A DNA stretch of 64,000 bases, taken from assembly GCA_963715635.1 (NCBI GenBank), contig OY970261.1, forward strand, positions 2,161,011-2,225,010, read 5' to 3'. Below are positions 1-64,000 of this stretch, one piece after another (positions within the stretch are counted from its first letter, which is position 1; each line of letters begins with the position of its first letter). The position numbers and the translations under genes are program-made. This stretch comes from Candidatus Aminicenantes bacterium. GTDB taxonomy: Bacteria; Acidobacteriota; Aminicenantia; Aminicenantales; UBA4085. The notes below the pieces were generated by a model, which saw only the letters and a list, made by a program, of their open reading frames with translations, was not told the origin of the DNA and made no database searches.

Positions 1-1904
1 TTTCCCTCTAATGATTCGCGAATATACGGCTCTGCTTCCCTTAGCTTGTCTTGAGCCATAAGGATTAAGCCGAGATTGCCGATAATGTCAAGAGTAATGG
101 GATGATCGTTGCCATTGATGCGGCGGCTGACATCCAGCGCTTTGCTATAGTACCCTTCGGCCTCCTTCAGCTTTCCTTGGACTTGCAGTAGCCCCCCGAG
201 GTTAGACATCGAAGCGAGCGTACTAGCGTGGTTCTCTCCTAGAACGCGGCGTCGTCCTTCTAATGTCTCGCGAAAATATTGTTCGGCCTCCGCCAACTTT
301 CGTTGATTGAATAGAACGGCGCCCAAGTTATTAGCGGACTTCAGTGTTTCCGGATGATCATGCCCAAGAACCCGAATTCGGCCTTCCAAGGCCTCGCGGA
401 AATAAGCCTCTGCCTGGGTATACTTACCTTGCTCTACGGATAGAGCGCCCATCTTGTGTATTGAGGCAAGAGTCTCCGGATCTTCGCTTCCGAGGATTTT
501 GCGGCGAATATTCAGCGATTTTTCATAGAAAGGTTGTGACTGCGCATAGAGTCCAAGACTCCAATAAACCTCGCCAATAACGGCCATCAGCTGAGCCTGG
601 ACCTTTGGTTGACTCGCCAATTCGTTATCAATTTTTTCTGCGCCTTTATCCAAGATTTCCCGGGCCGTAATGCTATTCCCTCTCGCCTCGCTGGGGTCCG
701 ACACCTTAAACAGGCCTGTCAGGAATTCCGAAACTTTTTTTGATGTCTCCGCTTCCTGATTTGCCCTGTCCCGCTCCCGGGCAATACGTTTGGCTTGAAT
801 GCCCATCGTGGCAGAGAACGCAATGAGAAGAATAGCCAGTAAAACGGCTACGCCGACTCCAATTCTGTGGCGGCGCACGAATTTTTTAGCCCGATAAAGT
901 GTGCTTGGCGGACGAGCAATGATCGGTTGGTGATGTAAGAACCGATCGATGTCCGCGACTATTTCTGAAGGAGACCCATACCGCCGTGTCCGGTCCTTCT
1001 CGAGCGATTTCATAGTGATCCAATCCAGATCGCCTTTGATTTGTCGTAAAAGCACAGGCGTCTCCGTCCTCCGGTTTTTAGCTGACACATTGGAGGTCTT
1101 TCCCATCGTGCTTAGCTTAGTGCTCGGCTTCGGTGGGTCTTCCTCCCTGATCTTCCGACGGATCTCATCGAAGCCGGCCCGCCTGAGCGCTTTGGGATCA
1201 AAAGGAAGTGCGCCAGTTAAAAGCTCGTAAAGGATAGCCCCTAGCGAGTAGACATCGCTGCGCGTGTCGATGTTCTGACCGGACATTTCCGCCTGCTCGG
1301 GACTCATGTACTCCGGCGTTCCGATCAGGATCCCCAACTCAGTATACATCGTCCTCTCAGTAAGGCTTTGGGCAGTAGCTTTGGCTACTCCGAAGTCGAT
1401 GATTTTAGGCACGGCTTTTCCGTCTTGAATAGCAACCAAAATATTGGAGGGCTTGAGGTCGCGATGGATGATCGCCTTTTGGTGGGCATGCTGGACTCCG
1501 TCACAAACCTGTGTGAAGAGCTCCAAGCGTTCCAAGGTCGTCAGACGGTTTTGATCGCAATAGACGGTGATGGGGATGCCTTGAACGTATTCCATGACGA
1601 AGTAGGGCCGGCCTTGTTCGGTTTCTCCGGCCTCGAAGACTTTGGCGATGGCCGGGTGGTCCATCATGGCTAACGCCTGCCTCTCTGATTCGAAACGGGC
1701 CATGACCTGCTTCGTATCCATGCCGGTTTTGATCAACTTTAAGGCCACCTTGCGGCGGATGGGCTTTTGCTGCTCGGCGACCCAAACCTCTCCCATCCCC
1801 CCCTCACCAATTTTTTGAAGCAGACGAAATACGCCGATTGTTTGGGAAGCCTCACCGGAGGAAGTTAGGGTTATTGTCTTTTCAGGCGAGCCCTTCTTGT
1901 CCAA
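1..1904 (-). CDS. Ser/Thr protein kinase (Hanks-type) with C-terminal TPR repeats; partial, C-terminus runs off the window. Probable TTG start near 1904
   Basis: Minus-strand translation gives YRLLQKIGEGGMGEVWVAEQ (Gly loop), VALKLIK, HRDLKPSNIL, DFGVAK, GTPEYMSPE, then a TM segment and TPR-like repeats. No stop within the window. Confidence 0.8.
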   Translation of the reverse strand, partial: MDKKGSPEKTITLTSSGEASQTIGVFRLLQKIGEGGMGEVWVAEQQKPIRRKVALKLIKTGMDTKQVMARFESERQALAMMDHPAIAKVFEAGETEQGRPYFVMEYVQGIPITVYCDQNRLTTLERLELFTQVCDGVQHAHQKAIIHRDLKPSNILVAIQDGKAVPKIIDFGVAKATAQSLTERTMYTELGILIGTPEYMSPEQAEMSGQNIDTRSDVYSLGAILYELLTGALPFDPKALRRAGFDEIRRKIREEDPPKPSTKLSTMGKTSNVSAKNRRTETPVLLRQIKGDLDWITMKSLEKDRTRRYGSPSEIVADIDRFLHHQPIIARPPSTLYRAKKFVRRHRIGVGVAVLLAILLIAFSATMGIQAKRIARERDRANQEAETSKKVSEFLTGLFKVSDPSEARGNSITAREILDKGAEKIDNELASQPKVQAQLMAVIGEVYWSLGLYAQSQPFYEKSLNIRRKILGSEDPETLASIHKMGALSVEQGKYTQAEAYFREALEGRIRVLGHDHPETLKSANNLGAVLFNQRKLAEAEQYFRETLEGRRRVLGENHASTLASMSNLGGLLQVQGKLKEAEGYYSKALDVSRRINGNDHPITLDIIGNLGLILMAQDKLREAEPYIRESLEG

Positions 1905-2039
1905 TATGGCCCTCTAAAAGGAATTGCATATACGAAATCGCTTGTAAACGCTGCCCAATTTCCCCTCCAGATGTCTTTGGAATTCGTGCCGCCCCTCACG
2001 GATTGAATATATCTCCCGCCGCGCATTGATGTCAAGCAA

Positions 2040-2238
2040 AAGGAAGCATGAAAAAAGGAAGCGCGCCTGGCCGGACTCGAACCAGCGACACAGGGATTAG
2101 GAATCCCCTCTAATGGGATTCTGTGTTCTCGGGAAAAATCGGGTTTTCCCCATATTTTTCGTATTTTTCCTTTAAGCACCATTAAGCCAAATTAAGCGAG
2201 TTTAAGCAAATTCTGTGACACCGGCGTGACACGGGGAG
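2040..2238. repeat. Composite repeat unit R1: tRNA-Arg 3' half (2063-2109, minus orientation, tRNA positions ~27-76) plus conserved iteron arm (hairpin GGGAAAAAtcgggTTTTCCCC, TTAAGC x4, GTGACAC x2). attR-like junction next to the host kinase gene
   Basis: Near-identical to the 3' part of the complete tRNA at 29314-29391. The same ~190-bp unit recurs at 3525, 6812 and 14190. Confidence 0.65.
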
Positions 2239-2739
2239 ATGTCCGGGCGATTTCTGTTGCTTTAAGGCTCCCTTCGTCTTTTAAGCCCACCGCTCGCTAT
2301 TTTTTGTTCAGCTTGACATCCGACCAGGCTGCGATCTAGCACCCTAACGATGGGAAGAGGGGAAACTTGCGCATGAACGCTTACTCAGCCAGCAAAGCAG
2401 AAAAACGATTTCTTATCTTTCAGAACGAACGTAACATCTTGTCAATCAATAAAACTGCAACGATCCTGTTGAGAAATTCTGAAGAGCCTCTGGCCGGCAT
2501 TGTCCTTTTCAAGGTCCTCCGTTGGATGCGATTCTCGCTCTCTGAACAGATAACGAGAATGAGGAAGAGGTACGTCCCAGAAGCTTGTTGGGCGTTGCCG
2601 GACAAAGAAGGGCGGCCCTGGTCCGGCGGAGGATTGAGCCGTCCCCTCCTTGTCTTTTCCGGCAGGCCGCCGACGCGATGCGCCGCTAAGGGCGACGCGA
2701 CGCCCGTCCCAGCTGGCCTGCCGGATCTTCAGCAATGAG

Positions 2740-3120
2740 TTACCTTCTGGGATTCGAGCCGCCCACGACCGCGTGTGTGTGGGCTTCCTTTGAGCTCAGA
2801 ACAAGATACCCGTCCCTGTCCGGAAACCAGACCTCCGACAGCAGCGACTTATCTCCGACCTTATCGAACACAAGCTCGCAATCCCTGTCCTTATCGTGCC
2901 GTCCAAGCTGGGTTAGAACCACCATGATCGCCGACCCGCTTGCGCTCCGAAGCGCGATGGAGTTGGCATCCGGCATCTCGATCGTGTACTTACCGGGCGC
3001 AAAAGCCTTGCCGCCGGCCACGAACGGGAAGCCGATTTCAATGGTACCTGTCTGAGCATGCGCAAGGGCGCCGCTCACGACAAAAAGAGCCAAGATCATG
3101 ACCACCACTCGATGCTTCAT
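2740..3120 (-). CDS. Small secreted hypothetical protein (signal peptide MKHRVVVMILALFVVSGALAHA)
   Basis: ORF with a GGAGGAG RBS 6 nt upstream of the ATG at 3120. N-terminal hydrophobic signal followed by AHA. Confidence 0.55.
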   Translation of the reverse strand: MKHRVVVMILALFVVSGALAHAQTGTIEIGFPFVAGGKAFAPGKYTIEMPDANSIALRSASGSAIMVVLTQLGRHDKDRDCELVFDKVGDKSLLSEVWFPDRDGYLVLSSKEAHTHAVVGGSNPRR

Positions 3121-3524
3121 TCTTTCTCCTCCTATAATTAAATTTTTTAACACCAAAGAAACTAGTAATCCAAGAATCGTGCCAATTTCAGGCCAGGGAT
3201 ACGTCTGGCCGGCGGATAGATTCCCCTTGAGACAGTCAGGCAGACGAGACTGCTAACGGGAATCCGTTCTTTGATCCGGAAAATAGTCCTGATTGGCAGG
3301 ACTTTTCCCATAGGATTGGATTTTCTTCTTGCGAAAAAAGTTCGGAGCCGGCCGCGCCGCGAGCAGCCTAGACTCCGAGGCTATCTTACGATGATCTCGT
3401 CGAAATTCATCATCGCTGCGGCCTTCGGGGCCGAAACGTCCGGGTGCCACTTGGGCAGGGCTCCGATGTTCTTGGATATCACGTTTGCTTACTCAGGCTT
3501 AAAACAAAAATCAGAAAAATCAGG

Positions 3525-3712
3525 GGAAAAGGGAAGCGCGCCTGGCCGGACTCGAACCAGCGACACAGGGATTAGGAATCCCCTCTGATGGGAATGTGAT
3601 CTCTCGGGAAAAATCGGGTTTTCCCCATATTTTTTTCATTTTTCTTTTAAGCACCATTAAGCCAAGATAAGCGAGTTTAAGCAAATTCTGTGACACCGGC
3701 GTTACACAGGGC
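3525..3712. repeat. Composite repeat unit R2: tRNA-Arg 3' half (3547-3593) plus iteron arm
   Basis: Sequence identity to R1 and R3 across the tRNA fragment, hairpin and TTAAGC/GTTACAC repeats. Confidence 0.65.
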
Positions 3713-3739
3713 TAGGTCTATACAGGGACCTTCTGGACT

Positions 3740-4095
3740 TCAAAAACGATCCCAGCGGAAATCGGCCCGGACGCTTTCTCCCTCAAACAATTTCCTTCCA
3801 GCCAGGCACTCATAAAGGATACATCCAAAAGCCCAGATGTCCGTTCTTTTATCGGCGGCCTTCCCCTTGGCCTGCTCTGGGCGCATGTAGGCTTCAGTCC
3901 CAAAAAGCATGCCGGGCTGCGTCATATCCGCGGTAATAGTCGGGGACTTAATAATATCGACCTCCGAAATCTGATCGAGGGAAGCTCTCGCCAATCCGAA
4001 ATCCAGAATCTTGACCTTCGCCTCTGGAGTAATTTTTATGTTCGAGGGCTTCAGGTCGCGCTGGATTATGCTTTTCTCATGGGCGCCTTTTTCCC
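3740..4095 (-). pseudogene. Ser/Thr kinase catalytic-domain fragment (N-lobe missing) directly downstream of the full kinase gene
   Basis: Translation gives HEKSIIQRDLKPSNIKI...ILDFGLAR...GTEAYMRPEQ...DIWAFGCILYE. No Gly-loop/N-lobe and no plausible start. Confidence 0.55.
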
Positions 4096-4102
4096 ATCAT
4101 CT

Positions 4103-6625
4103 TCATTCCTCGAAGTGCTCCCATTCAGACTTGAGTTTTTCCATGAGCTTCCTAAACCGGCCCTCCCCGCGGATGTTTCCCAGGTAAGGATCATAGTCAT
4201 TGAGATAAGGATAGTTAAAAAAACCACGGCTGACCGCATTTTCCAGCCAATCCAGGGCTTTCTCCCTATCACCAAGAAGAGCATAAAAATCTGCCATAAA
4301 GCTTGAATACTGCGGGTCGCGCTTGACAGTATAAAGCAATTCAGGGCTTAATCCCCGCGAAAAGTTTTTACGATCGCCTTTGGCTGCATATTTTAAAAGA
4401 AAGTAAAGCTGCCACATGAGATTCTGCTTCGGATCTTCAATGTTCTTTTCGATGATAGCCTCCGCCTCCTTAAGTCCTTTTTTATAAATAAGGAGCCAGG
4501 CATACATGAACAGACCTGGTGGGTCCAGAGGGGGAGCTTTGGAGGTGCGTTCAAAGGCAAGGTCCAGCTGACCTCCATACTGATAGAGTAATGTTTTCGC
4601 GGGCACCGTCTGGGGATTCAGCGGATCAACATCAGACATCCTCTCGGCTATTCTTTCCACAGCGGCCATCTTTCCGATGAAGGCGTATGTAATACAGAGC
4701 CACCACATTATGTCCCCATCATTGGGATTTGCCGCCAGCGCCTTCTTCAGATGATATACACCCTTCTGCTGGTTCCCGAAGAAGGCCGAATTGACCAGCC
4801 CCAAAACTAAATGAGCCTCAGAGGATTCAGGGTCCATCTCCAGGGCTTTATTGGCGAAAATTTCTGCTTTTTTTCCATTTTCTTCGCCCATGATTCCCAG
4901 GTTCGCGCACGAATAATACGCATAACCTATGCCGGCGTCGAGCATGGCATTTTCGCCGACGATCTCGAGGCCTTTTCCGAGATACTGAAGTGCCCGGTCA
5001 CATCCTTCTTTTGTCCAAAGCCCGATTTCTCTTTTGGCCTTGAGATAGAACTCGTAGGCCTGAACATTGTCGATTCGGCGCTCGGATATTTTTTTCTTCT
5101 CTTCCCCGGTCAGCTTCAACCTCAAGGCAGTGATGATGGCGGAGGTTATCTCTTCCTCAATGGCGAAGATATCCTGAAACTTTCGTTCGTATCTTTCTCC
5201 CCAAAGCTGGCTGTTATCGCTCGCCTTGACCAGGGCAGGGCTTATGGAAATTGTCTCTCTAAACCGGACCATTCTGGCGGTTAAAACGGTTTTCACTCCA
5301 AGCTCCCGGCCCACTTTTTTTGGATCGATCTTTTCTCCTTTGTAGGCGAAGGAAGAAGCCCGGGAAATGACCTTTTTAAATACGGATAACTGGGAAAGCT
5401 TGTTGATGAGAGTCTCGGTGATGCCATCGCAGAGGTATTCGGCATCAGGATCTGCGTTTACATTCTCGAAGGGAAGGACCGCGATTGAATCCAGGACCTC
5501 TTCCTCTCCCTTAAACATCAGGAGTTTTGAAATGACAACTAAAGCCAAAAAAACTCCGATTCCTCCAAAAAGCGCTACCTTTTTCCATTTGATTTTGGCC
5601 GTAATCCCGGCCAGCCCGGCTGGAATAAGCGGCTTCTTCTTGGAGAGAAGAGGTTCTGTAACCGTCGTGCGTGTCTCGATTTTTTCAAGCTCCCGACGCA
5701 GTTCTTCAGCATCCTGATATCTTTTTTCTCTGTTTTTTTCCAGGCATTTTAGAATCAGGAGGCTGAGGTTTTCGGGAAGCTGTGAAACCAGCTCTTTAGG
5801 GTCTCGAGGAGCCGCGAGCTTATGCTTCATGGCTATGCTTAGAGGAGTATTCCCTTCGAAGGGAACCTTTCCAGTTACCATTTCATACAAGATTATGCCC
5901 AGGGAATAGATATCAGAGCGCTGGTCTGCCTCTTCACCCTCGGCCTGCTCAGGAGACATGTATTCAGGTGTGCCAATGACTGTTCCTTCGCCGGTGATGC
6001 TTTTCGAATGAATAGACCGGGCAATGCCAAAATCCATAACCTTGGCATTGCCCTCCTTATCCACCATGATGTTGCTCGGCTTTAAATCGCGATGAACGAC
6101 TCCCGTCTTATGCGCCTCCGCCAGGCCCTCACATATTTGCTTGGCTATGGAAATCGATTTGCTGATGGGGAGTTGGCCAAACCTCCTTATCGAGCTCTTG
6201 AGATCCTCGCCCGGGACGTACTCCATCGTGATGAAATGAATGCCGTTCTCCTCCAAGAGATCATACATCCGACCTACATGCGGATGGCTGATCTTGCGGG
6301 CCAGCTTGATCTCGTTGTGAAACCGCTCAAGCATGCTTTTGTTTGTAGCAATCTCTGACATAATCAGCTTGAGGGCCACTTCCTCGTTCAGCTTTTTATC
6401 AACAGCACGATAGACCCGGCCCATACCGCCATGGCCCAATTCCTCAATGATTTGGTATCGGGCGGCAAAAGTGGATCCCGTGGTTAATTCTTCTCTGGGA
6501 GTCTCAAGGGTCTTGGTTTGAAAGCTTTCGACATCCCGAGAAGAAGGGAGCAGAGTTGCACATGCTTTGCAATATTTGGAGTCGGAAGGATTATCGGTCT
6601 GACATTTCGGGCATTTGACGGCCAT
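4103..6625 (-). CDS. Ser/Thr protein kinase with N-terminal zinc ribbon, TM segment and C-terminal TPR-like region (840 aa)
   Basis: CPKCQ...CKAC zinc ribbon. ELGHGGMGRVYRA, HRDLKPSNIMV, DFGIAR, GTPEYMSPEQ kinase motifs. Hydrophobic segment, then repeats. Confidence 0.9.
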   Translation of the reverse strand: MAVKCPKCQTDNPSDSKYCKACATLLPSSRDVESFQTKTLETPREELTTGSTFAARYQIIEELGHGGMGRVYRAVDKKLNEEVALKLIMSEIATNKSMLERFHNEIKLARKISHPHVGRMYDLLEENGIHFITMEYVPGEDLKSSIRRFGQLPISKSISIAKQICEGLAEAHKTGVVHRDLKPSNIMVDKEGNAKVMDFGIARSIHSKSITGEGTVIGTPEYMSPEQAEGEEADQRSDIYSLGIILYEMVTGKVPFEGNTPLSIAMKHKLAAPRDPKELVSQLPENLSLLILKCLEKNREKRYQDAEELRRELEKIETRTTVTEPLLSKKKPLIPAGLAGITAKIKWKKVALFGGIGVFLALVVISKLLMFKGEEEVLDSIAVLPFENVNADPDAEYLCDGITETLINKLSQLSVFKKVISRASSFAYKGEKIDPKKVGRELGVKTVLTARMVRFRETISISPALVKASDNSQLWGERYERKFQDIFAIEEEITSAIITALRLKLTGEEKKKISERRIDNVQAYEFYLKAKREIGLWTKEGCDRALQYLGKGLEIVGENAMLDAGIGYAYYSCANLGIMGEENGKKAEIFANKALEMDPESSEAHLVLGLVNSAFFGNQQKGVYHLKKALAANPNDGDIMWWLCITYAFIGKMAAVERIAERMSDVDPLNPQTVPAKTLLYQYGGQLDLAFERTSKAPPLDPPGLFMYAWLLIYKKGLKEAEAIIEKNIEDPKQNLMWQLYFLLKYAAKGDRKNFSRGLSPELLYTVKRDPQYSSFMADFYALLGDREKALDWLENAVSRGFFNYPYLNDYDPYLGNIRGEGRFRKLMEKLKSEWEHFEE

Positions 6626-6811
6626 TGCTGCCCCTTTCCATTTGGGATGGCTAAAGATTAGCAGGGAAAGGCAGCAGAGTCAACTAGGCCGAGTTCATGA
6701 CCTCATGCGTCCCAAATTCGAAATTAGACCTCTCCCTCCTTGTCACCGTCCAGTCATGGGATTTGCTTAAAACCGCCTAATTCTGACTAAGGGAGCTAAA
6801 ATGGAAAGTAG

Positions 6812-7010
6812 CGATTTCTCGAGGAAAGGAAAGCGCGCCTGGCCGGACTCGAACCAGCGACACAGGGATTAGGAATCCCTTCTGAGGGGGAATGTGATCT
6901 CTCGGGAAAAATCGAGTTTTCCCCACATTTTTTTCGTTTTTCTTTTAATCACCATTAGTCCGAAGTAGGCGAGTTTTAGCAAAATCTGTTACACCGGCGT
7001 TACACGGAGG
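6812..7010. repeat. Composite repeat unit R3: tRNA-Arg 3' half (6834-6879) plus iteron arm
   Basis: Same architecture and sequence as R1/R2. Confidence 0.65.
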
Positions 7011-7168
7011 GAGAGGTCTGCCCTGCCACTGGGGCCTAGGCAAGTGGATTCACGGCACGGTATCCTGCCCGGTTTCGGGCACGAATGGAAATCCCCTGAT
7101 ATGTCCCATCATTCGACCTTGACACTTTTCATGGGCAGGCGTTAGTATCTCACTCAGGATGGGAGAGC

Positions 7169-8323
7169 ATGAATAGGCATCACGTCTTCTTGCCGGCGGT
7201 TTCCTGTCTCTGTGGCCTCCTTTGCATCGCCAGTTTGGCGACAGACGATTCTGAATCAGGCTATACATATTGGAGCCGGTTCAAGCCGGGGACCTTTGTC
7301 GCCTTCCGATGCAGCACGACGAGCGGCAGTAAAACCCAGAGCATGCTAAAAACGTTCACTCTCAAGCAAGCCAGCTCCGAATCCGTCGTGCTCGAATACA
7401 AAGAATCGCCACTCGACGCGTCAGGGCAGGCTGTGCAAGCGCGGCCTCCTCTGTTCCTCGCGACCAGCCTTGAGTTCCGTGAGTCCGATGAGATTTATAA
7501 TGACCCAGACCTCTTTAAGTCCCAGCTCAACATAAGCGTGTTCAGCATTCTGAAAAGCAGCGATGCAACAGAGGTCGATGCGGGCCTTGATGATTTCTAC
7601 GTGAAAGGGATTAAGCTCCGGGCCGCCAGGACAAAACTCCGATTCGGAGCCGCGGACACATCGTCGACTGTCACGGTATGGTTGAGCGATGAAATCCCCG
7701 GGAAAGTCGTTAAGCTGTTGCAGGAAATCGAAGCCGGCGGAGGAGTTTACCGTGAAGAGGTTATAGTTGCGGATTTTTCGGCCATTAAAGCGACCCCGGA
7801 CGATATCGAGAAACTCCGGAAGTCGCGAAAGCCGGTCAGTACTGAGGTACCAGGGTCGGTCTACGTAACAGGTCGTTTTCGCTTTTTTGACGATTTTGGA
7901 AACGCAATCCACGATTTCGAACCCGTCAAGAAGTTCATGGAGACACTTGTTCCAACCAACCCGAACACGGACTGGTCCGAAGTCTATAAGAAAGCGTCGC
8001 CTTTTTTGGAGAGGATGCAGGCGTTAAAAAAGCATCTGGATGAAGATAGGCAGAAAGCCGAATTGGAGTTGGGGGCGGTCGAGATGGAAAAGCTGGGACC
8101 GTTCCTGAAGCAGGCTGCCCTTTTTGCCGACTCTATTTCAAGCGTTTTCATAGAGTCCATGGGTTACCTGTCGACACTGGCAAGCGGCCCGCCTAACTAT
8201 CAAGTAGTCCTTTCCGTAGTCGAGGACATGAGGAGCCTTGCGGCGGAATTTGCGACGAATCAGAAGAACTTGCAGCAAGAATTCAAAAAATTGGGCGAGA
8301 CCAAGGTCAGATATCTGAGATAA
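7169..8323 (+). CDS. Hypothetical secreted protein (384 aa) with N-terminal signal peptide
   Basis: Long ORF. N-terminus MNRHHVFLPAVSCLCGLLCIASLA is signal-like. No recognisable catalytic motif. Confidence 0.55.
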   Translation: MNRHHVFLPAVSCLCGLLCIASLATDDSESGYTYWSRFKPGTFVAFRCSTTSGSKTQSMLKTFTLKQASSESVVLEYKESPLDASGQAVQARPPLFLATSLEFRESDEIYNDPDLFKSQLNISVFSILKSSDATEVDAGLDDFYVKGIKLRAARTKLRFGAADTSSTVTVWLSDEIPGKVVKLLQEIEAGGGVYREEVIVADFSAIKATPDDIEKLRKSRKPVSTEVPGSVYVTGRFRFFDDFGNAIHDFEPVKKFMETLVPTNPNTDWSEVYKKASPFLERMQALKKHLDEDRQKAELELGAVEMEKLGPFLKQAALFADSISSVFIESMGYLSTLASGPPNYQVVLSVVEDMRSLAAEFATNQKNLQQEFKKLGETKVRYLR

Positions 8324-8646
8324 AAAGTCCGGCAGGACTAAATGTCTCCGGCGGCTACTCAAAGCAGGCTATTTCCAAGCTCATTAAACATCTCGAAGAG
8401 ACGGGCTGGCTGTCTTCGATTAGGCGCGGCCTGGGACGGCCGAGGAGCAGGCGGAATATTTTTAAGGATGTTTGGTTTTGATGGGGCACAAAGGTCTATC
8501 GTTTTTCGAGAGCTTTTCGGGTCGTCTGGAACGATGAGGCAGCCGACGAGCCTGGTTCAGGGGAATTTCCTTGGCTTGACTTCTATCCGCGATGGGGAAT
8601 ATCATTTTTTCGCGAGGGGAGCCGCGATTCTTAAACTCATTGGGAC

Positions 8647-9789
8647 ATGATCACAAACAACACGGAAAAGGAAATTAATATCATTATGCAGGAGGATGGG
8701 ATGAGAAATCATAAAAATGGACTCCTATTTGTATTTGCGACGATTTGCCTAATCGATTTCGGACCTATCGGATCGGCCTGGGCTCTGCGGCCCCAGGATA
8801 ACCCGTCCCGAATTTTTCCTTTGCCCGAGGTTGAACGACCCCATCAAATTTGCGTGGAAAACGGAAACGTCTATATCGCGGATGAAAACGACATACTCGT
8901 CTATGATTTCCGGGAAGGCCGTTTCTTGAAAAGGATCGGAAAAAAGGGCCAGGGGCCCGGCGAGTTTAGCTCGAGGCCCGGCCGCATGACCGTGCTTTCC
9001 GGTCGATTGTCGGTTGAAAACTCCGAGAGACTAGAGTTTTTTTCTCTTGACGGAGACTATATCAACGGAATCGTTGAACCCGGATTCCAGGGTTTTTTGC
9101 CTTTTCTTCACGTCGGAAAAAATTACGTCGGATTCCCTATGGAACGGCTGAACGACGGCTCCCTGTCCCCTCCGGCCGGCTGGATTTATGATCAGACCCT
9201 CAAGCCCCAAAAAAGATTCTATACTGATCTTCCCATGGGCCCTCCGCCTCCTCCCCCGCCCGGGTCGATTTCCTCCGGCAAAACAGATGTCCTCATGGTC
9301 CGGGATTTCGCGGACGCCATCGTGGATAGCGGAAAAATCTATGTTGCCGATTCCAGAAAAGGACTATTCATTTCCGTCTTCAATGAAAACGGGGATCTGC
9401 TTTACGAAATCCGCCATTCACTGGGGAAGGTCAAGGTTCCCAAGGGCTATCTCGATGCCTTGATCAAAGAACGCCGGGCGTCGAAATACTGGAATTCCAT
9501 TTATGCCCATCAGAATCCCATCGTGCCGGACTATTTCCCCGATTTCGTCGGCTTCAAGATCGACGCGGGCCGGATCTATGCCGTCCGGCCCGTGGAGAAG
9601 GACGGTTTATACGAAGTCGTCGTCCTGGACCTCAAGGGCCGGATCCTCGAAAGAAGCTTCCGGTTTCCGCTTAAGCCGGATTTTGAAATGCCCGCGAGGA
9701 AAAGCTTCCTCTACGACGTCGAAGAGAACAGATTCGTCTGGTTCGCCTACAACGACGCCAAGGAGATGTGCGAGCTTCATATCCACTGA
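8647..9789 (+). CDS. Secreted NHL-repeat/beta-propeller-like protein with poly-Pro linker (380 aa)
   Basis: Signal-like N-terminus. Repeated 'VYIAD..D.ILVYDF.EGRFLKRIGKKGQGPGEF' NHL-like motifs. PPPPPPPG stretch. Confidence 0.5.
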   Translation: MITNNTEKEINIIMQEDGMRNHKNGLLFVFATICLIDFGPIGSAWALRPQDNPSRIFPLPEVERPHQICVENGNVYIADENDILVYDFREGRFLKRIGKKGQGPGEFSSRPGRMTVLSGRLSVENSERLEFFSLDGDYINGIVEPGFQGFLPFLHVGKNYVGFPMERLNDGSLSPPAGWIYDQTLKPQKRFYTDLPMGPPPPPPPGSISSGKTDVLMVRDFADAIVDSGKIYVADSRKGLFISVFNENGDLLYEIRHSLGKVKVPKGYLDALIKERRASKYWNSIYAHQNPIVPDYFPDFVGFKIDAGRIYAVRPVEKDGLYEVVVLDLKGRILERSFRFPLKPDFEMPARKSFLYDVEENRFVWFAYNDAKEMCELHIH

Positions 9790-9822
9790 AAAAATCAAAC
9801 GTCGCGCGGCCTGATCAAAAAA

Positions 9823-10215
9823 TTGCGCCCGTGGCAGGAGGAAGCGGCCTTCCTGTCCTTCGCTCAGTATCTCTCGGGACAGGTCGGGAAGTATTGGATA
9901 ATGAAAAAGGGGAAAAAAGTTTATGTAATTCAGCGTAGATTGAGTCTGCTGGCCGCTAAGCTCGGGCTCGAAGAGCGGTTTAAGAAAGACAGACAGAGCG
10001 CCCTGAGGACAATCAAGCGCACTCTCCAAATTTACAAAGAGCTCGGCTTCCTCTATGGCTACACGTGGGCGAAGACGGGAAAGGGTGAGAGAAAAGTTAT
10101 CCTCTTCCTGAATCCTGAGAAGCTGCCCCATTTGAAGAGGCAAGTCATAAGGCTGCGTCCGGCTGTTCAATCAACCGCGGCCGGGGAAGCCTGCACTGCG
10201 GCCCCCTCATCCTAA
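9823..10215 (+). CDS. Hypothetical basic protein (130 aa)
   Basis: ORF only. No recognisable motifs. Confidence 0.3.
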   Translation: MRPWQEEAAFLSFAQYLSGQVGKYWIMKKGKKVYVIQRRLSLLAAKLGLEERFKKDRQSALRTIKRTLQIYKELGFLYGYTWAKTGKGERKVILFLNPEKLPHLKRQVIRLRPAVQSTAAGEACTAAPSS

Positions 10216-10550
10216 TTGACCTATAAGCCCGGATTGAAGACCAGCTGCTGTCATCAACCTGGCCTCTGCATCCTCCATTCCTTCTATTTTGCCTTCCTTG
10301 CCTAAAACATCGCGCTAGGATTGTCTAGGACGGGCTTTCTCAAAACGGTCAAGGGCTAGCCTTGCCATTTCCGGCTCCTCCTTGATAAAATTGACAGTGA
10401 AAGGAGGAAGTCAATGGCGGCTTCACACAGCCGCCGAAATTCCAGCAATTTTTTAGGGAGCACCTATCAGAGAAAGCCGGGAGGCCCTCCTCCCGCCGGC
10501 CGCCTTGGACGTGGACCTCGCCGTCCACCAAGAAGGATGAAAGAAAAGAC

Positions 10551-11387
10551 ATGAGCAAAGCCAAAGAAGGCCAGCCGCTGCACTGGGCCGCTCGCAAAGG
10601 CCATAAAGACATAGCCGAGATGCAGCTCGGCCAAGGTGTGGACGTAAACGTCCGGGACGAAGAGGGGCAGACACCGTTGCACTGGGCCGCAACAAGTAAA
10701 GGCCGTAAGGAGATGGTCGAGCTGCTGATCGCCAAAGGAGCGGACGTAAACGCCAAGGATGACGCGGGCCGGACGCCACTACACGCCGCTGCAAGTAAAG
10801 GCCATAAGGACATAGCCGAGTTGCTAATCGCCAATGGCGCGGACGTAAACGCCCGCCGGCGGTTGGACGAAGGAAGCCGCGCGGGCCAGACGCCCCTTCA
10901 CGAGGCCGCTTATGAGGGCAAACTGGACTTGGTCGAGCTACTAATCGCCAAGGGTGCGGATGTAAACGCCAAAGTTAAAGATAGTGACTGGACGCCGCTG
11001 CACGCCGCCGCTTCGGATGGCTTTAAGGACGTGGCGGAGCTGCTGATCGCCAAGGGTGCGGACGTGAATGCTGGGGATGAAACGCCGCTACACTGGGCCG
11101 CAAGCTATGGTCATAAAAACGTGGCCGAGCTGTTGATCGCCAAGGGTGCGGACCTAAACGCCAAGGCCTCCGATGGCTGGACGCCGCTGCACGCCGTCGT
11201 CCACCCCCGCGTGGAATCGCCGTCCAACGCCGCTTGGAGTGGCCACAAGGACGTGGCTGAGCTGTTAATCACCAAGGGCGCGGATGTGAACGCCAAGGAT
11301 GGCTGGGGCAATACGCCGCTACACTGGGCCAAGGAGAAAGGCTACAAGGACGTGGCCGAGCTGCTCAAGAAGCATGGGGCGAAGTGA
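10551..11387 (+). CDS. Ankyrin-repeat protein (about 8 ANK repeats)
   Basis: Repeated 'G.TPLH.AA..GH.D.AELLIAKGADVNAK' units. Strong ~99-bp DNA periodicity. Confidence 0.85.
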   Translation: MSKAKEGQPLHWAARKGHKDIAEMQLGQGVDVNVRDEEGQTPLHWAATSKGRKEMVELLIAKGADVNAKDDAGRTPLHAAASKGHKDIAELLIANGADVNARRRLDEGSRAGQTPLHEAAYEGKLDLVELLIAKGADVNAKVKDSDWTPLHAAASDGFKDVAELLIAKGADVNAGDETPLHWAASYGHKNVAELLIAKGADLNAKASDGWTPLHAVVHPRVESPSNAAWSGHKDVAELLITKGADVNAKDGWGNTPLHWAKEKGYKDVAELLKKHGAK

Positions 11388-11662
11388 TGAGGCGGAGAAT
11401 GGGTCCGTTTGGCAAAAACGCCCAAAACGTTCCCGTTTATACTATTTCCCCGGTCTCTACCTGTCCTGTTTCTCAGGTTTTGCCTTCTCTGCTCAAAAAC
11501 ATCGCAATAGGACGCGCTAGGGCAGAGTTTCTCAAAACGGTCAATGGTCCAGGCTTGCTATTTTCGGCCTCTCAACCGTCCGCCCGCCGTATCACGGGAA
11601 AGGCACGGGAGGGATGGCTGTCTAGTTTGTTCTAAAATGGTCTGACCAGGTAAGGACTTCAA

Positions 11663-12232
11663 TCAAGGACTGTCCAAAATCTTATTGTCATTTATTGGAG
11701 TTAATGACCATGGCTTAGCTCTCACGATTCTTTCTTTTCCAACTACAAACAAAGTAAGAGTAAATATCGCAATATAAGCTAGCGACGAATTGGCGTATTT
11801 AATTCTCGGGCTCAGGGTTTTTCTATCAACAACTTTTAGCATGCTTATTCGTTTTAAATTGTTGCAGTCTTTCGCAATATCCAGTTCATCAAAACTGTTA
11901 ATCATAATATTATGGGCAAAATGATTTCTTTCTCTATTAATGAGCTTTAAATCCTCCATATCCTCTTTAGCTATTAATCCAAGCAGATAACATAGTTTCA
12001 TGCTTCTTTCAAAGTTCAAATTATATTCAATATTTTTAACAAAGAATTCCTCGTCCGCCAATTTTTTCCTTAAGAGCGAATTTAACAAGTTTTCAAGATA
12101 AGCATGAAGCATAATCGCAGCCCCCTTGTCAGTTTCTTTATTAAGAGCTGCATAGTATTTCTGTATTTCATCATTCTTCAAATGTCCTTTATCATCTAAA
12201 AAGACTTCAACGTTTTTTTCCGCTTTTTTCAC
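11663..12232 (-). CDS. HEPN-domain protein (DUF4145/Abi-like), 189 aa
   Basis: All-alpha prediction with the RNxxxH signature (NRERNHFAHN) typical of HEPN RNases. AT-rich gene in an island. Confidence 0.5.
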   Translation of the reverse strand: MKKAEKNVEVFLDDKGHLKNDEIQKYYAALNKETDKGAAIMLHAYLENLLNSLLRKKLADEEFFVKNIEYNLNFERSMKLCYLLGLIAKEDMEDLKLINRERNHFAHNIMINSFDELDIAKDCNNLKRISMLKVVDRKTLSPRIKYANSSLAYIAIFTLTLFVVGKERIVRAKPWSLTPINDNKILDSP

Positions 12233-12355
12233 AGATTTTCCTCCTCTTCCATCGTCTTTCTCTATGAGGCGATTATCCGCGCAAGTGTCATATAATTAAA
12301 CGGGAAGCCATGCCTTAAAGCCTCTGGTTTCTTCCAGGCCTCATTCTTTATCTAT

Positions 12356-12715
12356 TCAATGTTCATGAACAATTTTCCATTCTCCGTTATCTTGCTGTTC
12401 TTTAACAGTATGGTGGTATGTTTTTTTCTCGTGATCAACCGTCAAAATTACTCGTGTTGGCTTTTTCGTTTTCCCGCTTATTTTATTTTCTCCTTTAGAC
12501 AAAAGTCTTTTTTGAGCATCATGATGTTTTGTTTCAAGGAAATCGAGAAATTTTAAATATTCCACGAATTCCTCTTTTATATGCTTGTGCCCGCAAGAAA
12601 GAAAATACGTCACTGCCTGACCGTCAAGAGCTGATTCATAAACGGTTTTCAATATTTCTTTTTCCCCTTTGCACGTGGGACACTCCATTTTGAGAATTTC
12701 CATTCTACCGCCCAT
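12356..12715 (-). CDS. Small zinc-ribbon protein (CPTC...CGH), 119 aa
   Basis: ORF with Cys-x2-Cys and Cys-Gly-His motifs. Same strand and operon position as its neighbours. Confidence 0.4.
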   Translation of the reverse strand: MGGRMEILKMECPTCKGEKEILKTVYESALDGQAVTYFLSCGHKHIKEEFVEYLKFLDFLETKHHDAQKRLLSKGENKISGKTKKPTRVILTVDHEKKTYHHTVKEQQDNGEWKIVHEH

Positions 12716-12844
12716 TTATATTCTGACCTTCCTTAACAGCAGGTCTTCAACGTCGGTCAATCTTATCTCAAGCCCTTGACTCTTTGCTCTCGCGGCCTCT
12801 TCATAAGCGCTTTTGGTAACGCCTCTATTATTCAAGCGTATATC

Positions 12845-13192
12845 TCAATCAAACTTAATGCCCGTGACAATGAAAAGCATCGCGACAAGAAAAATAAACG
12901 CGAGCCCCGCTATAGACGCAAAAACTCCGGCCATGAAGGAATTCATCCAGATTTCTGAACCGAATTTTTTCTTTTCGATGAAGATTTTCCTAAAAAGAAA
13001 ATACACAACAAGGATCGGAGGCAGACAGACGAATGTCAGGAGAACATCCGTGCTGCCAGGCAAAATCTTTATTTTTTGCAGACCGCTGCCTATAGAACCT
13101 AATAGAACGAACCAGCCCCAGCCATATCCCGTTGTTTTTTCAAGAGGGTCCTTCGGTTTAGGTTTTAGATAATCGCCTATTCCCATTATCAA
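12845..13192 (-). CDS. Small integral membrane protein (about 3 TM helices)
   Basis: Hydrophobic helices GWGWFVLLGSIGSGL, LLTFVCLPPILVVYFLF, AGVFASIAGLAFIFLVAMLFIV. An alternative + strand ORF overlaps it. Confidence 0.4.
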   Translation of the reverse strand: MIMGIGDYLKPKPKDPLEKTTGYGWGWFVLLGSIGSGLQKIKILPGSTDVLLTFVCLPPILVVYFLFRKIFIEKKKFGSEIWMNSFMAGVFASIAGLAFIFLVAMLFIVTGIKFD

Positions 13193-13252
13193 CCTCCTCC
13201 TCTTGTGCTATTTAGTCAAATTTTTATGTTTCCAGAGTTTTAAATAACGTTT

Positions 13253-14011
13253 TTAACTCAGATAATTTATTTTTCTTTCTTCATGCACAAGGTAATTGCC
13301 CAGTCTGGGATAACCTCTCTTGAGATCGGATTTATGAAGAGTATTTGATATATGAGCCGCAAAATCGATAACTTCGTCGAAATTCGGTGTGGGAGAGAAA
13401 ACCGTCCATCTATTTTCCTTTTCGACATAATCCCAGCATCCTCTCCCTATTACGCAAATAGCACGTAAAGCTGGCGGTTCATTTTCTTCGATATTTTCTT
13501 TATACCTTTCAATTTCATTTTTGCCGCTCGGGGCTAAATCCGAAGTAAATGCGAAAAGAGCCGGGACTATTTTATTTATGTGATGTTGAATCGGCCTATT
13601 ATTTGTGTCAAAGATTCCCGAGAGGTATATTATGTTACTTAAGATATTTTTTGCTTTATTATGAGCATCTCTGATTTCGGCTGCGGTTATCTTACTTTTA
13701 ACCTCTATCGCATAGAATACTGACTCGGCGGGAAAAAGGTAATCCTCCTCTCCGAACATTATTGAAGGCAACTTTTTCTTGCTATAAATTATTAAATCAA
13801 CCTCACTGGACTGAAACCCGGTGTGATCTATAATTTTCCCTGATATTTTTATTTTGAAATCTTCAGGAAGAATAGGCTCAATTACTCGCTGCGCCGCAAT
13901 TTCTCGAATCTTTCCCATTAAAGGATGTTCAATTCTCGCCGCTTCGGAAAATTCATCCATAGCAGTTCGAACAGAAGTAATTATTCTATTTCTAAATATT
14001 TCGTGTGGCAT
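13253..14011 (-). CDS. Predicted PD-(D/E)xK-family nuclease (252 aa)
   Basis: Motifs GKIIDH...SEVDLIIY...AESVFYAIEVKSK fit the D...(D/E)xK restriction-endonuclease-like core. Heads a 4-gene minus-strand array. Confidence 0.45.
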   Translation of the reverse strand: MPHEIFRNRIITSVRTAMDEFSEAARIEHPLMGKIREIAAQRVIEPILPEDFKIKISGKIIDHTGFQSSEVDLIIYSKKKLPSIMFGEEDYLFPAESVFYAIEVKSKITAAEIRDAHNKAKNILSNIIYLSGIFDTNNRPIQHHINKIVPALFAFTSDLAPSGKNEIERYKENIEENEPPALRAICVIGRGCWDYVEKENRWTVFSPTPNFDEVIDFAAHISNTLHKSDLKRGYPRLGNYLVHEERKINYLS

Positions 14012-14189
14012 TTAATCCCCTCCCTTACGTGATTAACATTTAAATCTTAACTGACGTTAGGACCAAAATCAATCGAACAAAGAAAATCGAAGATAGACTT
14101 CTCCAAAATCTTGTCACCAAATTGTCACAAGAAAAAGTGCCTAAAACCGCCTAATCTTGACTAAGAAGTTAAAAGGGGAAAGAAAGAAT

Positions 14190-14394
14190 TTCTCGGGGAA
14201 AAGGGAAGAGCGCCTGGGGGGACTTGAACCCCCGACAAAGGGATTAGGAATCCATTCTAGCCTGATCCGGGTCCCTCGAGAAAAAACGGTTTTCCCCTTA
14301 TAATCAAGGTTTTCTGATTAACTTTTTTTAGTCTAGATTAAGCGGATTTAAGCAAATTCTGTTACACCATGGTGACACGGGGAGGAGTCTATTT
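14190..14394. repeat. Composite repeat unit R4 (diverged): 3' half of a variant tRNA-Arg (T-arm GGGGGTTCAAGTCCCCC; 14210-14253) plus iteron arm
   Basis: The anticodon-region core ggattaggaatcc is conserved but the T-arm differs from the resident tRNA. The iteron arm is homologous to R1-R3. Confidence 0.6.
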
Positions 14395-14680
14395 TCAGAT
14401 TTGACCCCGCTTTTCATTAGTGCTATTCTATTGCCAGGCAGCTAAAAAGGGAAAAAGGCTATGAAGTTGCTCAACTATCGCGTCAAGGATTTTCTAAATC
14501 AAATTAAGGGAGTCTGAATATGGGATGGAGAGGCGTTGCTAGGGCTATAATCTCTTTAATACTCCAGCAGCCGTCGCCACAGAAAAGGAAATGCTTTAGG
14601 GAATATATTAAGCCCAAGAGATGGGAGCAAAAGAACGTCGTTATAAATGTGATTAATACTTGCATTAAGGAGCATGGCTG

Positions 14681-15265
14681 ATGGATATATGGCAATTAGA
14701 CAAGCTAAGTCTCTTTCTTATATTTTTCTTGCCCGGATTCATTTCGATAAAGATATATGATTTGCTGATTCCTTCCGAAAAAAGAGATTTCTCAAAATCA
14801 TTATTTGAAGTTATAGGATATAGCGCCCTAAATTTTGCGGCGCTTTCTTGGCTGATAATTCTAATTCACTCAGGCTACTTTTATAGAGAACATAAGTTCT
14901 GGTACCTAATAATATTGCTCTTAATTATATTCGTCATTCCTATCTTGTGGCCGATGCTTATTCTAAAAATATTATATTGGTCTCCAATTGCAAACCGAAT
15001 AATCCATCCAATTCTAAAGCCATGGGACTTTGTTTTTGGGAAGAAAAATGTTTGCTGGATAATCGTACACCTTCAAGACGGGAGAAAGATTGGCGGAAAG
15101 TACGACAGAGGATCGTTCGCCTCATCATTTCCTGCCGAAGAACAAATATACTTAGAAGAAGTATGGGAATTGGATGAAAAAGGAGCGTTTAAAAGACCAA
15201 TCGAGAGATCGCGCGGTATTATAGTATTAGGAAAGGATATTTCCTCGATTGAATTTTTTATTTAA
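14681..15265 (+). CDS. Integral membrane protein, hypothetical (194 aa)
   Basis: Several hydrophobic helices (LFLIFFLPGFISI, ALNFAALSWLIILI, YLIILLLIIFVIPILWPMLIL). Confidence 0.45.
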   Translation: MDIWQLDKLSLFLIFFLPGFISIKIYDLLIPSEKRDFSKSLFEVIGYSALNFAALSWLIILIHSGYFYREHKFWYLIILLLIIFVIPILWPMLILKILYWSPIANRIIHPILKPWDFVFGKKNVCWIIVHLQDGRKIGGKYDRGSFASSFPAEEQIYLEEVWELDEKGAFKRPIERSRGIIVLGKDISSIEFFI

Positions 15266-15484
15266 AAAGGAGAATATTATGCCGGACAAAAAGAGCAGGG
15301 TTAACAAAAAACAGGTCGTACAAATACAAGAAGGTTTTCAGCCAGTTAAAAAAGGACACCAGCCAATTAAGGGCGATTTAAATACCGCAAATCCTCCGCA
15401 GGGAGGATCTGGGGTCCCTTTAAAGCCATCAACTAGCAGCGATCGCGATAAGAAGGTTGATAAAAAGTAGGGGATTATAAATAC

Positions 15485-15672
15485 CTGGCTATTTTGATTC
15501 TTCGCAAAGAGGGGAAAATCCGAAGCCCGGACTGTCACGCCGGAGGTCGCGAGTTCGAGCCTCGTCGGCCCCGCCAGTTTTCCCCATATTTTCCCGGTTT
15601 TCCTTTTAGCGCCTTTAAGCCGATTTAAGCGAATTTTAGCAATTTTTGGAACACGGGCGGAACACGGGGAGG
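15485..15672. repeat. Repeat unit R5: 3' fragment of a different tRNA/tmRNA-like gene on + strand (T-arm GCGAG-TTCGAGC-CTCGT, acceptor CGGCCCC-G-CCA ending 15576) followed by a homologous iteron arm (TTAAGC x3, GGAACACGG x2)
   Basis: T-loop and encoded CCA are visible but no complementary 5' acceptor strand upstream. The downstream arm aligns with the R1-R4 arms. Confidence 0.5.
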
Positions 15673-15808
15673 AGTTTGGCACCAGAAGTATTTTAACCCG
15701 ATGGATCAGATGTCCTTTAGGCCACGCGAGCTGTCAATATAGAAATACCCGGTTTGCTTATTGAGGGTTGGGCCTTCATTCACATCAGCGGGGCATGAGA
15801 AATTTTTA

Positions 15809-16093
15809 TTAAAGCTTTATAATGCCCCGATCAATAAGAATCTTTATTAGCTTCTCATGATTAATAGGGCAATCTATAAGTTTCTCGAATTCTCCAATAG
15901 TGAGTGAAAGCTGTTTAGCCATATTTGATAATAGGGGATCTCCATATTCATTAAGATTGTGGCTGATTTTTGTGAAAACACTTGTTTTTTTATTTTTGTA
16001 ATAAAGAAAATAAAAAGTATGATCTCTTTGTTCTTCTTTAAATCCTTTCTTTTTCAATTGATAATCAATATCTCTTGTTTTGCGCGGATTCAT
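15809..16093 (-). CDS. Small hypothetical protein (94 aa), possibly HicA-like fold; last gene of an AT-rich 3-gene operon
   Basis: ORF overlaps the upstream gene by 4 nt. 'LKKKGF...KISH' faintly resembles HicA 'GW...GSH'. Confidence 0.4.
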   Translation of the reverse strand: MNPRKTRDIDYQLKKKGFKEEQRDHTFYFLYYKNKKTSVFTKISHNLNEYGDPLLSNMAKQLSLTIGEFEKLIDCPINHEKLIKILIDRGIIKL

Positions 16094-17040
16094 ATTTTTT
16101 CGACTCTTACTACCAAAGATAATAATAATTTTTTTAATGCTATTGCATCTGAAGTTAAATTTGCATCCTCTTCTTTTGCATAATTATCCCAGATTAAAGC
16201 AAATTCCTCTTCAAAATCTTTTATCGCTTCCTCTCTACTAAAGCTATATGCCCTTATCTTTAAGGGTTCATATTCTATTATTATTAGCGAATCCTCCTTT
16301 CGTACATCACAGGCGATTTCATGCAATAAAATAAACTTCCTGTTTAGCCAGTGAATTTCTGTAGTTCTAAAAGGTCTCAGATCTAATTCCTCGAATAATT
16401 CATAATTCAATACGTTAATTATCTTATCTAGCTTTCCGTCTTCTTTAAGTCTCGCTAGACATCTAGCTGTAATTACTGCTTCAGTTGGTTTCACCTTTTT
16501 TATTCCCTCATAGGGACCTATCAATTTAGTAATTTGATCTTCACTAGGCCGTTCTATTCGCGAGATCATAGGAAAAGCACCAAATCTAAAGGAAACTTCG
16601 TAGTCGGCCTGTTTTTTGGGAAGCACAGGAACCAGCTCATTTAATATTCTCTTTCTATATTCTCCCGATGGAATTGTTTTCTGAATAATTGCACTATTTT
16701 GTTCTTTAATAGCAAAAAAAACATTATTCAAATCCTCTGTTATTTTTTCTCCGAAATCGGGATAATCCGGAAAAAGAAGAGCCTCTTTTTCCGACAGCTC
16801 TAGGGCGGCTGTAAGGCTACCTGGTTCTGCTTTTACAAAAAAGAGTTCAAGCTCTCTTTTCATAATTGATGAGTAAGGTCCTGCACCAGAAGGTTCTCTT
16901 TCTATACGAGAATTTCCTAATATATATGTAGCTTGCTGAATATTTCTCAACGTATTCGATAGAATTGAGATCGGAACTCCGCTTTTTTTTAAACGCTTCG
17001 AAACTATATTAATTAATATTGTTCTCTTAATTTCACCCAT
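16090..17040 (-). CDS. Hypothetical protein (316 aa), AT-rich
   Basis: Long ORF, translationally coupled to the downstream gene. No recognised motif. Confidence 0.5.
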   Translation of the reverse strand: MGEIKRTILINIVSKRLKKSGVPISILSNTLRNIQQATYILGNSRIEREPSGAGPYSSIMKRELELFFVKAEPGSLTAALELSEKEALLFPDYPDFGEKITEDLNNVFFAIKEQNSAIIQKTIPSGEYRKRILNELVPVLPKKQADYEVSFRFGAFPMISRIERPSEDQITKLIGPYEGIKKVKPTEAVITARCLARLKEDGKLDKIINVLNYELFEELDLRPFRTTEIHWLNRKFILLHEIACDVRKEDSLIIIEYEPLKIRAYSFSREEAIKDFEEEFALIWDNYAKEEDANLTSDAIALKKLLLSLVVRVEKI

Positions 17041-17147
17041 TTTTTCTTTCTAAAATAAAATAAATATTCGCTTTAGGTATATCATAATCTATATGCCTTT
17101 GTGCGACTTATAAATCATAGCTCTTTTTCTTTATCCAAATCAAATGT

Positions 17148-18449
17148 CTATAATTGCTTTAAAAAATCCTCCGTTCTGTTTTCGTCTGTCAAAAATTCTA
17201 AATATTCTCTAACACTTTCCTGCAATCCAGGTCTGCCCAAAATTATGTTTGCTAATATTCTAAGACGAGAAAGTTGGCCTCGATATAATATTCTCATTTT
17301 TAGGGTTTTATTGTTTTTAGTTGTGTTAATGTATTCGATATCTGCGTTGTGGTCAAATTTCTCAAACAGTTTTTTTATAATTGGGGCGGCAGTATCCGAA
17401 TAAAAATCTTTCCTGGCGTAATGCAGGCTAGATCCTCTATGGCCAACAAATGTTAGCGTTAGTGCCGATACATATCTGCCGACTAGTTCATCAGGAATAT
17501 TTGTCCCGAGATGTTCAAGGTATTGAACGATATTTCCTTCTTTATCCCAATTATCAAGATTTTCCTCTAGCCTCAGGATGGCAGGCTCGAAAACCGCTTT
17601 TCTACTAGCATTCGAAACAAATCCAAATCCATTAATTGAAATTAAAAATTCCATAGCCTTATCTATTTTTTTCTTATTGCCAGAGACAATATCTTGATCA
17701 AAGCGCCTTCCGATTTGGATTCGGTCTTCTTTAGATAAAACGCTCCATAAAATAGGCGCACAAAATTCTATATTTGCTCGTAATACTGTCGAACTGCCCT
17801 CGTTTGTATATACTGTATATAGTTTGTGGATCAATTCATTCTTATATATGAGGGGAAGATCACTGAAGGCTTGTTCCACTGCTATGGAATTTTTATCATA
17901 GTTTTTGCTTTCCATTATAGCTAGGTATTCATCTATATTGATAATTTTTGGAGGGCATTCCTGTGAAAGAACGTATTTATTACAATCATTAATCATATCA
18001 AGCACTTTAATCGGTGATGGCTCAGAACTCTTAGGATGACCATCAAATATATGACGAGTTTCTCTAGCTTGATGAAGAATTTTATGAGCTTCCCAATCGA
18101 TTACTCCTATTTTGTATGCTCCTTCAATTAGTTCATAATCCGTTACGGTATCTTGAAAATCTTCATATCTTTTTATATTTTTTCTCATCTCTTTGTTGAA
18201 AAGATCAAGACTTCTATAAATTATTTTATTTCGGAGATCATCTATAACTGCATTCCAATAATTCCCAATTGCACTTCTATAGCCTTTAACAGTCAATACT
18301 TTTCTTGCTTCAAGAATGTAGGGATTTTCTTTGAGTTCATCTCGAACATTTATAAATGCTTTCCCTATAAAAGCTATTTCTTCATCAGACGATTTATCCA
18401 CTTTTATTATTTTGATTGCGCTGTTTTTCATAAGTTTTTCCTTCCCCAA
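17148..18449 (-). CDS. Hypothetical protein (433 aa) with possible N-terminal HEPN-like motif (RETRHIFDGH)
   Basis: Long AT-rich ORF. The R-x5-H motif sits in an alpha-helical N-terminal region. No other recognisable domain. Confidence 0.5.
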   Translation of the reverse strand: MGKEKLMKNSAIKIIKVDKSSDEEIAFIGKAFINVRDELKENPYILEARKVLTVKGYRSAIGNYWNAVIDDLRNKIIYRSLDLFNKEMRKNIKRYEDFQDTVTDYELIEGAYKIGVIDWEAHKILHQARETRHIFDGHPKSSEPSPIKVLDMINDCNKYVLSQECPPKIINIDEYLAIMESKNYDKNSIAVEQAFSDLPLIYKNELIHKLYTVYTNEGSSTVLRANIEFCAPILWSVLSKEDRIQIGRRFDQDIVSGNKKKIDKAMEFLISINGFGFVSNASRKAVFEPAILRLEENLDNWDKEGNIVQYLEHLGTNIPDELVGRYVSALTLTFVGHRGSSLHYARKDFYSDTAAPIIKKLFEKFDHNADIEYINTTKNNKTLKMRILYRGQLSRLRILANIILGRPGLQESVREYLEFLTDENRTEDFLKQL

Positions 18450-18509
18450 TAAATTTTGTCCCTCGGCTTTGCCTCTTTGATCTCAAGCTGCTCAGGCTTT
18501 TTTCCCTTC

Positions 18510-19190
18510 TTAGTGGATATAAATTCGACCCGTTTTCTGGACCCTTGTCCCTATATACTGCCGGTCCAGCCAGTCGATGGTATATTGGACATGATCTATC
18601 TGAGACCAGCTGTAGAGGTTAAAGAAGATGGCTTCAAAGACCGCACTTTGTCCGGGTTTGATATCGCCCAAGTCGGCAGGGAATCCGTGGGCCGTGTCGA
18701 GGATGGTATTGCCCGCATTGAGGGCCTGGAAAGAGATCATCACGTTCCAACCCGTCAAGTTTCCGTCATTGCGGACAATCCCGTCAATTTTTGGGCAGTG
18801 ATAGCTAGTCATCCCGTTGGAGGAAGAAGCCAAGACTATCACGGCTCGGCCTTCGACCGTGAACGTGCATTGCCTGGAAGCCGTCCCGTCCGCATTGGTC
18901 GCGGTAAGGGTCCAGGTCGTGGTCTGCGTCGGTTTAGCCTGCTGCGAGCTGGTAGCTGCGACGGAGCCGATGCCTTGGTCGATCGTCACCGAGGTCACGC
19001 CCGAAACATTCCACGAGAGAGTCGCCGTCACGTTCTCTTTATATTTGCACTGAGATGGAGATATCGAGAAATCATTTATGACCGGCGGGTGTTTTTCCGC
19101 CGGAGTGGTAGGAGTGCCTTTGCAAGCGAAACTCACCAGCACTGCCGCTAAATAAAAAACCCCAAAAACTTTTCTCAAACTTTTTTTCAT
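18510..19190 (-). CDS. Secreted/lipoprotein-like protein (226 aa), Thr/Ser-rich with beta-rich domain
   Basis: N-terminus MKKSLRKVFGVFYLAAVLVSFAC is a signal peptide with Cys. Confidence 0.5.
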   Translation of the reverse strand: MKKSLRKVFGVFYLAAVLVSFACKGTPTTPAEKHPPVINDFSISPSQCKYKENVTATLSWNVSGVTSVTIDQGIGSVAATSSQQAKPTQTTTWTLTATNADGTASRQCTFTVEGRAVIVLASSSNGMTSYHCPKIDGIVRNDGNLTGWNVMISFQALNAGNTILDTAHGFPADLGDIKPGQSAVFEAIFFNLYSWSQIDHVQYTIDWLDRQYIGTRVQKTGRIYIH

Positions 19191-19221
19191 ATTCCCCCCC
19201 TCATGAGATTGATTTTATTTT

Positions 19222-19413
19222 CTATCCTTGTTTATCGATATTTTTTTCACTCACCCCTATGGCTTCGACATTGCAGAAGGGAGGCTTTACTCCCGGGCAG
19301 CCCCAATAGCTGCGTTTATAATAGGTACATTGATAGAGCTCATCAACTTCTTTATTGTGCTCTGAAAATGGGCATTCATTACAGCTATGAGGCAAGAAGG
19401 TTTTTATTGGCAT
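19222..19413 (-). CDS. Small Cys-rich protein (63 aa), paralog of the adjacent gene
   Basis: C-x2-C...C..YY...C...C pattern is shared with the 19385-19609 protein. Confidence 0.4.
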   Translation of the reverse strand: MPIKTFLPHSCNECPFSEHNKEVDELYQCTYYKRSYWGCPGVKPPFCNVEAIGVSEKNIDKQG

Positions 19414-19609
19414 TATTTTCTTTGGCCGTAGATTTAGCGTTCTCTCCGGCCTCCTTGACGGTAATGCTTGTCACCCTGCAATAAGGCGGCTTTTCTTCAG
19501 GAACGGACACGTTGGCACGGCCGTAAAATTTGCAATGGTAAATTATGCCAACGGGTTCTGAAAATAAGCATTCGCGGCAATTTTTGGAGGTAAAAACCTT
19601 CTTTTGCAT
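19385..19609 (-). CDS. Small Cys-rich protein (74 aa), tandem paralog
   Basis: CRECLFSEP...YHCKFYGR...PPYCRV parallels CNECPFSEH...YQCTYYKR...PPFCNV. Confidence 0.4.
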   Translation of the reverse strand: MQKKVFTSKNCRECLFSEPVGIIYHCKFYGRANVSVPEEKPPYCRVTSITVKEAGENAKSTAKENNANKNLLAS

Positions 19610-19727
19610 AAAAACACCTCTGTTAATAAGAACAGTAGAAAGGCGAGAAATTTATCACTTTTTTTTAATTTTCTTGAAATAGATATATCGTATCTTAAGC
19701 TTTATCTATCAGCTTTATAGCGGTCCC

Positions 19728-19827
19728 CCGTGAGAATATTTATTCTTCCAAACGTCTCTCATAATGAGGCGATCAATCGCGAAGAGCGTCATATCGATCC
19801 TGGGGCCTTCGGGCCCAGCTCGCCTCA
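19728..19827. promoter_or_regulatory. ~100-bp intergenic repeat copy A between the TPR and Cys-rich genes. Contains the palindrome GCGATCAATCGC and a GGGCC-cgaa-GGCCC hairpin
   Basis: About 85% identical to 21545-21645. Both sit just after a stop codon and before the next gene's RBS in the same operon. Confidence 0.55.
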
Positions 19828-21531
19828 ATCCGCCGTGAGTTTCTTGAAATATTTATCTTCCCAAAGCCATTTGAAATCTTCGTCACTTTTTGCCGATTTT
19901 TTATTCTTCGGATCAAGCTGGATTGCTTTTGCCAGGGATTTCAAAGCTTCAGATTTACTTTTCATAAGGCTATAACAACAAGCCTTATTGATCCACGCCT
20001 CAGATGAATCCGGGTCCAGCTCAAGGGCTTTCTCATAAGCCTTCAGGGCTTCGTCAGGTCGGTTCAATTTGCCCAGAGTGGCACCCTTGTTGAGCCACGC
20101 GTCGGAATCCCCTGGCTTCAACTCGATGGCTCTCTCATCGGCCTTCAGGGCGTCGTCATGCCGGTTCAATTCGCTCAGAGCGACACCCTTATTGGTCCAT
20201 GCCTCTGCATTGTTAGGATCCAGCTCAAGGGCTTTCTCATAAGCCTTCAGGGCTTCGTCAGGTCGGTTCAATTTGCCCAGAGTGACACCCTTGTTGTACC
20301 ACGCTTCGGAAAAATCCGGTTTCAACTCGATGGCTCTCTCATCGGCCTTCAGGGCGTCGTCATGCCGGTTCAATTCGCTCAGAGCGACACCCTTATTGGT
20401 CCATGCCTCTGCATTGTTAGGATCCAACTCGATGGCTCTCTCCTGAGCTTTCAGGGCGTCATCGAGCCGGTTCAATTCGGCCAGAGCGATACCTTTGTTA
20501 ATCCACGCTTTGGCATCCCCTGGCTTCAACTCAATGGCTCTCTCATAAGATTTCAGGGCGTCGTCATGCCGGTTCAATTCGCTCAGAGCGACACCCTTAT
20601 TGGTCCATGCCTCTGCATTGTTAGGATCCAGCTCAAGGGCTTTCTCATAAGCCTTCAGGGCTTCGTCAGGTCGGTTCAATTTGCCCAGAGTGACACCCTT
20701 GTCGTACCACGTGTTGAAAAAATCCGGTTTCAACTCGATGGCTCTCTCCTGAGCTTTCAGGGCGTCATCGAGCCGGTTCAATTTGCCCAGAGCGATACCA
20801 CTGTTCCTCCACGCTTCCACATAAACCGGATCCAGCTCAATAGCTCGCTTGTATTGTTCAAGAGCATCTAGATATGAACCTCTAAAATAGAAATCATTTC
20901 CGCGCACTAAATAATCATGAGCTTTCAATTTAAGGCCAATAGCTTCTGCGATATCAGTCTTTTGCACGAATTTGTTCATCTGCTGTTTTATCGAATCCGA
21001 AATAACATCGTCTAATTTGACTTTAAGAAGTTGGGGAGTCTTATCTTGAATTTCTTGATAGCTTTTTTCAATATTAGCTATAATCTCATTAAATTTTTTT
21101 GATTTTTCCTCAATGTCTCTCTGCCTTTTTATTATTTCTTCATGGCACTCGATAATGTCTTCGCGCTTTTGCTTAATATCAGCTCTCAATGTATTAATAC
21201 CCCGAAATCCCAAAAAACTTGCAAGTGCTATTCCTAGCATAATTAAGGTTGTAATAGCTCCAATGGCCTTTATAATAAAATCAGATTGATTAATCGATTT
21301 ATCGAACATTCGCTGATTAAATTCAAGAATATCTCGCCAGGTTACATCTTCAGCGCTTCTAATGGGCAGCTGCGGAGATTCTTTCTGCCCTTCTTTATTT
21401 TGTTCTTGTTTTTCTGTTTTTTGTGAGATTTTTTGGTTCTTATTTGCAGGAAGATCTTGTGCTGTCAATATTTGAGCATCTACAGTTAGAAAACCGAGGA
21501 GAATTAAGGCGAGGGGAATGTACTTTTTCAT
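19825..21531 (-). CDS. TPR-repeat protein with N-terminal signal/TM and coiled-coil region (about 568 aa). Start taken at MKKYIPLALILL (GGAGG RBS)
   Basis: At least 12 near-identical 34-aa TPR units (AEAWTNKGVALSELNRHDDALKAYEKALELDPNN). ~102-bp DNA periodicity. Confidence 0.8.
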   Translation of the reverse strand: MKKYIPLALILLGFLTVDAQILTAQDLPANKNQKISQKTEKQEQNKEGQKESPQLPIRSAEDVTWRDILEFNQRMFDKSINQSDFIIKAIGAITTLIMLGIALASFLGFRGINTLRADIKQKREDIIECHEEIIKRQRDIEEKSKKFNEIIANIEKSYQEIQDKTPQLLKVKLDDVISDSIKQQMNKFVQKTDIAEAIGLKLKAHDYLVRGNDFYFRGSYLDALEQYKRAIELDPVYVEAWRNSGIALGKLNRLDDALKAQERAIELKPDFFNTWYDKGVTLGKLNRPDEALKAYEKALELDPNNAEAWTNKGVALSELNRHDDALKSYERAIELKPGDAKAWINKGIALAELNRLDDALKAQERAIELDPNNAEAWTNKGVALSELNRHDDALKADERAIELKPDFSEAWYNKGVTLGKLNRPDEALKAYEKALELDPNNAEAWTNKGVALSELNRHDDALKADERAIELKPGDSDAWLNKGATLGKLNRPDEALKAYEKALELDPDSSEAWINKACCYSLMKSKSEALKSLAKAIQLDPKNKKSAKSDEDFKWLWEDKYFKKLTAD

Positions 21532-21544
21532 AATGCCTCCGTTG

Positions 21545-21645
21545 AGAAAATATATTCTTTCAGACGTCTCTTTTAATGAGGCGATCAATCGCGAAAGCGT
21601 CGTATCGATCCGGGGGCCTTCGGGTCCCCACGCCTCAATTCTCAC
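21545..21645. promoter_or_regulatory. ~100-bp intergenic repeat copy B between the MTase and TPR genes
   Basis: Same sequence family as 19728-19827, including GCGATCAATCGC. Confidence 0.55.
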
Positions 21646-23258
21646 TTAGGCTCTTTGATCTCAAGCTGCTCGGGCTTCTTTCCTTTGAATCTCTCCGCCT
21701 TCTTGAAAGTCGCATCAACCTGTCTGATCGGGGGCATATCAATCTTTTTCCCCGCTAGAAGCTCGGCAACGGTCATTAGTTGGATCTTCGGATATTTCCT
21801 CCCCCAGGTCTTCGACTCATAGAATCCAGCCGTAACGGCTTCGGTTTGCATCGGCTTCGTCGGCTCATCCATAGAAATCAGGACGCCGATTGCGGCTTTC
21901 TCTCGATCGATGACGCCGCGCAGATCTCTGACTTGATTGGCTGTTATGTGTCCCGCTTTCACCTGGAGCTGGACGGTCTCAAATTTGCCGGGCTCGTCTC
22001 CCTGGAAGATAATTTTGCCGTCGATACCTTTATCGGCGCCCTTCTTGACTTCAACGGGTCTAGCCCCAACAAGGCCAAGCGCCCACGCCTGGAATTGGTA
22101 GTAGTCGGAATCTGCAAGCGCCTGGGCATCCGGTACACTGACGGGCTCTCCGATCACTTTGAATTGAGCCTGATTTTCGAAGGTGTCACTCATTCGCTTC
22201 TTTATCAGTGTAATCGCAAGGTGTGTGATGTCAATTCCAATCCACCACCTTTTGAGCTTTTGGGCTGCGGCGATCGTGGTACCACAGCCACAGAACGGAT
22301 CAAGGACTAAATCGCCCTCGTTGCTGCTAGCCTGGATGATCCTTTCTAAAAGAGCCTCCGGTTTTTGAGTAGGATAACCAAGGCGCTCCTGTGCCTGGGA
22401 TTGAACGGGCATTATATCGCTCCATGTATCATCAACTGGCGTCCCTTCTTGTTCATCGAGGTAGCGTTTAAGTGCAGGAACGCGACTCGGCGCAGACTGA
22501 ACGATTAAACCGTTTTTATATGCCTCCTTCATCCGGTCCTCCGTCCAGCGCCAGACGCGTGTTATACCAAGAAATTCGTAAGTAAGGTTCGGTCGGTTCT
22601 TATTAGGATTCGTAAGGTCGGCGAGCCTGTAGCGCCGACCCGTCGATGGTTCTATATATCGATAGAATTTCCGCAAGTATTCCGGGTTATGTTCTGTATA
22701 AACCGGATTCCAAGTCCATTTATCGCCGTGGGAACAGCGCAGGATCGTATCGTGATCTGCCGCAAATCGGGTGAAGGCTAATCCTTTTGCATTTGTTCTC
22801 TTCCAGACTATCTCATTGATAAAACGTTCCGGGCCAAAAATCGCGTCCATAAGCATCTTCAAATAGTGGCTAGCTGCAGGATCACAGTGCAGGTAGATAG
22901 AGGCAGTCGGCTTCATAACCCGGCGCAGTTCGACCAGCCGTGGCGCCATCATGACAAGGTAGGCCAGCATATCGCACGGACCAAGGAATTTTCGGAAAGC
23001 CTCAAGGCAATCAGCGACCTTTCCGCCCTTTGTCACCAGCTCCGCATAAATAGCCTCGTCCTCCTGGCTCCAGGTCCAGGTGTCCTCAAAGGCGCGGATC
23101 TGGCTGGCCGCCTGTGACCCGTTCTTCTCTTTGAAAAGGATGTTGTAGTTTTGGCTGCTCTTAAAGGGTGGGTCGAGATAGACGAGATCAATGCTTTCGT
23201 CTTTGATATACCGTTTCAGAATGTCAAGGTTGTCCCCATAATAAAGTGTGTTTTCCAT
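21642..23258 (-). CDS. DNA methyltransferase (beta-class N6A/N4C, DPPF...FxGxG order) fused to a C-terminal Mrr-like PD-(D/E)xK nuclease domain (538 aa)
   Basis: LVYLDPPF (motif IV) precedes [10 protein letters not shown] (motif I). C-terminus has [10 protein letters not shown]...QVKAG resembling the Mrr catalytic core. 4-nt overlap with the TPR gene. Confidence 0.8.
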
Positions 23259-23689
23259 TTTTGTTCCCCGCCTGATTTTTTAGCACAAATGGGAGACCAA
23301 GTCAAAGAACCGCAAGGGGCCGTGATGTTCAGGAGTAGGCTTCCCCCCGAGAACAGGAGCGCCATGTTTTTGAACTTTTTCACAATAACATAAGGGGAAA
23401 AGGCTTATTTCGTGGGGTTTTCTCTCAAAATGAGGAGAATTCAGTTTTTGAACACAGGGCATCCATTTTCCAGGCGTTCTTTCTCCCTTCTCTTTTCCAG
23501 CAATTATCTTTCCTGACCATCCCACAAGTGACCAACCCCAAAGCTCCATCCCCCTTCTCTCCCACTTGCGACTTAGCCCGCTTCCTTCGGGGAAACCACC
23601 TCCTGTTTTATCCCCTTTCCCCTGTGCGAACTTTACTGTAATATAAAAACAGAATTTAAGGATCCTCGATTATTCAATAAGGAGAGGAA

Positions 23690-24520
23690 ATGGATACTTT
23701 CACTCTAGATCCCGAAGTGCAGGAAAGAATTTCCGTCGCAGAATTGGCTGAGCTCATTTTTAAAATTTTGAAGCGTAATTTATCGGCATCTGAAAGAGTT
23801 GTTTCTTATTACGGCGGCTCCCTTGAATCGATAAAGGAGTTTGAGCTTCTGAGGTATCCGGGGGGCCGAGTGGCAAAAATCCACCCTAACTTTGAAAAGA
23901 AGTTCGCCCAAGCCGTACAAATGCTGAGGGATAAAGAACTCATAATGCAGGACCATGTACAGTCCCAAAGCCCAAATAACGTTGAACTTACACTAAAAGG
24001 AGAAGTAATGGAGCCCGGACAATTTCTTCCAACCGTAGAAAGCTCAGACAAGATGATTGAAGCGATAGAGAGTTCTACAGGTGCTCTTGACGAAGTAATC
24101 AAGGTTTATCTGAGGGAAGCACACGATACCTTCAAGTCTGATTTCTTGATATCTTCGGCGTTCTGCCTGGGGGCGATGTCGGAGAGATGCATCCTCATAC
24201 TTTCACAGGCAGTTGAGGCCGATTTGAAAGATCCTGTGGTCTCTGCTCAATACTTAAAATGCAAATGGGTAAAGGATTACGCCAAATTCATTTCCGAAAG
24301 TATAAACGGGCTTAGGAAAAGGCATTCCGGAAATGATGAGCTCTTCCGGGACCTTGACACTAAGATAAACACGCTTGCAGCCTATTACAGATTGACCAGA
24401 AACGAGGCCGGGCATCCGGATTTCGTTCCAAAGATTGAGAGGCCCGAGTTAGAGCTTGCTTTGAAGACAGTGCCGAGATATTTAGAAACGATTCTTGCCG
24501 TCCTGCAACTTCTAATTTGA
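23690..24520 (+). CDS. Hypothetical protein with C-terminal HEPN-like RNxxxH motif (276 aa)
   Basis: YRLTRNEAGHPDF near the C-terminus. Transcribed divergently from the MTase operon. Confidence 0.45.
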   Translation: MDTFTLDPEVQERISVAELAELIFKILKRNLSASERVVSYYGGSLESIKEFELLRYPGGRVAKIHPNFEKKFAQAVQMLRDKELIMQDHVQSQSPNNVELTLKGEVMEPGQFLPTVESSDKMIEAIESSTGALDEVIKVYLREAHDTFKSDFLISSAFCLGAMSERCILILSQAVEADLKDPVVSAQYLKCKWVKDYAKFISESINGLRKRHSGNDELFRDLDTKINTLAAYYRLTRNEAGHPDFVPKIERPELELALKTVPRYLETILAVLQLLI

Positions 24521-25326
24521 CTGCGGAGAAGTCAAGCGCGGGGGTAGCCTGTCCGGGAAAGGGATCGTTTTGCACTTAACGGTTAAAGAGAATTTACACG
24601 GGGGGGGCAGGTTGGGGAAAGGGATTGTTTTGGAGTGGGCGGCTAGGGGAGGTAAAAAATATAGGGGGGCCGTATGCCAACAGCCGAAGGAAGGGATTCG
24701 TTGGGTCGATCGGCGGGGAGTCACGGAGGCCCTATCCCCCCCAGGCCCGAGGCCGCGCGCGGTCCTGCGGAAACCTCCGCATCCTGGCAAGGCCGAAAAG
24801 GATGAGGTCTAGGCCATGGCCGAGATATCGCATGGCATCAAGGCAGACCAGGGAGATCAGAAAGCCCGAGCACCCCAGGCGAACTTAACGATTGATGCTA
24901 TTGGCGCGGGATGGTATTGTCATTAGGTGTTAACAAACCCGAGCATATCCGAATATGCAAAATCGCAAACAATAAGCGATTTATAAAAGAAACCGCATGA
25001 CAGGTGAACACCTGAACCTTACCTCCTTATCGAAGGAGGTCTGCCATGAAAGCGGAGCTGGCCAGCGGCCCGGTTTTCCCCTTAAAGGATGGGTCGCGCA
25101 ATAGCTATTATGTCAACCAGGAATCCTTATAACTTGTTTAAATATGGCATGATGCAAAAATGGGATTTTGGGATTCGCGTTATTGACATTATCTGTCAAA
25201 CAAAAGCGGTTTGCGTCCCATTTAGGGCCAAAAAATGGGGTTCAAAGCCCATTTGGGCTTAAAAATGGCCTGTTTTTGCCACTTTGGAACTAGGGTCGGG
25301 CCGGGGCCAAGAAGTAGGGCTCGGGA

Positions 25327-25926
25327 TTAAAAAGGTCCCCAATTCGGGGGAAGGTCAATAATACACGTGCCGAGTTTTTCCCGAGCCCCTTGCGCCGCTC
25401 GTTCCTCTTTCAATAATCGCCTCTCGTCTTCGGTCATGCTTTTATAGTCCGAAGCGATCCAGTCCCACATATCTTTGACCGCTGGAAGGCGCAGACGGTA
25501 TTTCCTTTGCAGCTTCCGCGAATGAGTCCTTAGACCTTCGCCGCTTTCAATCAAGGCTCTCAGCTCATCACAAACCCGGTTAAAGTTTTCTATAATCCAG
25601 AACTCATCTTTGATTCTTACGTAGTCCACAAGGCGATTTTCGGAATCGAGCTTGCGAAGGTATCCTTTTTGAATTCGCTCATCGAGTTTATAAAGGAGAC
25701 CTCGAAATCGCCAATATCGCTCCGCGGGAGTTGCAAATCGTAAATATCGCCATCGCCTGAGGAACTCTTTGATGAATAGACTATTTTTACAAGCAGCCTC
25801 AACGTCCCACTGAGGTTTCCCATCCTCTCCAATTGTTTTAAACGGCTCCATTTCCGCATGCACTTTCCGGAACCCGACGGATATCTTTCTTTGCTTCCTT
25901 CTTTTTTTCCTTATATTATCGGCCAT
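25327..25926 (-). CDS. Hypothetical basic protein (199 aa)
   Basis: ORF with Lys/Arg-rich N-terminus. No recognisable motif. Confidence 0.4.
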   Translation of the reverse strand: MADNIRKKRRKQRKISVGFRKVHAEMEPFKTIGEDGKPQWDVEAACKNSLFIKEFLRRWRYLRFATPAERYWRFRGLLYKLDERIQKGYLRKLDSENRLVDYVRIKDEFWIIENFNRVCDELRALIESGEGLRTHSRKLQRKYRLRLPAVKDMWDWIASDYKSMTEDERRLLKEERAAQGAREKLGTCIIDLPPNWGPF

Positions 25927-26043
25927 TTTCTGGTCCTGTCACATTTAGCGGGATATATATTTTCCCCCATAATGATTTTATGATTGTAAACATATTGAGT
26001 CAAGAAAAATATTTGGATGTTCAATGAGCGAAAAGGAGCAAGA

Positions 26044-26304
26044 ATGAAAAATCGCCTGCGGGAAATTAGGAAGGCGAAAGGGATCAGCCAGGCTCAGCTT
26101 TTTGGTATGACTAAAATTTGGCCCTCTAGCATCGGATTTATCGAACGGAATTTTTGGGACCCCGGCCTCGATGTAAAGCGCAGACTGGCCCGAGCCCTCA
26201 GGGTTCGCATTGTTGATTTGTTCCCGGACGTTGAATCAAAGGCAACTGCCGGATCGGGGCGTGAGTCCTGTGGGAAACCCGCGACGGAGGCAGCAGAACG
26301 ATGA
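26044..26304 (+). CDS. XRE-family (Cro/CI-type) HTH transcriptional regulator
   Basis: LREIRKAKGISQAQLFGMT HTH. AAGGAG RBS 5 nt upstream of the ATG at 26044. Confidence 0.7.
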   Translation: MKNRLREIRKAKGISQAQLFGMTKIWPSSIGFIERNFWDPGLDVKRRLARALRVRIVDLFPDVESKATAGSGRESCGKPATEAAER

Positions 26305-26352
26305 AGCCCCTACGCATCGCTCAAAATATTTTTTTAGAGATGGTAATGGAAA

Positions 26353-26661
26353 ATGGACGAAAAAAAATCAATTCCCGGGAATCTCGAAGAAGCTAGATTC
26401 CATCATCCGGCAAACGAAAAGCCGGAGGCCCTCCTTGAATGCAGTGACCTATATTTGAGCGCCTTTCTAAAATCGAGAGGCGTTGTTTTCGAGGGCCACA
26501 AGCGCGGGGAAGGGAAGCGCATCATTTTTCTTTTTCGGCGTCAGCCCGACATCGAAGACCTGATCAAGAGCTTTTACAACGATAGCCTCGTCCCGGTCCT
26601 GAGTTTTAAATCGGCCCTGCGGAATCTTCGAGACCTCATTTTCGAGGAGAGCAGGTCATGA
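26353..26661 (+). CDS. Small phage-associated protein (DUF5659-like), 102 aa
   Basis: Pattern 'DLYLSAFLKSRGVVFEG...GKRIIFLF...SFKSALRNLRDLIF' matches the phage small-protein family as I recall it. Confidence 0.4.
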   Translation: MDEKKSIPGNLEEARFHHPANEKPEALLECSDLYLSAFLKSRGVVFEGHKRGEGKRIIFLFRRQPDIEDLIKSFYNDSLVPVLSFKSALRNLRDLIFEESRS

Positions 26662-26733
26662 AGCGTTTAGAAGCTGGCTTCACGGGAACACCAAACCGCA
26701 TTCACGAGGCAGGGATGTTACCGGGAGATTGAG

Positions 26734-27177
26734 ATGGGAAAGTCGAAGTCTGAACGCGTGCCTCCCTACATTAAGCTGGAACACTACCAGATGAACACGG
26801 CGGCATGGACAGCACTTTCCGACCGAGCCGTCTGGCTCTATCTGGAATTGAGGAAACAATTCAAACCAAAAGAGGGCGGAGACTCGCATCTAGTACTTCC
26901 CTATTCGGAAGTCCGTTGGCGAATGAGTAGGACTAGCTTTTGCGACGGGATGGCCGAGCTCTGCAAATACGGATTCACAAAGGTCGTCGAGGCGGGCGGC
27001 CTTCTTCGAAGGCCCTCAGTATATGCTATCTCTCAAGAATGGATAGAAATTAGCCGCCAGATTGTTGACAAGGAAGGCAAGGCGGCAATTCGGCTCGGCC
27101 TCGCAAAAAAGCCCTCCTCCAGAAATAACCTCAAGAATCTCATCGGGAGCAGAAGATGGGAAGGGAATGGCAAGTAG
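26734..27177 (+). CDS. Hypothetical protein (147 aa), phage-module
   Basis: ORF in the regulatory module between the XRE and integrase genes. Confidence 0.4.
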   Translation: MGKSKSERVPPYIKLEHYQMNTAAWTALSDRAVWLYLELRKQFKPKEGGDSHLVLPYSEVRWRMSRTSFCDGMAELCKYGFTKVVEAGGLLRRPSVYAISQEWIEISRQIVDKEGKAAIRLGLAKKPSSRNNLKNLIGSRRWEGNGK

Positions 27178-27299
27178 TTTGGACAAGGGATCGTTTTCGG
27201 CTGGCCGCCGCCTCTTCTCCTTTCTCTCTTAGCTCTTTTAGGGAAAGAATGGGAGGAGGAGGGAAGGGAAGAGAACACATACCTGGAAATATATATAAG

Positions 27300-27420
27300 G
27301 CATCCAAACAATGGAACTGTTGCGGACGCCAACTGTTCCAAACAATGGAACTGTTAGGCTTTAACTGTTCCAAACAATGGAACGAATCGTTCCAAACAAT
27401 GGAACTGTCTATGATTTCTC
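27300..27420. promoter_or_regulatory. Four direct copies of a 17-bp palindromic operator/iteron GTTCCAAACAATGGAAC
   Basis: Copies at about 27304, 27334, 27362 and 27385, each internally palindromic (GTTCCA..TGGAAC). Confidence 0.6.
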
Positions 27421-27556
27421 AATCGAGTTGTGCGGGGACATCTTTATTTTTTTCTTATAAAAGACAAAGAAAAAGAAAAGGAGAAAGAACTGCCGGGCCT
27501 GGAAGAAAAGGAAAAAGCCGAGGAGGAAGCGATCCCATTTTGAGGACGGCGAGAAC

Positions 27557-27841
27557 GTGACAAAAGGTCGAGCCATTTACTTGAAGTGCTTGGACTGTGC
27601 GGCAGGCGACCGAAAAGAAGTCCTGTTCTGCACGCTTTTCGATTGTCCGCTCTGGGAGTACCGCTGCGGATGTCATGTTTCATCCAGGAGATATCGGGAC
27701 CGGATTGAACGCGGCTTCCAGACCTTCACCCTGATTGTCGCCGAACTTCGCAGCCAGGGCCTGGATTGCCCGAATTTTCTTCGGAATGATGAGCAGGCTA
27801 GTGTTTCCGTGGGCTATCGAGGAAAACACGGGGCGCACTAA
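27557..27841 (+). CDS. Small Cys-rich hypothetical protein (94 aa)
   Basis: ORF with CLDCAAG...CTLFDCPLWEYRCGCH. Confidence 0.3.
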   Translation: MTKGRAIYLKCLDCAAGDRKEVLFCTLFDCPLWEYRCGCHVSSRRYRDRIERGFQTFTLIVAELRSQGLDCPNFLRNDEQASVSVGYRGKHGAH

Positions 27842-27864
27842 GGACGCATGATTCGAGGGACAGC

Positions 27865-29310
27865 ATGAAGGGGCTTTCGGCACTCCTCACGGCCAGAGAG
27901 ACAAGCAAAGTCTTGGGCATAAGCCTCTCAACCGTTTATCGCCTGGCAGGGCAGAATTGTATTCCCCATATCAAGATGAACGGCCTGGGGCTACGCTTCC
28001 GAGAGGATGATCTCGACGCATGGCTGCAAGGGGGAACCTTTAAGCCCGCTAATCTTGACCCTTACTTGCTTGCTTCTCCCGCCTATGCTATACCTTCTCG
28101 GCATGGAGGTATAAACGGGATGGCCAGCAAGGCCAAATCAAAAACCCGCTTCAATCTAGACTATGGATCGGTTTATATTCGGAAAACCAAAGAGGGGAAA
28201 GAACGTTTTTGCATTGACTATTACAATGCCGATGGCCGCCGTGTCCAGAAGGTTGTGAAGTATGCCGAGAGTTGGGAGGAGGCTGCTGCCGCCTTAAAAG
28301 ATGCCGCCGTCAAGGAATACTGTTTCAAAAATGGGATTGAACCCAAGCCCCGGAATATCAGGTTCAAGGAATTCTCAAAGCTCTATTGGGAAACCCATGT
28401 CAAGGTGAACCGTCGAGGCTGGCAGTCTGAAACGGGCAGGATGGAGAACCTAAAGGCAACCTTCGGGGACATGGATTTGCGAGAGATTAGGCCGATGGAC
28501 GTTGAAAGGTTCAAGCACTCCCGTATTAAAGCCGGAAACAAAGAAAGCACGATCAACCGCTATCTCGCCCTACTCAAGCATATGTTTAATTTTGCTATCA
28601 GCAACGGCTATGCCTCAAAGAATCCGGTCAAGGAAATCAAGCTCTACGCGGAAAAGGAACGGAAGGAAAGAGTCCTGGGCCTGGAAGAAGAAGCCCGGCT
28701 ACTCAAGGTAAGTCCCGACTATCTAAGGCCCATGCTGATTACTGCCATTCATGCGGGCCTCCGGCGCTCGGAGATTATGAATCTCAAGTGGTCAAGCGTG
28801 GATCTGGAAGCCCGGAGAATCAGGGTAGAAGCCGAAAGCGCAAAAAGCGGGAAATTCCGATCCGTCCCCGTTAACTCCGCCCTCCATGCTGCCCTACTCG
28901 CTCAAAAGGCCGCAAACGGAAAGAGCCCGTATGTTTTCCCCAATGAGGACACAGGGAAGCCCTACACGACACTAGCAAGGGTTTTTATGCGGGCCTGTAA
29001 GGATGCAGAAATTAAGGGGCTCACGCTTCACGATTTGCGCCGCAGTTTTGCATCGAGGCTACTTGAGGAAGGTGCGTCCATTGAGATAGTCAAATCCTTG
29101 CTCGGCCATCACAGCATAACAGTTACCGAAAGATACACTCATTCCAGCGAAGAAGCCAAGAGAAGAGCGGTTGAACGGTTGGCCGAGAAGTCCATCAAAG
29201 AAGGCGAAAACAGGGATTCTCTGTTACGTGGTGGTGACCTGAAAGAGTCGTCTTTTTGGCCAGACTTCAATTCTCTGAAGGCGGTAACTCCATCATGCTC
29301 AATGAATTAA
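27865..29310 (+). CDS. int: Tyrosine-type site-specific integrase with N-terminal excisionase-like HTH domain (481 aa)
   Basis: N-terminal HTH (TARETSKVLGISLSTVYRLA). Catalytic motifs LRRSEIMNLKW (R), HDLRRSFAS (H-x-x-R), HHSITVTERYTH (Tyr). Stop lies 4 nt from the tRNA 3' end. Confidence 0.9.
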   Translation: MKGLSALLTARETSKVLGISLSTVYRLAGQNCIPHIKMNGLGLRFREDDLDAWLQGGTFKPANLDPYLLASPAYAIPSRHGGINGMASKAKSKTRFNLDYGSVYIRKTKEGKERFCIDYYNADGRRVQKVVKYAESWEEAAAALKDAAVKEYCFKNGIEPKPRNIRFKEFSKLYWETHVKVNRRGWQSETGRMENLKATFGDMDLREIRPMDVERFKHSRIKAGNKESTINRYLALLKHMFNFAISNGYASKNPVKEIKLYAEKERKERVLGLEEEARLLKVSPDYLRPMLITAIHAGLRRSEIMNLKWSSVDLEARRIRVEAESAKSGKFRSVPVNSALHAALLAQKAANGKSPYVFPNEDTGKPYTTLARVFMRACKDAEIKGLTLHDLRRSFASRLLEEGASIEIVKSLLGHHSITVTERYTHSSEEAKRRAVERLAEKSIKEGENRDSLLRGGDLKESSFWPDFNSLKAVTPSCSMN

Positions 29311-29313
29311 GAG

Positions 29314-29391
29314 ATGGCGCGCCTGGCCGGACTCGAACCAGCGACACAGGGATTAGGAATCCCTTGCTCTATCCAAACTGAGCTACAGGCG
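29314..29391 (-). tRNA. tRNA-Arg (anticodon CCT), complete with encoded CCA
   Basis: Cloverleaf resolved by eye: acceptor GCGCCTG/CAGGCGC, D-arm GCTC-AGTTTGGATA-GAGC, anticodon stem-loop AGGGA-TTCCTAA-TCCCT, T-arm GCTGG-TTCGAGT-CCGGC, discriminator G, CCA. Confidence 0.85.
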
Positions 29392-29424
29392 CGCAGGATC
29401 GAAAGAGATTATAAACCGCTGATT

Positions 29425-30582
29425 TCAATTTATCAAGCGGGGATCGACCGCTCCCTCCGGAAGAGCCCGGCCGGAGGCCCCCTGCAGAGCATTGACGTCT
29501 TTTTGACGTCCTCGTAACCACTCCCCCAGGGCCTCTAAAGCCGCCCGTTTATCGGAGTCCGTGGGGTGGACGTACCGCATAGTCATTTCAACAGAGCTAT
29601 GCCCAAGGATCCGGGAGGCCGTCATGACGTTGATAACCCTCACGAGCTGAGAGGCCGCGACGTGCCTCAGATCATGGAAGACGATTCCAACGTCTCGGCC
29701 GCGAGCGATCCCGGCTTCTTTACAGGCCACCGCGAACGGCTTCCGGATGCTCTTGATATGCGTCTTGCCGTTCGGGAAAACGTAATCGCTTCGGCGCTCG
29801 ATCCCCTGCAGGACGTCCAGGAGATCCCGGCCGAGCGGGATCGTCCGCTCTTTCTTGCTCTTCGAGTTCGTCACGGAAATTGTTAGGCGACGGGCCGGAA
29901 AAGAGATCTGGCTCCAGCGAAGGGAAAGAATCTCCGAAAGCCTCATCCCCGTTAGCAGCGCGATTTCGACGACCGGCCTTGTCCGCTCCGGCGTGGACGC
30001 GATGAGGCGCCGCATATCCTCATCAGTCAGGCCGAGCTCGAGGATTTTTTCTTCTCGGGAATTTTGCTCTTCCAGACGCTTGACGCCCTTCTGCCCTATC
30101 GGATTCAAGCCGATGAGTCCGTCACCTACGGCTGCGTTTAGGATGCTCACCAGCAGCGAGCGCTCGCGGTTGACGGAGGCCGGTTTGAGGCCGGATTTTA
30201 TTCTCTCCGTCATGTAATCCCGGACGACATTTGGCCGAATATCGACGAGGGCGACGGTTTTGAATTTTCGATTGAGGGCCTTGAGGGACGTCTCATCCCG
30301 GGCCGCTGAGCGTTTCTGCTTCCAGGTTGCTGAATCTAGGAGAGTCCTGGCGTACTCGCCGAATGTATCCGCCGATTTTGGGGGCCGGATTTTCTCAGCG
30401 AGTTTTCCCGCCCTAGCCGCAAGCCGGAGTTCAGCGAGAAATGTTTTCGCTTCTTCTTTCGTGTAGCCGGCGAATCGGCGGACCCGAACATAGTTCAACG
30501 TGACGTCAGTAAGGTAATAGCCGGGCTTGCCTTCGGAGCCCTTAATAAATTTCAGGTTGTTTTCTTCCTTGCGTTCTTTCAT
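29425..30582 (-). CDS. int: Tyrosine-type site-specific integrase (385 aa), integrase of the right-hand element
   Basis: ALLTGMRLSEILSLRW (R), HDLRHVAASQL (H-x-x-R), HSSVEMTMRYVH (Tyr). N-terminal SAM-like/AP2 region. Confidence 0.9.
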   Translation of the reverse strand: MKERKEENNLKFIKGSEGKPGYYLTDVTLNYVRVRRFAGYTKEEAKTFLAELRLAARAGKLAEKIRPPKSADTFGEYARTLLDSATWKQKRSAARDETSLKALNRKFKTVALVDIRPNVVRDYMTERIKSGLKPASVNRERSLLVSILNAAVGDGLIGLNPIGQKGVKRLEEQNSREEKILELGLTDEDMRRLIASTPERTRPVVEIALLTGMRLSEILSLRWSQISFPARRLTISVTNSKSKKERTIPLGRDLLDVLQGIERRSDYVFPNGKTHIKSIRKPFAVACKEAGIARGRDVGIVFHDLRHVAASQLVRVINVMTASRILGHSSVEMTMRYVHPTDSDKRAALEALGEWLRGRQKDVNALQGASGRALPEGAVDPRLIN

Positions 30583-30871
30583 GCGTCCCCCTTAGTGAAT
30601 TGAGACGGGCGCTCCCTGAAGCCGTTGTAAGGGAGCCAGCATGGAGAGGCTGGGGGCCCCAGGGAGCACACCGTTTAATTTCATTTCATCCCCCGTTTCT
30701 TATTCGATGCTACTCCAAAAGCCTCGATCTCCGCAAGTATCGAAGGCGGCAAATTTTCAACCGGGTCCAAGGTCTCTTTGACGAAGTATTTGCCGAGCGT
30801 CTCTGACCGTACGATCGTCAGGCCGGGGCGGATCTCGATTTCATTTTGAAGGTGCAGAAGATTCTCGATAT

Positions 30872-31189
30872 TCATTTTGCCGGCAGTATTCCCGCTCCGT
30901 CCGCTACAAGAAAAAGAAGATCGCGGATTTCTTTTTTAGATTTTTTGAGCGCGATACCTAGTCCGAGAGCGATCCCCACGAAGGTTTCTTTTCCATTATG
31001 TCTAACGCGCCAACTCCCTTTTCCCCCTTTCACAACTCCCATTTTTTCCGCATCAAACCCAAGTGCTTTACAAGCTTTAATAAATTTCAGGGCCTGGTCG
31101 TGTTCTGCCGCAATCCAGGCATCGACTTCTGGATGATTCCAGCACACCTCAAACTGTCCCTTAGAATTTCTCTTAGCATTTTTAATCAT
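30872..31189 (-). CDS. Hypothetical protein (105 aa)
   Basis: ORF in 4-nt overlap with the 30681-30875 ORF. Confidence 0.35.
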   Translation of the reverse strand: MIKNAKRNSKGQFEVCWNHPEVDAWIAAEHDQALKFIKACKALGFDAEKMGVVKGGKGSWRVRHNGKETFVGIALGLGIALKKSKKEIRDLLFLVADGAGILPAK

Positions 31190-31202
31190 GAAGATCTCCT
31201 TT

Positions 31203-31379
31203 TTATTTTTTCTTCAAAGGTTTCCCTTCGATGAAATTCTTGAGATCAATCTCCCGGATACGGACTAAGTGCCCGATCTTGAAACTTTTCAAGCGGCCGG
31301 AGCTGATAAGTCCGTAGGCCGTGGTCCGCGAGATCTTAAGAATCCCCATGACTTCTTCGACCGTCAGATATGTTTTCAT
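31203..31379 (-). CDS. AlpA/excisionase-family HTH DNA-binding protein (58 aa); absent from the ORF track because it is under 60 aa
   Basis: Translation MKTYLTVEEVMGILKISRTTAYGLISSGRLKSFKIGHLVRIREIDLKNFIEG matches HTH_17/AlpA architecture. Confidence 0.6.
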   Translation of the reverse strand: MKTYLTVEEVMGILKISRTTAYGLISSGRLKSFKIGHLVRIREIDLKNFIEGKPLKKK

Positions 31380-31473
31380 GCCTTTCTCTATCCTTTATAA
31401 GTATCTGTAAGTATCTACTAATATCATTAAATATCTGCTTTGTCAAGAAGAATTTTACATTGATCCATGGAAT

Positions 31474-31665
31474 TTGATATCCTCTGAGCCAATGGAAAAA
31501 GACCTAATGACAAAAAAGGAAGTCTTGGAATATCTCCGATTATCAAATCGAAGTCTTTATTTATTGATGAAAAGCCGTGCATTTCCTTACATCAAATTAA
31601 AGCGGCGTGTCCTCTTCCGAAAGCGTGATATCGATATTTTTCTGGAATCGAAGACGGTCAAATAA
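31474..31665 (+). CDS. AlpA/excisionase-family HTH DNA-binding protein (63 aa)
   Basis: MTKKEVLEYLRLSNRSLYLLMKSRAFPYIKLKRRVLFRKRDIDIFL is an HTH_17 pattern. Divergent from 31203-31379. Confidence 0.55.
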   Translation: MISSEPMEKDLMTKKEVLEYLRLSNRSLYLLMKSRAFPYIKLKRRVLFRKRDIDIFLESKTVK

Positions 31666-31783
31666 CTATGCCTCTATCCTGGTCCCTCTCCAACTCGATC
31701 TCCATGGATAAAAGGCCGTCCCCACTGCACCGGGGGAATCGGCCCGGACCCCAAAGGCAGGCAGGCAGGGACGGCCGCGTTTT

Positions 31784-32308
31784 TCATTCCTGGTCCTTGT
31801 AATGATTTGGGGTCAAATCGTTCGCGTCTTTTTTATCTGCAAGCCGCCGAAAGGATTTTTTGATTTCGTCATTCTCTCGCTCAATCGCCTCTTTTTCTTT
31901 TTCAACAGCCTTGGCTTCTTTCTCTGTCTTCTCAGCCTGTTCCCTGGCGTTTTTTTCGATCCATTCACCCAAGGTCAATCCGACTTGCTCATGCTGGCCA
32001 TCGGATACTTTCTCGGTCGGCGTTTGAGTTTTGGCCGTGGCCAATTTAAGATCGTCCTCTTCGTCTTCGCCTTTTTTCTCTCGCGCCCAATCTGGCACTA
32101 GTCCGCTCGGGTCGGGTTTAAGGTCGGGATCGTCCGGCTTGTCTTTGAGGTCGTCCGGGCATAGCAGCCGATCTAATTCTTTTTGAGTTTTCACCGGGTC
32201 CGGCTTGGTCAACTTCGGGACATTTGTCCTGAGGTCCGCGCCATCGTCTTTCATATTTTCCGGGTCAAGCAGGTCCGAAACCTCTTTTGATATTTTCGAC
32301 GTGGTCAT
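31784..32308 (-). CDS. Highly charged/acidic low-complexity protein (174 aa), possibly scaffold-like
   Basis: ORF rich in D/E/K with predicted coiled-coil. Confidence 0.35.
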   Translation of the reverse strand: MTTSKISKEVSDLLDPENMKDDGADLRTNVPKLTKPDPVKTQKELDRLLCPDDLKDKPDDPDLKPDPSGLVPDWAREKKGEDEEDDLKLATAKTQTPTEKVSDGQHEQVGLTLGEWIEKNAREQAEKTEKEAKAVEKEKEAIERENDEIKKSFRRLADKKDANDLTPNHYKDQE

Positions 32309-33177
32309 TTCTTACCTTCCCCGCCCTTTTTCGTCATCACCGACGTTGTTGTCAAAGACGCGCCGCTCGGAAGTTCCAGGCGATAGTAAAGCTCATACTT
32401 ACCCTGACCTGTTTGATAACCGCTTGCCAGGGTCAAGTGAACGCGGGTATCGTCCTTAAATTGAACCTCAGCGATGATCTTTTCCAGCTCGGGCAAAAAT
32501 TTCTCATGCAGCCGGGGGTCAAGCCGGACGTCGCGTAAGGATTGCGCGTCGAGATTCTCCCACACCATCCCGTATATAAAATTCCCGGTACATAATTGGA
32601 CGTCGTTTGTCGCCCGCTCCCTATCAGCGTCCGCGCCGGCGTAGCCTTCATAGACGGCCCCGATTCCATGCTCTAGAGTTTCAATTTCGCTCTTGAGTTT
32701 TTGAATTTGCGTCGCCGCCGGATAGCTCATCGCGTATCTCAACTCAACCCGCGCCTGCGCTTCCTCTTTTTCAAGCTGGATAATTTCGGCCCTAAGTGAT
32801 CGAATGATCCGAGCCGCCCCCGCGAGTTTTTCCTGCGTCTCAATCCTTGCGCTCTTTTCTCGCTCCCCCGCGGCCATCATTTCAGCGAGTCCGGCTTGCC
32901 CGTCTTTCACCTGTTCGCCGATCGTCACCGCGTCCACATCGGCCGCCCGCGCCTTCGCCATGAGCCGATCTTCGAGCGCGTGATACTCGCTCACGGCCTG
33001 GGTATAGGCCGCCCGCTTTTTCGTGAGTTTATCCTGGGCGTCGGCCTGGGCCTTTTCATAGCCCTTCCGTTTCCCGTCCATTTCGCGGTCTAACCGCTCG
33101 CACTCTTTTTTGATTTCTTTTTCGCGTTCCTTGAATTGCTCAAGGATGGTCTGTGTCATGGTCATTTTTTCCTCCAA
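32305..33177 (-). CDS. Coiled-coil protein (290 aa), hypothetical
   Basis: Long heptad-like N-terminal region. 4-nt overlap with the downstream gene. Confidence 0.45.
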   Translation of the reverse strand: MEEKMTMTQTILEQFKEREKEIKKECERLDREMDGKRKGYEKAQADAQDKLTKKRAAYTQAVSEYHALEDRLMAKARAADVDAVTIGEQVKDGQAGLAEMMAAGEREKSARIETQEKLAGAARIIRSLRAEIIQLEKEEAQARVELRYAMSYPAATQIQKLKSEIETLEHGIGAVYEGYAGADADRERATNDVQLCTGNFIYGMVWENLDAQSLRDVRLDPRLHEKFLPELEKIIAEVQFKDDTRVHLTLASGYQTGQGKYELYYRLELPSGASLTTTSVMTKKGGEGKK

Positions 33178-33280
33178 ATAGAATTTTTATCGAATAGGTC
33201 AAAAAACGGCCTCGTAGTTTGACCTGTGCAGGCTTTTAATCTTTTGGTCCATACCAAGGTAGCCGTCATTTGCGTCCTCA

Positions 33281-33583
33281 TTAATCCATATCGCCGGAAT
33301 CGTCATCGATGATGATGACCTTTGGCGATCCTTCGCGTTTTCGCCGTTCCATGTAATCTGGATAGGGTTTCTTCGTCTTCGGGTCCAAGTCGGATGTTGT
33401 AAGAAAACTCAGCGGCTTGCCGGGAGGAGCGAATTTAAATCTCGGTCCAAATAACCTCTTCGTTAATCTGGCAAGCGCAGAAAGTTCACCCGGAGCGGTT
33501 TTGCCATCGTGCGCAACCGTCATCCCGACCGTTTGGACAGGTCGGCCCGTCACCTTGCTGAGTACCTGTAGAAAAATGTTCAT
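33281..33583 (-). CDS. Hypothetical protein (100 aa)
   Basis: ORF in 4-nt overlap with the terminase gene. Confidence 0.35.
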   Translation of the reverse strand: MNIFLQVLSKVTGRPVQTVGMTVAHDGKTAPGELSALARLTKRLFGPRFKFAPPGKPLSFLTTSDLDPKTKKPYPDYMERRKREGSPKVIIIDDDSGDMD

Positions 33584-35133
33584 TTCTTCCTCCCGGTTTG
33601 AATGTCATTCGTTGTAATAACGCGGCTCATTTTCCGGGACTCCGGTTTCAACCGAATGACTTCCAGGTGATCAAACTGCGAATCGCCGCCACCAAAATTG
33701 TAATACTGGCCGTGGCCGTCATAAAAGTCACGCTCGATGAATCCGATATAACCCTTGCCGCTTTCGGATCTCGCGGCCAGAACACAAGCGCCGGCGGCAG
33801 AGTTCGCCAGGTCGTCATGCCCGCCCGCGTAGTGCGTTATCAAATCCTTCCCCCCGCTCCGGGCCCGCCGCTCAAGGCCCGTGAGCTGAGCGAGAAGGCG
33901 CTTATTATCCAATAATTCAACAGTTCCATTCGAGATTAAGGGAAGAAAATTCAAATAGAGTTCGCTTGCCGTCAACTCCGAGTTCTTGACCTCAATCTCA
34001 TGTGTCCGAAAAGCTTCGGCAACCCATTCCGCCGCGTATTTGTCGGATTCCACGCTCGAGATATTGAACGATTTCAGGACGTTGGCGAATTCGGCGACAA
34101 CGCCCTGGGGCTGGAATGGCGGCCTTCGCTCCCGGAGAACGTCCAAGACGATTTTTCCCGAGCCCTCCCGGTGACAGATCCCCATTGTAAAAGCGTCTTG
34201 CCTTCCGCCGCTCGGATCGATGAATCCAAAGTAATCCGCGCCGTCGATTTTCGGCAATTCATGCCGGCTTGGGATCATGACGGCCTCGACAAGCTCCGCT
34301 GTGATAAAGGCTTCAATGTCCTCTCGCCACTCCGATTCCCACTCGCTCCGGGCCGCTTGCGGATCTTCCTTCAGCGCATTGTCGATCACCCGGCCGTCGA
34401 TCATCGGGTTCATCGTCTTCGTCGCCGCCTTCCAAATTAATGGACCTCCGGGCTTGCCGAAGTTCGCCTTGTATTGCTCCCATAAAACGCCGGTCCGGCT
34501 GTATGGCGTGCTGATTCCCAAAAGCAAACTTTCTGGAATCGTCGCCAGGGCGGGCCGAATCGCAGCCAGGATCTCCTTGTCCGGATTTGCAGAATCCTCC
34601 GAGCGGTAAAAGGCCAGCTCCTCCAAGATCGCTGTTAGGATCGTGTAGCCCCGGACGCTCCGAAAACTGGCCGTCTTCACGCCGATGCTGATCCCATTCC
34701 GGAGATCGATCGTTTCCTGCGTCTCTCTCTCAATCATCCCCTTTAGGCATTTCACCCCATGAAAGATTCCGGAGATATATGCCTTGATAATCCCGGCCTG
34801 GGCTTTATCGACGGCGATGATAAAGACCCAACCTTTTTCCCCCGGGCTCAGGTATGCCGTCCAATCCTTGAAACAGGCCAAGAAGACAGCGATCAGCGCC
34901 GACGTGTAGGACTTCCCGCTCCGCCTTCCGGCAATAACAAAACTCTCCCGGACCTTCTCCCCAGGCGTGTACTCAAAGCCTGTGCAGTCCTTGAATAAGG
35001 CCAGATCCTCAGCGCCCTCAATCGGCAATCCGAAGAGGCCGCGAAGATAGACTTCCCATGCGTGCCATGTCGAAGGATTCTTGAACAGCGGCCGAAAAAT
35101 ATCCTTTCTGTACCAAGCGTCAATGACGTTCAC
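33580..35133 (-). CDS. terL: Phage terminase large subunit-like protein (517 aa)
   Basis: Walker A AGRRSGKSYTSAL, Walker B-like ILEELAF, C-terminal nuclease-like IDPSGGRQD...GGHDDLANS. Confidence 0.7.
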   Translation of the reverse strand: MNVIDAWYRKDIFRPLFKNPSTWHAWEVYLRGLFGLPIEGAEDLALFKDCTGFEYTPGEKVRESFVIAGRRSGKSYTSALIAVFLACFKDWTAYLSPGEKGWVFIIAVDKAQAGIIKAYISGIFHGVKCLKGMIERETQETIDLRNGISIGVKTASFRSVRGYTILTAILEELAFYRSEDSANPDKEILAAIRPALATIPESLLLGISTPYSRTGVLWEQYKANFGKPGGPLIWKAATKTMNPMIDGRVIDNALKEDPQAARSEWESEWREDIEAFITAELVEAVMIPSRHELPKIDGADYFGFIDPSGGRQDAFTMGICHREGSGKIVLDVLRERRPPFQPQGVVAEFANVLKSFNISSVESDKYAAEWVAEAFRTHEIEVKNSELTASELYLNFLPLISNGTVELLDNKRLLAQLTGLERRARSGGKDLITHYAGGHDDLANSAAGACVLAARSESGKGYIGFIERDFYDGHGQYYNFGGGDSQFDHLEVIRLKPESRKMSRVITTNDIQTGRKK

Positions 35134-35366
35134 GGCTTGCCCTCCAGCGATTCATCCGCCTTCGTGAGTGCCTGGATGAGCGCGGGCAAAAGCTCAGCGT
35201 GAAGCGTGAGGCCCTTTTGCGTAGCCCTCCATTGACCGTCATCGCACTCGATCCAGGTCCTGATATCGACATAGACCTTGCCTTTAAATGTCTGAAGATG
35301 AATCCTCACGCTCCGCCCGCTGCCGTTCTCAATGCTCTCAATTAAAGTCTGCTTTGTCTCGCTCAT
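35130..35366 (-). CDS. Hypothetical small protein (78 aa)
   Basis: ORF coupled between the terminase genes. Confidence 0.35.
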   Translation of the reverse strand: MSETKQTLIESIENGSGRSVRIHLQTFKGKVYVDIRTWIECDDGQWRATQKGLTLHAELLPALIQALTKADESLEGKP

Positions 35367-35929
35367 GACTTCACCTCTTCCGGCTTCTGAATTTGTGACG
35401 ACGTTGCCCCAGGATCGATTTTGATAGGCTCCGCGTCCGCGTGGCCATCCTCCCCCTTGTTCTTATCCTGCCTGCCAAGCTGGTCAGGCTGGGCCTGTTT
35501 GTCTGCTTTCTCCGCGTCTATCTCAGCCGCTATCTCAAGCGGAGACAGGACCCGCTCCCCGACACGCTTCGAGATCCCCAGGGCTTCGAGGTCCCTTCGT
35601 ATGCTCTCACAATAGGTGATATAGGACTTCGCCATGACGGGGTTCAATTCGCCTCCCTTAAACACGCCCACTTTCTTAATGTACTCTTCTATGCAACGGA
35701 CAGCACTCAGCTTCGAAATGGCCCGGTCAACGAGTACCAGTTGAGCCGTGGTCAGATCCGCCTCACGTGGCCCCAAGTCTTCGATCAATCCATCCCGGGC
35801 GGCTTGAAGATACACCCTCAAATCTGTTCGCCGCTGTACCATGAGAGAGTAAGCGCCATGTTTGACTTTGACGCCGGGCTTCCGGCCAGGCCGCTTTTTC
35901 TCTTTCTTTTGAGGCTGATTCTCTGTCAT
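35363..35929 (-). CDS. Possible terminase small subunit (P27-like), 188 aa
   Basis: N-terminal KRPGRKPGVKVKHG resembles the P27-family 'GRKPKP' start. Located immediately upstream of terL. Confidence 0.35.
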   Translation of the reverse strand: MTENQPQKKEKKRPGRKPGVKVKHGAYSLMVQRRTDLRVYLQAARDGLIEDLGPREADLTTAQLVLVDRAISKLSAVRCIEEYIKKVGVFKGGELNPVMAKSYITYCESIRRDLEALGISKRVGERVLSPLEIAAEIDAEKADKQAQPDQLGRQDKNKGEDGHADAEPIKIDPGATSSQIQKPEEVKS

Positions 35930-36099
35930 TTATAACCTATTGAATATAATTGAATTGCGTTTTTTGGCATTTATCAAACACGTCAATAATCACGTCAATT
36001 TTCCTTCGCATATGGGGAAAAACATGGAGTACCAGTCCAGCGCTCTCCCGCCGATCCCGAAAGGATAAAGACGACGCGGGAACGGCTTTGCTTTGCCGC

Positions 36100-36262
36100 C
36101 TTTCGTCCAATAGTCTCCATTCGTCTCAGACTGTGTATATTGAGATTATTGGTATTATTGAGATTATTGAGACTATTGAAGACCTTCCCAATAGTCCCAA
36201 TAGTCTCAAAAGTCTCATTAATCTCATGAGTCTCATATAGGGATGGCGTGAGATTATTGACG
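36100..36262. repeat. Iteron cluster, candidate replication origin downstream of the rep helicase gene
   Basis: Tandem GAGATTATTG/ATTGAGACTATTG repeats followed by CAATAGTC(C/T)C and AGTCTCA repeats. AT-rich. Confidence 0.55.
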
Positions 36263-36263
36263 T

Positions 36264-37652
36264 TCACTTCGGCAACTCCCAACTTGAAGTCTTGAATTGT
36301 CCGTAGCCTGAAACTCGGGAGATAACGCCGATTTTCTTCCGGACGCGGAAAAGGCAGGGCCGACTGATTGATTCTTTTTTTGCGGCTTGGAGCAAGTTTT
36401 GCAGTTCAACCGGACCTCCTTTGAGTTGGCCTATCAGCCATTCGGCGGCGAAATCCCCTTCGGCGGCTTGGCCTGGATCTCGCCGTTGAAGGATCTCATC
36501 CGCGCCGATGTTAATGATATTTGGTTCGAATTCGACCCGCCCCCCGTCTCCTATGGTAAAGGCGATTGTTCCCGGCATTTTGGCATAGTTGCATTTCGCC
36601 GGAGCCAAGAGTCGCCGCTCCGGATTATCAGGATCGATTCCCAAGGCCAAGACGGATCGAGGGGTCGCGCCGTATGCAACCGATCCCCCGATACGATTTA
36701 GCGCGCCGGACTCATCGGTTCGTTTATTCAAATGGCAGATACCAAGGACCGCCGCTCCCGTCTTTTCAGCTATGGCCGCAAGCGGACGGAGCAGAGCGCG
36801 TCTCACGTCGGGATCCCGGAAATAATCCGTCCCTGCTTTCAGGAACGCGTTCAAGGGATCGACGACGACAAATTTGATTCGCGGATTCTGCGTGAGGGCC
36901 TGTTGTAAGGGACCGAAGATTTCCCCGACATCAAGGTCTTCGGCTTCTATAAAGAAGATTCGGGCAAGATCCGCGCCGTTTACTTCGGCTCGCGGTCTGA
37001 CCGCTTGAGCGATCGGGTCTTCGGCCGCAAGAATGATCGAATCACAATCCAGGACAGCTCCGGTTGAATCCGGGAGCGGTTCACCCCGGCTCAATCTTGC
37101 CGTGATTGCATGGGCAAGCGTTGATTTCCCTCCCCCGGCGCTCCCGGCTAAAAGCGACAGCATCCCGAGCGGGATCCGGCCTGACCAAAGCCAAGAAATG
37201 GCTTTCGATTCAACGGCGGACAAGGGTTTGAGGCTCGTAACGGGATTCTCGAATTCGTCGATCTCGCGGACGAGTTCCCGGATCCGCCCGAGCGCCTTTT
37301 CGTCTTGGGTCCCTGTCTTCAGCTCGGTCCGCTTTTCTTGATCGAGGAGCTTTATCAACTCTCCATTCTTCCTGGCCCGGAGGAGCCCGTTGACCTTGAG
37401 CTGGAACGCCGCGGAGGATAAGCGATAGCAGCCTTCTTGCTCGGCGAATAACGAGGCCAAGGATAAACCACAACGCGCCGATAGTTTCCCGTCGTCAATT
37501 TCGCCGTGTTCCTCTTCCCAGAGATCGGAAATGGCCACGGCTATTTTCCGACGCGGCCCAGTGAACAAGTCCAGGGAATAACGCGGGGTATCTTGGAGTT
37601 GGGGAGAAACCTTTGCGCTGAAGAGAATTTCCCTTTCGTCGCTGACACTCAT
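36264..37652 (-). CDS. RepA/AAA_25-type replicative ATPase-helicase (RecA-fold), 462 aa
   Basis: Walker A LLAGSAGGGKSTLA, Walker B FVVVDPLNAF. N-terminal primase-associated region. Confidence 0.65.
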   Translation of the reverse strand: MSVSDEREILFSAKVSPQLQDTPRYSLDLFTGPRRKIAVAISDLWEEEHGEIDDGKLSARCGLSLASLFAEQEGCYRLSSAAFQLKVNGLLRARKNGELIKLLDQEKRTELKTGTQDEKALGRIRELVREIDEFENPVTSLKPLSAVESKAISWLWSGRIPLGMLSLLAGSAGGGKSTLAHAITARLSRGEPLPDSTGAVLDCDSIILAAEDPIAQAVRPRAEVNGADLARIFFIEAEDLDVGEIFGPLQQALTQNPRIKFVVVDPLNAFLKAGTDYFRDPDVRRALLRPLAAIAEKTGAAVLGICHLNKRTDESGALNRIGGSVAYGATPRSVLALGIDPDNPERRLLAPAKCNYAKMPGTIAFTIGDGGRVEFEPNIINIGADEILQRRDPGQAAEGDFAAEWLIGQLKGGPVELQNLLQAAKKESISRPCLFRVRKKIGVISRVSGYGQFKTSSWELPK

Positions 37653-37852
37653 TTCGCCCGTCCTTTTCCATGCCCGGATAGCACCGTCCCCGCTTCGATC
37701 GCCGCTATATTGAGCCGGATCTGCCGTCCGATTTTCAGAACGGATCCTTCCGGCAGCCGGCCTCTGGCCGCGAGAGAATATAGGGTCTTCGGCGATTTCA
37801 TGCCGAAATATTCAGCGGCAACGGGGATCGAGTACCAACGGCGGGGTTCCAT
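37649..37852 (-). CDS. AlpA/excisionase-family HTH protein (67 aa)
   Basis: WYSIPVAAEYFGMKSPKTLYSLAARGRLP...KIGRQIRLN. Confidence 0.5.
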   Translation of the reverse strand: MEPRRWYSIPVAAEYFGMKSPKTLYSLAARGRLPEGSVLKIGRQIRLNIAAIEAGTVLSGHGKGRAK

Positions 37853-37857
37853 GGGTT

Positions 37858-38163
37858 TTATTTTATTCTCGGTTGCGCGACTTGTTTTTTCGCTTTTTCG
37901 AGGAATACATCCTGCGGCTCATTTCCGACCATTTCAGCCGGGAAAATATCTTCAACATCACATTTAAAAAATTGGGCGAGCTTTTCTTTGGTTTTCTGCG
38001 TGGTCCTCGATTCAAAACCCGCTTCTAGATACCAGAGGCAAGCGATCGAGATACCAGCACCGACGGCGACCTGGGCTTGCGTCAGACCTTGGCTTTCCCG
38101 GAGCGATCGCAATTTATTCCACCCTATGAAAGCCGGCGCTGGGTCCCATTTTATTTTTCTCAT
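37858..38163 (-). CDS. XRE-family HTH regulator (101 aa)
   Basis: LRESQGLTQAQVAVGAGISIACLWYLEAG. Confidence 0.6.
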   Translation of the reverse strand: MRKIKWDPAPAFIGWNKLRSLRESQGLTQAQVAVGAGISIACLWYLEAGFESRTTQKTKEKLAQFFKCDVEDIFPAEMVGNEPQDVFLEKAKKQVAQPRIK

Positions 38164-38259
38164 CTCATATCTCCTATATTCCTTGACATTAGATTATTTC
38201 AGTATTAATATAAGACTTATAATGACAGGCGTCAAAGGTCACAATAACAGGTTAAGGAC

Positions 38260-39117
38260 ATGAATAAAGCTACGACAATAAGGCGGGATAAAGAAAGCCG
38301 GAAAATATCTATTTCGACAGAGCCGGATATTCTTTCCGATGATCGGATTAAATTTATCATCGAAAATATGACACGTCGAAATGCGCGAATACTTAAAGAT
38401 TTTCAGAAAGGTCGGTCGCATCCGCCCTTTTGTGTCTGTTGGCTTTGCTTATGGAGGAAGTACGAAAAAGTACGGCTCTCCGGCCACCCCTATGATTACA
38501 CAACCTTTCTCGCCTATGATATCATGGAAGAGGTTTTCGGCCCTTTCCAATATGAGCCTATTAAGAAAATTCCAATCAAAATGCTCGCAAGGGAAGTTAT
38601 TCAGCGCCTGCCGATCATCCATCCCGACACAAAGAAAATACTGAATAGGTTCACTAGGGATCTGTTCCGAGACCGTTTCATTGAGTATTCAAGAAAGAAA
38701 AGATATCAATCGGATAGCCTGCAAAATCTTATAGAACAACTTATGTATCAGATTCACCGCGAGGGGGGAAGATATGTACCAGCGCAGGAATTTGGCCCGA
38801 AGGCCATCCGCGGATTGAGGCCATCTGGGCCGAAGGCCATCCACATTTTAAGGCCATCAACGCGCGCACTTCTGCCCTCGAAGATTGCCCAATATATTTA
38901 CTCGCAGCCCGACCACAAGGCCACACAACGCGAGCTACAGCGCCTTACGAATAAGCGTAAGGCCGATCTCGAAGAGACTCATGAATGGCTTAAATGGCGA
39001 TACGGGATAATAACCCCGCCACATAAGAAATGGGAATCGACTATCTATATAGGGACAGAGCCAAAATTCCCTAGAAAACCGCCAGGGAGGCGGCTCGGAC
39101 GGCCCCGTCCTTTATAG
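38260..39117 (+). CDS. Hypothetical protein (285 aa) with internal GPKAIRGLRPS/GPKAIHILRPS duplication
   Basis: ORF. A ~30-bp DNA direct repeat at 38796-38860 encodes the duplicated peptide. Confidence 0.45.
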   Translation: MNKATTIRRDKESRKISISTEPDILSDDRIKFIIENMTRRNARILKDFQKGRSHPPFCVCWLCLWRKYEKVRLSGHPYDYTTFLAYDIMEEVFGPFQYEPIKKIPIKMLAREVIQRLPIIHPDTKKILNRFTRDLFRDRFIEYSRKKRYQSDSLQNLIEQLMYQIHREGGRYVPAQEFGPKAIRGLRPSGPKAIHILRPSTRALLPSKIAQYIYSQPDHKATQRELQRLTNKRKADLEETHEWLKWRYGIITPPHKKWESTIYIGTEPKFPRKPPGRRLGRPRPL

Positions 39118-39242
39118 ACGTGTCCAAAAATTGTACAAAATAATTGACGGGATTATTGGTGTCTTGAGCGATAAAAATCTCCTTGACAGAGTGGCCGAGC
39201 AATATTATCATTATGGAGGGTGAAAATATGGAAGCAGTCGAG

Positions 39243-39824
39243 TTAGATGCCTTGGCGTTGGAATACCAGGGAAATTACGGGAATGCCATCGGGGATTTGA
39301 ACCTCTCGGATTTCGTGAATAATCCCTTTCTCAACTGCGAAATTGGCATCCTTTGTTTGGGCTTGAAGAAAAAGGCCTGCGACTTCATCTTCGGTAAGTT
39401 TGGTATGCCGGGAAATGACCGCTCCGATTCTCTTCTGGTTGCTAAGAACCCCGTCTAATCTTTCCCGTAAATCCTTCTCCTCAAATCTCTGCCCTTGATT
39501 CGCATTGAATCCGACACCGTGGAACATGAATGTTGCAGTAGATGTAGCATAACGTTTCTTTCCAGCTAAGAATATAACATTTCCGATGGAATCCACGTTG
39601 CTGACATTATGCATTATCAATTCAAAAGGCATTCCCTTTAAGACGTTGTATAGATTCATCCCCTCCATTACCATGCCGCCCGGAGTGGAAAGTAACAAGG
39701 CAACTTTTTGAACTTTCAAGTTGGCGCAATTGCTCATAACGGCAATAAGACTCTCGATCGTTTTTAAGCTGATTTCCGCCGAAAAAGAAATATAAACAAG
39801 GGGTGCACCTACAGGTATTTCCAT
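39243..39824 (-). CDS. ClpP/S14-S49 family serine protease-like protein (193 aa), possibly a prohead protease
   Basis: LLLSTPGGMVMEGMNLYNVL parallels the ClpP 'INSPGG' oxyanion-hole region. Confidence 0.5.
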   Translation of the reverse strand: MEIPVGAPLVYISFSAEISLKTIESLIAVMSNCANLKVQKVALLLSTPGGMVMEGMNLYNVLKGMPFELIMHNVSNVDSIGNVIFLAGKKRYATSTATFMFHGVGFNANQGQRFEEKDLRERLDGVLSNQKRIGAVISRHTKLTEDEVAGLFLQAQTKDANFAVEKGIIHEIREVQIPDGIPVISLVFQRQGI

Positions 39825-40003
39825 TGCTAAAAACTCCTTACCGGAGCTATTTATAATTATGGCATTATAGTTTAGGATGTCAATAGAATATTTTTGAAAA
39901 ATTGACGGGATTTTTGACGTCCTTGAACGGGAATACCTAAGAATATTAGAGAATGCCTAAGACACTTTCTCGGGGAAAAACGATTTTCCAGGGAGGCTTT
40001 TAA

Positions 40004-40046
40004 GGATTAGGAATCCCTTGCTCTATCCATACTGAGCTACAGGCGC
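40004..40046 (-). pseudogene. Displaced 5' half of tRNA-Arg(CCT), positions 1-43 (acceptor through anticodon loop); right-hand attachment-site repeat
   Basis: rc = GCGCCTGTAGCTCAGTATGGATAGAGCAAGGGATTCCTAATCC, 42/43 identical to 29349-29391. Followed by non-tRNA sequence. Confidence 0.7.
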
Positions 40047-40152
40047 ACCCTGCGCTGATCGCGGATTCAATATAGCGGATTGCCTCTGATTTTGCAATCA
40101 GGTTAGACACAACTTGCGAGATCGCGCCGCTTCTCTTGGGTCGAGGCTTTTC

Positions 40153-41481
40153 CTATTTTCTCAAGCCCCGGACAAAACTCCTCAAGTGCTCTAGGATGGA
40201 TTTCTTGTTCGTGCCGGCCTGGATGTCCTTTTCGGACAGCTCCTTGATCTTCCGCAAAAATTCTTCGTTTTGCTTGTTGCGAGCACTGACAATCTCGGCG
40301 ATCACCTCGGCCAGGGCAGGAATCTGGCCGAGCAGGGCGCCAAAATCTTCCGCTTCGATCTCTAAAAGCTCCGATTCTTCGTCAACGATCCCCGTCGCGG
40401 TTCTTGGCATCCCTGTGAAAAGCGACATTTCGCCAAAGATGCCGCCCGGACCGACGGCGAATTCCGAGAGATATTTTTTGCCGTTTTCTTCATAGACGAT
40501 CTCTCCGCGGATCTTTCCTTTGGCCACGACGAAACTGCTTGTCCCCTTGTCTCCCTGCCGGAAAAGCACTTCGCCTTTCGTGTAGGCGTGCCGGTCCACA
40601 ATCGAGGCCAGGGACCTAAGCTCTTTTTCTGAAACGATAAGATCCTCGGCTTTTTCTCCCGGCCGGCCACGCAGGAAGGATGAATACATCAGGTCCAAGA
40701 ATGTCCTTTCTTGTTCGCTCTCCCTTGAAGGGACGGCCGGTTCAACTGGGCCGGTCGGTTTTTCGCGGACGGCCGCCAGAGCATCCCGGACTTGATCGCC
40801 GAGGGCGATGGCCACCTCGATTTTTTTCCGGCGTAGCTTGTACCAGGCCAGCCTTCCGACCTCGCTGACGATCGAGTTTTTCCTGGCAAAATCCGTGATC
40901 CAGAATTTGAGGAGATAGGAGACTCCGACATCATCATAACTTGTGATAAAGGCCAGGGGGGCCGGGGCCTTCAACACATCGGGGCAATCCCGGGCCGCTT
41001 CGATCAAGGTCTGAATCACCTCGGCCGCCGGCGCTTTGTAGCTAATTTTGAAAGGCAGGATCAGCGCAGTCTTTGTGTCCGGCTGCGAAAAATTGACGAT
41101 TCGTTCCGAAGCCACAATATTGTTCGGGATCACGACGACGTTGGAATGGCGGTCGAGGAGTCGCGTTTCCCGCCAATTGGTATCCACGACAACGCCTTCG
41201 TGCGGCCCGATGCCGACCCAGTCTCCCCGGCTGAACGATTTCGTGAAATGGAGCGACATCCCCGAGAGGATATTGTTCAGAACACCCTGCAAAGCCAGGC
41301 CCAGGACCATTGTCAAGATTGCCGACGTGGCCAGAAAAGGCCCAATATCGGCTTTAGCGATGTTCTTGAGAACGACAAACAAGACGATGAGATAAATAAT
41401 CCCCAGGATCAGGCCGTGCAGGACGTTCGGGCAAAGGATAGGGCTTGCGCTGTCGTGCATGCCAGGCCAGCAGGACGGCAT
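40153..41481 (-). CDS. Mechanosensitive channel (MscS family) fused to a C-terminal cyclic-nucleotide-binding domain
   Basis: MscS pore and beta domain (GVLNNILSGMSLHF...GDWVGIGPHEGVVVDTNWRETRL...VVIPNN). cNMP-binding GGIFGEMSLFTGMPRTATG. Confidence 0.8.
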   Translation of the reverse strand: MPSCWPGMHDSASPILCPNVLHGLILGIIYLIVLFVVLKNIAKADIGPFLATSAILTMVLGLALQGVLNNILSGMSLHFTKSFSRGDWVGIGPHEGVVVDTNWRETRLLDRHSNVVVIPNNIVASERIVNFSQPDTKTALILPFKISYKAPAAEVIQTLIEAARDCPDVLKAPAPLAFITSYDDVGVSYLLKFWITDFARKNSIVSEVGRLAWYKLRRKKIEVAIALGDQVRDALAAVREKPTGPVEPAVPSRESEQERTFLDLMYSSFLRGRPGEKAEDLIVSEKELRSLASIVDRHAYTKGEVLFRQGDKGTSSFVVAKGKIRGEIVYEENGKKYLSEFAVGPGGIFGEMSLFTGMPRTATGIVDEESELLEIEAEDFGALLGQIPALAEVIAEIVSARNKQNEEFLRKIKELSEKDIQAGTNKKSILEHLRSFVRGLRK

Positions 41482-41782
41482 CCAATAGCCGGATAAAAAA
41501 GAAGAAAATTAAAAAAATGAAGACGGCATTCAGGTATTGACGAAATTTATCGCTGACCGGAAGGGCCGCCTGTTTCATGATAATGATAGCCAGAAGAAAA
41601 ACGGCCGGCAGGATGAGGCGTGTCAGAAAAACGCCCCCGGGGCTTTGCCGGGAAACGGAAAGCTTGGCCAGGATGATCCGCAACAAGAAATAAATCCCCA
41701 AGGCGGCGATCAAAGTCAATAGGGAAATGGCCAAGTCCTGAAACAAAAAGGCCTGGGAAGCGCTTGGATTCGTCATAGCCAT
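41354..41782 (-). CDS. Membrane protein ORF overlapping the MscS 5' end by ~128 nt; possibly the frameshifted N-terminal TM extension of the channel gene
   Basis: 4 hydrophobic helices. The out-of-frame overlap with 40153-41481 suggests an indel near 41450-41490. Confidence 0.35.
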   Translation of the reverse strand: MAMTNPSASQAFLFQDLAISLLTLIAALGIYFLLRIILAKLSVSRQSPGGVFLTRLILPAVFLLAIIIMKQAALPVSDKFRQYLNAVFIFLIFFFFIRLLDAVLLAWHARQRKPYPLPERPARPDPGDYLSHRLVCRSQEHR

Positions 41783-41817
41783 GTGGTCTCCATGATAAGG
41801 ATTTTAGATGCGATCGA

Positions 41818-42654
41818 TCAAAATTGTAAGCGCATTCCTCCTTGGGCGCAATCCGAGCGGGGAAAAGCTTTCTGGGCCAGGCGGCGGATAGCCCGGACTT
41901 GGCGGTCGGAATGGTCGGGGTTAAAATGGGACAGCAGCAGTTTTCGAACACCCGCTTGCCGCGCGATTTTCGTCCCTTCCAGCCAGGTGCTGTGGCCCCA
42001 ACCACGGTGTCCTGCGGCGTATTCTTCGGGCGTAAACATGGCATCATAAACTAGACACGAAGCGCCGCGCACGAACGCGGCCAGCCGTTCGTCGAGGCCA
42101 GTCTCGGGGTGTTCGGTATCCGTGGCAAAAACAACCGCCCGACCGTTCCGCTCCAGCTTGTAGGCGACGCTCCCCTGCGGATGGATCAAGGGGCAGGTTG
42201 TGACCTTGATTCCACCCACCAGAATGCCTCGCCGGCCGACTTTTTTAAAAATCTTTTTGGATGGCGTTTCTTCCAACCTCATGGGAAATAGGGCACCTGA
42301 CATCAAGCGGCTGAGGTTTCTTTTCGTCTCTTCCGGTTCGGTGAAAGAATAGATCGCGATTTTAACGCTTGGAGAAAAAAGCGGCGCAAAAAAAGGCAGG
42401 CCGATGACGTGGTCCAGGTGGAAATGTGTGAGAAGGAGGGTCAGATGGAGCGGCGTCGACCTTTTCTCCGCAACCAGCTTCTCTCCGAGCCCCCGCATTC
42501 CCGTGCCGGCATCGATAATCAGCATTTCGTTCGGGCCGGCCGCGACCGATGCACAAGACGTGCGTCCGCCGAATTCCAGAAAACGCCTGTCCGAGACAGG
42601 GACTGTCCCCCGCACGCCCCAAAATTCAAGCTCCATTCCGGCGCTTCCTTTCAT
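41818..42654 (-). CDS. MBL-fold metallo-hydrolase, class II cyclic-nucleotide phosphodiesterase-like
   Basis: THFHLDHVIGLPFF (HxHLDH signature). 4-nt overlap with the adenylate cyclase gene. Confidence 0.75.
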   Translation of the reverse strand: MKGSAGMELEFWGVRGTVPVSDRRFLEFGGRTSCASVAAGPNEMLIIDAGTGMRGLGEKLVAEKRSTPLHLTLLLTHFHLDHVIGLPFFAPLFSPSVKIAIYSFTEPEETKRNLSRLMSGALFPMRLEETPSKKIFKKVGRRGILVGGIKVTTCPLIHPQGSVAYKLERNGRAVVFATDTEHPETGLDERLAAFVRGASCLVYDAMFTPEEYAAGHRGWGHSTWLEGTKIARQAGVRKLLLSHFNPDHSDRQVRAIRRLAQKAFPRSDCAQGGMRLQF

Positions 42655-44762
42655 TTGACCTTCAGACTATAAACTGTGTCCCATTGCTTGGGCGGTGGAT
42701 TCAGCCTGTAATTCTGGCAGCGATCGATATAAATCGCGGCGAGAGGATCGTTGGTCAATTTCCCGAATAGCGCAATCCCCCTCTCCCACTCCTGATTCCT
42801 GTAGGCCTCCAAGCCCTGATGGAAGAAGTCAATATTTTCGATTTCCGCCGGAGCCAGCTTATCTTTCTCGCCGATGATCTGAAAAACCCTGACCGGGATT
42901 TGTTTGCCGACAACCCTCAGGATGTCCGCTTGTCGGGCCGCTAGAATATCTTTCACTCGCTCATACGTTCCTTCCCCGGCCAGGATGGAGACTTGATACT
43001 GTTTACAGGCGCTCTCGAGCCGGGCCGCCAGGTTGATCGTATCGCCCATGGCCGTGTAATCAAAACGCCGGCTTGACCCCATGTTCCCGACTACGGCCGG
43101 GCCGGTGTTGAGGCCGATGCGCATCGTGATTTCATGGCCGTAGCGTTTCAGGAATTCAGGCCGGAGTTCCTTGAGCCGTTTCTGGCATTCCAGGGCTGCC
43201 CGGCAAGCCTTCAAAGCGTGGCTGGGTTCATCGAGCGGCGCATTCCAGAAGGAGACGATGGCGTCGCCCTCATACTTGTCGAGCGTGCCGCCCGCATTGA
43301 GAATGATGTCCGTCATCTCGGAGAGATAGGCGTTCAAGAGCTTGACCATTTCTTCAGGCGTCATCTTCTCCGAGATCGAAGTGAAGCCGGCGACATCCGA
43401 GAAAAACGATGTGATCTCCCGCTTCTCTCCTCCCAGTTGGAGCAGCTTGGGATTCTGGATGATGCGCTCGATGACAGCGGGACTCAGGTAATGACGAAAA
43501 ACACTTTTAATGAACCGGCGCTCCTTTCCTTCGATGCTATAGTTGAGGACAGAGGCTCCGATCAGAGTCAAGACAACGACAAATTCTGGAAAGACAAACT
43601 CCAGCCAGTACCCGAGAATAAAGGCGACACAAGCGGCGGCCCAGGGCACGGCCAGGCAGACAAGAAAAATGAGCGTAACCCTCCAGATCTTGTGGAGCAG
43701 CGACACGGAAACCCCGGCGAGCAAGGCCAGGATAAAGGCCAGGGCAAAGAGGATCATTTTGGCGGGGAGACGGATAAAATTTCGATTCAGCAGTGTATCC
43801 AAAGCGGCGGCCTGGATTTCGGTGCCGGGGATGACGGCGCTCAGCGGGCTGGATTTCAAATCAAGAAGGCCGACGGCGCTGAGCCCCACCATGACGATTT
43901 TCCCGGCGAATTCCTTGGGCGGGATCTGGGCCGTCTTGCCCTCTTGGATCTGCGCCCAGGAGTTAATGAGCGTCGCAATCGGATAGGTCCGGTAGGTCCC
44001 CCTCTGATAGGTCCCGGTCCGGTAGGTCCCGGTCGGCCCGAAAAAGCGAATGATCATCTGGCCCGTTTCATCTGTTGGCACGCGGGCACTCTCTGGATGA
44101 CCCTGAACAAAATTCGCCATGGCCACGGGGACGGAAGGGAACGTCAGGCCTTTATAGGAATATAAGAGAGGCAGCCTGCGGTAAATCCCGTCGCCATCCG
44201 GGTTCACGCGGACATTCCCCACTCCTTTTGAAGCCTGGAGGAAAATGGGGAGTGGCAGTGTGACGGATTGAAAAGACCCTCGAAACACCGGCAAAGCTCC
44301 GTTCTTCAGCGAAAAGCCTCGTAAAAGAGCTTCGGACGTCTGATCGCTTTCCTTATCTTCGATGCTCAAAAATATGGGGAACAGAATATTCCCAGTCTCG
44401 GCCATGGCCTCGGCCAGCTTCCGATCGTCCTCGAGGCCTGCCCTCGAGCTTTCTGTCATCGAAATATCGAAAAAGCAGGCCTTGGCGTCTCCGGCCTTCA
44501 AATATTTAATGAGATAGCTGTATATTTCCCTGGGCCAGGGCCAGGGCAAGCTCTGCTGTTTCTCATAGACATCCAGGCTGTACTGGTCGACCAGGACCAG
44601 GACAATCTCCTTGCTGGCCCGGCCGGGGCTCGAAAAAAGCCGGAGCCTGGCATCCCAGGATTTCCACTCGAGCGCCTGAAAGAAATGGAGGGCATAAAGG
44701 GCAAGGCCGATACCGAATGCCGCGGCACCGACAAGGATCCCTCGGATGATCTTTTTATGCAT
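42651..44762 (-). CDS. Adenylate/guanylate cyclase (class III) with N-terminal CHASE2 sensor and TM region
   Basis: CHASE2-like N-terminus (IVLVLVDQYSL...PWPWPR). CYCc core FSDVAGFTSISE...GDAIVSFW...GLNTGPAVVGNMGS..RFDYTAMGDTINLAARLE. Confidence 0.8.
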   Translation of the reverse strand: MHKKIIRGILVGAAAFGIGLALYALHFFQALEWKSWDARLRLFSSPGRASKEIVLVLVDQYSLDVYEKQQSLPWPWPREIYSYLIKYLKAGDAKACFFDISMTESSRAGLEDDRKLAEAMAETGNILFPIFLSIEDKESDQTSEALLRGFSLKNGALPVFRGSFQSVTLPLPIFLQASKGVGNVRVNPDGDGIYRRLPLLYSYKGLTFPSVPVAMANFVQGHPESARVPTDETGQMIIRFFGPTGTYRTGTYQRGTYRTYPIATLINSWAQIQEGKTAQIPPKEFAGKIVMVGLSAVGLLDLKSSPLSAVIPGTEIQAAALDTLLNRNFIRLPAKMILFALAFILALLAGVSVSLLHKIWRVTLIFLVCLAVPWAAACVAFILGYWLEFVFPEFVVVLTLIGASVLNYSIEGKERRFIKSVFRHYLSPAVIERIIQNPKLLQLGGEKREITSFFSDVAGFTSISEKMTPEEMVKLLNAYLSEMTDIILNAGGTLDKYEGDAIVSFWNAPLDEPSHALKACRAALECQKRLKELRPEFLKRYGHEITMRIGLNTGPAVVGNMGSSRRFDYTAMGDTINLAARLESACKQYQVSILAGEGTYERVKDILAARQADILRVVGKQIPVRVFQIIGEKDKLAPAEIENIDFFHQGLEAYRNQEWERGIALFGKLTNDPLAAIYIDRCQNYRLNPPPKQWDTVYSLKVK

Positions 44763-44792
44763 AAAGAATCCGCACAGCGGAGGGATGTTTTG

Positions 44793-45710
44793 CTACTTCA
44801 AGGAATTCACGTACTGCTTGAATCTCTCTGTCCGAACAGCCTCAATCTTAGGAAGGGAGCCCAGCGATGCCATCTCTTTCTGAAGGCTGGCGATTCGGTC
44901 CTCGGGCGTGGGATGCGTTTTGAACCATCCTTTCCCCGATGCCGACGAAGAATCGCCGACCATGGTCTGGAGAAAACGCGTGATGCCGCTCGGGTCGAAT
45001 CCCGTCTTGGCGCCGAATTTGACGGCCAGGCGGTCCGCTTCGTATTCGTATTTGCGGTCATACCCTCTCTCGATCAGCTGTTCGGCAATATCGCCCAGCA
45101 CGTTCTCGAAAATGTTCGTCAGCTGGGCCAGGTTTTCGGGGCCGTACCGCTGGGCGGCCTGCTGTCCGATGAGCTTGAAGGCATCCACCAAGCGCGACTT
45201 CTTGATAGACTGAAGCCCGTGCTTGGCGCACACATGCCCGACTTCATGAGACAGGATCAGGCCGAGTGATTCTTCATCTCGGCAGCGGCGCAGAAGACCT
45301 TTAGTGATGAAGATCATCCCGCCCGGCGCGGCCAGGGCATTCACTTCTTCGGTATCCAAGACCAGGAAATGCCAGCCAGCATAGATTTCGGGACGGTCCG
45401 AATAGACCGCCACGGCGTTCCCCACGAGGTTGATGTACTGCGTGAGATTGTCATTTTTATAAGCGGGATATTTGGAGAGAATCATGGCGGCCACGGATCG
45501 GCCGATGAAATATTCCTCCTCTTCGCTGATTTCCGAAAAGGTGCTGCGCACGGCTTCGCTTGTCTTGACAATCGCGTCCCTGTCCTTGCTGCTCATCTTC
45601 CCCTGAGTGGTCAGGATATCCGCCCCTTTCTGAACGACCGAGCAGCCGGCGAGGAATAGCCCTAGACCCGCGATGACAAGAACGGCGGCAAAAACCCGAG
45701 GCGCGCTCAT
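44793..45710 (-). CDS. M48-family zinc metallopeptidase (lipoprotein)
   Basis: HEVGHVCAKHG (HExxH). N-terminal lipobox LAGCS. Confidence 0.8.
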   Translation of the reverse strand: MSAPRVFAAVLVIAGLGLFLAGCSVVQKGADILTTQGKMSSKDRDAIVKTSEAVRSTFSEISEEEEYFIGRSVAAMILSKYPAYKNDNLTQYINLVGNAVAVYSDRPEIYAGWHFLVLDTEEVNALAAPGGMIFITKGLLRRCRDEESLGLILSHEVGHVCAKHGLQSIKKSRLVDAFKLIGQQAAQRYGPENLAQLTNIFENVLGDIAEQLIERGYDRKYEYEADRLAVKFGAKTGFDPSGITRFLQTMVGDSSSASGKGWFKTHPTPEDRIASLQKEMASLGSLPKIEAVRTERFKQYVNSLK

Positions 45711-46228
45711 TTGGCACCTCGGAATTCGCCCAATTTGCCTTTTCTCAGAAAATCCTCGACCTGGGCCAGCACAGTCTTGAGCTGAAGCATTTGATCGACT
45801 CCGGCAAAATTCATGTCCGCATGCTTGGCCTTGTAGCTGTCTTCGACCTGTTTATTGAAGCCTTTTCCGGCCAGGGCCACCTCGGAGGCGGTGGCCTGCG
45901 TTTTCATGCTCTTGTCCATGGCCAGGAGGTTGAATTTCGTCACTTCCACGGCGCTCCCATGGATCCAGCCGACGACCCCGCCCGATGTTTTCACCTGGAT
46001 CCAGCCGCCGGCTTCGCTCACTTTTTCGAGACGATCGCCCGCTTTAAGGGCGGCCAGCGCTTGTGAAAAATATTGGGGGCCTTTCCTCAGCTGGGTCGTC
46101 TGGATCTTGACGACCAATGTCTCGGCGGCGAGCGTAACGGCCAGGACCAAAAGGGTGGTCAATAATGCCGCGTAGAACCTTGGCTTTCGCATGGCGACCT
46201 CCTTTGTTGTCGTTTCAATCATAGGCAA
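45707..46228 (-). CDS. Secreted SH3b-domain protein (173 aa)
   Basis: Signal peptide. GDRLEKVSEAGGWIQVKTSGGVVGWIHGSAV is SH3_3-like. Confidence 0.5.
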   Translation of the reverse strand: MPMIETTTKEVAMRKPRFYAALLTTLLVLAVTLAAETLVVKIQTTQLRKGPQYFSQALAALKAGDRLEKVSEAGGWIQVKTSGGVVGWIHGSAVEVTKFNLLAMDKSMKTQATASEVALAGKGFNKQVEDSYKAKHADMNFAGVDQMLQLKTVLAQVEDFLRKGKLGEFRGAK

Positions 46229-46233
46229 AAGGT

Positions 46234-48408
46234 TCAGGCAAAGTCAACCGCAGGGCCCGCGGCGCATAGCTTTTCCTTGAGGAGGCTGTTGCGCTTAACG
46301 GGCTTGTCGTTCTTGATGGCGATATAAAGGGCCTTATAGGACCCGATGACGATGCTCAGCTTCTTGGCCCTGGTCAGCGCGGTATAGAAGAGGTTTCTCT
46401 GGAGCATGATGAAATGCTGGGTCAGGAGGGGCATGACCACGGCCTGATATTCGCTGCCCTGGGCCTTATGGACGGAGACGGCATAGGCCAGGGTGATATC
46501 CTCGATCTCGTCTTTCTCGTAGAATACCGGCCGGCCGTCAAAATGGACAATCAGCCTGTACTGCGCCCTGTCGATGTGGACGACGCTCCCGATGTCTCCG
46601 TTGAAAACATCCTTCTCATAATTGTTCCGGATCTGCATGACTTTGTCGTGGACCCGGATCTCGCGGCTGCCGATCTTGAGGCCCTCCTGGGAAGCGTTCA
46701 ACTTCCGCTGGAGTTCGGCGTTCAGCCGGTCGACGCCGACAAAGCCTTTGTACATCGGGCTGATGACCTGGATCTGGGGCGAGAGGGGGCTGAGCTTGAG
46801 CTTTTGCGGAATCCCGAAGCTGCAGAGTTTTAGGATGGTCTGAAACACTTTCTGCTCGTCTTCCTGATGGATGAAATAGAAATCGGAATTCTTGTCGTCG
46901 CGCGCAGGATAGAGGATGGTCTGTCCCTGGTTGATGCGGTGGGCGTTGGTCACGATCAGGCTGTCCCGTTCCTGCCGGAAAATCTCGTCCAGCCTGATCA
47001 CGCTGGCCTGCTGCGACTCGATCAGGTCACGGAGCAGTGTGCCGGGGCCGAGGGCCGGCAGCTGGTCCTTATCCCCCACAATAATCAGCCGCATCGATGA
47101 AGGAATGGCTTTGATCAGGGAATACATGAGGGCCAGGTCGACCATGGAAAATTCATCGATGATGATGGCATCGCCCGCCAGCGGGTGTTTTTCATTGCGT
47201 CGAAAAACGCCCAGCTTCGGGTTGAACTCGAGCGTGCGGTGAATAGTCTTGGCCTCTTTCCCGGTTGTCTCGGACATGCGCTTGGCCGCCCGTCCCGTGG
47301 GAGCCGCGAGGAGCGCCTTGCTCCCCCATTTATCGAAAACGGCCGTAATGGCCTTGATGATCGTCGTTTTTCCCGTGCCCGGGCCGCCGGTAATGATCAG
47401 GATTTTTTTCTGGAAGCTCTCCCGGATCGCCCGTTTTTGCTGGGCCGAAAATTCAAGCCGGACCTCCTTCTCCACGTCCGCAATGACTTGGTCGACGTCA
47501 AAGGGGGGCGGGGAAAACGGCGCCCGGGCCAGAGTGTGGATGGACCGGACGACCTCTTCCTGGGCTTGGTAAAAAAAAGGAAGGTAAATCGCTGAATCGT
47601 GGGCCAGGGTTTCGGCGATGACGAGCTTTTTTTTCTTCAGCTCGTCCAATGCCTGCCGGAACTTTTCCTCGCCGACCTGGAGCTCTTCCTGGCAGCGTGT
47701 TTCGAGGTCGCCGGCAAAAGAAAAAATGTGGCCCTGCTCGTTGTCCTTTTCCAGGAGGTAAAGGATGAAAGCCTTGACCCTCTCCACCGAGGTGGGGTCC
47801 ATCCCCAGCTTAAGAGCAATCTGGTCAGCCGTCTTAAAACCGATGCCCCAGATTTCCAGACAGAGCTGATAGGGATTGGTCTTCAGGATCTGATAGGACT
47901 TCTGCCCATAATGCCGGTAAATTTTGGTTGCCAGGCTGGTCGAGACATTATGTTCCTGAAGGAAAATGATGAGGTCCCGGATCTCTTGATGCTCGGCCCA
48001 GGATTTTTTGATTTCCTTGAGCTTGACAGCGCCGACCCCCTCGACTTCTTTCATGCGGTCCGGGTGGCGGGATAGGATCTCCAGCGTTTCTTCGCCGAAT
48101 TTCTTGATGATCCTCTTGGCCAGCACCGGCCCAATCCCCTTGATCAAGCCGCAGGACAGAAACTTCTCGATCCCTTTGACGCCGGCCGGAAGCACGGGAA
48201 CGAAGCTCTCCGCCTTGAATTGCGGACCGAACTTGGGATTGATCTCCCACTGTCCGTTGACCTTCAGCCGTTCGCCCGGCGAAAGCGGCGGAAAAGACCC
48301 CACGACGATCGCCCGTTCGCGCTCTTCGACCGAAAACTTGAAGACGGAGTATCCATTTTCGGGATTATAGAAGAGGATCTGTTCGATCGTCCCTTCAAGA
48401 TATTCCAT
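46234..48408 (-). CDS. recD2: ATP-dependent RecD-like DNA helicase (RecD2)
   Basis: N-terminal RecD2 domain and HhH region. Walker A ITGGPGTGKTT, DEFSMVD, C-terminal SF1 motifs. Confidence 0.85.
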   Translation of the reverse strand: MEYLEGTIEQILFYNPENGYSVFKFSVEERERAIVVGSFPPLSPGERLKVNGQWEINPKFGPQFKAESFVPVLPAGVKGIEKFLSCGLIKGIGPVLAKRIIKKFGEETLEILSRHPDRMKEVEGVGAVKLKEIKKSWAEHQEIRDLIIFLQEHNVSTSLATKIYRHYGQKSYQILKTNPYQLCLEIWGIGFKTADQIALKLGMDPTSVERVKAFILYLLEKDNEQGHIFSFAGDLETRCQEELQVGEEKFRQALDELKKKKLVIAETLAHDSAIYLPFFYQAQEEVVRSIHTLARAPFSPPPFDVDQVIADVEKEVRLEFSAQQKRAIRESFQKKILIITGGPGTGKTTIIKAITAVFDKWGSKALLAAPTGRAAKRMSETTGKEAKTIHRTLEFNPKLGVFRRNEKHPLAGDAIIIDEFSMVDLALMYSLIKAIPSSMRLIIVGDKDQLPALGPGTLLRDLIESQQASVIRLDEIFRQERDSLIVTNAHRINQGQTILYPARDDKNSDFYFIHQEDEQKVFQTILKLCSFGIPQKLKLSPLSPQIQVISPMYKGFVGVDRLNAELQRKLNASQEGLKIGSREIRVHDKVMQIRNNYEKDVFNGDIGSVVHIDRAQYRLIVHFDGRPVFYEKDEIEDITLAYAVSVHKAQGSEYQAVVMPLLTQHFIMLQRNLFYTALTRAKKLSIVIGSYKALYIAIKNDKPVKRNSLLKEKLCAAGPAVDFA

Positions 48409-49224
48409 CAGGTCCGCTCGCTCCGGAATGTAATCTCGACCCGGGCACCCGGCTTGGCCTTGACGACCTCGAAGGCCGAGGCTTCCCGCCGGGCAATCTC
48501 GATCGTGGCCAGGCTTCCGGGCAGAAAAAAGAGTTCCCCTTTTTTGGCCGAAGCATAGCTGTCCCGGAAAGACGTGATCACGGTTGTTCCCAGCCTCAAG
48601 GTCGGGCTTCCTTTTTTTCCGCTTCTGCGGAGCCGGCGGATGCTCTCCGATGGGATGTTCGTGATCATATTCCCGAAGTGATCGGTGTAAAGGACATGAC
48701 CGGCGACGGATTCCTTTGAAAACCTGGGTTTGGGGATTTTGAATTTTTTATAATCCCGAAGGGGCGGGCCGAATTCTTCCAATGAGCAATCCTGTGACAG
48801 CCAGGCGGCCGCCGGGGCCATGCGGTCCCGTCCTTCAAAAGTCCGGCCGGGTCCGGCCAGGAAAAACTTTTCCTCGCTCAAGCCGATGATCCGCTCCGGT
48901 TTTTCTGCATCCAGGACATAGCTCAGAACGCCATTGTCCGGGGCGATGAAATAGTATTTCTTCGTTTTCACGAGGAGGATGCGTTCAACGCGTTCCCACG
49001 CCGGGATCGACGACAACGACAAAAATTGTCCCCGCGGGGAAGAACCGGAAGCAGCCGGACAAAAGGAACGCGCCCTCATGGACGTCGAACGACCGGACGT
49101 GGTGGGAAATATCCACAATATTCGCGGCCGGCTGGATGCTGAGAATGACCGCTTTCAGGGATGCGGCGAAGAAATCCTGGTCCCCATAGTCCGTAAGAAG
49201 GGCGATCACCGGCGCTTTCATCAT
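48408..49224 (-). pseudogene. SAM hydroxide adenosyltransferase (DUF62/fluorinase-like) gene split by a +1 frameshift near 48985
   Basis: N-part ends [9 protein letters not shown]. C-part resumes in the other frame with [19 protein letters not shown]. Deleting one T in 'cgtTgaa' restores [10 protein letters not shown]. Confidence 0.6.
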
Positions 49225-49405
49225 TATTTATATTATTTTATTCGACGGCCATGGTCAACAAATGATAGCTTCGAGGAAGCATCTCCGTTTCCCCGAACAT
49301 TGATCATTCATGTTCCCTTTTTTAAGCCATCACGGAAACGGAGATGCTTCCAAGCTTCGAGTCCTTGTTGACCGTCGCGAGAATTCGTGTTAATTTTTCC
49401 TAAAC

Positions 49406-51052
49406 ATGCGATTTCTGCGGGTCCTCGCGAACTGTCTCCTCAGTGGATTCTTTTTTTGTCTGCTCTTGGCCCTGCTGATAGCCGACCTCAACATCAACCT
49501 CGTCCTGAAGCCTTATGTCCTCGTCAAGCTGGCGGTCTTTCTCATGCCCAGTTATGGGTTGCTGGTCGTCCTCGCCGGCCTCTGCGTCTTTTACATCCAT
49601 AACTTTTTTACAAGCAAAAAAGGCCGGCCGGGGTTTGTCTCCCCCTCATTCCTGACCTTGAGCTTCTCACTGCTGGCCGTCGTCTTTCTCATCGTCCTCA
49701 GGGAAAACTATGTTTATTTTTCCTCTTTTTTTGCGGCCGGGCTTCAGACGCGCCTCCTCATCCAAATGATAGCGCTCTTCCTGCTGGCGATTGCAGGGTT
49801 CGTGTTCCATTATCGATACCATCATCACAAGCCCCTCCGGATTTATTTCCCCCTTTTTTTCATCCTTCTCGGCCTTGTGCTGGGCCTTGGTCTCTTCCTC
49901 AGGTGGAATTATCCCCGGCCGGAACGGCCCGCCAAGCTCGCCGGCCTCGAGGCCAAAATCATCGAGAAAAGAATCACTATCCTCAGCCTGGAGGGCCTGA
50001 GCCTGGACTTTATCCTGCCCCTTAGCAGCGAACGGAAACTTCCGAATTTCACTTGGCTCATGGAAGGCGGCAGTTGGGGCCGCCTAGAAAATTTCACTCC
50101 GAACGAATTCTCGGTCCTCAACCGCTCCTTTAACACGGGCAAGCTCCCCGGGAAACATCGCCTGGTTTCCGAGGTCCAATACCGGATCCCGGGAATCCGG
50201 GATAAAATCGAGGTCGTCCCCCGCTTCATTCTTTTCCGCCAGCTGAAGCGGACGGGTCTGCTGCAGGTCCTGCCGAATGATCCTCCGTCGCAAGCTAAAG
50301 ACATCTGGAAAATCTTTGAAGACCAGGGGGCGTCATTTATCAGAAAGGACCGCCCCCTGGCCGAACAGGTGTCCGTCCCACCCAGCCCCAAGACGGAAAA
50401 GATTTTTCTGACCTTTTACAAGGAATTCCAGTTCGAAACGTCCAGGATTTTCTCTCAGGTCAAACGCGCCTTCTTCCGGGACAGCGAGTCGGAGGAAAAG
50501 GCCTTCCAGAATAAGAACGAAATCCAACCCCGGTTGTTCGCCCTGTGCCTGGACGGGTTGAACACGACGGAGACGTATTTCTATAAATACAGCGTTCCGG
50601 AGGCGTTCGGGGATATCCGCCAGGAAGAGATTCAAAAATACGGAGCCGTCATCGAAAAATATTATCAATTCTACGACCAGATTATCGGCAAGTACCTCGC
50701 TTCACTCAAAGAGGATGAGATGCTGGTCGTCTATTCGGCCCACGGCATCGAACCTCTGCCGTTCTGGAAAAGACTCGTCGAATGGATCCTGGGGAATGCG
50801 GCTGTCACTTCTTACCACGAGCAGGCCCCGGACGGCGCGATTTTCATTTACGGAAAGGACATCGCCCGGGGGAAAAATATCGAAGGCATGAAGCTCCTGG
50901 ATGTCATGCCCAGCCTGCTCTATGACCTGGGCCTTCCGGTGGGCAAGGACATGGACGGCATCGTCCGCAGCTCGCTCTTCCTCCGAGAATTCACGGAAGA
51001 GAACCCGATCTTTTACATTTCGTCCTATGAGGATGTGAACATCAAGAAATAA
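49406..51052 (+). CDS. Polytopic membrane protein with C-terminal alkaline-phosphatase-superfamily (sulfatase/phosphodiesterase-like) domain
   Basis: About 6 N-terminal TM helices. C-terminal 'VVYSAHGIEP...LLDVMPSLLYDLGLPVGKDMDG' resembles the AlkP-type C-terminus. Confidence 0.45.
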   Translation: MRFLRVLANCLLSGFFFCLLLALLIADLNINLVLKPYVLVKLAVFLMPSYGLLVVLAGLCVFYIHNFFTSKKGRPGFVSPSFLTLSFSLLAVVFLIVLRENYVYFSSFFAAGLQTRLLIQMIALFLLAIAGFVFHYRYHHHKPLRIYFPLFFILLGLVLGLGLFLRWNYPRPERPAKLAGLEAKIIEKRITILSLEGLSLDFILPLSSERKLPNFTWLMEGGSWGRLENFTPNEFSVLNRSFNTGKLPGKHRLVSEVQYRIPGIRDKIEVVPRFILFRQLKRTGLLQVLPNDPPSQAKDIWKIFEDQGASFIRKDRPLAEQVSVPPSPKTEKIFLTFYKEFQFETSRIFSQVKRAFFRDSESEEKAFQNKNEIQPRLFALCLDGLNTTETYFYKYSVPEAFGDIRQEEIQKYGAVIEKYYQFYDQIIGKYLASLKEDEMLVVYSAHGIEPLPFWKRLVEWILGNAAVTSYHEQAPDGAIFIYGKDIARGKNIEGMKLLDVMPSLLYDLGLPVGKDMDGIVRSSLFLREFTEENPIFYISSYEDVNIKK

Positions 51053-51074
51053 GCCGGGGGTGTCGCTCGGGCTC

Positions 51075-51782
51075 TTAGCGGATGAACTTCAGCATCCGTC
51101 CCCAGCGGGCTTTGGGAAGGAAACTGACCAACTTTTTGAGCCGGTCGCTGAGGCTTGTCTTTTTATAGGCGTCGTGTTCCGCCTTGTAAGAAAAATAGAT
51201 GAGCCAGGGCCGGCCTTTGATATAGCTAAAGGGGACAAAGCCCCAATAGCGGGAATCTAAGCTGTTGTCGCGGTTGTCGCCCATGGCAAATAGGTGGCCG
51301 GGCGGGACGACGACCGGGCCAAAATTGTCACGGATGCTTTCGCCATAATTATACGTATCGTTTTTGGCGATGACTTGGCTGTCGCTATGGACCTTGTATT
51401 TTTCTTCGATAGGCTTGTCGTTGATATACACCTGTTTGTTCTTGATCTCCAGCTTCTCTCCCGGCAGCCCGATCGCGCGCTTGACGTAATCCTCGCTGAG
51501 ATTGTTTGGATTTTTAAAAACGACAATATCCTGCCGCCTGATGTTGCGCCGGGGAAGAATTTTCTCCTCGATCGGCGAAAGCGTGTTGGCATAGACGAGC
51601 TTATTGACCAGGAGAAAATCCCCGACGAGAAGCGTCGGCTCCATGGAGCCCGTCGGGATTTGGAAGGCCTGGACGACAAAGGTCATGACGAAAAAGACAA
51701 ACACGGCCGTCTCGGCAATGAGCTCGAAATATTCGCGAAAAACGCTCGTGGTCCGTTTTTTCGACTCTTTCTCTTCTGTCAT
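51075..51782 (-). CDS. lepB: Signal peptidase I
   Basis: GSMEPTLLVGDFLLVNK and GDNRDNSLDSRYWGFVP boxes. Confidence 0.85.
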   Translation of the reverse strand: MTEEKESKKRTTSVFREYFELIAETAVFVFFVMTFVVQAFQIPTGSMEPTLLVGDFLLVNKLVYANTLSPIEEKILPRRNIRRQDIVVFKNPNNLSEDYVKRAIGLPGEKLEIKNKQVYINDKPIEEKYKVHSDSQVIAKNDTYNYGESIRDNFGPVVVPPGHLFAMGDNRDNSLDSRYWGFVPFSYIKGRPWLIYFSYKAEHDAYKKTSLSDRLKKLVSFLPKARWGRMLKFIR

Positions 51783-52245
51783 GCTCCACCTAAAGAAGTC
51801 ATACTATAGCTAAAAACAAAAAATCTATCAACACCATTTTGGTATTAATTCGCCGGGCGAGGGGTGTGCCGCGCAAAAGCCCTTCCCTAGTAGAGGGAGA
51901 TTGCTCAATATTTTTAGCGACTGAGCATAACCATCAGAATAAAATCATGGAGCTTTGGGAAGAGATGAAGCGACCATGAGGGATTTAGCCTAAAAATTCC
52001 GCCTTTTGAGGGGAACCTCTTTGAGGTCGGCGAGAATGTTTGAGCAAGAACAATATATCAAGATATGCCATGATGTGGACAGGGGCATAATTTCAAAGTG
52101 ATTATCAAATGTGCGAGAAACGCAGCTGCCGAAAAAGGCGAAATTTTTATGGCGTAAAAAATCCCGTTAGGGAGCGAGTCCCTTCCCAAAGCTCCGCCCC
52201 GAGCCCTCTCTTGACAGGAGCGCGGATTCGGGCTTTACTTAATCC

Positions 52246-54790
<2,545 letters not shown>

Positions 54791-54823
54791 ATTTTAAATA
54801 TTCCGTTAGGATAAGGGCTTACC

Positions 54824-56359
54824 ATGAAAAAAGGACTACGCTGGAAAATCCTACTGACTCTGGCCATTACGGCCGGCGCGATTGTCATCTCCTACCCCAT
54901 CACGAAAAAGATCAAACTCGGATTGGATTTGAAGGGCGGCATGCATCTCGTGATGCAGGTTATCACCGATGACGCCGTCACCATGGAGACCGACCAGGAG
55001 ATCCTCCGGCTGCAGGAGCGCTTCAAGAAAGACAGCATCACCTTCACCACGATGACGAAAGAGGGGCCGGGCCGGTTCATCATTCAGGGGACCGCGCCGG
55101 ACCAAGAGGGCAAGATCAAAGACCATCTCGATCAGTATCTCCGGGATTGGGACTATATATTCGCAGGGACATCGGCGACGGTTACCCTGAAAACAGTGGC
55201 TCTCCTCGCCCTGAAAGAGCAGGCCGTCAGCCAGTCCGTCGAGACCATCCGAAACCGCATTGATCAATTCGGCGTCGCCGAACCGGTCATCCAGCGCTAC
55301 GGCAACGAGCGGATCATCGTCGAGCTGCCAGGGGTCGATAATCCCGAGCGCGTCCAGGACATAATCAAGACTGCGGCCATCCTGGAGTGGAAGCTGGTCA
55401 AGGCCGGGCCCGCGCCCGATGAGGCGACTCTGCTGAAGGACTTCGGCGGAAAAGTGCCCGATGATATGGAACTCAAAAAAGGAGATCCCAAGCGAAGGGC
55501 CGAGGGCTTTTACCTCGTCAACAAAGTGGCGGCCGTCACCGGAAAAGACCTCCGCATGGTCCGCCGCAGCACCGACGAATGGAACCAGCCCGCCGTTGCC
55601 TTTCAATTGAAGCCGGACGGCGCCCGGCGCTTCGAACAGGTGACGGGCGAAAATGTCGGAAAGCAGCTGGCGATCATTCTGGACGGAAAGGTCCAGTCGG
55701 CGCCCAACATCAACACCCGTATTTCTGATAGCGGCATCATCCAGGGCCATTTCACCCTCGAAGCGGCGGATGATCTCGTCCTCGTCCTCAGAGCCGGAGC
55801 GCTTCCGGCGGGGATCAAGACGCTCGAGAACCGGACGATCGGGCCTTCGCTCGGCGCCGACTCGGTCAAAGCGGGCCTTCTCTCCTTCCTGGTCGCCGTC
55901 ATCTCGGTCATGACGTTCATGATCATCTATTACAGGTTCTCCGGCGTCAACGCTATCATCGCCCTTATTTTGAACGTCATTTTCATGTTTGGCGCTCTAG
56001 CCTACTTCCGGGCCACGCTGACCCTCCCCGGCATTGCCGGCATTATTCTAGGCGTGGGCATGGCCGTGGATGCTAACGTTCTGGTCTTTGAGAGAATGCG
56101 GGAAGAACTGGCTCTCGGCAAGAGCATCCTGAACTCGATATCGCTCGGCTTTTCCCGGGCCTTCAGCGCGATCTTCGACTCGAACCTGACGACCATCATT
56201 TCGGCCGTCTTCCTCTTCCAGTTCGGCACGGGCCCGATCAAGGGATACGCGGTCACGCTTATTATCAGCCTTGTCGCCAACCTATTCACGGCCGTCTTTG
56301 TCTCGCACTGGATCTTTGACGCGACGCACTCCAAAAAAACCCAAAAGTTGAGTATATAA
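54824..56359 (+). CDS. secD: Protein translocase subunit SecD
   Basis: LGLDLKGG, periplasmic domain, C-terminal 6-TM region. Confidence 0.9.
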   Translation: MKKGLRWKILLTLAITAGAIVISYPITKKIKLGLDLKGGMHLVMQVITDDAVTMETDQEILRLQERFKKDSITFTTMTKEGPGRFIIQGTAPDQEGKIKDHLDQYLRDWDYIFAGTSATVTLKTVALLALKEQAVSQSVETIRNRIDQFGVAEPVIQRYGNERIIVELPGVDNPERVQDIIKTAAILEWKLVKAGPAPDEATLLKDFGGKVPDDMELKKGDPKRRAEGFYLVNKVAAVTGKDLRMVRRSTDEWNQPAVAFQLKPDGARRFEQVTGENVGKQLAIILDGKVQSAPNINTRISDSGIIQGHFTLEAADDLVLVLRAGALPAGIKTLENRTIGPSLGADSVKAGLLSFLVAVISVMTFMIIYYRFSGVNAIIALILNVIFMFGALAYFRATLTLPGIAGIILGVGMAVDANVLVFERMREELALGKSILNSISLGFSRAFSAIFDSNLTTIISAVFLFQFGTGPIKGYAVTLIISLVANLFTAVFVSHWIFDATHSKKTQKLSI

Positions 56360-56361
56360 CC

Positions 56362-57537
56362 ATGCCGCTCGTTCTATTCAAAACTCCCAATATCAAGTTC
56401 ATGAAGTACAAGTATTACGCTCTGGGCTTGACCCTTCTCATCGTCCTGGCCGGATTCATCAACATGGTCTTCGGAAAAGGTTTTAAGCCGGGCGTCAACT
56501 TCGGCGGGGGAACTCTCATCCGGATCATGTATAAAAATCCGATATCCGTCACGGACATCCGCCAGCAATTAAGGGATATTGGCCTGGGCGACAGCACGAT
56601 CCAGGAGACGGAAAAGGCCAGGCATGAATTCCAGATCCGGACGATGCAAGTCGTCAAAGCCGCGGACGCCCAACAGGAGCTGGAAGCCCACCAGAAGCTG
56701 GCCGACAGCGCCATCAGCGCGCTCAAAGGCAACGACGGCGCGGCCGAGCTTGCGCGCGGCTTGAAGGACCTGAACAACATCGATACCCGCGGACTGACTT
56801 CGCTTTTAGCGGAGGCTTTTGCCTCAGACGCTCCCGCTGTGGCCGATGAGATCCTCAATCTCCGGAAAAACAAAGGCATCTTCACGGATTATGCCGAGCT
56901 CGCCGAGGCCGATATCAAGCCCGAGATCAAGGGCCAAGTGATCACCTTCCTCAAAGACAAAACCTTTCTCGGCAAGCTGACCGTGATCAGCAAGGAAACG
57001 GTCGGACCCCAGGCCGGCGCCGATTTGCGAAAAAAGGCCGTCTTGGCCACGGTCTGGGCGCTGCTCGGAATGCTGGTTTATATCGCCTTTCGCTTCAAGC
57101 TGGAATACGGCGTCTCCGCCATCATCACTCTGACCCAGGACGTCCTGATCACCCTCAGTATCTACTCGTTCACGAGCAGAGAAATCAACCTCCCCATCAT
57201 CGCTGCCCTGTTGACCATCGTGGGATATTCGATCAATGACACGATCGTCATCTTCGACCGAGTCCGGGAAAACCAGCGAGCGATGCGGAAGGAAAAGCTC
57301 GAAAACATCATGGACAAAAGCCTCAACCAGTGTCTGGGGCGGACCATCATCACCACCGGCACCGTCTTCCTGACGCTCCTGGCGCTGTTCATTTTCGGCG
57401 GGAAAGTCATCAACGATTTCGCCTTTGCCATGCTGATCGGGTCGATCGAGGGAGTGTATTCGACCGTCTTTATGTCTTGCCCGGTCGTGCTCATCTGGAC
57501 GAAACTTTTCCCGAAAACAAAGGGTTTTCGAAAATAA
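56362..57537 (+). CDS. secF: Protein translocase subunit SecF
   Basis: SecF TM topology and YSINDTIVIFDRVREN motif. Confidence 0.9.
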   Translation: MPLVLFKTPNIKFMKYKYYALGLTLLIVLAGFINMVFGKGFKPGVNFGGGTLIRIMYKNPISVTDIRQQLRDIGLGDSTIQETEKARHEFQIRTMQVVKAADAQQELEAHQKLADSAISALKGNDGAAELARGLKDLNNIDTRGLTSLLAEAFASDAPAVADEILNLRKNKGIFTDYAELAEADIKPEIKGQVITFLKDKTFLGKLTVISKETVGPQAGADLRKKAVLATVWALLGMLVYIAFRFKLEYGVSAIITLTQDVLITLSIYSFTSREINLPIIAALLTIVGYSINDTIVIFDRVRENQRAMRKEKLENIMDKSLNQCLGRTIITTGTVFLTLLALFIFGGKVINDFAFAMLIGSIEGVYSTVFMSCPVVLIWTKLFPKTKGFRK

Positions 57538-57621
57538 TTTTTGAGAAAGACTTGCCAAAAAAATATTTTTATTTTATACTTCATGACGGTGGAATTGTAT
57601 GCCGTTCGCATGAGGTAAAAT

Positions 57622-58401
57622 ATGGCTGAACAACCCAAGCCGAAGCCCAAAACAGCCGGAGCCATCCCCGATCTTTTTAAGGACTCGTTTTTTGTCAGCG
57701 AAAAATTGGGAGCCAGACGCGCGTTTGCTTTCCCGGTCGCTCTGATCGTACATGCCGTCATTATAGGCGCCCTGATCGTCATTCCCTTGCTCTCGACCTC
57801 CGAGCTGCCCCGAGTCGAAGTCTACAGCGCTTTCCTCGCTCCGCCTCCGCCGCCTCCTCCCCCGCCCCCGCCTCCCCCGAAAAAGGCCGCCTCTGCCTCC
57901 ATTAAGCGCATAAAGCCAGTCCAAGCCCAGACCACGTTCGAAGCGGGGAAGCTTGTCGCCCCCGTCGAAATCCCTGACGCCATCGCCGAAGAGCAGATCT
58001 CTGCGATCGGCGTTGAAGGCGGCGTCGAAGGAGGCGTCGAGGGCGGTGTGATCGGCGGTGTGCTGGGCGGCGTCGTCGGCGGCGTCCTGGGCGGTGTCGT
58101 GGGCGAGGTTGAGGCACCGGTGAGAGTGGCCGGCGAGATCAAACCCCCCAAGCTCCTCAAGCAGATCGACCCACTCTATCCGGAAATTGCCCGCCAAGCC
58201 CGCGTCGAGGGCATCGTGATCATCGAAGCCCAGACCGACATCTACGGCCGGGTCCAGACGGTCAAGGTGCTGCGGTCGATTCCGCTGCTGGACCAGGCGG
58301 CCATCGATGCGGTCCGTCAGTGGGTCTATGAGCCCATGATTATCAACGGCCGGCCCAGGGGAGTCATTTTCACAGTGACCGTCCGTTTCACATTGAAATA
58401 A
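57622..58401 (+). CDS. tonB: Energy transducer TonB
   Basis: N-terminal TM, poly-Pro linker (PPPPPPPPPPPPPK), C-terminal TonB domain (YPEIARQARVEGIVIIE). Confidence 0.8.
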   Translation: MAEQPKPKPKTAGAIPDLFKDSFFVSEKLGARRAFAFPVALIVHAVIIGALIVIPLLSTSELPRVEVYSAFLAPPPPPPPPPPPPPKKAASASIKRIKPVQAQTTFEAGKLVAPVEIPDAIAEEQISAIGVEGGVEGGVEGGVIGGVLGGVVGGVLGGVVGEVEAPVRVAGEIKPPKLLKQIDPLYPEIARQARVEGIVIIEAQTDIYGRVQTVKVLRSIPLLDQAAIDAVRQWVYEPMIINGRPRGVIFTVTVRFTLK

Positions 58402-58457
58402 CGTTTGGAACAACTAAAGCTATCCATGGCTTTTGAATATTAAAAGGAGGTACCTAA

Positions 58458-59135
58458 ATGGAATTCGGTTTAGTTCAAATGTGGCAGTCCATGGGCAATG
58501 TTGCGAGAGGGGTCTCATTCCTCCTCATCGCTCTTTCCATTATCTCTCTCTATCTGTTTGTCGAAAGACTGCTCATGTTCAGAAAAGCCAAAACCAGGTC
58601 AAAGCTGGTTGCTCCCAAGCTTGCCGACATGCTGAAGAATGGCCAAATCAAAGAGGCTTTCAGTCTGGCATCCAAGAAAGAAAACAAGGGCAGCCATCTG
58701 GCGCGGGTCACGGCGGCCGGCATTCAGGAATTCCTGGAGGGCAAGGAAGCCAACTTGAGCTTCACGGAACAGATCGAAACCGCTCAGAGAGGCTGTCTGC
58801 GAGCCTCGTCCATCTTCGACCAGGAATTGAAAAGAGGCTTGAGCGTTCTGGCAACTATCGCCACCTCGGCTCCCTTTATCGGGCTGTTCGGAACGATTTC
58901 CGGCATCATCAATGCATTCCGCGGCATGGCCTTGACGGGATCCGGCGGGATCGGGGCCGTGGCTTCCGGTATTGCCGAAGCTCTTGTCACCACGGCTTTC
59001 GGGATCGGCGTGGCGATCATCGCCCTGTGGTGCTATAACATCTTGAACTCCAGGATCGAAATCTATGACGCCGAAATGTCCAATACCGCGTCCCAGGTCC
59101 TGGACTTCTTCATCAGACGCACGCAGACCAAATAA
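58458..59135 (+). CDS. exbB: MotA/TolQ/ExbB proton-channel protein
   Basis: 3-TM protein with LATIATSAPFIGLFGTISGII. Confidence 0.85.
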   Translation: MEFGLVQMWQSMGNVARGVSFLLIALSIISLYLFVERLLMFRKAKTRSKLVAPKLADMLKNGQIKEAFSLASKKENKGSHLARVTAAGIQEFLEGKEANLSFTEQIETAQRGCLRASSIFDQELKRGLSVLATIATSAPFIGLFGTISGIINAFRGMALTGSGGIGAVASGIAEALVTTAFGIGVAIIALWCYNILNSRIEIYDAEMSNTASQVLDFFIRRTQTK

Positions 59136-59177
59136 GAAAAAAGGCAAGCCTTTCAATAGCCAGAAAAGAGGATAATA

Positions 59178-59606
59178 ATGTCAATCTCAATCGGGGGCGA
59201 AGAAAAGATAAAATCTGAACCCAACGTCGTGCCCCTCTGCGACGTTCTTCTCGTCCTGCTGATCATCTTCATGGTCGTGACTCCCCTGGTTCAAAAAGGC
59301 GTGGATCTCAAGCTTCCCACGGCGATGACCACAGTCGCCATGGCCACCGACACCGACCGAGTCGTCCTGTACATTAAAAAAGACGGGACCATGTATCTGA
59401 ACCAAGACAAAGTGGGCTCCATCGACAAACTGCAGTCCATGCTGGAGGAAGCGTTTCTGAGCATCACCGACAAGAAGCTCTATCTGAGGGCGGACCAGGA
59501 TCTGGAATATGGGAAACTGGTCGGGATCTACGACAAAATCCGAGATGCCGGGATCGAGGACATCGCCATCATCGCAGAGAAGAAGACCTCGGAAAAGACC
59601 CCCTAA
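59178..59606 (+). CDS. exbD: Biopolymer transport protein ExbD/TolR
   Basis: PLCDVLLVLLIIFMV TM and ExbD periplasmic domain. Confidence 0.85.
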   Translation: MSISIGGEEKIKSEPNVVPLCDVLLVLLIIFMVVTPLVQKGVDLKLPTAMTTVAMATDTDRVVLYIKKDGTMYLNQDKVGSIDKLQSMLEEAFLSITDKKLYLRADQDLEYGKLVGIYDKIRDAGIEDIAIIAEKKTSEKTP

Positions 59607-60745
59607 TTATTGTTTCGCCGACAAAACCGAGGGGTAAGCGCACTTTCCACATCGCGCTTGCCCCTCGGTTTCCATTTTAAGACGTCCCACCAAATATTCG
59701 ACCCCTCCATACAGAGATAAAGGGGAATGTCTTCCCCGCCCCACTTTTTGATCATCCCGGCGATCTGCCGGAAGAGCTCCAGGCGAAGAGGCCTGAAATA
59801 GCGCAGCTTTCCATCCTGCCCCAGAATGAATTCATCATAGATGATCGTCGTCGCGGGAAAACGTGTCTGGATGACCTTCTTCAACGCCGGCGGAAACCTC
59901 AAGGCGCCCAGACTGATCCAAGCCAGACTTGAGCGAGGGACCGTTTGAAAGAGAGAACGAATGACCTCTTCATAATCCCGCTCCCAGCCCGGATAGCGGA
60001 CCAGGGGATCAAAATGGAACCCGACGCGGTATCCCTTGTTTGCCGCATCACGGGCGGCCCGGATGCGTTCCGCCACAGGTGGAGCTCCGATCTCTTCTTC
60101 CACGGCGATTCGCTCCGTGTTCAGCGACCAGGATATCACGATGTTGCCGGACGCTCCGGCCGCAGGGAGATTCCGGGTGTCCGCGGTCTTGGTCTTGAGT
60201 TCTAAACTGACATTGCCCTTCCCCTGAAAATAAGAGATCAAGTCCGTCGAAAGATGGGTGATAGGATCGAGGGCCAGGGAATCTCCGAGCTCCCCGGTTC
60301 CAACACGGACGAACCTCCGGCCCTGTTTTTCAAGAAAGCCGTCGAGCTCGCGCCACAAATCCTCCAGGTTCGTGAAGACGACGAGCCAGGGATCGGCCAG
60401 ATAGTGTTGAAGAATGCAATACTTGCAGTCCAGTGGGCATTGAAGGTTGAGGTTGATGATGAAATAACCGCAGCCGATGGCGCGAGGCGTGCACGGGCAG
60501 GGTTTGACGAACCGTCCTTTCTGGGTCGTCAAGTAGAGAGTCCGTTTCCCTTCTCTGACAGGGTCGTCCGAACGGCGAATGACTTCGAGAATAGCTTGTT
60601 TATCGCGAGGACCCCGGACGACCTCCCGTGGAATGCCGCGCAAATTCGCAAGAATTCGTTCCGTCAACGCGGAATCCAGGGATTTTTTGTCGATATACAC
60701 CTTTTGAATAAGAGGGGAAGGCCGATTGGCCGGAAGGTTGGTCAC
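59603..60745 (-). CDS. Radical SAM protein, spore-photoproduct-lyase-like (SplB family)
   Basis: CxxxCxxC cluster CPLDCKYC. About 380 aa. Confidence 0.55.
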   Translation of the reverse strand: MTNLPANRPSPLIQKVYIDKKSLDSALTERILANLRGIPREVVRGPRDKQAILEVIRRSDDPVREGKRTLYLTTQKGRFVKPCPCTPRAIGCGYFIINLNLQCPLDCKYCILQHYLADPWLVVFTNLEDLWRELDGFLEKQGRRFVRVGTGELGDSLALDPITHLSTDLISYFQGKGNVSLELKTKTADTRNLPAAGASGNIVISWSLNTERIAVEEEIGAPPVAERIRAARDAANKGYRVGFHFDPLVRYPGWERDYEEVIRSLFQTVPRSSLAWISLGALRFPPALKKVIQTRFPATTIIYDEFILGQDGKLRYFRPLRLELFRQIAGMIKKWGGEDIPLYLCMEGSNIWWDVLKWKPRGKRDVESALTPRFCRRNNN

Positions 60746-61815
60746 TTGGGTTTCTCCCAGCTTCTTGACGGCTGCCGGGGACGGCGAAAGAGCCTTGGAA
60801 AGTCTTTGCGCGAGGAGACGTCCAAGAGGTCCCGTAAGCGGGCTTTAAATTCTTTTTCATCCTTGAACCGGAAGGCCGCTTCCATGTCGTCCGTTTCAAA
60901 ATAGGGAGCCGTCTCGACGGCAATTCCCTTCGGCCAGTGAAGCTCCTTCAGCGCCGATTGGAAGCGCTCTCCCCAAGCGGTCAAGTGGGGAAAGCGCTCT
61001 CTCCGCAGGGCAAGGCGGACGCGCTCGGATTTTTGCACGGGCGGCCATTTTTTGGATCGGAGGATAGCTTGAATTTCTGGCCCGCGCAGAATTCTTCCGG
61101 GAGATATGCGTCTCCTTCTGGAAATTTCCAAGAGGTCCTCCAGCACCTCTTTTTGCTTGTTCTGGCCGAGCGGAAGGAGCAAGGGCATCATGTCTTTCAA
61201 ATCGTGGGCCGTGAATTCTGCGAACATTTGGGCCAGGGAAAAAGGCAGGCTTTTCTCGGCAATCATTTTCTTGACCAAGGGTTGGAGCGTTGCGATCGTG
61301 AGATAGCCGTCTCGATAGATGGCTGTCGGCGGGATATGAAGAAGCGGCATGACCTCCGTCATCGTCCCGGATTTTGGCAGGCCGAAGGCCTGAAGCCTGG
61401 ATAGGATCTCAGCCTTTTCCAGGAGGGAAAATTCCCGGACGCTGAGGTTTTTATACAGGGCAAACAAAAAGGCCTTGAGGTCATCGGCCTCGTCCAGAAT
61501 GAACACTGGCAGGCGCATCATCCGAAGCTTGAGGCAGGCGGCCACTCTCTTCCATCCGGAAACGAGGACGAAACGGCCGCCGCGGACCGTGACGATGGGC
61601 GGGTGAAGGAGACCGATTTTCCGGATGGAAAGAATCAGGGGGTCGAGGGCGGGAAACTCCGAGATCCTGAACCTCTTGTCTTCGAGGTCCAAATCATGAA
61701 TGTCCAGCACCTTCGGCTCGAAAATTTTCATCATAACCGGCAGCCGCTCTATTTTAATTTTTCCTTTCGACAAATTGCAATGTCCAGCCGAATCTGCTAT
61801 TTTTATTCTCCTCAA
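60742..61815 (-). CDS. Hypothetical protein with ParB/Srx-like N-terminal domain (357 aa)
   Basis: LHPPIVTVRGGRFVLVSGWKRVAA resembles the ParB-N fold motif. 4-nt overlap with the radical SAM gene. Confidence 0.4.
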   Translation of the reverse strand: MRRIKIADSAGHCNLSKGKIKIERLPVMMKIFEPKVLDIHDLDLEDKRFRISEFPALDPLILSIRKIGLLHPPIVTVRGGRFVLVSGWKRVAACLKLRMMRLPVFILDEADDLKAFLFALYKNLSVREFSLLEKAEILSRLQAFGLPKSGTMTEVMPLLHIPPTAIYRDGYLTIATLQPLVKKMIAEKSLPFSLAQMFAEFTAHDLKDMMPLLLPLGQNKQKEVLEDLLEISRRRRISPGRILRGPEIQAILRSKKWPPVQKSERVRLALRRERFPHLTAWGERFQSALKELHWPKGIAVETAPYFETDDMEAAFRFKDEKEFKARLRDLLDVSSRKDFPRLFRRPRQPSRSWEKPK

Positions 61816-62525
61816 TGAACGGATCTCCAGCGATCATCCGGCCGATGCCATTCAGGGGCTTTCAAAGAGAGCGCCTGATTTATGTGCCTGTGGACATCCC
61901 ATCCGGGCTCATAAAAAAATATCTCCGGGAGCACGCCGGCAAAGAGAAGGCAACCGACTGGGGGATCCTCTATTTGTTGAAGCATGCGGCCGTTTTATTC
62001 CAGGCCGTGGGTGCCCCGTTGGCCGTCCTCTCGCTGGAAAGACTGGCGGCTTCGGGCGCCAAAGAAATTTTAATCCTCGGCTTCTGCGGCTCCCTGAATC
62101 CCGATTACAAATTAGGGTCTGCGGTCAGCATTACCAAGGCTTGCGCCGAAGAAGGCACCTCCAGCCATTATTGCCCCGGCCAAAAGATTTTTCGCGCCTC
62201 TCTGCCGCTCCAAAAATCCATCGAGACCGGGCTGACCTCCAGGAAGCTTTCCTTCCTGCGGGGCGCCACGGTATCCATGGACGCTCCTTTCCGGGAAACC
62301 CCGGCCTGGCTCCGGATCATGCGGCAAAAAGGAATGGATGTCGTGGATATGGAGGCGTCTGCGGTATTTGCCCTGGCCCGTTTCCATGGGCTTCAGGCTG
62401 CCGCGTTGATGATCGTCAGCGATGAGTTAGTCTCCGGACGCTGGAAGAACGGCTTCTCCGACCCTCGGCTGCCCGTCAAGGCGCAGGACTATTTTTTCCC
62501 TTTTCTCGAAGGGCGGAGTTTTTGA
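61815..62525 (+). CDS. PNP_UDP_1-family nucleosidase (MTA/SAH nucleosidase or futalosine hydrolase-like)
   Basis: ILILGFCGSL...VDMEASAVFA conserved blocks. Confidence 0.55.
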   Translation: MNGSPAIIRPMPFRGFQRERLIYVPVDIPSGLIKKYLREHAGKEKATDWGILYLLKHAAVLFQAVGAPLAVLSLERLAASGAKEILILGFCGSLNPDYKLGSAVSITKACAEEGTSSHYCPGQKIFRASLPLQKSIETGLTSRKLSFLRGATVSMDAPFRETPAWLRIMRQKGMDVVDMEASAVFALARFHGLQAAALMIVSDELVSGRWKNGFSDPRLPVKAQDYFFPFLEGRSF

Positions 62526-63484
62526 TGCGGCCAAAGGCTCTGGTGACGCATACGCTCCTCCCCGAAGCCATGGATTTCCTGGCGCAGCATGTAAATTTTG
62601 AAATCGGGGCGGAAGGGGAAGACCTGCCAAAACCGGACCTCATCCGGAAGGTGCGGGACAAGGAAGGCATCCTGAGCCTCTTGACCGTTGATATCGACCG
62701 GGACGTCATGGATGCGGCGCCCCGGCTCAAAATCATCGCCAACTGCGCCGTCGGCTACGACAATATTGACATCGATCATGCCAAGCAAAAGGGAATCCTC
62801 GTCACCAACACCCCGGGTGTATTAACAGAAACGACGGCCGACCTGACCTGGGCTTTGATCCTGGCCGTGGCCCGCAAAATTCCTCAAGCCGACCGCTTCA
62901 CAAAGAGCGGGGCTTTTGCGGGCTGGAAGCTTGACCTGTTTCTAGGCCAAGAAGTCACGGGGAAGAGGCTGGGGATCATCGGGCTGGGAAGAATCGGGAA
63001 AGCGGTCGCAGAGCGCGCCAAGGGTTTCAAGATGGATGTCGTTTATTATGATCATCGGCGACTATCCGCAGAGGAAGAAAAAGCCATCGGAGCATGCTAT
63101 CAGCCTCTTGACGAGCTTCTCCGGACTTCGGATATTGTCTCGGTCCATGCCTCGATGACAGAGGGATCTCATCATCTCCTGTCCAGGGATAAACTGGGCC
63201 TCATGAAAAGGGAGGCCATTCTCATCAACGCCGCCCGCGGCCCGATTGTCGACGAACAGGCCCTGGCCGATGCCCTGGGCAGCGACAAAATCTGGGGCGC
63301 AGGCCTGGATGTCTATGAGCGCGAACCCGCCGTCGAGGAGAGATTGCTGAGGCTGGACAACGTTGTCCTTCTCCCCCATGTCGGGAGCGCGACGTACGAA
63401 ACTCGCTTGAAAATGGCGATGATGGCGGCGACAAATCTCGTAGCAGTTTTGAGGGGAGAACAGCCGCGCAATCCCGTGTTCTAG
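62522..63484 (+). CDS. D-isomer-specific 2-hydroxyacid dehydrogenase (glyoxylate/hydroxypyruvate reductase-like)
   Basis: NAD-binding GIIGLGRIGKAVA, catalytic R/E/H arrangement, 320 aa. Confidence 0.85.
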   Translation: MMRPKALVTHTLLPEAMDFLAQHVNFEIGAEGEDLPKPDLIRKVRDKEGILSLLTVDIDRDVMDAAPRLKIIANCAVGYDNIDIDHAKQKGILVTNTPGVLTETTADLTWALILAVARKIPQADRFTKSGAFAGWKLDLFLGQEVTGKRLGIIGLGRIGKAVAERAKGFKMDVVYYDHRRLSAEEEKAIGACYQPLDELLRTSDIVSVHASMTEGSHHLLSRDKLGLMKREAILINAARGPIVDEQALADALGSDKIWGAGLDVYEREPAVEERLLRLDNVVLLPHVGSATYETRLKMAMMAATNLVAVLRGEQPRNPVF

Positions 63485-64000
63485 TTCTTCAAGCGCAGCG
63501 CTTCATTCAGGCTGCCTGTCCTGTATCCGGCCAGGTCCAAGGTGACATAAAGATAGCCTATTTTTTTCAGATACCCAACAATCTTCTCGCGCGTCCCGGG
63601 CCGGATGGCCTTGGCAAACTCCTCGGGCCCGATTTCCAGGCGGGCGATACGGCCGTGATGGCGCACCCGGAGCTGTCCAAAGCCGAGCGTCCTCAAAAAA
63701 TCTTCAGCCCGTCCCACCTGCTTCAAGCTCCTTTTGTCGATTTGCGTGTGATAAGGAAAACGGGAAGCCAGGCAGGCCAGAGATGGTTTGTTCCAGGTGG
63801 GGAGCCCGTACGACATGGAAATTTGGCGGATGTCTCTCTTGGTCAGTCCCGACTCTTTGAGCGGCGACCGGACGCCGAGCTCCCTGCCGGCCTTTGCTCC
63901 GGGCCGGAAATCACCTACGTCATCAACGTTCTGACCGTCCAGGACATAGGCGATCCCCTCCTTTCGAGCGATATTTTTCAGCCTGGAGAACAACTCCCGC
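63481..64000 (-). CDS. PP-loop ATP-utilising enzyme, LarE/TIGR00268-like (C-terminal part; N-terminus beyond window)
   Basis: CLASRFPYHTQI and RVRHHGRIARLE blocks. Confidence 0.55.
   Translation of the reverse strand, partial: RELFSRLKNIARKEGIAYVLDGQNVDDVGDFRPGAKAGRELGVRSPLKESGLTKRDIRQISMSYGLPTWNKPSLACLASRFPYHTQIDKRSLKQVGRAEDFLRTLGFGQLRVRHHGRIARLEIGPEEFAKAIRPGTREKIVGYLKKIGYLYVTLDLAGYRTGSLNEALRLKN

What the first reader, a model, noticed from the sequence alone, without database searches (positions are those of the whole stretch)
29392..40003. Right-hand element resembles a phage satellite (PICI-like): int, AlpA HTHs, XRE, rep helicase plus downstream iteron ori, terS/terL and a ClpP-like protease, with no capsid or tail genes
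Gene content from 29425 to 39824: tyrosine integrase, a divergent pair of AlpA/excisionase-family genes (one of 58 aa at 31203-31379, absent from the ORF track), a coiled-coil/acidic pair that could be scaffold-like, terminase large subunit and putative small subunit, a RepA/AAA_25 helicase with an iteron cluster immediately 3' (36100-36262), a further AlpA plus XRE pair, and a ClpP-fold protease. There are no portal, major capsid or tail genes in 10.6 kb. That pattern fits helper-dependent satellites rather than a prophage.
Basis: partly seen in the sequence, partly recalled or inferred. Interest (0 to 1): 0.6.

Follow-up and report, generated by a model that had tools for sequence, protein, structure and literature searches.

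The report
Terminase-carrying, capsid-less phage satellite candidate
A 10.6-kb mobile element sits in a tRNA-Arg gene of an Aminicenantes-type bacterium and carries its own integrase, replication origin and DNA-packaging enzyme but no capsid, portal or tail genes, so it most likely travels in the particles of a helper phage; it belongs to a large family that I did not find described.

Summary
Window 29393-40003 is a discrete 10,611-bp insertion flanked by a 43-nt direct repeat. Related metagenome contigs carry the same host flank joined directly to an intact tRNA-Arg(CCT), so the boundaries are exact.

Confirmed genes:
- intact tyrosine integrase
- three HTH_17 (excisionase-type) genes
- an XRE regulator
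- an AAA_25 RepA helicase followed by two blocks of 9-bp iterons
- a large terminase (TerL)
- a ClpP-fold protease

AlphaFold models show that the two largest unknown proteins are a coiled-coil hairpin and a winged-helix regulator. Neither is a capsid or portal protein.

The element belongs to a family of 8-13-kb tRNA-integrating elements, mostly in Aminicenantes/Acidobacteriota. The family shares a conserved small gene (TerS by position only) directly upstream of a highly conserved TerL. Some relatives add an HK97 capsid gene or a tape-measure-like gene. None shows a recognisable portal.

The best reading is a helper-dependent satellite that packages itself with its own terminase. It is not a PICI or cfPICI by their defining gene sets. 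Helper dependence is inferred, not shown.

Unusually, the element replaces the 5' half of the tRNA and supplies a new promoter for it.

The parts
40069..40097 (-). Original host promoter of the tRNA (TTGCAA-17-TATATT). It now drives only the displaced 5' fragment.
   Evidence: Promoter scan. The same sequence lies directly upstream of the intact tRNA in the empty sites L061-L065.
40004..40046 (-). Displaced host 5' half of tRNA-Arg(CCT); distal att repeat.
   Evidence: 43-nt direct repeat of 29350-29392 with 1 mismatch. Its D-loop base T (40030) matches 6 of 7 empty sites.
39243..39824 (-). ClpP-fold serine protease, closest to phage head-maturation proteases. Accessory gene of this copy, with its own promoter-like site at 39856-39883.
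   Evidence: PF00574 1.2e-15. PHROG 94 head maturation protease 4.7e-13. NCBIfam Clp_rel_HeadMat 1.9e-12, below its cut-off. About 32% identity to an annotated coliphage head maturation protease. No homologue in related loci. Promoter-like site.
38260..39117 (+). 285-aa regulator candidate: helical N-domain with a conserved H-x4-C-x-C-x2-C motif plus a C-terminal winged helix. Transcribed divergently from the XRE operon.
   Evidence: 16 homologues. AF2 model pLDDT 72. Foldseek matches to ArsR/MarR winged helices over about 65 residues, probability 0.99 but weak E-values. No family hit.
38164..38259 (.). 96-bp switch region with overlapping divergent promoter-like sites: 38183-38211 (+) and 38235-38207 (-).
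   Evidence: Promoter scan: TTGACA-17-TAATAT and TTGACG-17-TATATT.
37858..38163 (-). XRE/Cro-type HTH regulator, first gene of the replication operon.
   Evidence: HTH_3/HTH_31, about 3e-7. 71% identical in L058.
37649..37852 (-). HTH_17 (excisionase/MerR-type) protein directly upstream of RepA.
   Evidence: PF12728 1.7e-8. The same position is occupied in L002, L055 and L058.
36264..37652 (-). RepA-type replicative helicase (AAA_25, RecA/DnaB-like). No primase domain detected.
   Evidence: PF13481 1.2e-24. Homologues in L002, L009, L048 and L058 at 33-43% identity.
36100..36262 (.). Candidate replication origin: two blocks of 9-bp iterons, TATTGAGAT x4.7 at 36138-36179 and the inverted core AGTCTCA in a period-9 array at 36186-36240.
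   Evidence: TRF and motif clustering. The same two-block 9-bp arrangement lies just 3' of repA in L058 with the same motif (3011-3088) and in L002 with a different motif (8034-8117).
35363..35929 (-). 188-aa candidate small terminase subunit, assigned by position only: conserved helical core of about 140 aa plus a variable acidic tail.
   Evidence: An HMM built from 25 homologues finds it upstream of TerL, adjacent or within about 3 kb, in 32 related loci. No match to Pfam, PHROGs, PDB or S-CBS4 gp011.
35130..35366 (-). PC4-like (ssDNA-binding fold) 78-aa protein in the variable slot between TerS and TerL.
   Evidence: PF02229 8.5e-14. In relatives the slot holds RusA (L058), a tape-measure-like protein (L056, L028) or an unknown protein (L002).
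33580..35133 (-). Large terminase subunit (ATPase plus nuclease); the most conserved gene of the family.
   Evidence: PHROG 2 3.5e-23 and PHROG 9 1.1e-13. More than 3,400 homologues, the top 120 at 60-86% identity. Walker A GRRSGKS, EE171-172, D306, D364 and DD440-441 are invariant. tblastn to S-CBS4 terL 4e-17.
33281..33583 (-). 100-aa protein overlapping the TerL stop codon, function unknown. A small ORF follows TerL in most relatives.
   Evidence: ORF list. 42% identical in L042. Gene tables of L002 and L055-L058. No family or PDB hit.
32305..33177 (-). 290-aa coiled-coil hairpin protein with a small C-terminal alpha/beta domain. Not a capsid or portal protein; function unknown (a capsid-assembly modifier is speculation).
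   Evidence: AF2 pLDDT 82, helices 11-91 and 97-197. Only generic coiled-coil Foldseek matches. Conserved after TerL in L002, L028, L031, L033, L036, L042, L055, L056 and L058.
31784..32308 (-). 174-aa acidic, low-complexity protein. Partner of the coiled-coil gene by position.
   Evidence: Translation. No family hits. Weak homologues in L056 and L058.
31203..31665 (.). Divergent pair of HTH_17 genes, 31203-31379(-) and 31474-31665(+). Candidate excisionase/regulator pair.
   Evidence: PF12728 2.3e-14 and 3.6e-10. The same divergent pair occurs in L002, L035, L038 and L044, and the gene tables of L055 and L058 show it too.
30681..31189 (-). Two small ORFs (105 aa and 64 aa) of unknown function between the HTH pair and int.
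   Evidence: ORF list. No hits.
29425..30582 (-). Tyrosine integrase, intact, co-oriented with the tRNA and immediately upstream of it.
   Evidence: PF00589 4.8e-31. 51-53% identical to the L055 and L058 integrases, which are also followed by a full tRNA or its 5' half.
29408..29436 (-). Element-borne promoter (TTGATA-17-TATAAT), overlapping the integrase gene's 3' end and stop codon; its -10 hexamer ends 15 nt upstream of the tRNA 5' end.
   Evidence: Promoter scan, 11 of 12 matches. Sequence read.
29315..29392 (-). Functional hybrid tRNA-Arg(CCT): the 5' half (29350-29392) comes from the element and the 3' half from the host.
   Evidence: ARAGORN, repeats, and a D-loop base A here against T in the displaced fragment and in 6 of 7 empty sites.

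Best explanation
This is an integrated, probably active member of a family of small (about 8-13 kb) helper-dependent phage satellites of Aminicenantes/Acidobacteriota that I did not find described.

Shown:
- It is a precise 10,611-bp insertion in the anticodon-loop region of tRNA-Arg(CCT).
- It carries the 5' half of the tRNA and its own promoter, so the gene is rebuilt from element sequence.
- It encodes an intact tyrosine integrase, excisionase-type HTH proteins, a divergent regulator pair, a RepA helicase with an adjacent two-block iteron array, and a TerL with intact ATPase and nuclease motifs.
- It has no recognisable capsid, portal, tail or lysis gene.

Inferred life cycle:
1. The winged-helix protein (38260-39117) and the XRE protein form a switch that keeps the element silent until a helper phage infects or is induced.
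2. Int plus an HTH_17 excisionase then excise a 10.6-kb circle.
3. RepA replicates it from the iteron origin.
4. The conserved 188-aa protein acts as a small terminase. It recognises a site on the element and recruits the element's own TerL, which cuts the DNA and pumps it into procapsids made by the helper, docking on the helper's portal.
5. The coiled-coil/acidic pair, and in this copy the ClpP-like protease, may alter helper capsid assembly. This last step is speculative.
For: 1. Discrete mobile insertion. There is a 43-nt direct repeat equal to the tRNA 5' half. Empty sites in L061, L062, L063 and L065 join the same MscS flank and host promoter directly to an intact tRNA. In L063 the flank aligns over 9.1 kb at 81% identity.

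2. Compact conserved architecture, not decay. The order regulators / RepA / TerS-like / variable slot / TerL / small ORF / coiled-coil / HTH pair / int recurs in L002 (10.6 kb), L028, L038, L042, L055, L056 and L058. Intact att repeats were mapped where both ends are present.

3. The TerS-like gene lies upstream of TerL, adjacent or within about 3 kb, in 32 related loci.

4. TerL is under strong constraint. It is 73% identical between the window and L002, against 24-47% for RepA, int, TerS-like and the coiled-coil protein. Its catalytic motifs are invariant.

5. No structural genes. Pfam, PHROGs, NCBIfam and PADLOC are all negative. AF2 models of the two largest unknowns are a coiled-coil hairpin and a winged-helix protein. 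No other ORF is large enough to be a portal.

6. Link to virions. Relatives L003 and L004 carry an HK97 capsid gene next to TerL (3.5e-45; 3e-37). L056 and L028 carry a tape-measure-like gene. This copy has a head-protease-like ClpP. A scatter of single morphogenesis genes of this kind is typical of satellites.

7. L004 is a circular 8.1-kb contig from the viral collection.

8. The origin is supported by comparison. Two blocks of 9-bp iterons sit just 3' of repA in the window, L058 and L002.
Against: - No helper phage was identified.
- There is no evidence of induction, excision or encapsidation for this element or a close relative.
- The TerS assignment rests on position alone.
- TerL has no Pfam hit for this sequence and no PDB match even with a profile.
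- A satellite that brings its own TerL but no portal would need that TerL to fit a foreign portal. I did not find this arrangement in the satellite papers I read.
- No capsid-size-redirecting function could be assigned.
- Small unknown ORFs (64-105 aa) could be divergent head-tail adaptors that the searches missed.
Confidence: 0.6

Rival explanations
1. It is an integrative, self-replicating island (plasmid-like or tycheposon-like) that is not packaged. The TerS-like/TerL pair serves another purpose, for example cutting or mis-packaging the DNA of an infecting phage as a defence, or resolving replication concatemers.
For: Int, RepA and the iteron origin suffice for an excise-and-replicate life style. 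The tRNA is surrounded by cargo and defence islands. No helper or packaging site is known. The slot next to TerL holds DNA-metabolism genes, PC4 and RusA.
Against: TerL keeps both its ATPase and nuclease motifs and always travels with the same small partner, as in packaging enzymes. Relatives carry capsid or tape-measure genes beside it. PADLOC finds no defence-system match for any gene tested. No transfer route other than capsids is encoded: neither Pfam nor PHROGs reports a relaxase or secretion gene.
Confidence: 0.17
2. It is a decayed prophage remnant that has lost its structural genes.
For: It carries TerL, a head-protease-like gene and phage-type regulators. TerL relatives at 40-43% identity sit in 60-84-kb viral contigs.
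Against: Both att repeats are intact, with one mismatch. The integrase is intact. The same 8-13-kb layout recurs in many genomes and at different tRNAs. TerL is 60-86% conserved with invariant catalytic residues. There are no pseudogene debris or large non-coding gaps.
Confidence: 0.06
3. It is a minimal autonomous virus whose capsid and portal proteins are too divergent to recognise.
For: Several ORFs remain without any assignment: 64, 100, 105 and 174 aa, plus the 290-aa coiled-coil protein. L004 is a circular 8.1-kb contig with TerL and a capsid gene.
Against: 10.6 kb with about 17 genes leaves no room for a portal, capsid, tail and lysis set. The two largest unknowns were modelled and are not capsid-like or portal-like. 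Where a capsid gene exists in relatives it is easily recognised.
Confidence: 0.04

Closest known systems
PICI (phage-inducible chromosomal islands, e.g. SaPIs and EcCICFT073), as modelled in SatelliteFinder (PMC10085698)
   Same: Size is about 10 kb. It has an integrase at one end, excisionase/AlpA-type and Cro/repressor-type regulators in a divergent arrangement, a replication protein with an iteron origin just 3' of it (my recollection of SaPI biology), a small-terminase-position gene, and no portal, tail or lysis genes.
   Different: It carries a full TerL, which PICIs do not. The replication protein is an AAA_25 helicase with no detectable primase. No recognisable capsid-morphogenesis gene is present. 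The host is an Aminicenantes-type bacterium rather than Proteobacteria or Firmicutes. It integrates by replacing the 5' half of a tRNA.
cfPICI (capsid-forming PICIs; PMC10085698)
   Same: It encodes its own TerL together with a TerS-position gene and, in this copy, a prohead-protease-like ClpP. Some relatives (L003, L004) also encode an HK97 capsid protein.
   Different: [quoted passage not shown] It is 10.6 kb against a median of 14 kb. It could not build its own heads.
PICI-like tycheposons of Prochlorococcus (10.1101/2020.12.28.424599) and marine VEIMEs (PMC9618062)
   Same: These are small tRNA-targeting elements with a tyrosine recombinase and a replication module. They carry a single packaging gene (terS or MCP), occur as tandem arrays separated by partial tRNAs, and build up islands next to the tRNA.
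   Different: In the passages I read, those elements are reported with terS or MCP, not TerL. The relationship of the integrases was not tested. The host phylum and habitat differ.
tRNA-gene islands with a displaced 5' fragment (Islander database, PMC4383910)
   Same: The configuration is a full tDNA, a 5' fragment upstream in the same orientation, and an integrase in between, with an anticodon-centred crossover.
   Different: This is the minority class: 159 islands against 3,760 with a 3' fragment. Here the element also supplies a near-consensus promoter for the rebuilt tRNA, and the same tRNA carries a tandem array of 3'-type islands on its other side.

Membership tests
PICI (SatelliteFinder definition, PMC10085698) | Integrase | tested here: met
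   PF00589 4.8e-31, intact.
PICI (SatelliteFinder definition, PMC10085698) | Regulation module homologous to alpA, merR or stl | tested here: inconclusive
   Three HTH_17 (MerR-superfamily excisionase-type) genes, an XRE and a winged-helix protein are present. Pfam Phage_AlpA did not hit, and the SatelliteFinder profiles were not available.
PICI (SatelliteFinder definition, PMC10085698) | Primase-replicase module | tested here: inconclusive
   An AAA_25 helicase with an adjacent iteron origin is present. No primase domain was detected.
PICI (SatelliteFinder definition, PMC10085698) | Capsid-morphogenesis gene | tested here: not met
   No hit in Pfam, PHROGs or NCBIfam. The coiled-coil protein has only generic structural matches.
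PICI (SatelliteFinder definition, PMC10085698) | Small terminase (terS) homologue | tested here: inconclusive
   A conserved 188-aa gene sits directly upstream of TerL. It has no similarity to any TerS family, PDB TerS or S-CBS4 gp011.
PICI (SatelliteFinder definition, PMC10085698) | Induction and packaging by a helper phage | not testable with these tools
   This needs an experiment or virome reads from the host.
cfPICI (PMC10085698) | Large terminase (terL) | tested here: met
   PHROG 2 3.5e-23; motifs invariant.
cfPICI (PMC10085698) | Major capsid protein | tested here: not met
   None detected in the window element. It is present only in the relatives L003 and L004.
cfPICI (PMC10085698) | Portal protein | tested here: not met
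   No hit. The ORFs of 285 aa or more are int, TerL, RepA, the coiled-coil protein and the winged-helix protein.
cfPICI (PMC10085698) | [quoted passage not shown] | tested here: not met
   No Pfam, PHROG or PDB match for the 64-, 100- and 105-aa ORFs. Their structures were not modelled, so divergent versions cannot be excluded.
P4-like satellites (PMC10085698) | Psu-Delta-Sid operon and P4-type primase | tested here: not met
   No PHROG or Pfam hit of that kind in any ORF.
tRNA-integrating genomic island, 5'-fragment class (PMC4383910) | Full tDNA plus a co-oriented 5' fragment upstream, with an integrase between them | tested here: met
   Empty sites confirm the junctions.
Phage large terminase (TerL) | N-terminal Walker A/B ATPase and C-terminal RNase-H-like nuclease with conserved acidic residues | tested here: met
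   GRRSGKS, EE171-172, D306, D364 and DD440-441 are invariant in 25 sequences. The PHROG match spans residues 61-451. A weak PDB match falls on a TerL nuclease domain, E 0.07.
PICI-like tycheposon (10.1101/2020.12.28.424599) | Membership of the tycheposon tyrosine-recombinase clade and its hallmark gene set | not tested
   No tycheposon sequences were available for a phylogeny. Only the tRNA-proximal tandem-island behaviour is shared.

The most novel reading that the evidence does not exclude
This would be a widespread, undescribed class of phage satellites in Aminicenantes/Acidobacteriota whose hallmark is a complete private terminase (a novel TerS-like protein plus a highly conserved TerL) with no head genes. 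Such elements would hijack helper procapsids at the level of the packaging motor and portal, rather than through TerS alone or by building their own capsids. They would exchange single morphogenesis genes (HK97 capsid, tape-measure-like, ClpP protease) and DNA-metabolism genes (PC4, RusA) through a variable slot beside TerL. One integrase subclade of the family replaces the 5' half and the promoter of its target tRNA.
Probability: 0.5. Interest if true: 0.7.

Novelty: new variant of a known kind. Interest (0 to 1): 0.6.

Why it matters
Phage satellites are known mainly from Proteobacteria, Firmicutes and a few marine groups. The described classes carry either a small terminase only or a whole head module.

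A family that carries TerS-like plus TerL but no head genes, with thousands of TerL homologues mostly from uncultured Aminicenantes, would fill the gap between PICIs and cfPICIs. It would show a different point of attack on the helper, namely the packaging motor docking on a foreign portal. It would also give a handle on phage-host biology in a phylum with no cultured phages.

The strong conservation of TerL makes it a simple marker for finding these elements and, through portal compatibility, their helpers.

The 5'-half tRNA replacement with a promoter brought in by the element is a clear example of how an island can take over expression of its target gene.

Tried and rejected
- **TerS assignment.** I searched an HMM of 25 homologues against PDB sequences and every member against PHROGs and Pfam. 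I also ran hhalign against the positional TerS of phage S-CBS4. All were negative, so TerS stays positional.
- **TerL against PDB.** A single sequence gave only E 0.07 to TerL nuclease domains. The 25-sequence profile gave nothing at 0.01.
- **Coiled-coil protein.** Foldseek against PDB and against viral models gave only generic coiled coils: Vipp1, SMC, chemoreceptors and tape-measure segments. No scaffold or Sid-like match emerged, so the scaffold idea is left as speculation.
- **285-aa protein as capsid.** Rejected. It is all-helical with a winged helix.
- **Defence-system reading.** PADLOC gave only weak coiled-coil noise, JetC/LmuB-like at 1e-3 to 1e-5.
- **Circular forms.** Of 27 complete contigs tested for terminal overlaps, only L004 (114 nt) looks circular. 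The 18-nt overlap in L058 is the repeated tRNA 5' half, not circularity.
- **Larger phage contigs with related TerL.** L006, at 43% identity, shows SbcCD, HNH and an ATPase around TerL. It has no TerS-like homologue and gives no helper clue.
- **Larger 5'-type relative.** L050 (16.9 kb) showed no capsid hit among the seven ORFs tested.
- **Left-hand islands of the window.** They carry no TerL or TerS and look like cargo islands.
- **Literature.** Searches found no description of a TerL-bearing, head-less satellite family or of Aminicenantes satellites.
- **Not tried.** The excised attP junction could not be searched for, because the single metagenome scan went to the empty site.

Full report
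**1. What is there**

ARAGORN finds one tRNA in the window: tRNA-Arg(CCT) at 29315-29392 on the minus strand. Its 5' 43 nucleotides (29350-29392) are repeated at 40004-40046 with one mismatch.

Read on the minus strand, from the displaced tRNA fragment at 40004-40046 towards the tRNA, the region holds these genes:

| Coordinates | Feature | Main evidence |
|---|---|---|
| 39243-39824 | ClpP-fold protease | PF00574, 1.2e-15 |
| 38260-39117 (+ strand) | 285-aa unknown | no family hit |
| 37858-38163 | XRE regulator | Pfam HTH_3/HTH_31 |
| 37649-37852 | HTH_17 protein | PF12728 |
| 36264-37652 | AAA_25 RepA helicase | 1.2e-24 |
| ~36100-36262 | repeat-rich spacer | TRF, motif clustering |
| 35363-35929 | 188-aa unknown | no family hit |
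| 35130-35366 | PC4-like protein | 8.5e-14 |
| 33580-35133 | 517-aa protein matching PHROG 2 'terminase large subunit' | 3.5e-23 |
| 33281-33583 | 100-aa ORF | none |
| 32305-33177 | 290-aa protein | none |
| 31784-32308 | acidic 174-aa protein | none |
| 31203-31379(-), 31474-31665(+) | divergent pair of HTH_17 genes | PF12728 |
| 30681-31189 | two small ORFs | none |
| 29425-30582 | tyrosine integrase | 4.8e-31 |

The integrase shows the catalytic R, K, HxxR, H and Y in its translation. PADLOC finds no defence system.

**2. It is a precise insertion that replaces the 5' half of the tRNA**

I searched public metagenome contigs for the sequence an unoccupied site would have: the tRNA 3' half, then its 5' half, then the host flank. 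This gave seven matches.

- In L061, L062, L063 and L065 the MscS-type channel gene that lies right of the element in the window (40153-41481) is followed by the same promoter region and then directly by an intact tRNA.
- In L063 the flank aligns over 9.1 kb at 81% identity. The 101 nt next to the tRNA align at 98%.

So the element's ends are exactly at 29393 and 40003.

The single mismatch in the repeat is informative. The displaced fragment has T at 40030, as do 6 of the 7 empty sites. The working tRNA has A at 29376. The 5' half of the working tRNA therefore came in with the element, and the crossover lay on the anticodon side of that base.

The 5' repeat overlaps by 16 nt (29350-29365, the anticodon stem-loop) with the 49-nt 3' repeat used by the islands on the other side of the tRNA.

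Because the host promoter (TTGCAA-17-TATATT, 40097-40069) is now 10.6 kb away, the tRNA must be expressed from the element. A near-consensus TTGATA-17-TATAAT site lies at 29436-29408, overlapping the integrase gene's 3' end and stop codon, with its -10 hexamer ending 15 nt upstream of the tRNA's first base.

Islands with a displaced 5' fragment are a known minority: 159 against 3,760 in the Islander survey (PMC4383910).

**3. Are any of the unknown genes capsid, portal or tail genes?**

- **The 290-aa protein.** It has 10 close homologues. It was modelled with mean pLDDT 82. The model shows two helices of about 80 and 100 residues folded back as a hairpin, plus a small alpha/beta domain. Foldseek against PDB and against viral models returns only generic coiled coils.
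- **The 285-aa protein.** It has 15 homologues, with a conserved H-x4-C-x-C-x2-C motif. It models as a helical domain plus a C-terminal winged helix. The winged helix superposes on ArsR/MarR-type repressors, with probability 0.99 over about 65 residues but weak E-values.

Neither protein has an HK97, portal or jelly-roll fold.

The remaining unassigned ORFs are 64-188 aa and have no Pfam, PHROG, NCBIfam or PDB match. No ORF other than int, RepA and TerL exceeds 290 aa. Capsid, portal and tail genes are therefore not detected. The caveat is that the small ORFs were not modelled.

**4. The terminase**

The 517-aa protein has no Pfam hit of its own. These results support its assignment as TerL:

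- It matches two PHROG TerL families over residues 58-451.
- It matches annotated TerL genes of cultured phages at 22-24% identity, for example Synechococcus phage S-CBS4 at 4e-17.
- It has more than 3,400 homologues. The best 120 are 60-86% identical, and some of them carry precomputed PF03354 hits.
- In an alignment of 25 homologues, the Walker A motif GRRSGKS, an EE pair at 171-172, and D306, D364 and DD440-441 are invariant. This fits an active ATPase-nuclease.

The 188-aa gene upstream is the weak point. An HMM built from 25 homologues finds it upstream of TerL, adjacent or within about 3 kb, in 32 related loci. It has no detectable similarity to any TerS family, to solved TerS structures, or to the positional TerS of S-CBS4. 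Calling it a small terminase is an inference from position, size and co-inheritance.

**5. The family**

TerL relatives were fetched from viral, genomic and metagenomic collections. Most genomic hits are MAGs labelled Aminicenantes/Aminicenantales or Acidobacteriota. The window's own protein sits on a 4.28-Mb contig.

The layout recurs. It runs: regulators, HTH_17, RepA, TerS-like, a variable gene, TerL, a small ORF, the coiled-coil protein, an acidic protein, a divergent HTH_17 pair, int.

- **L058 is the closest relative.** Identities to the window are: 285-aa protein 61%, XRE 71%, RepA 43%, TerL 60%, coiled-coil 51%, int 53%.
- **Element sizes are 7.7-12.9 kb for the 3'-type relatives** where both att repeats are in the locus (L002, L028, L029, L038, L042, L046, L003). 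These sit at tRNA-Arg, -Thr and -Leu genes. Two more distant 5'-type relatives at tRNA-Lys (L049, L050) are 13.8 and 16.9 kb.
- **TerL is much the most conserved gene.** Between the window and L002 it is 73% identical, against TerS-like 47%, RepA 33%, int 32% and coiled-coil 24%.
- **The slot between TerS-like and TerL varies.** It holds PC4 in the window, RusA in L058, and a 787-839-aa tape-measure-like protein in L028, L056 and L057 (PHROG 8462 at 1e-33).
- **Two more distant members carry a clear HK97 capsid gene right after TerL.** L003 is integrated at tRNA-Arg(CCT). L004 has a 114-nt terminal overlap and so appears circular at 8.1 kb. Neither has a recognisable portal.
- **The ClpP-like gene of the window has no homologue in any related locus**. 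It is an accessory of this copy.

Integrases 51-53% identical to the window's (L055, L058) are likewise followed by a full tRNA or its 5' half. Those at about 30-35% identity are followed by a 3' fragment. This suggests an integrase subclade specialised for the 5' side.

**6. Replication origin**

TRF finds two period-9 arrays at 36138-36179 (TATTGAGAT) and 36186-36240, the second containing the inverted core AGTCTCA. Seven of the 36 window-wide near-matches to ATTGAGAYT lie within 110 nt there. The window-wide count itself is what chance predicts.

Comparison gives the stronger argument. L058 has the same two blocks, with the same motif, just 3' of its repA (3011-3088). L002 has two period-9 blocks of different sequence in the same place (8034-8117). 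A RepA gene followed by its iterons is the arrangement I recall from SaPI origins.

**7. Regulation**

The 285-aa winged-helix gene and the XRE-HTH_17-RepA operon diverge from a 96-bp spacer. The spacer holds overlapping promoter-like sites on both strands: 38183-38211 (+) and 38235-38207 (-). This is the layout of a lysogeny-type switch.

That the winged-helix protein is the master repressor released by a helper phage is inference only.

**8. Interpretation**

Several observations point to a satellite that depends on a helper phage for heads and tails but brings its own packaging enzyme:

- small and uniform size
- intact integration machinery
- autonomous replication
- a private and strongly constrained terminase
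- absence of head, portal, tail and lysis genes
- sporadic single morphogenesis genes in relatives

The element does not meet the PICI definition. It has a TerL, no recognisable capsid-morphogenesis gene, and an unrecognisable TerS. It fails the cfPICI definition on capsid, portal and head-tail genes (PMC10085698).

PICI-like tycheposons and marine VEIMEs are the nearest ecological analogues. In the passages I read they are reported with terS or MCP, not TerL (10.1101/2020.12.28.424599; PMC9618062). Literature searches found no description of this family.

**9. Limits**

- No helper, no packaging site and no evidence of excision or encapsidation was obtained.
- The roles of the TerS-like, coiled-coil, acidic, PC4 and ClpP proteins are inferred or unknown.
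- The small ORFs were not modelled.
- The alternative that TerL serves interference or concatemer resolution, rather than self-packaging, cannot be excluded.

Noticed in passing
window 2061-2109, 3536-3584, 6833-6881, 14208-14256 and 29317-29365: The 3' half of the same tRNA-Arg(CCT) is repeated four times to the left of the gene. Each copy carries about 100-190 nt of conserved flank. This marks a tandem array of 3'-type islands. The 14208 copy is only 84% identical, with a different T-stem, as if it was brought in from another host. The tRNA is therefore occupied on both sides.
   Followed up: partly
window 4103-6625, 8647-9789, 10571-11293, 13253-14011, 19825-21645, 21642-23258: The cargo of the left-hand islands is a Ser/Thr kinase with TPR repeats, an NHL-repeat protein, a stretch of roughly 100-nt imperfect direct repeats, DUF6602, a 606-aa TPR protein with eight 102-nt repeats, and a DNA methylase fused to an Mrr-type nuclease. 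There are no terminase genes.
   Followed up: partly
window 27865-29310 and 27297-27405: The left-hand integrase is a 481-aa fusion of an HTH_17 domain to a tyrosine recombinase. Four copies of a 21-nt repeat (AACTGTTCCAAACAATGGAAC) lie about 500 nt upstream and may be arm sites or iterons.
   Followed up: no
L033 9315-21405: In a complete Aminicenantes chromosome, a tRNA-Arg(TCG) at 15434-15507 has a TerS-like/TerL element on each side. The upstream one ends with int next to the tRNA. The downstream one carries a PC4-like gene 51% identical to the window's.
   Followed up: no
L004 (whole contig, 8231 nt): This is a circular 8.1-kb contig from the viral collection, with a 114-nt terminal overlap. 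It carries TerS-like, TerL, an HK97 capsid protein, a ParB-like protein and an excisionase-type HTH. No integrase or portal was detected.
   Followed up: partly
L056 3539-6058, L057 3-2225, L028 7636-9999: A 740-839-aa tape-measure-like protein (PHROG 8462 at 1e-33 for the L056 protein) sits between TerS-like and TerL in elements whose TerL is 80-84% identical to the window's. A tail-length or ejection protein in a 10-11-kb element is unexplained.
   Followed up: no
L046 4542-6450: A 41-nt copy of the 5' half of tRNA-Arg(TCG) lies 1.8 kb upstream of the gene. A 3'-type TerL element lies downstream. This looks like a remnant of a 5'-type insertion at another tRNA.
   Followed up: no
window 38790-38855: A 33-nt tandem duplication inside the 285-aa gene encodes GPKAIRGLRPS / GPKAIHILRPS. 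It lies in the low-confidence linker between the helical domain and the winged helix, and most homologues lack it.
   Followed up: no
window 39243-39824: The best solved-structure match of the ClpP-like protein is a 183-residue 'Clp protease', 9uxt (4.5e-14). This is far better than its match to cellular ClpP (about 1e-5). I could not find out what 9uxt is.
   Followed up: no
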